Below, one piece after another: positions 1 to 20,000 of a stretch of DNA of 20,000 nt. Both the position numbers and the translations under genes were made by a program. The first letter of the stretch is position 1, and each line of letters starts with the position of its first letter. Under the pieces are notes generated by a model. The model ran no database searches. It was not told the origin of the DNA and worked only from the letters and a program-made list of their open reading frames with translations. Origin of the DNA: Limisphaerales bacterium (GTDB lineage Bacteria > Verrucomicrobiota > Verrucomicrobiia > Limisphaerales > SIBE01); the NCBI GenBank assembly GCA_044225505.1, contig JBGAIN010000004.1, forward strand, positions 134,572 through 154,571, given 5' to 3'.

Positions 1-2
1 AG

Positions 3-995
3 TAAGGAGGTATCATCGTTCGCAAACGCGATTTGACCGCCAACCGGCACGTCGTCTCCAGTGCCGATTTGCCCATCGGGTCCGGCACTCGCAAGGCGCA
101 GGCTACCATTCGCGACGCTCGACCGGAGCAAGGGTTCGCTAAAACGGACGCTGACCTGGCTAAGTTGGCTCGCGAGCACTTTTACATTGGAGGATGGAGT
201 CGTCTCGACTACCGCCGGCGGGACGGTTTCCTTAGTGACCAGGAACACGAGCGGATTGCTCCAGGTCGCGTTGCCCACAACATCGGTCGCGCGCGCCCGA
301 ATTTCGACCTGGGTTTTCCCGGAGGTGAAGGAAGGTGCGGTCAGCAGCGCGTCAAACGGCGCACCGCCGTCGACCGTAACCAGCTGGCCATCCACGAAGA
401 ATTCGACCTCGCGCACGAGTTGATTGTCCACGGCATCGGCAAGAACAAGAAAGAGGCGGTCATTCTCGACCGAGAGCGGGACCTTCGAACCGGGCTGGGC
501 ACGCAGAGTGATACTCGGTGCAATTGTTTCGGCCACTGGCGATATAAACTGGATAACCGACAAACCGGCCGCCGCATCCGCGACCAGCGCCACTCCCCGA
601 TGAACCGCAATTGCTTCAGCATCCCCTCCAGGCGTGATCACCGCCGTCACGAATCGGTCTGTGCGCGTGGGATCGCTGACATCGAGCAAGTTGAGTAACT
701 TGTCAGACAGTAGATTGACCGAACCACCGGAAAAAAGGAGTTTGCCCGACCCTGCGGGAGCACTGCTGATGGCGGTGATGGGAGATGGCCCGCCGATCCA
801 CGTCAACGTGCTGCCAGCATCGCGCAAAACCGCAACCCCCGGAACGGCGTTCGTGTCGATTGGCGTTACGTAAATCAGCCCCTCCGCAACGGCGAGCTCC
901 ATCCCGACAGGGGCGCCGAATCCCACGTCGATGATATAACTTGCGAGCGACTCACCCAGTGACGCGCTCAAATCCAGCTTGTGAACGGTGAGCAA
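3..995 (-). CDS. Copy B fragment: end of LVIVD-like propeller plus Ig-like domains (absent from the ORF track because it runs off the edge)
   Basis: Manual translation from 995 is open to the edge: LLTVHKLDLS...LLDVSDPTRTDRFVT...HRGVALVADAAAGLSVIQF...DNQLVREVEFFVDG...RARATDVVGNATWS...SAGPDGQIGTGDD, matching copy A (DDVQVRDVEFYIDG, RAKATDTGGNSTWS, EAGADGKLGTADD). Confidence 0.85.
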   Translation of the reverse strand, partial: MLTVHKLDLSASLGESLASYIIDVGFGAPVGMELAVAEGLIYVTPIDTNAVPGVAVLRDAGSTLTWIGGPSPITAISSAPAGSGKLLFSGGSVNLLSDKLLNLLDVSDPTRTDRFVTAVITPGGDAEAIAVHRGVALVADAAAGLSVIQFISPVAETIAPSITLRAQPGSKVPLSVENDRLFLVLADAVDNQLVREVEFFVDGQLVTVDGGAPFDALLTAPSFTSGKTQVEIRARATDVVGNATWSNPLVFLVTKETVPPAVVETTPSSNVKVLASQLSQVSVRFSEPLLRSSVANGSLRLASAGPDGQIGTGDDVPVGGQIAFANDDTSL

Positions 996-1926
996 GACCG
1001 TTACAAATCAGATAAACAAAGCCTTCCGCGACAACCACGTGGTCAATCGCGCCTCCCGAATAAGAGCGCGAGCTCACGACTGCTCCGGTCTTCAAATCCA
1101 CCAGGAACAGGCTGCCTGATCCCACCCAGGCGTAGTCACCGGAAGCAGCGAGCGTGACGGGAATGATCTTTACCCGCACTTCTCGTAATCCAATTTGGCC
1201 GGCGGGCGAGGAGAGATCCAGAATCGTGAAGATCCTCCCGCCTGCGCTTGCAAAAACTCCCCAGCGGTGCGTCAGTGCGACCAAAGGCCGCTGCGCGGTC
1301 GGAAAAGCTTGATTGCCGATGCGCAACGGATGATCCGGCTGTCGAACATCAAACCAGCTCACCCCCTCGGTGCTTCCGGACCGGACCAAAGCCAAATCGC
1401 CATCGACCGAGATGGCACGCGCCCGTCCCAGCGTCGGAACCGTGGCGACCGCACCGACGGCGGCAGGTTGTCCATCCAGAGGGTTGGAGTTGGCGACGAG
1501 TTCCAAACGGTCGCTAATGCCGTCACCGTCGGTATCCGCTAAATCCGCGGAAGTGCCCACGATATGCTCTTCCATATCGGAAAGACCGTCACCGTCCGAG
1601 TCACCGGCCACTGCGATGAGTCCCGCATGGAGAATTGCACTCGGGATAAACGTCTCCACGCCGTTGTTCGCGGACCGGAAAATGGCGGCACCAGCGCGGC
1701 TAAGCTCTGGATCGTAGTAGCTGACCAAGTAGTATTCGTCGGGGGCGAGAATCAGATTCTCGATCTGTCCTTGGGCATTGAGTCGGCCGCGCTGCTCAAA
1801 GCCCGTTTGCAGCGAACCGATGCGGAACCAATCGCCCGGTCGTGGCCAGACAATGCCAGAGTTGGTATAGCTTAATTCCAACTCGGTTAACGTGGCCGCC
1901 TGCCCAAAGCTCGCCAGGGGATCCAA
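952..1926 (-). CDS. Copy B fragment: Ca-binding DxDxDG repeats and start of LVIVD-like beta-propeller
   Basis: DSDGDGLSDMEEHIVGTSADLADTDGDGISDRLELVANSNPLDG, then repeats such as GVSWFDVRQPDHP and FTILDLSSP; homologous to copy A at about 8400-9240. The last ~14 codons are out of frame. Confidence 0.8.
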   Translation of the reverse strand: MDPLASFGQAATLTELELSYTNSGIVWPRPGDWFRIGSLQTGFEQRGRLNAQGQIENLILAPDEYYLVSYYDPELSRAGAAIFRSANNGVETFIPSAILHAGLIAVAGDSDGDGLSDMEEHIVGTSADLADTDGDGISDRLELVANSNPLDGQPAAVGAVATVPTLGRARAISVDGDLALVRSGSTEGVSWFDVRQPDHPLRIGNQAFPTAQRPLVALTHRWGVFASAGGRIFTILDLSSPAGQIGLREVRVKIIPVTLAASGDYAWVGSGSLFLVDLKTGAVVSSRSYSGGAIDHVVVAEGFVYLICNGLAHRSQAGFERVTG

Positions 1927-2111
1927 GCCGAGCCTGGCGAATCGAGATTCTTGGCTCCGCAGACCTGCTGACCGTCAACCGCCGCAAGGACCGCCCAGAG
2001 CTTGGCGACATTCCATCAGATCTTTGAGCTTGTCATCGCATTCCTCCAACTTCTCCTGCTTATCCTGATTCCATTTCTTGAGTTCGGCGGGGTCTGTTGG
2101 GGGCGTGCCTT

Positions 2112-2618
2112 TCAAATAGCGTTCGCAATACCCATCCCAGCACGCAACATAGTTTGGTCCTTTGAGGTCACAAGGGTCGTCGCAGGGCGGATCAGGCAGG
2201 CGCGGATATGGCGCGGGCTCCCTCCACCATTCCGGGGTCCGCTTACTGCTTCCAGGTAACTCACGCCGTCCGGTTGACGCACGCCCACTCCCAGATCGCT
2301 CACGGCAAAGTTTCCATCAGCACTGATCGTCGCCGAACCTTGGATTTCCCAACGCCCCGTATCGTGACTAAAGCTCCAGAGCGCCGTCTTGGCGCCAGGG
2401 GAAGGTTTCAATCCGGTGACAGGATCGGGCAGGTTCGGAAATCGGACAGGGACAGGCACATCGAAGTTGGAGGCGCCGTCCGTCTGAATCGTAATCACAA
2501 GCGGAAAATTCAAGCCAGGCGGCAAGGGTCCTGGCAACCGATCGGCCGGGACCGGCGCAATGCCCACCTTGCCCCACGCGCGCCGTTGTCGCCGAAGAGC
2601 AGTTCGGTGGAACAACAA
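2112..2618 (-). CDS. Copy B fragment: conserved scaffold domain (only about 2275-2570 is the true reading)
   Basis: KVGIAPVPADRLPGPLPPGLNFPLVITIQTDGASNFDVPVPVRFPNLPDPVTGLK...WSFSHDTGRWEIQGS nearly matches copy A MVGMAPVPPDRLPEPLPPGLSLPLVITIQTDGARNFDTPVPVKFPNLPDPVTGIK...WSFNHDTGRWEIQGS. Confidence 0.75.
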   Translation of the reverse strand: MLFHRTALRRQRRAWGKVGIAPVPADRLPGPLPPGLNFPLVITIQTDGASNFDVPVPVRFPNLPDPVTGLKPSPGAKTALWSFSHDTGRWEIQGSATISADGNFAVSDLGVGVRQPDGVSYLEAVSGPRNGGGSPRHIRACLIRPATTLVTSKDQTMLRAGMGIANAI

Positions 2619-3345
2619 TTTCCACGCCGCTCATCGCCGGATTCGTGGAGAGGACCGAGGGCAAAGTGATCTCGGTCCCGGCCGTGGCGCTCACGTTTGA
2701 AGCGCATCCGCTTGAATGAGCGGCAGAAAAATCTCACCCGTCCCGCCGGCCAGGTTGTTCGTTCGGCCCGCGACGGCCTCCCAAGCCTTGCCCACGAACG
2801 GATAGTACGCGCCGCCCGGCCAGTGACTGCGCAGGATGCCCGTCTATGTGGACGAAGAAAGTTCCCGCCGGTGCCGGCGAGAGACGAAAGAAACCGTTGG
2901 CATCCGTCGTCGTCCGGAGGGTTTCTTCGGCGCCGTCCACCGTGATCGTGGCGTTGACCAGGGGGGCATTGGTCCCACTCGCCTTTTCAGAGGCGAAAAC
3001 GTGCCCCGTCACCGCTGTCCCTTCCAGGCCAACCACACCAGGCGTATCGAAGGCTGAGCTCGAAAACGCCTCCCGACAACCATCGCCGTCCGCATCGACT
3101 CCCAGACCCGTCCCGTCCAGCGTCACGCGAACACGCGCGCTTCCGGGCAGGTTCTCCAAGTAAAAGAGCGTGAGCGTCTGACGATCGCTGGAAAGTTCTG
3201 CCCGCGAGAGGAGGCGTCGTCCGCTGAATTCAGCAAAAAGGTCCGCGCTGGTCACCACGACATCTGGATTCAGCGGAGCCGAAAGGCGAAAAACTGTCTC
3301 CCGAGTGACCGCGACGGTGGATTCGCCGTCGAAAGGTGACGTGCT
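2275..3345. repeat. Diverged direct repeat (paralogous coding DNA), copy 1; partner at about 10315-11420
   Basis: Shared stretches visible by eye, e.g. tccgcttgaatgagcggcag (about 2707 and 10758) and ggatagtacgcgccgcccggcca (about 2800 and 10851). Confidence 0.85.
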
Positions 3346-3648
3346 CGCAATCGTCGCGGCCGCAGCAACGCTGTTCCGCAGCCGATAAAAGCGGGTTTCC
3401 GCCGCGGGTTGGAGATTGATAAACCACGAACCACCCGCGGATTGAGGCGTTTCCGCGACAGGGCGCCAGTTCGAGAGTGATCCCAACTGTTCGCTCTGCT
3501 CCAAGGTAAGTTCCGATGCATCTCCGGACCATGTCAGCTGAATAGATCGAGACGGAAGTTGTTGAATGCCCAGGAAAGGCGCAGCTGCCCAAAGGGTAGA
3601 GGAATAAAGTTGGAAGAGTCCGAGAACTGCCGCGCTAATTACCTTCAT
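2734..3648 (-). CDS. Copy B N-terminal fragment: signal peptide, FYRL module, Ig-like (Big_5/SbsA-like) and carboxypeptidase-regulatory-like domains
   Basis: MKVISAAVLGLFQLYSSTLWA signal peptide; IQLTW...LEQSEQL...W...TRFYRLR; VTGHVFASEK...NATITVDG..TTTDANGFFRL. The frame is lost after about 2828. Confidence 0.85.
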   Translation of the reverse strand: MKVISAAVLGLFQLYSSTLWAAAPFLGIQQLPSRSIQLTWSGDASELTLEQSEQLGSLSNWRPVAETPQSAGGSWFINLQPAAETRFYRLRNSVAAAATIASTSPFDGESTVAVTRETVFRLSAPLNPDVVVTSADLFAEFSGRRLLSRAELSSDRQTLTLFYLENLPGSARVRVTLDGTGLGVDADGDGCREAFSSSAFDTPGVVGLEGTAVTGHVFASEKASGTNAPLVNATITVDGAEETLRTTTDANGFFRLSPAPAGTFFVHIDGHPAQSLAGRRVLSVRGQGLGGRRGPNEQPGRRDG

Positions 3649-3656
3649 GCAAATCC

Positions 3657-3685
3657 ATACTGACCGGCTCCCGTGGTGGCGTCGA
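3657..3685 (-). promoter_or_regulatory. Possible sigma70-type promoter for copy B, giving a near-leaderless transcript
   Basis: TCGACG-N17-CAGTAT on the minus strand, ending 8 nt before the ATG at 3648; no Shine-Dalgarno sequence is evident. Confidence 0.25.
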
Positions 3686-3782
3686 GGGAAGAAGCGGCCG
3701 ATTTAACAGCCCAAACGGCCGCGATCACGTGTGCCCCCCTGGCGTCATTGCCGACGACTCCAGAGTGAGGGCAGCGCTACGC

Positions 3783-4250
3783 TCACTCCGCGAAACGATA
3801 GGCAGTGTTGAATTGCAGCTCCCTATTTTCTGCCTTGAGCCGCAGAACTACCGTGCCCCGCTTCGTATCGACCGGTGTGGCTTTCCCTTGGATCGGACGA
3901 GTCTTGCCGCTGCCATTGGTGGTCGCCAGACCTGTAAAGTCAACCGCCACGCCGCTCGCGAGCCGATCCAGGGTCTCGTCGGAGACCTCGATGGTCAGCC
4001 GACCTTTTTCGCTTTTGAAGAAATACGGGGAAACATCGAACTGATAGTTACCGGTGTAGGTGTGCCACTGACGCACGAGCACGCTGGTGGTCAGCTTCGC
4101 TCTGCCTCCCTGGACTTTGGTCGAGCTGGGATCGAGCAGCACATCGCTGGCTTTGGCTTTTGCCAAGGTCACAGGGGGCAAAACCTGAGCACTGGCCCAA
4201 TGGATGGCAACGAGCGTCAACGGGCCTAGCGTTGAGAGTTTCAGGCTCAT
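3783..4250 (-). CDS. Hypothetical secreted beta-rich protein (155 aa)
   Basis: ATG start, signal-peptide-like N-terminus ending in ASA-Q, alternating beta-strand pattern (YTGNYQFDVSPYFFK, LQFNTAYRF); same strand as both neighbours and fills the gap between them. Confidence 0.85.
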   Translation of the reverse strand: MSLKLSTLGPLTLVAIHWASAQVLPPVTLAKAKASDVLLDPSSTKVQGGRAKLTTSVLVRQWHTYTGNYQFDVSPYFFKSEKGRLTIEVSDETLDRLASGVAVDFTGLATTNGSGKTRPIQGKATPVDTKRGTVVLRLKAENRELQFNTAYRFAE

Positions 4251-4263
4251 GATTCGTATCTCG

Positions 4264-4291
4264 AGACGCTGCAGTTTTTTTGAATATTTCC
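4264..4291 (-). promoter_or_regulatory. Candidate ECF-sigma promoter GGAAAT-N17-CGTCT upstream of 4250
   Basis: Minus strand reads GGAAAT attcaaaaaaactgcag CGTCT, ending 13 nt before the ATG. It resembles the general ECF consensus (GGAA at -35, CGT/GTC at -10, A-tract in the spacer). Confidence 0.4.
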
Positions 4292-4499
4292 GACGACAGC
4301 CAATCGCCAGACCTCAACAGTATGAGACCGTTTGGAGAACCTGTCTATAGGGTAAAACCCGTTTCCGAAGATTTTGTGTCTCCAAACGCCGAGGCCCGTT
4401 CAAGGCGCGGCGAATTTCGGCGGGGTTTGAGCTGTGGAACCTTTTGCCCACGTCCTCAACGCTCCGACAAGGCAACAGAAGGTTTCTCCGTTTCTGCCA

Positions 4500-5201
4500 T
4501 CACCAACCTACGGCGAAGCCACGACACGCAACTTGACCGCGGTAGCGCATACACGCTTCGAACCGTTTGCCGCCGCCCAAATCCGCGCCTTCCACCGTGG
4601 TAAAACGCGGGGCGGCGCTGTTGATCCGAGTCCCCAGGAGAATGGTAAATCCCTGGCCCAGTTCGGGGAGGAAATTATTCCGAAGGCTCAGGCGCAAAGT
4701 GCCGACCAAATACAATGCGCCCTCGGAAAAGACCTGGTCGTGCTCGCTTCCCGCTTGTAACCCGCCAATCTCGATCTCCAGGACACCGTTGGTCGTCTGT
4801 TCAAACCGACCACTGAACGTAGTCGTGCGGTAGACGCCCAGAGGCGCCCCCGGCCGTAGAATCGCGTTGTTGATGAACAATGAGCTGAGATTGGTGCCAG
4901 CCCCGCTGAGAATCCCGGAGTTGTGTTCGCGTAACGTTACGTTCCCGCCCGCCAACTGAAGCTCACCGGTGGAAGTCTGCACCAGGCCGGAGCTGAATAC
5001 CAAAACCCCTCCACGGACCGAGAGAAGTCCCGAGTTCGTCACGGCGAGGTTCGAGAACTGCAGGTTTCCCGAGCTATCTTTGATGAAGGTCCCCTGATTG
5101 ATGAAAGGGCTCAGATTGACTCCGCCGCTCCTCATGGTCAGCGTGGCTCCAGGTAGGTTGACCATCCGTCCGGTCGACGCACGGTTGAATTCTCCCGTCA
5201 A
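4500..5201 (-). CDS. C-terminal continuation of copy A (beta-helix/passenger-like repeats); likely true stop is TAG at 4508-4510
   Basis: Repeat style continues from the upstream ORF (FINQGTFIK, VTNSGLLSVRGGVL, GVLEIEIGG...DQV...LVGTLRLSL...GQGFTIL). It overlaps the upstream stop as TTGA. Repairing two more indels near 4553 and 4544 gives the end ...KRFE-VYA-TAVKLRVVASP*. Confidence 0.8.
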   Translation of the reverse strand: MTGEFNRASTGRMVNLPGATLTMRSGGVNLSPFINQGTFIKDSSGNLQFSNLAVTNSGLLSVRGGVLVFSSGLVQTSTGELQLAGGNVTLREHNSGILSGAGTNLSSLFINNAILRPGAPLGVYRTTTFSGRFEQTTNGVLEIEIGGLQAGSEHDQVFSEGALYLVGTLRLSLRNNFLPELGQGFTILLGTRINSAAPRFTTVEGADLGGGKRFEACMRYRGQVACRGFAVGW

Positions 5202-8200
5202 AGACCGAGCATGGTCAATTGGCCGGCGTTTTCCAGAGTGGCGCCGTTCCTCACCCCGGCGCCGCCCATGACTTGCGCGCCATGCAAACGGAGTGTGCCT
5301 TCGCTAATTCCCGTCGAGACATTTGTCGAAGTGATCAACTGTTCCGTGACTTCCACGCGCCCTTGAGCCCGAAATTGGACGCTGCCACTAAAGTTCTTCA
5401 GTTCCAGCTCCCGCAAGACGTGATCCCCGTCAAAAAGTGGAGTTTGTCTGTCAAGAATGGCGCGCCGGATATCCAGGCGCCCCCGAACGGTAATATCATT
5501 GAGCAAAACCTGCCCTTCTCCCGTAACGAGGCCATTGGTTTCCAAAATACCGCCATCAATTCCAAGCGTTGCGCCCGCCGCCACTTCGAACTGACCGCGC
5601 TGCGGAGAATAGTAAAACGTCGTCTCGCCCGAGCGAATCTCCACTCGCCCCTCGTTGGCGAGTTGAAACTGGCTGTCGCGAGCACCCTGAACAACGATCC
5701 GCCCATAGTTCGTTCCGACGGGGGACGTCCGCTGACCGGCATTGATAAAGTTCCCACTCACGATGCCAGCCCCATCGAGCGCATCGATCACACCGCCGGT
5801 CTCGTTGACAAAGAGCGACTCATCGTAACAGCTCACCCGCGCGTTGGTGATTTGCAGCGTGCCAAAGTTCCGGACGTGGACGGTGTCGTAAAGGTTCCAG
5901 GAAGCAACGCCTCCCCCCACCGCCGGTGGCCGATATTGAGTCGTGCCGAGCAGCTTAAGTTCTCCGGAGCCTTCTGCCCGCTCGATCTTCATGCTGGCGA
6001 AATCGCTAACGGTGAGGGTATCGCCCAGACGTAGCCGGGACCAGGGCGATTGAATATTCAGCCGCTTGATCGTAAGCGGCGCCGCGACATGGAGAGTGCC
6101 GCCGTACATGACGATGCCGTTCGTCCCGAAGTCCTGATTTTCGCCTCCTAACGCCAATGTATCTGACGATGAATTGTTGGTATAGGCCAACCCGTTTTGC
6201 AGTCGGACATTACCCAGCAACGCGCCACTCACGTAACGCAGCATCAACCCATAGACCTCCAGACTGCCGCTAGACGTATTGCGAAAAATGCCACTCTCCA
6301 TTTCGAGCTGAGAATTCGGCAGACGGACGAGCCCGTTGTTCTCGAAATCGAGGGTCTGCAACCGCCAGGCGCGTCCATCGGGCAGCCCTTCAATCAAGCC
6401 CTGATTGATGAGGCGGGAACTGGTTCCATCGCTGCCTCTCGTTCCGGCAATCCGATCTCGCTCAATGAAGGCCGGAGTGGTTGGAGTCAACCGAATCACG
6501 CCGCTCGCCAGATTCTCAATCGTCGCCGTATTGTTCTCTAGCAGCCACACGCCCGAGGTGACGTCGATATGCCCGGAATTCCGGAGGGTGCCCCGCTCCA
6601 GACTTGCGGCATTGGGTCCAAAGGTATTGCCCGTGCTGGGACTTCCTGTCCCGCCTCCGGTAACGAGCGCGTCCCCACGCAAGTCGATCAGACCGCCCGC
6701 CAAGGTGGAAGCGGCGTTCCAACGCAGTGGCCCGAGCAACTCCGCGGTGTCAGTCACGTAGAGCCGGCGTCCGTTGAGCAGAATCTCCTCGGTCGCCCGC
6801 AAGGTGGTCAAGGTTGGATTGGAGTTCAGAGTGACGCTGACATTGGTGTCGGGACGGTCAATCACCGCGTGGTCGTTGAAGATGGGGGCGAGACCGCCCA
6901 GCCAGTTCCGCCCGGATTCCCACGTGCCACTGGCATTCGTCGACCACAGTGTCAGTGCCTTGACGATGAAATCAGCGGTTAGATTGGTTTGCACGGACGA
7001 GCCAAAAACATCGCGAATCTCAGGGGTGAGCACAATCCGCCACGCCCCATTGGCGATCGGTTGGGTAAATTCCAGCACCGCGCCTCGCCCATTGGCGGAT
7101 AGGGAAGTGCTGCCCCCGGAAAGAACGGTCGGGTTGACCAGATTCGTGCTGAGCACGCGCAACGATGCGGAGGTCACAGACGATGCGGAAAGACGCTCAT
7201 CAAATCGCACTTCCACGCGCCGCAGCGTGTCAGTCACCCAAACGGATTGGTTCGATGGCAACGCTTCGACTGGCTTCGGCGTGGGAATCGAGAAGTCCCA
7301 AGTCACATTCGTTCCCAAAGGATTGCCCGCTAGATCTGCCGCGCTGGCCGCGACCTGGGAGCGGTACTTGCCCGAACGCAACGGCGCGGTGTAGCGCAGA
7401 AGCACGGTGAGTTGTTCGGTATCGTAGGCCACTTCCCCACCGGATACAGGCGCGTCGTCCGCCGTGCCGAGTTTGCCATCGGCACCGGCTTCCGTCAGCG
7501 CCCATCCCGTCGAGAGATTCGAGAGTCGCATCACCGAATCAAACGTGGCAGTGAGAGATGAAATCGAACCGCGCGGCGGAACGCTGTTGTGGACAGGAGT
7601 GATCGAAAGTAATCGCGGAGGGGTTAAGTCCGGCAGAAGCGTGAGTGTGATCTCCTCTGACCAGGTGCTATTCCCGCCAGTGTCCGTAGCTTTCGCACGG
7701 ATCACGAAGCTGGATTGGTCATCCGTCTTCTGGGGGGCCCGCAGCGTGGCGGCAAAGGGATACTTGCCACTGCGGGCCACGGAGGCGCCGTCGATGTAAA
7801 ACTCCACGTCCCGCACCTGCACATCATCGCTCGTCGTGGTGCTCACGAAAAACTGTTCCGTGGCTTCCTGGCCACCTGGCGGATGCGAAGGAAAAGCCCG
7901 CAAGTTAATCGTGGGCGGGGTTGTCCCGCGATCTGGCGCGAGGAAATTCACCACTCCGAAACCTGCCTCGCTAACCGCAGCCAGTGCATAACCGCGATGA
8001 AGATTCAGGTCACGTGGCAGCTTCGGCAGCGCAAAGGAAGTAACGAAGTTCGTCGCCTGGTCGGATCGCACATCGTAGACCTCCACATTCAACGTTTGCC
8101 CGCCGAGCAGTAGGCCCGTGCCGGAAAGCGCCAACGCACGCATCGGCAGGGCCGTATTGGTGTTGGCGTGAAGTAGAACGGGCGAGGCTGGATTTGCGAC

Positions 8201-11200
8201 ATCGATGATACGAAACCCCCTCGCATCCCCGACATAAGCTCGCCCATTCCCGACGACCAGTTCTGGGCCAGATTCTCCCGCAGGCACGGCCAAAGTCCCG
8301 ACGTCTAACCCACCCAACTCCTGCAAGGAATCTCCAGCAATCCGGTAACTGAACAAACGCCGTGTACTCGCACCCCAGAGAACATCCCCATCCAAGGCCA
8401 GGGTCGTGATCGGAAGTCCTCCGGACACCGGAACATGCCGCAGGACTTGCGCTCCATTCAAGCGAACGACCGCCAGCGACGGCGCGTTGGCGGACCTCCC
8501 TGGTGCGTAGGCGTAACGACCCGCCGCCACCACTGTCTCAGGCACCGCGCCGAGCGCGACATTGCCCGCGGCGGTCAAAACCCCGTCGGCCGAACGCGTG
8601 AAGAGATAAACGCCCGCGGTCGTCTGGGCCGATGTTCCCGGAATGGCGGCGACGAAATCCCCCGCTGTCGCGACGGCGTCGAATAACAAGCCGGTCGCGG
8701 GGAGAACCTGGTTTACCAGCACGGGCGCAAGCGGGTTGGCCATATTGAACAAGGCGAGGCCGGAACTGGAGTCCGCCACGACGGCGCAATCGTTGACGGT
8801 GTCCATCTTGACGGCCGTTCCAGGGGTCTCGCGCGTGGCCATCACTCCCAAGCCGAGGGGCTGCCCATCGTTCGGGTTCGTACCGGAAGCAATCTCAGCT
8901 CCATCGGGCACTCCATCGCCATCCGTGTCGCGGCGCTGCGCGTTGGTGCCACGGATCAACTCTTGAAAATCGGTCAACTCGTCACCATCGCGATCCGTGG
9001 TCACGTCCGGCCCCATCGGCGCGGCAGGAATGCGGGTCGTTCGTCCGGACGTGCCGGAAATGAAATAAGCCGAGCCCGTATGCCCAGAATTGGGATTGAA
9101 ATAAGAAACGATGAAGGGCGTGTTCGGAGGCAGAATCAAAGGGGGAAACCGGCCATCATTTCCGAGTTGGCCATGGCGCACAAAACCAGAACGCAGGTCG
9201 ACGAGGACAAAGAAATGCGCCGTTGCGGGAAAGGCCATATCGACAGCGGGCGTGGGCGTGGAGGGCGCCATTTTCGCGGCGGCTGCCACGGGTCGCGTCA
9301 ACGCTGGATAAGCGCTGGAACCAGCCGCCGGCTCTATCAGTCCCGTCAACTCACTTAACGCGCGCACCGCGCCATCAAAGAGGGTCGTCCACCCTTCGCC
9401 AGCGACCACGGCCGTCAGAACGTCCAATTCGGCAAAGGCTGCGATGAACGCGTCCGCGGCGGGAGTTCCGGCGCGAAACTGGCCGTTGGCCATTTCGGCC
9501 AACCGGGCGAGCAACTGATCCACATCCGCGATGCTCGCGTGGTTGGGACGCGGCACAGTCAAAAGGCTGGCGCGTTCCTCGGTCGTAACCTGCTGGCTAG
9601 CGGGGCTATTGGTCGCCACCGCGCTCTGGACGGCACTGAAAAAATTCTGATAAACGGAAACGTCCTGCGGCGTTTCCGCGCCTGCCCAAACACCTGATCC
9701 CCAGATTTGAGCGCTCAGATTGCTGGCTGCGGTGGAGACCGCAATCTGTTGCTCGAGCAGCGCAATCAAACGATCCAACGCCGTGCTGGTGCTTCCGCCG
9801 ACGGACTCGAGCGCACCCTTTGCTTTGGGCAACGAAAGGAGACTGGGGCTGGGCTTGCCGAGATAGCAGTCCTGGAGCGTTTTCAAATTGATCACGATGG
9901 ATTTGAGCGACCAGGCCGCCCCTAGAACGGCGCCCGCCTTAGGCACGCAACCCAACGCGCTGCCGATGGCACCGTCGATGATCGCGTTGCCGAAGTTGAT
10001 TTGAGCGCATGTCGCAATGTTCATGGAACAATCCCGGGCCGCTCGAGCCGCCGAAGTCGCAACTCCCAGGGCGCAGTCTCCCGCGTCGCCGCCCGTGCCT
10101 CCGGCCGCTGCCAACCCCATGTCCGACGCAAAGTCCGTGGACGACGTGATCACGGCTTTGGCTTCCGCTCGGCAAGGGTTATCCGGACAGGTGGTATCCC
10201 ACACACTGCAATCCGGCTTATCCGGGGGAGGATCCTTGCGGCAAGTGCGGCAGGGCGGGTCGCCGTCACAATCGGTGCCACAGCCGCTCCCGCCTGGGCC
10301 TGGACCGTGCCACCCTGGCTGACGCACGCCCACTCCGGGATCGCTCACCGCGAACAAACCGTCCGCGCTAATCGTCATGCTGCCTTGGATCTCCCAGCGA
10401 CCCGTATCATGGTTGAAGCTCCAAAGCGCCGTCTTCTCGCCAGGGCCCAGCTTGATGCCGGTGACCGGGTCGGGCAGATTCGGGAATTTCACGGGCACCG
10501 GCGTGTCGAAGTTGCGCGCTCCGTCCGTTTGAATGGTGATGACCAAGGGCAGACTCAAGCCAGGTGGCAGCGGTTCCGGCAAACGATCGGGCGGGACGGG
10601 TGCCATGCCTACCATTCCGCCACGCGTTCCGTTGTCCGAAAACAGCGCGTTTGCCGGCACATTAATCTCGACGCCCGCCAGTGCGGGATTGGTGGCGAGC
10701 ACGGAGGAGGCGAAGGTGATTTTCGTGTCCGCTGTAGCGCTGACGGCTTTGAGCGCGTCCGCTTGAATGAGCGGCAGGAAAATGACTCCAGAACCGCCTG
10801 CGAGATTGTTCGTCCGCCCTGGCATTGCATCCCACGCCTTGCCCACAAATGGATAGTACGCGCCGCCCGGCCATTGGCTACCCTCGGCCGTACGCCCGTC
10901 TACCGAGACGAAGAACCTTCCCGCAGGACTGGGCACTAGCCGGAAGAATCCGTTTGTGTCCGTGGTCGTCCGCAGTGTTTCCTCCATCCCATCGACCGTG
11001 ATCGTCACATTGCGTAACGGCCGATCGCTGCCGTCGGCATTTTTCTCGGAAGCGAACACGTGACCTTCCACGCCGGTTGTCGCCAGCGCTGTTGTGGAAA
11101 GCGTTTCGAATGTCAGCTTCGCTGCTCCCCCGAGCACCCCGTCACGATCCAGATCGACCGGTAGATTGTTCGCATCGAACAATGCTGTGCCATCGAAAGT

Positions 11201-11746
11201 CACCTCGACACGGGCGTCGGCGGGCAGATTCTCCAGGTAAAACAGCGTCGCGGTGCGATGATCTTCGCTCAGTTCCGCCCGCGAGAGCAGCTTGCGCCCG
11301 CCGGCAAAGGCAAACAGATGGTTGGCATCCAACGTGGCATCCGTCGAGAGCGGACCAGACAAACGGAAGATCGTCTCCCGTGTCACCGCGACGCCCCCCT
11401 CGCCTTGCGCGGGTGACGTAGAGGCCAACGTCAACGGCAAGGCACCAGCCAACCCTCTCAAGCGAAAGAATCGGGCCGCGTCCGTTGGCTGTAAATCGAC
11501 GACGTTTTGTCCTCCGATCACCTGCACCGTGAGCGCGCTCGTGGACCAGGGGCGTTCGACGCCAGGAGCAAACTCGAGTTGCTGCTGGCCCGACTCGCCC
11601 GGCCACGAGAGACGCACACGCCCGTCTGGTAACGCCACCGCTTCGATCTGGATCTGCGCTTGCGCGAGGGGAATGAATAAGAGTGTCCACAATGCGATGA
11701 TCATCCGCGCACGCGCGCTGGAGCGAAGAGATAACTTAGCGTCCAT
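5198..11746 (-). CDS. Giant exported multidomain surface/adhesin-like protein, copy A (2,182 aa; about 2,400 aa with 4508-5201)
   Basis: Signal peptide (...LLFIPLAQA); FFRL module (about 11455-11655); Ig-like and carboxypeptidase-regulatory-like domains (about 10310-11430); Cys-rich/helical insert (about 9245-10300); DRDGDELTD/DTDGDGVPD Ca repeats (about 8870-9000); LVIVD-like propeller (GLALFNMANPLAP, GFRIIDVANPASP; about 7950-8850); three Ig-like domains (about 6950-7930); then WSTNASGTWESGRNW and Asn/Gly-rich beta-helix-like repeats. Confidence 0.93.
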   Translation of the reverse strand: MDAKLSLRSSARARMIIALWTLLFIPLAQAQIQIEAVALPDGRVRLSWPGESGQQQLEFAPGVERPWSTSALTVQVIGGQNVVDLQPTDAARFFRLRGLAGALPLTLASTSPAQGEGGVAVTRETIFRLSGPLSTDATLDANHLFAFAGGRKLLSRAELSEDHRTATLFYLENLPADARVEVTFDGTALFDANNLPVDLDRDGVLGGAAKLTFETLSTTALATTGVEGHVFASEKNADGSDRPLRNVTITVDGMEETLRTTTDTNGFFRLVPSPAGRFFVSVDGRTAEGSQWPGGAYYPFVGKAWDAMPGRTNNLAGGSGVIFLPLIQADALKAVSATADTKITFASSVLATNPALAGVEINVPANALFSDNGTRGGMVGMAPVPPDRLPEPLPPGLSLPLVITIQTDGARNFDTPVPVKFPNLPDPVTGIKLGPGEKTALWSFNHDTGRWEIQGSMTISADGLFAVSDPGVGVRQPGWHGPGPGGSGCGTDCDGDPPCRTCRKDPPPDKPDCSVWDTTCPDNPCRAEAKAVITSSTDFASDMGLAAAGGTGGDAGDCALGVATSAARAARDCSMNIATCAQINFGNAIIDGAIGSALGCVPKAGAVLGAAWSLKSIVINLKTLQDCYLGKPSPSLLSLPKAKGALESVGGSTSTALDRLIALLEQQIAVSTAASNLSAQIWGSGVWAGAETPQDVSVYQNFFSAVQSAVATNSPASQQVTTEERASLLTVPRPNHASIADVDQLLARLAEMANGQFRAGTPAADAFIAAFAELDVLTAVVAGEGWTTLFDGAVRALSELTGLIEPAAGSSAYPALTRPVAAAAKMAPSTPTPAVDMAFPATAHFFVLVDLRSGFVRHGQLGNDGRFPPLILPPNTPFIVSYFNPNSGHTGSAYFISGTSGRTTRIPAAPMGPDVTTDRDGDELTDFQELIRGTNAQRRDTDGDGVPDGAEIASGTNPNDGQPLGLGVMATRETPGTAVKMDTVNDCAVVADSSSGLALFNMANPLAPVLVNQVLPATGLLFDAVATAGDFVAAIPGTSAQTTAGVYLFTRSADGVLTAAGNVALGAVPETVVAAGRYAYAPGRSANAPSLAVVRLNGAQVLRHVPVSGGLPITTLALDGDVLWGASTRRLFSYRIAGDSLQELGGLDVGTLAVPAGESGPELVVGNGRAYVGDARGFRIIDVANPASPVLLHANTNTALPMRALALSGTGLLLGGQTLNVEVYDVRSDQATNFVTSFALPKLPRDLNLHRGYALAAVSEAGFGVVNFLAPDRGTTPPTINLRAFPSHPPGGQEATEQFFVSTTTSDDVQVRDVEFYIDGASVARSGKYPFAATLRAPQKTDDQSSFVIRAKATDTGGNSTWSEEITLTLLPDLTPPRLLSITPVHNSVPPRGSISSLTATFDSVMRLSNLSTGWALTEAGADGKLGTADDAPVSGGEVAYDTEQLTVLLRYTAPLRSGKYRSQVAASAADLAGNPLGTNVTWDFSIPTPKPVEALPSNQSVWVTDTLRRVEVRFDERLSASSVTSASLRVLSTNLVNPTVLSGGSTSLSANGRGAVLEFTQPIANGAWRIVLTPEIRDVFGSSVQTNLTADFIVKALTLWSTNASGTWESGRNWLGGLAPIFNDHAVIDRPDTNVSVTLNSNPTLTTLRATEEILLNGRRLYVTDTAELLGPLRWNAASTLAGGLIDLRGDALVTGGGTGSPSTGNTFGPNAASLERGTLRNSGHIDVTSGVWLLENNTATIENLASGVIRLTPTTPAFIERDRIAGTRGSDGTSSRLINQGLIEGLPDGRAWRLQTLDFENNGLVRLPNSQLEMESGIFRNTSSGSLEVYGLMLRYVSGALLGNVRLQNGLAYTNNSSSDTLALGGENQDFGTNGIVMYGGTLHVAAPLTIKRLNIQSPWSRLRLGDTLTVSDFASMKIERAEGSGELKLLGTTQYRPPAVGGGVASWNLYDTVHVRNFGTLQITNARVSCYDESLFVNETGGVIDALDGAGIVSGNFINAGQRTSPVGTNYGRIVVQGARDSQFQLANEGRVEIRSGETTFYYSPQRGQFEVAAGATLGIDGGILETNGLVTGEGQVLLNDITVRGRLDIRRAILDRQTPLFDGDHVLRELELKNFSGSVQFRAQGRVEVTEQLITSTNVSTGISEGTLRLHGAQVMGGAGVRNGATLENAGQLTMLGL
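10315..11420. repeat. Diverged direct repeat (paralogous coding DNA), copy 2; partner at about 2275-3345
   Basis: Same shared nucleotide stretches and near-identical peptides as listed for copy 1. Confidence 0.85.
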
Positions 11747-11761
11747 AGGTCTGGTACGGTG

Positions 11762-11790
11762 TTTATCGCAGCCGCCAGTCCGCAGGGCAA
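11762..11790 (-). promoter_or_regulatory. Possible sigma70-type promoter for copy A
   Basis: TTGCCC-N17-GATAAA on the minus strand, ending 15 nt before the ATG at 11746. Confidence 0.25.
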
Positions 11791-12038
11791 GGCCTTAAGG
11801 GTGCCGCAAATCGAATTATTAGTAGAACGGCGCTGCGCAACGCCAGACAGTAAGCACGACACAGCTCGAGTGCCTACTTCGCCCAGTCTCAGAGTTGCCA
11901 TTGGATACACCGAGTGGCTGGCGCTGAAAGCCTGGTTCTGCCACGAGAAGGGTTAGAACTATGGCAATCGACAGGTCTGATTCGAGCATTGTTTTTTTCG
12001 ATTATCAGTTCCGCATAGGGAACCGCTACGCTTGGGCC

Positions 12039-12806
12039 ATGACTTGGACTCAAGTCCTGTGCCGTAGTCGTCGCTTGTCATTTCAATGTTGGCTCGCGCC
12101 GCTCCTGGGGGTGTCGCTCGAAGCAGCGCCGGGCAAAGAGCCGTCCGCTGCGTTGAGGTCTGGCGGTGGCCACGATTCCGTGGTCTTGCTGCACGGCTTG
12201 GGCCGCACCGCTCTTTCCATGAAACGCATCGAATGGGCTCTGGAGAAGGAAGGTTTCCGAGTTATCAACGTCTCTTACCCATCCACTCGCCTGTCCGTCC
12301 AAGGCGCGGCCCAATGGCTCCGCGAGCTGCTTCGTCAACGGATCACAGACCAGACCGCAACGGTCCACTTCGTCACTCACTCCCTCGGCGGTATTATCCT
12401 GCGACAGTCGCATTCGGATCATCCGATCCAAAACCTAGGGCGCGTGGTGATGCTCGCGCCGCCCAACCAGGGCAGCCAGTTGGCGGACCGACTCAAGAAC
12501 AACCGTCTATTCCGAACGCTCACCGGGCCAGCTGGCCAACAGTTGGGCACAGGCGCGGACAGTGTGCCCTCCCAACTCGGTCCAGCTGATTTCCAGCTCG
12601 GGATCATTGCCGGAGATCGTTCCTTGAATCCATGGCTCTCGAGGTGGATCCCCGGTCCGGACGACGGCAAAGTTTCCGTTGACGCGACGAGGCTGGAAGG
12701 AACGCGCGATTTTCTTCTCGTCCATCGAACACACACCTGGATGATGTGGCGGCACGACGTGATCCGGGCCGTGGCGGGGTTTCTCCGGCACGGCTCGTTC
12801 CGATAA
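12039..12806 (+). CDS. Alpha/beta-fold hydrolase (esterase/lipase family), possibly exported
   Basis: VVLLHGLGR oxyanion motif, nucleophile elbow THSLGG, LAPPNQGS, catalytic Asp (DDGKV) and His (THTWMM). Start could be 11961; 12039 gives a signal-like N-terminus. Confidence 0.93.
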   Translation: MTWTQVLCRSRRLSFQCWLAPLLGVSLEAAPGKEPSAALRSGGGHDSVVLLHGLGRTALSMKRIEWALEKEGFRVINVSYPSTRLSVQGAAQWLRELLRQRITDQTATVHFVTHSLGGIILRQSHSDHPIQNLGRVVMLAPPNQGSQLADRLKNNRLFRTLTGPAGQQLGTGADSVPSQLGPADFQLGIIAGDRSLNPWLSRWIPGPDDGKVSVDATRLEGTRDFLLVHRTHTWMMWRHDVIRAVAGFLRHGSFR

Positions 12807-12896
12807 CCTCGGCCGTTCCGGGCGACGCAGTCTCGAATGGAGTCCGACCGACGCCCTTGAATGCCCTTCGCCGTGCAAATATCGGGAGGATCCAGG

Positions 12897-13736
12897 CTAG
12901 CGCGGTGGAGGCACGGGGTTTTGTTTCTGGCGGTCTCGTTCCTGGCGGAAGGCATCGCGGCGTTCCGTGACGTAGGCCATGTATCCAGCTGAATCGATGA
13001 AGGGGTTCGGGCCGCCCGGCTTCAACTTGGCGTGCTTGGCACTCAGGCCGAAATAGGAGCCGTGGGCGCCCAGGAAAATATCGACCGGCAGCTTCAGTAA
13101 CACAGCGAACGCCTTTTCGTAATCTTCGGCGATGCCTGGATAGTCCTTGTTGCCGACGAGAATATAGTCTGGGTTCACATTGGGGCTCCCGATGATCACC
13201 GCTATCAAACGGCGCCCGTTCTCCTGAACCTCCATCGTCCACGTCGTGCATCCAGGCGTATGACCGGGAGTCAAGCATGCGGTCAGCCGCGATCCACCCA
13301 ACTCCACCTTTTCGCCGTCGTGCAGCACGTGGTCCACCTTTGCTCCAGGCCGGCCTGGCGCCTTGCTTTCCACCGCGGCCACGTCGGGCTCCATTACCAT
13401 CAGCCGGGCTCCGGTCTCTTCCTTGATCTGACCGACCGCGCCGTCGTGGTCGTCGTGTGCGTGGCTGATCAGGATGATTTTCGTATCGCGGTAATTGAAC
13501 CCTAGCTGATGGATACTTCTCCGAATGAGCGGAAGGTCCTGAGGAAATGCGGAATTGATCAAAATGTTGCCCTGGGCGGTATTGACCAGGTAAACGGCTA
13601 AATCGGCCGTTCCGACGTAATAAAGGTTGTCCGCGACTTTGAAGGGTGGAAACTCGCGATGCCAATCGGATTGAGCGGCAACGGACAGGGCGTGCATGGC
13701 GATCAGTAACCCTATCGAAAGCACGAGGTTTTTCAT
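12897..13736 (-). CDS. bla: Subclass B3 metallo-beta-lactamase, FEZ-1-like
   Basis: Signal peptide MKNLVLSIGLLIAMHALSVAA; PPFKVADNLYYVGT; zinc motif SHAHDDH (HxHxDH); TPGHTPGCTTW; IIGSPNVNPDY; DIFLGAHG; NPFID. These follow the order and wording of Legionella FEZ-1 as I recall it. ATG at 13736 is preferred to 13910 because it places the signal peptide at the N-terminus. Confidence 0.93.
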   Translation of the reverse strand: MKNLVLSIGLLIAMHALSVAAQSDWHREFPPFKVADNLYYVGTADLAVYLVNTAQGNILINSAFPQDLPLIRRSIHQLGFNYRDTKIILISHAHDDHDGAVGQIKEETGARLMVMEPDVAAVESKAPGRPGAKVDHVLHDGEKVELGGSRLTACLTPGHTPGCTTWTMEVQENGRRLIAVIIGSPNVNPDYILVGNKDYPGIAEDYEKAFAVLLKLPVDIFLGAHGSYFGLSAKHAKLKPGGPNPFIDSAGYMAYVTERRDAFRQERDRQKQNPVPPPR

Positions 13737-14001
13737 GATGACATCGACGACCGGTGACTGCTCCCAAGAGTAGTTCGGACGAAATGGGCGGACAAGGCTG
13801 GATTGGAACGGCGTCTCCATTCTTCTAAAAAGTCCCGACCAGAATTCGAAGAAAAGGGCGTCCACGGACACTGCGCCGACCTTCACACTCCATTTCTTCG
13901 ATTGGCCCATGATAATCCGAAGGCTTGCGAAAGGCCGTTATGCACGCCAGGGTGCAGCGTGGTTGTAGATGTGCGGTTCGGTACGGGAAGTTCCGAGATC
14001 T

Positions 14002-14214
14002 ATGGATAATTTTGGCAAATATACGCGAGCCGCGTCTCTCGCGGGCCAAACCGTCGCTCGCCTCCGGCGAGAGGGGCACTCCGCCGACGAGGCGAAGCGC
14101 CTGGTCACGGCCGTGATCAACGCCGAGGAGTTTGCTGTAATGAAGGGACGCCACCTTTTCGATGAAACGCGGTTCATTGCGCGACTAGAGCAGTTACCAG
14201 ACGGAAAGGGATGA
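14002..14214 (+). CDS. Small helical hypothetical protein (70 aa)
   Basis: ATG at 14002; QTVARLRREGHSADEAKRLVTAVINAEEFAVMK...FDETRFIARLEQLP resembles a small uncharacterised bacterial protein pattern and sits in an otherwise empty gap. Confidence 0.7.
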   Translation: MDNFGKYTRAASLAGQTVARLRREGHSADEAKRLVTAVINAEEFAVMKGRHLFDETRFIARLEQLPDGKG

Positions 14215-14492
14215 ACTGGGCAGGGACGCACCGGGCGGGGCGGGCCCCGCTAAATACGGCCGTTCCCCGCCGCTAAAGGGGCACGACTCCGCGCTAGGGT
14301 TTGAAAACACTTTTCCGATTACGAGCGGATAGCCGGTGATCCCGCCCAGACCGCCAGCCTGCCGAAGCGGTTTTCGAATACGCATGTTCCGCCTCACGGT
14401 CTGACAGATCAGCACGATCGTAACCCAGGGCGAAGCGAGGCGGCCCCTTCGAGCCGTCAGAGCAACTTCGCGCCGCGGTGCGGGATCCGAGG

Positions 14493-17400
14493 TCAGGGAG
14501 TTCTTGCCCGAAAGAATCCAGCTTGGCCTTTGGGCGCGATGTAAGGACTGACCGCACCCACGATATCGACGAAAGGCCCATCCAGCCGGGGCGAGAAGGT
14601 GCAAATGCCCTCAAACGTAATAGAAACTTCGCCTTGAGGCGTGACGGCCGCCCGCACGGTGGGGAGGCGGCTCGGGGGGCCGATCGGAGGCGCCGGCTCG
14701 CTCGGGTTGTTCGAGCCGCCGCCCGTCTCCAGACCGGACACCGGTGCGTTTCGGCGCAGCCAGATGGGGTTCCCGTAGGCGTAGCGTTGGGCGACCGGTT
14801 CGTGCGTGCCGCCGCCCGTTCGGGCAAACGCCCGGACAAAGAAGCGATCGGCGGGAATGCCTTGGCCAACCTGGTATTTATCAAGATCCAGCGTCGTCAC
14901 CAAGGTATGGGAGAAGCGGAGACTGGCACCAGGCACATGGTTCCAGGTCACGATGTCGCCGAGAAACTGGCCGTCCCAGTAGTTGTCCGTGCGCCGCACG
15001 TAATTCCGACCGTTTGACTCATACGAGAACGCGCTGCCCTTGGCCCCAAGCCCGTGGGTGGGTCCATGATCCAGAGGGGCATAGACACGAGGCTCGACTT
15101 TGACGGTAGACCCAGCGGAGGTGGGTGCGGGGTGAACGCCAACATACACGTCGATATCCAGAATTCCGCCGAACTCCGGGGTGGAAATCACTTCGGTCAG
15201 CAAAGTCAGTTTTTGTCCTCGCACAGCCGGAGCAGACCGGTCCGTGCGGGGGGCGAAAGAATGGATGCCACCCATTTGGATGTCCGTCTCGTCGATCTGG
15301 CCGTTCCCGTTCAAGTCAATGGCCATCCGCAATGCCGGTCCGTCGGTCACACAGAACTGGCCGCCCCGCAGGGCGCGAACCATCTGCTCATGCGAGTGCG
15401 CACGGATCCGCCGGGGACCAATTGGGCCCGGGGTCGTGATTGGCCCACCAGGATCTCGGGTAATTGGTGGATCCAGGGTTAGAATGACGGGGCCTTCCGG
15501 GGCGCCAGCGAAAACGAGATTCCGCGGTTTACCTATGGCTGTGTCGTTGGCGTCATCAGTTCCGAGAAAATACCCAGCGCGCCGGTAGTTGAGATCGCCA
15601 TGCGCGTCCGAACCACCGCCCATGAAGAAGCGACGCGGTTCGCCCGGCTGCAACCACGCCAGTCTGGCTTTGTTTTCAAAGTCCAGCCCGGTCAGGTTCA
15701 TCACGTCCCAATCAAAAGCGCCATGGATTAGTGTGTGCTCCGTGGCCCCGGTATTTAACTGCCACGCTCCCGTGCGAAGATCGAACGGAACGAGCTCGAA
15801 AAGGCGATCTCCGGTGAACCCGCGCCGCGCTTCTTCGAGCGGGAGCGCGATCTTGTGGAATTCCTCCGGCACAAGATCCAAACCTGTGATGCCCTCGACC
15901 ACGAAGACGAGCAAATCCTCCAACGGATTGGCGCTGCTGGCCTGCAGTTTTTCGTTTCGCTCATACCCCCGTTCCTGCCCCAGGAATGTTCCCAAGTCCC
16001 CACCGTTCGGGCGGCAGAAATCATGGCTGCAAACCCGGGTGCGAAACCGGACGTCTTCATTCCAGAATTCCAACCCGAGGACGGCGGGAGAGCGGAAGCC
16101 TTTGAGCAGCATGTGGTCCGTCGTCCAAGGAACACTGTCTGGGCCGCGTCCTCCCGAGGATGCATTCAAGTGATGGGCAATGAAGACGACTCCTTTCCTT
16201 TCCACTTCGGGCAGCAGTGGCTGGCCCGTGGATCCTGAAACAGAAAAGGCACTGTCCAACCGGCGGGTGGCGCCGCCAAATCGGCTGGTTTGACTGGGGA
16301 TAAAGGCGCTTTCGTTCCCGACGGTTGGCGCCGAGGTATTGGGAAAGTAAACCAGGTGCTGCCGGCCGAAGAATTGGAAAGATTCAAGGCTTTGGAAATC
16401 GTTGACCAGGGCGCTTTCGGCGTCGCCGATCGTGAGCAGCGACTGGCGAGGATCGTTGCATCCGCCCGGCGCGCAGAGTGTTCCCAGTTCGAACTTGAGC
16501 CCATTGCCATACGGTATGTTAACAATGACCGGGCCGGCAACGGTCTGGATGGTGTTGGCTTTCACGGTCGCCAAGCTGACTTCTCCCACCGCATCGATTT
16601 CACCTCCCAGGAAGATTTGGGGAAACACGTCATAAGAAAGGAAGTTCTGAGGGCGTCGGCTTCCGGCGCGAAGGGTCGCTTCGCTATTGACCCCTCCAGC
16701 CCCATAGATGAGCTCATGGCAGAAGGCGTATCGGAATGCGTTCAAGTCCCTGGCAACGCCACCGGTGGCCCGTGCGTCGCTCTCGAACAGCTTGTCTCCG
16801 TGAGAATGAGCCACTTCGGCGATTTTGTGGACGGGTGGTAAATCAGCATCGACGATTTGCTCAGAACTCGAAGCGTGATCGACGGCAAAAACAAAATCCA
16901 TACCCATGGCGCCCATCGCGCGCACAACGCCGCGGTAATTGTAGGCAGACTCCCCTTCGTTATCCGTCCCTTGCGAGTGGTAATGTAGATCGCCGTACAA
17001 CCAGCGGTTGTCAAAACGCGGGAGCGGCGCGGGAGAGAGATAAACACGGGCGTAATTGCGCAAGGTGATCACCTCGGTGATCGGAAACCCCAAGACCGTT
17101 CTTTGGCGCTCGAGCAGGACTTCGATCTGCAGGGCGACAACAGTGCCCGGATCCCGGTTCTTCGGACTGTAATAGAGCGTGGCATGCCATTCACTAGTTT
17201 CGGCAACTTCGCGGAATGGCTCTGGATCCTCGCCATTCCAAATTCGGCAAACTTTATGGAACGGCTGATTGGAAGGGCCAACGGGCCATGGCCAATCGCC
17301 CGTGGTGAACTCAAGCTCATGCAGCGACCGCAGTGGGAAATCAACGGCGGCCATTTCCGTCGGTCCTAACTCCTTGATCCGCACGGCGCGAAACCGGCCC

Positions 17401-17744
17401 AGCGACAATCGGCTATTCGGCAGCACGTTGACAGTTATGGTCGAACCCACACCAGCCGCCGGGGTATAGGTAATATTATCTAGCTTGGTGTGGCGAGCGT
17501 CGTGAATGGAAATCTGGATGGGAATAGCGCCGTATTCGAGATTGCCATCGCTTTTCTCACTCGGCTCCATGCGCCACGGAGCGTCCAGGCCAAACTCGAA
17601 GGTCCCTTCCATCCCGGCGATGCCAAAGGCCGGGATTGGGAAAGCCATGAGAAGAGCGAGCAAGGCGCCAAGACACGCGCGAACCGTCCTATAGGATTGG
17701 AGCGACTCCGCCCAGCGGCTGCGGCCGAGAACAAACGATTGCAT
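14493..17744 (-). CDS. Large exported PHP-fold metallohydrolase (CehA/McbA-like) with C-terminal FFRA module
   Basis: Signal-like segment RACLGALLALLMAFPIPAFG; PHP metal motifs in order: WLYGDLHYHS, AVDH, GGEID, RQH, IAHH, LEFWN, GGSDAH; then CVTDGP and YGNPIW; Pro/Gly linker; terminal VSITFEG...LDGPFVDIVGAVSPY...FFRAR. Start is uncertain (17744 ATG or 17798 TTG). Confidence 0.88.
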   Translation of the reverse strand: MQSFVLGRSRWAESLQSYRTVRACLGALLALLMAFPIPAFGIAGMEGTFEFGLDAPWRMEPSEKSDGNLEYGAIPIQISIHDARHTKLDNITYTPAAGVGSTITVNVLPNSRLSLGRFRAVRIKELGPTEMAAVDFPLRSLHELEFTTGDWPWPVGPSNQPFHKVCRIWNGEDPEPFREVAETSEWHATLYYSPKNRDPGTVVALQIEVLLERQRTVLGFPITEVITLRNYARVYLSPAPLPRFDNRWLYGDLHYHSQGTDNEGESAYNYRGVVRAMGAMGMDFVFAVDHASSSEQIVDADLPPVHKIAEVAHSHGDKLFESDARATGGVARDLNAFRYAFCHELIYGAGGVNSEATLRAGSRRPQNFLSYDVFPQIFLGGEIDAVGEVSLATVKANTIQTVAGPVIVNIPYGNGLKFELGTLCAPGGCNDPRQSLLTIGDAESALVNDFQSLESFQFFGRQHLVYFPNTSAPTVGNESAFIPSQTSRFGGATRRLDSAFSVSGSTGQPLLPEVERKGVVFIAHHLNASSGGRGPDSVPWTTDHMLLKGFRSPAVLGLEFWNEDVRFRTRVCSHDFCRPNGGDLGTFLGQERGYERNEKLQASSANPLEDLLVFVVEGITGLDLVPEEFHKIALPLEEARRGFTGDRLFELVPFDLRTGAWQLNTGATEHTLIHGAFDWDVMNLTGLDFENKARLAWLQPGEPRRFFMGGGSDAHGDLNYRRAGYFLGTDDANDTAIGKPRNLVFAGAPEGPVILTLDPPITRDPGGPITTPGPIGPRRIRAHSHEQMVRALRGGQFCVTDGPALRMAIDLNGNGQIDETDIQMGGIHSFAPRTDRSAPAVRGQKLTLLTEVISTPEFGGILDIDVYVGVHPAPTSAGSTVKVEPRVYAPLDHGPTHGLGAKGSAFSYESNGRNYVRRTDNYWDGQFLGDIVTWNHVPGASLRFSHTLVTTLDLDKYQVGQGIPADRFFVRAFARTGGGTHEPVAQRYAYGNPIWLRRNAPVSGLETGGGSNNPSEPAPPIGPPSRLPTVRAAVTPQGEVSITFEGICTFSPRLDGPFVDIVGAVSPYIAPKGQAGFFRARTP

Positions 17745-17773
17745 AGTTGTATCGGTGGTAAGCTGGCCGTGAG

Positions 17774-17816
17774 GACATTCTTTCAAAGAAAATGTCAAAT
17801 CTTGCCGTTACGGCAA
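17774..17816. promoter_or_regulatory. Two adjacent palindromes in the divergent intergenic region (candidate operator/promoter)
   Basis: GACATT(17774-79)...AATGTC(17791-96) and TTGCCGT-T-ACGGCAA (17802-17816); a perfect TTGACA on the minus strand (17798-17793) faces the PHP gene. Confidence 0.4.
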
Positions 17817-17860
17817 AAGTCCTTGAAAGATAGCTTGCTTGAGCGGCTTACCAGAGTTGA

Positions 17861-18511
17861 ATGGAACCTATGTTCGTGGAGCCTCCAACAGACTCCTGGC
17901 TGCCCACACGACAAAGCCTGCTCTCGCGTTTGCGCAATTGCGAAGACCAAGCAGGTTGGCGTGAGTTTTTCGACACCTACTGGCGGTTGATTTATAATGT
18001 CGCCCGCCGATCTGGTTTGGGAGAAGCCCAAGCCGAAGATGTCGTCCAGAACACCTTCATTTACCTCACTCGCCGGATGCCCAATTTCCGCTATGACGCC
18101 CAACGCGGGTCATTCAAGTCCTGGCTGCGGGTAGTCACGCGCTCCCGGATTAATGTCTTTTTGCGGACGGGTAACCCATCCGGCGTTCGTTTCCGGGAGC
18201 ATCCAGCGGACTTTGAGGGCGAGAGTGTGAACCCGCTCGAGGACATCCCCGACGATTCCTCCGAGGCTCTCGACGAGGTTTGGCAACGGGAGTGGGAGGA
18301 AAACCTGCTCCACACTGCCTTTCAACGCGTGCGGGCGAAAGTGAGCTCCCAGCAGTTGCTCATTTTCCGAGTGGCCATGTTGGGAGAATTGTCTCTATCC
18401 CAAGTGGCCAACAAATTGGGCGTAAGCCTGGCGCAGGTCTACCTGGCGCGCCATCGCGTGGGCAAGCTACTTAAGAATGAGGTTCAGCGATTGCGGGCCG
18501 AGACCGAGTAG
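17861..18511 (+). CDS. ECF (sigma-70 family group 4) RNA polymerase sigma factor, kinase-associated type
   Basis: PTRQSLLSRLR...AGWREFFDTYWRLIY...QAEDVVQ...GSFKSWLRVV (region 2) and SLSQVANKLGVSLAQVYLARHRV (region 4 HTH); its stop is 6 nt before the kinase gene. Confidence 0.95.
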   Translation: MEPMFVEPPTDSWLPTRQSLLSRLRNCEDQAGWREFFDTYWRLIYNVARRSGLGEAQAEDVVQNTFIYLTRRMPNFRYDAQRGSFKSWLRVVTRSRINVFLRTGNPSGVRFREHPADFEGESVNPLEDIPDDSSEALDEVWQREWEENLLHTAFQRVRAKVSSQQLLIFRVAMLGELSLSQVANKLGVSLAQVYLARHRVGKLLKNEVQRLRAETE

Positions 18512-18517
18512 CTTGTT

Positions 18518-20000
18518 GTGACCCCCCTGCCGCTCATCCCCGACCATACGCTCCTCCGGCCCATCGGACGCGGCGCTTACGGGGAAGTCTGGCTGGCCCG
18601 CAACATCATGGGCGCATTGCGGGCCGTCAAAGTCGTCCAACGCGGCCAGTTTGAAAGCGAGCGGCCGTACGAACGCGAATTCGACGGAATTCAACGTTAT
18701 GAACCGGTTTCGCGCAGTTCCAACGGGCTGGTTCACTTGCTCCACGTCGGACGCAATGAGGGCGCCGGCTACTTTTACTATGTCATGGAACTGGCGGATA
18801 ACGCTCTCATCCTCGCCGGGCACAAATCCACGGAACCAATTCGGCAAAGGCAAAGCCGCAGAGTTCTCAGGCCCGAGGTGCAGCCAGACCCTACCCAGCC
18901 TTCCTATGTCCCACGGACGCTTCGTGAAGACCTGAGGCGCCTGGGCCGGTTGCCCACTGCCGATTGTCTGCGGCTGGCCTTGGACGTGGTCAGCGGCTTG
19001 GCTCAGCTTCACCGACATCAACTCGTCCACCGCGACGTCAAACCGGGCAACATCATCTTCGTAGAGGGCCACGCAAAGCTCGCCGATATCGGTTTAGTCT
19101 CCTCACGCGAAGAAGGGCGCACGTTTGTCGGAACGGAAGGGTACATTCCTCCGGAAGGGCCTGGTTCAGCTGGGGCGGATCTCTATGCGCTCGGTGTGGT
19201 GCTCTATGAAGCGAGCACCGGCAATCGGCCGGAACAATTCCCTGATATTCCCACGGAATGGCTGAGTGATCCCGCCGGCGATGAAGCACTCGAATTTCAC
19301 GAAGTAATTCTGAAGGCGTGTGAAAGCCAGCGCGAACGGCGTTACCAAACGGCCGACGAAATGCAGGCGGATCTGGCGCTGCTCCAAAGCGGGCAGAGCG
19401 TCCGACAAACCCGCACGCTCGAACGGCGTTATGCCCGCCTCCGCATGGTGGGTGTCCTGGGAACGATCCTACTGGCCGGTGCGCTCCTGGTGGCAGGGTT
19501 AGCGCGTTATCGGGAACGCGTGGCGGCGACCATTCAAGCCCGGGAAACGGCTTTGCGCCAACAGGCACAGCAATCTTTAACGCGAGCTGAAGCTGCTGAA
19601 CACGACGCCCGCGAACAGCTCTACACTGCCCTCCTGGAGCAGGCCAAAGCCACCACCCGGAGCGGCGAACTCGGCCAGAGAGTGCGGGCACTCAATGCTG
19701 TCCAGCGCGCCGCCGCCCTTTCCAACACGGTCGAGTTGCGGCGGGAAGCGTTCGCAGCACTTGCTTTGCCTGACCTGCAACTTGAGCGGGAAATCACCTT
19801 CACCCAAGATGAAGGTGGGCGCGCATGTGATCCTTCGTTCCGTCGATTTGCAGTGTGCCCGGGCCGCGGCTCGGTGGAGATTCGTGCCGTGGCCGACAAC
19901 CAACTGCTGGCCACGTTGCCGCCAGCCGTGGACGGGATCGGGTATGTGAAGTATTGGAACGACGACGGCCGTTATTTGGCCGTCAAGCGCGACGTCGACC
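18518..20000 (+). CDS. Hanks-type Ser/Thr protein kinase with transmembrane helix and probable WD40-like C-terminal region (3' partial; absent from the ORF track)
   Basis: Translation from GTG 18518: IGRGAYGEVWLA, RAVK, YYVMELAD, HRDVKPGNII, LADIGLV, VGTEGYIPPE, ADLYALGVVLYE; TM segment MVGVLGTILLAGALLVAGLA (about 19445-19505); helical linker; ...YWNDDGRYLAV at the edge. No stop found in this frame. Confidence 0.95.
   Translation, partial: MTPLPLIPDHTLLRPIGRGAYGEVWLARNIMGALRAVKVVQRGQFESERPYEREFDGIQRYEPVSRSSNGLVHLLHVGRNEGAGYFYYVMELADNALILAGHKSTEPIRQRQSRRVLRPEVQPDPTQPSYVPRTLREDLRRLGRLPTADCLRLALDVVSGLAQLHRHQLVHRDVKPGNIIFVEGHAKLADIGLVSSREEGRTFVGTEGYIPPEGPGSAGADLYALGVVLYEASTGNRPEQFPDIPTEWLSDPAGDEALEFHEVILKACESQRERRYQTADEMQADLALLQSGQSVRQTRTLERRYARLRMVGVLGTILLAGALLVAGLARYRERVAATIQARETALRQQAQQSLTRAEAAEHDAREQLYTALLEQAKATTRSGELGQRVRALNAVQRAAALSNTVELRREAFAALALPDLQLEREITFTQDEGGRACDPSFRRFAVCPGRGSVEIRAVADNQLLATLPPAVDGIGYVKYWNDDGRYLAVKRDVD

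Follow-up and report, generated by a model that had tools for sequence, protein, structure and literature searches.

Candidate surface-tethered polymorphic effector carriers with an exchangeable internal cassette in a Limisphaerales bacterium

Polymorphic toxin systems such as Rhs, CdiA and MafB combine a constant carrier with an exchangeable payload, and a highly conserved stretch lies just upstream of the variable part. Their payloads are C-terminal and are accompanied by cognate immunity genes and orphan modules. Discovery of such systems leans on C-terminal variable domains beside immunity genes, and internal, tethered cassettes would therefore escape it. Two described groups come closest to the locus reported here, namely the ZU5 polymorphic toxins (Zhang et al. 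2012, PMC3482391) and the MAIN (microbial GAIN) proteins (Brogan and Rudner, bioRxiv 10.64898/2026.05.12.724683). The locus belongs to the Verrucomicrobiota, frequent inhabitants of sludge, soil and freshwater with little-studied conflict systems.

The two carrier genes of the window

The window, that is the whole stretch of 20,000 nucleotides analysed, derives from a sludge bacterium (Limisphaerales) and carries two related genes, A and B. Gene A is a single ORF (11746-5198, minus strand, 2182 aa) with the following layout:

11657..11746, minus strand: signal-peptide-like N-terminus, residues 1-30 (read by eye)
11447..11656, minus strand: small terminal module L.W..LE..W..RFFRL, residues ~31-100; putative surface attachment (from module occurrences in the genome)
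11087..11434, minus strand: Ig-like domain of Big_5 type, residues ~105-220 (Big_5 at the equivalent place in homologues)
10757..11086, minus strand: transthyretin-like (TTR-like) domain, CarboxypepD_reg, residues ~221-330 (PF13620 at residues 238-283, E 1.2e-4, under the curated cutoff)
10307..10756, minus strand: ZU5/GAIN-B (MAIN)-fold domain ending in QPGWH (fold comparisons; Q-P-G at 10321-10313; left cassette boundary at 10307)
9233..10306, minus strand: variable payload, 358 aa, 12 Cys, predicted all-alpha (sequence and AlphaFold model)
8999..9232, minus strand: ~78-aa putative beta-sandwich GF..G.L..LIL.P, swapped along with the payload (identity profile of close pairs; named without a fold prediction)
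8861..8998, minus strand: TSP3-type DxDGDG repeats, right cassette boundary (PF18884, E 4e-5; identity step in close pairs)
7937..8860, minus strand: LVIVD beta-propeller (PF08309, E 6e-4 in A; homologues score stronger)
6950..7924, minus strand: Ig domains, Big_7 and two Big_5 (Pfam)
4500..6934, minus strand: probable beta-helix stalk and C-terminal tail (beta-helix from sequence reading; no Pfam match)

An assembly frameshift near position 5200 probably interrupts A, which would resume in ORF 5201-4500. An X5 contig over 5153-5362 has a 1-base gap, and the closest homologues of A are 2404 and 2417 aa long. The tail ORF, whose end may be frameshifted too, had no Pfam or NCBIfam match when searched for a C-terminal beta-barrel. 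In RNA runs, just 6-7% of the sequence words were present. The terminal module, a presumed surface anchor of A, recurs in 62 proteins of the same genome (at the C-terminus only in 45). In some relatives of A and B a dockerin takes its place; at three loci with a dockerin, a related gene follows downstream, and one of these genes gives a Pfam cohesin match.

Gene B is laid out in the same orientation:

2263..3648, minus strand: signal peptide, terminal module, Ig, TTR-like and ZU5-like domains, interrupted by indels that are probably assembly errors
1846..2262, minus strand: ~140-aa variable payload; hydrophilic core of ~70 aa; 6 Cys, including two C-x9-C spacings (sequence, Logan contigs, homologues)
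1605..1845, minus strand: cassette beta-sandwich (HMM match, E 2e-28)
1..1604, minus strand: TSP3 repeats, LVIVD propeller, Big_7 and Big_5; the gene extends beyond the left edge of the window

The assembly version of B is split over several frames and has a TGA at 1977-1975. Logan contigs of runs X1, X2 and X5 contain compensating indels and altered letters at these breaks (among the 12 of 36 indels and 40 of 94 substitutions listed), and run X10, covering 16 of 30 bins, has some of the same corrections; one of these four runs may be the source sample itself. Judged from these sequences, the frame breaks and the stop most likely represent consensus errors of the assembly, which leaves a slight residual chance that B is a strain-specific pseudogene. 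The genome as a whole has many frame errors.

The B insert reads as quoted in the initial annotation, in a minus frame missing from the ORF list, but with six instead of seven Cys: codon 2127-2125, Cys in the assembly, differs in all four runs and is Tyr in intact homologues, so that the seventh Cys is probably an assembly error. An assembly deletion had been named initially as an alternative origin of the short insert. The insert is bridged by single contigs of X1 (1116-4437) and X2 (951-4380), with no long joint over the insert, and is therefore not a deletion; intact homologues of equal length (P0018, P0075 and L019, 143-158 aa) point the same way. The single joint listed, at 2303-2701, seen in X2 only and with a 29-nt side, was dismissed as an A-bearing contig cross-mapping onto B.

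Cassette boundaries and exchange

A and B belong to a large, mostly verrucomicrobial family, known throughout from metagenome assemblies and represented by ten loci in the same genome; about 1,500 representatives match at E up to 1e-10. Its members follow the order signal peptide, terminal module or dockerin, Ig, TTR-like, ZU5/GAIN-B, payload plus beta-sandwich, TSP3, LVIVD propeller, Ig and variable tail. BLAST sorts the 244 segments sampled downstream of PGWH into 45 clusters, and profile comparison unites some of these. In A, B and 222 of the 244 proteins the payload is internal and is followed by a conserved C-half. Split forms also exist, in which the payload forms the C-terminus and the C-half is exported separately (e.g. 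C123, L006, L022 and L076).

The initial annotation described a constant exported scaffold with a swapped internal module, and this description holds: A and B have common flanks and unrelated inserts. The copies are less alike than the "near-identical" it used for the region up to GVGVRQP, as pieces of the N-flank share 65% and 48% of their amino acids, and nucleotide identity between the copies is 71-81%. It had further named an alignment of the two inserts as counter-evidence. Profiles of A-type and B-type payloads align over a 13-14-column Gly/Pro linker only (hhalign probability 21-23%), and on this profile comparison we discarded distant homology of the two inserts.

Close pairs of relatives reveal where the exchange takes place. 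Between P0062, carrying a phospholipase A2 (PLA2), and the A-type protein P0074, identity reaches 88% over the N-flank and 84% over the C-part as compared to 19% over insert plus beta-sandwich. Likewise, P0099 and P0103 share 96% and 90% in the flanks versus 31% and 30% in the cassette. In five of seven hand-picked pairs, identity drops at PGWH, close to the breakpoint anticipated at GVGVRQPG, and returns at the first TSP3 repeat; the other two show milder dips. The abrupt switch at both sites indicates that the cassette comprises the payload together with the downstream beta-sandwich, a domain not noted initially. The motif GF..G.L..LIL.P, at which A and B were thought to realign, is indeed present in both, but it is this very beta-sandwich, and on the right the cassette actually ends at the TSP3 repeat. 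Exchange thus appears, from sequence comparison, to have two boundaries. We propose that cassettes are replaced via recombination, on the left within conserved TTR-ZU5 DNA and on the right at the TSP3 repeats.

Payload clusters differ in 62 of the 232 pairs whose C-part is at least 55% identical, and a quick tree of the N-flank requires 31 changes for 18 payload groups (minimum 17). Among 40 A-type proteins, median identity to A is 27-28% for the insert versus 31% for the propeller. The insert hence diverges about like the propeller, and hypervariability, which had been expected to set the two apart, is visible in close pairs only. One could envisage that no exchange occurs at all, the middle being weakly constrained and the flanks being conserved by gene conversion among paralogues or by chimeric metagenome assembly. 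Identity of the TTR-ZU5 flank (74-76%), well above that of every other part, the metagenomic origin of all sequences and the frame errors of this genome would agree with such a scenario. We regard it as very improbable, since unrelated folds (PLA2, peptidases, Rhs, propeller-like) occupy one slot, flanks of 84-96% identity surround unrelated or 30%-identical cassettes, and other assemblies contain intact homologues of the A insert as well as of the B insert.

Left flank, payloads and putative role

Four methods agree, with moderate scores, on a ZU5/GAIN-B fold for the left flank of A, a feature absent from the initial annotation. Structurally it resembles ankyrin ZU5 and adhesion-GPCR GAIN-B (PDB 3f59, 3ud1, 6v55 and 4dlo) at 9-16% sequence identity; in a Pfam scan of the ZU5 alignment, PF00791 was hit in one of 36 members (E 0.12). 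In A, Q-P-G stands in place of the autocleavage motif H-F-S; motif-matched sequences show it in 136/143 and 101/107 cases, with Gly at the nucleophile position throughout. The domain is thus probably cleavage-dead. A regex search of the same genome for HFS-type ZU5 domains returned no convincing instance. The TTR-ZU5 module is homologous to that of Rhs toxin carriers, including the HFS-bearing TTR-ZU5-Rhs protein L071. Asp-Pro self-cleavage at the conserved D-P-G received low weight, Pro being replaced in DLG, DSG and DAG.

The A payload, from PGWH (residue 480) to the right flank (residue 838), counts 358 aa and 12 Cys and is all-helical in the AlphaFold model, much as first annotated. Its type is the commonest of the sample (104/244) and is also found in paralogue C190. 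It has no Pfam, ESM Atlas or clear fold match, the best Atlas matches being sub-0.9; against ClyA-type alpha pore-forming toxins, Foldseek returned E 0.38-1.0, probability at most 0.15 and rmsd 28-38 Å with the payload as part of a larger model. B-type inserts gave no Pfam and no usable ESM Atlas match; the core of B is small, hydrophilic and without catalytic motif, and its payload is related to another short type, the P0016 group. Most payloads are Pfam-dark Cys-stapled helices, and an even Cys count in 177 of 222 fused inserts supports the earlier view of an internal, probably disulfide-bonded variable module.

Other payloads are recognisable. PLA2 domains score above the Pfam cutoff in P0081, P0100 and L055, with CxxHDxxY in 12/12; L045 has an M8 peptidase (E 4e-8), 11 of the 16 members of one cluster contain HExxH, and P0167 has an M15 peptidase (E 1.6e-7). 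Rhs payloads are present in C123, L022 and P0146, the Rhs core of C123 being confirmed by TIGR03696 and NF041261. Cassettes of all these kinds recur across separate N-flank branches. P0156 presumably carries a colicin-M-like motif, a tentative label; the motif is complete in one of the two members of its group and in P0054, and P0156 had no relevant sequence match in the PDB.

Immunity genes were sought as recurrent small downstream genes (ORFs of at least 90 aa), and none emerged across 44 loci; in L076, an unassigned 457-aa gene follows the payload. The 155-aa gene between A and B (4250-3783) was rejected as immunity protein because it has no linkage to the scaffold: among 150 genomes, four others have it, and one of these four, G048, gave no scaffold match. 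Orphan cassettes were likewise not found in the same genome, where 7/7 beta-sandwich HMM matches sit in scaffold loci, an HMM that missed three divergent paralogues. In the available portion of PMC3482391, Tox-PLA2 and most Tox-MPTases are listed without immunity protein.

Taken together, we slightly favour the interpretation that A and B display polymorphic effectors tethered to the surface, on a scaffold that arose from ZU5-Rhs toxin carriers. The carriers would be Sec-exported and kept at the surface, presenting an exchangeable effector cassette. Their ZU5 domain would descend from autocleaving TTR-ZU5(HFS)-Rhs carriers, and with His and Ser lost the payload would remain covalently tethered. 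Its targets would then be confined to structures in direct contact outside a cell, i.e. membrane lipid, surface protein or cell wall, which fits the recognisable payloads. Its role might be to antagonise or lyse neighbours or prey at contact range. A cassette carrying a stop and a new signal peptide would generate the split form, giving Rhs or M15-peptidase payloads a free C-terminus. The helical payload of A may be a membrane-active or target-binding domain, and that of B a small disulfide-stapled binding domain. The polymorphic display or effector system suggested at the outset gains from a repertoire overlapping that of polymorphic-toxin effectors; for A and B we infer the effector role from relatives, their own payloads containing nothing recognisable.

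It is rather unlikely, though worth weighing, that these proteins are variable adhesins or recognition proteins, the cassette being a disulfide-stapled binding head (serving kin recognition, floc attachment or evasion of phage and grazers by antigenic variation), with enzyme cassettes as occasional captures. The prevalence of non-enzymatic helical cassettes such as the A-type, the nature of the B core, the seemingly dead release domain and the lack of immunity genes at the 44 loci would all suit this, as would a scaffold of adhesin-type domains, whose weak matches to myxobacterial MtsD/CglD are confined to the TSP3 repeats. Against it, cassettes with PLA2 (its His-Asp motif intact), HExxH or M8, M15 peptidase or Rhs turn up repeatedly on separate branches of the N-flank tree, and the TTR-ZU5 module is homologous to that of toxin carriers. 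Still less probable is a display of nutrient-scavenging exoenzymes, with cassettes that break down nearby lipids, proteins and dead cell walls and play no part in conflict. In its favour, hydrolases make up the recognisable payloads, attachment through dockerin and cohesin resembles enzyme display, and hydrolase and adhesion domains are the usual MAIN partners in the accessible text of bioRxiv 10.64898/2026.05.12.724683. In contrast, Pfam scans detected no glycoside hydrolase or carbohydrate-binding match within payloads, and Rhs cassettes and high cassette turnover better match conflict. A single galactose-binding-like domain (L045) sits behind the M8 domain.

Comparison with described systems

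A constant secreted carrier and an exchangeable payload, both hallmarks of polymorphic toxins, are found in the family, as is a strongly conserved stretch immediately ahead of the variable part. Unlike Rhs, CdiA and MafB, A and B have no C-terminal payload, and no cognate immunity gene or orphan module emerged for them. Our literature search found no description of the family, which may be listed in Additional File 1 of Zhang et al. 2012 (PMC3482391). As far as the available portion of that paper goes, the family shares with ZU5 polymorphic toxins export by signal peptide, a ZU5-superfamily domain that precedes Rhs or other payloads and the Tox-PLA2 and metallopeptidase payload classes, and includes TTR-ZU5-Rhs members of its own (C123, L022 and P0146). 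It differs in its internal payload followed by a conserved C-half (222/244), the missing autocleavage residues, the two apparent exchange boundaries, and in that our searches yielded neither immunity genes nor orphan cassettes.

With MAIN proteins, as presented in the accessible text of bioRxiv 10.64898/2026.05.12.724683, the family has in common a GAIN-B/ZU5 fold within large secreted proteins bearing adhesion, enzyme and toxin domains; that text mentions neither Verrucomicrobia nor inactive domains. MAIN domains undergo H-x-S/T autoproteolysis, whereas the family has Q-P-G. In MAIN proteins the cargo is N-terminal and the domain adjoins a C-terminal wall anchor; here, the domain precedes the variable cargo, with the probable anchor at the N-terminal end. 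Ankyrin ZU5 and adhesion-GPCR GAIN-B occur in a different context, and the common fold does not show common function.

We tentatively raise the possibility of an undescribed polymorphic class, in which an internal slot, clamped between a cleavage-dead ZU5/GAIN-B domain and a TSP3-propeller stalk, is reloaded by double-crossover of payload-plus-adaptor cassettes; dozens of disulfide-stapled effector or binding families would act tethered, without immunity genes, and split cassettes would link them to Rhs toxins. The slot between the flanks would permit position-based mining of dozens of unannotated secreted domains of Verrucomicrobiota. The left flank would represent a natural cleavage-dead counterpart of the newly described autocleaving MAIN/GAIN domains, allowing release and tethering to be compared. 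If the effector interpretation is true, the family would amount to a polymorphic toxin system that keeps its payload tethered rather than releasing it.

The tandem paralogues and the short insert of B

The exported paralogues A and B share one order of domains in Pfam searches, that is CarboxypepD_reg (TTR-like), TSP3 repeats, LVIVD repeats, Big_7 and Big_5, several of the matches being below curated cutoffs. They and their neighbours in the window are arranged as follows.

11746–5198, minus: main ORF of A, 2182 aa
5201–4500, minus: continuation of A after a frameshift
3783–4250, minus: 155-aa secreted protein between A and B, no Pfam match
3648 to past the left window edge, minus, several frames: B
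11961–12806, plus: protein upstream of A with an HSLGG motif, presumably an alpha/beta-hydrolase
12897–13910, minus: secreted protein upstream of A, which we take from its HAHDDH motif to have a subclass B3-like metallo-beta-lactamase fold
14493–17798, minus: exported protein, 1101 aa, no significant Pfam match
17861–20000, plus: two adjoining genes, the second running to the contig end

When 150 further genomes from the order were compared, four had homologues of the 155-aa protein, which is unlinked to the scaffold. The 1101-aa protein has what we take to be a PHP-like metal-binding pattern (GDLHYHS, DH, DAH), and the genes at 17861–20000 presumably encode, by sequence motifs, an ECF-type sigma factor and, immediately after it, a Ser/Thr kinase, a pair that may regulate the neighbouring exported genes.

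The flanks of A and B, initially annotated as near-identical, are merely similar (48–65% amino acid and 71–81% nucleotide identity). Their inserts, which extend from PGWH at the end of the ZU5-like domain to the right flank, are indeed unrelated: A-type and B-type profiles have a Gly/Pro linker of 13–14 columns alone in common (probability 21–23%). The insert of A, annotated as ~350 aa with 12 Cys, measures 358 aa with 12 Cys. For B the quoted sequence stands, at about 140 aa, whereas the count of seven Cys does not: one of the codons reads otherwise in all four sequencing runs compared, in agreement with the Tyr of homologues, so B has six.

These runs came from four studies, and their Logan contigs were placed on window positions 700–5600. 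In X1, X2 and X5, compensating indels and changed letters meet the frame breaks of B and the TGA at 1977–1975 (12 of 36 indel rows listed); run X10, covering 16 of 30 bins, has some of the same differences. Single contigs span the insert colinearly (1116–4437 and 951–4380), and intact B-type inserts of 143–158 aa are present in the homologues P0018 and P0075 and at locus L019. An assembly deletion, the explanation against which the short insert was to be checked, is thereby ruled out, and the insert is real. Frame breaks also affect several paralogues elsewhere in the source genome and, left of B, a gene that probably encodes a CoA-transferase. Most likely, the breaks in B are assembly errors; that B is a strain-specific pseudogene is less probable, and one of the four runs may be the source sample.

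Probable exchange of payloads between conserved flanks

The N-flank, the scaffold before PGWH, was found at 10 loci in the source genome, in 12 of 61 related genomes and in six of 301 sampled across the phylum (source genome counted in both). At the protein level it matched 1021 proteins at E ≤ 1e-20 among 7997 candidates (120 of these matches listed), and the ZU5 part matched 577 50%-identity representatives at E ≤ 1e-30 (150 of these listed). Record titles place the 44 GTDB loci in Verrucomicrobiota, apart from one in Planctomycetota and one in Entotheonella. Segments following PGWH in 244 proteins, a set not dereplicated and biased towards A, fell into 45 BLAST clusters, and in 37 of these at least one member continues into the right flank as a fusion. 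Since profiles join clusters 3/11/17, 6/10 and partly 0/13, unrelated payload types occupying this one slot are fewer than 45. Cys counts are even in 177 of 222 fused inserts.

Among 232 neighbour pairs (204 proteins) at least 55% identical in the TSP3-propeller-Ig part, payload clusters differ in 62. P0062, with a phospholipase A2 (PLA2) payload, and the A-type P0074 share 88% identity on the left and 84% on the right, as compared to 19% in the insert and 19% in the beta-sandwich; the values for P0099 and P0103 are 96, 90, 31 and 30%, respectively. A and P0002 are 92% identical in TTR, 89% in ZU5, 30–33% in the insert, 45% in the beta-sandwich and 66% in the propeller. Sliding windows over seven hand-picked pairs placed the left identity step at the PGWH end and the right one at the first TSP3 repeat, abrupt in five pairs and mild in two. 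Therefore, the exchanged unit is the payload plus the ~78-aa beta-sandwich, whose GF..G.L motif had been assigned to the constant scaffold.

In a quick N-flank tree of 125 rows, 18 payload groups required 31 changes, where 17 is the fewest possible and shuffling gave 52.8 on average; the starred branches, however, make no more than two origins obligatory for any one group. The expectation that inserts diverge faster than the propeller is borne out by the identity drop in close pairs; it fails within the A-type, where 40 proteins compared with A show 27–28% identity in the insert and 31% in the propeller, which counts against hypervariability. We regard it as highly improbable that there is no true cassette exchange. 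Recombination between conserved TTR-ZU5 DNA and the TSP3 repeats would reload the cassette.

Payload types, split forms and probable tethering

Relatives of A and B carry enzymes in the slot. A phospholipase A2 exceeds the Pfam cutoff in P0081, P0100 and L055, with CxxHDxxY in 12 of 12 members; L045 has an M8 peptidase, P0167 an M15 peptidase, and 11 of 16 members of one cluster, including paralogue C121, HExxH domains. C65 matches M12/M10 weakly and P0196 matches DUF3238 below cutoff; C123, L022 and P0146 have Rhs payloads with C-terminal tips. Going by motifs, the payloads of L006, P0177 and P0150 are presumably M15 peptidases, and those of P0054 and P0156 have a putative colicin-M-like motif. 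An exoenzyme display serving nutrition, to which such enzymes could also belong, appears improbable. Pfam gave no match for most payloads, among them the A-type (104 of 244) and B-type. An AlphaFold model of A residues 325–859 (61 sequences, pLDDT 78, pTM 0.49) has an all-helical payload without a significant match in a fold search, and an Atlas search returned nothing usable for either insert. The small hydrophilic six-Cys domain of B fits binding better than catalysis; a variable adhesin or recognition protein, which it would suit, is unlikely overall, yet less so than the nutritional role.

C123, L006, L022 and L076 have the payload at the very C-terminus and encode the beta-sandwich-TSP3-propeller-Ig half in a separate downstream gene, with a signal-peptide-like start in the first three. 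A second locus on L019 looks split, its N-half being outside the DNA examined. A cassette bearing a stop and a new start could produce this form. The Rhs-type gene of C123 (26798–36671, L060), whose product has a helical tip of ~240 aa beyond DPYG, directly precedes its C-half gene, and no immunity gene is visible. Near the 44 loci no recurrent immunity gene was seen among ORFs of at least 90 aa, and the source genome yielded no orphan cassettes. A 457-aa secreted protein without Pfam match (L076:3276–4646, between payload and C-half genes) is the sole immunity-like candidate seen.

A Gly-rich secreted gene accompanies the scaffold at 12 of 44 loci, is absent at A and B, and probably encodes a partner subunit. 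The protein is conserved (~380–460 aa), lacks a convincing Pfam or NCBIfam match and is Kelch-fused in L036 and L076. Three loci with an N-terminal dockerin have a related downstream gene, with a Pfam cohesin match in one.

L008:7007–8218, L002:14171–15307, C123:36705–37940 and C198:25887–27140 (last two, source genome): Gly-rich secreted protein
L006:16419–17321, L008:8225–8974 and L013:6859–7788: cohesin(-like) genes adjoining dockerin-bearing members

The pairing of dockerin and downstream gene suggests that the scaffold is tethered at its N-terminus. As an observation in its own right, the three loci present a non-cellulosomal cohesin-dockerin pairing in Verrucomicrobiota. A and B have a small module in the dockerin's position, which also ends 45 other proteins of the source genome; this ~70-aa module, ending [FY][FY]R[LV], is on 62 of its proteins, mostly C-terminally, and is a possible lineage-specific sorting or anchoring signal. 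The payload would be held at the cell surface rather than released, and would act on external targets. On balance, we lean towards contact-range effector display for the family, the payload activities of A and B themselves being putative.

Relation to known systems

The A/B family is real and apparently undescribed: no description was found in the literature searched, where supplements of Zhang 2012 and of the MAIN preprint could list members, and the accessible text of the latter does not mention Verrucomicrobia. As far as that text goes, the family has its fold in common with MAIN/GAIN domains and differs in motif and domain order; its ZU5-type domain lacks the catalytic motif. Candidates for an autocleaving ancestral form are the distant TTR-ZU5-Rhs proteins at L069 (genome G310) and L071 (G427), one of which retains the HFS motif intact and matches the teneurin YD-shell weakly. 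The ZU5-Rhs toxins, as described in the accessible part of Zhang 2012, are homologous to the family. Polymorphic toxins have a C-terminal payload, an immunity gene and orphan cassettes, and, apart from its split forms, the A/B family agrees with them in none of the three, as judged for immunity genes from the 44 loci and for orphan cassettes from the source genome; nevertheless, it works like the carriers of polymorphic toxins.
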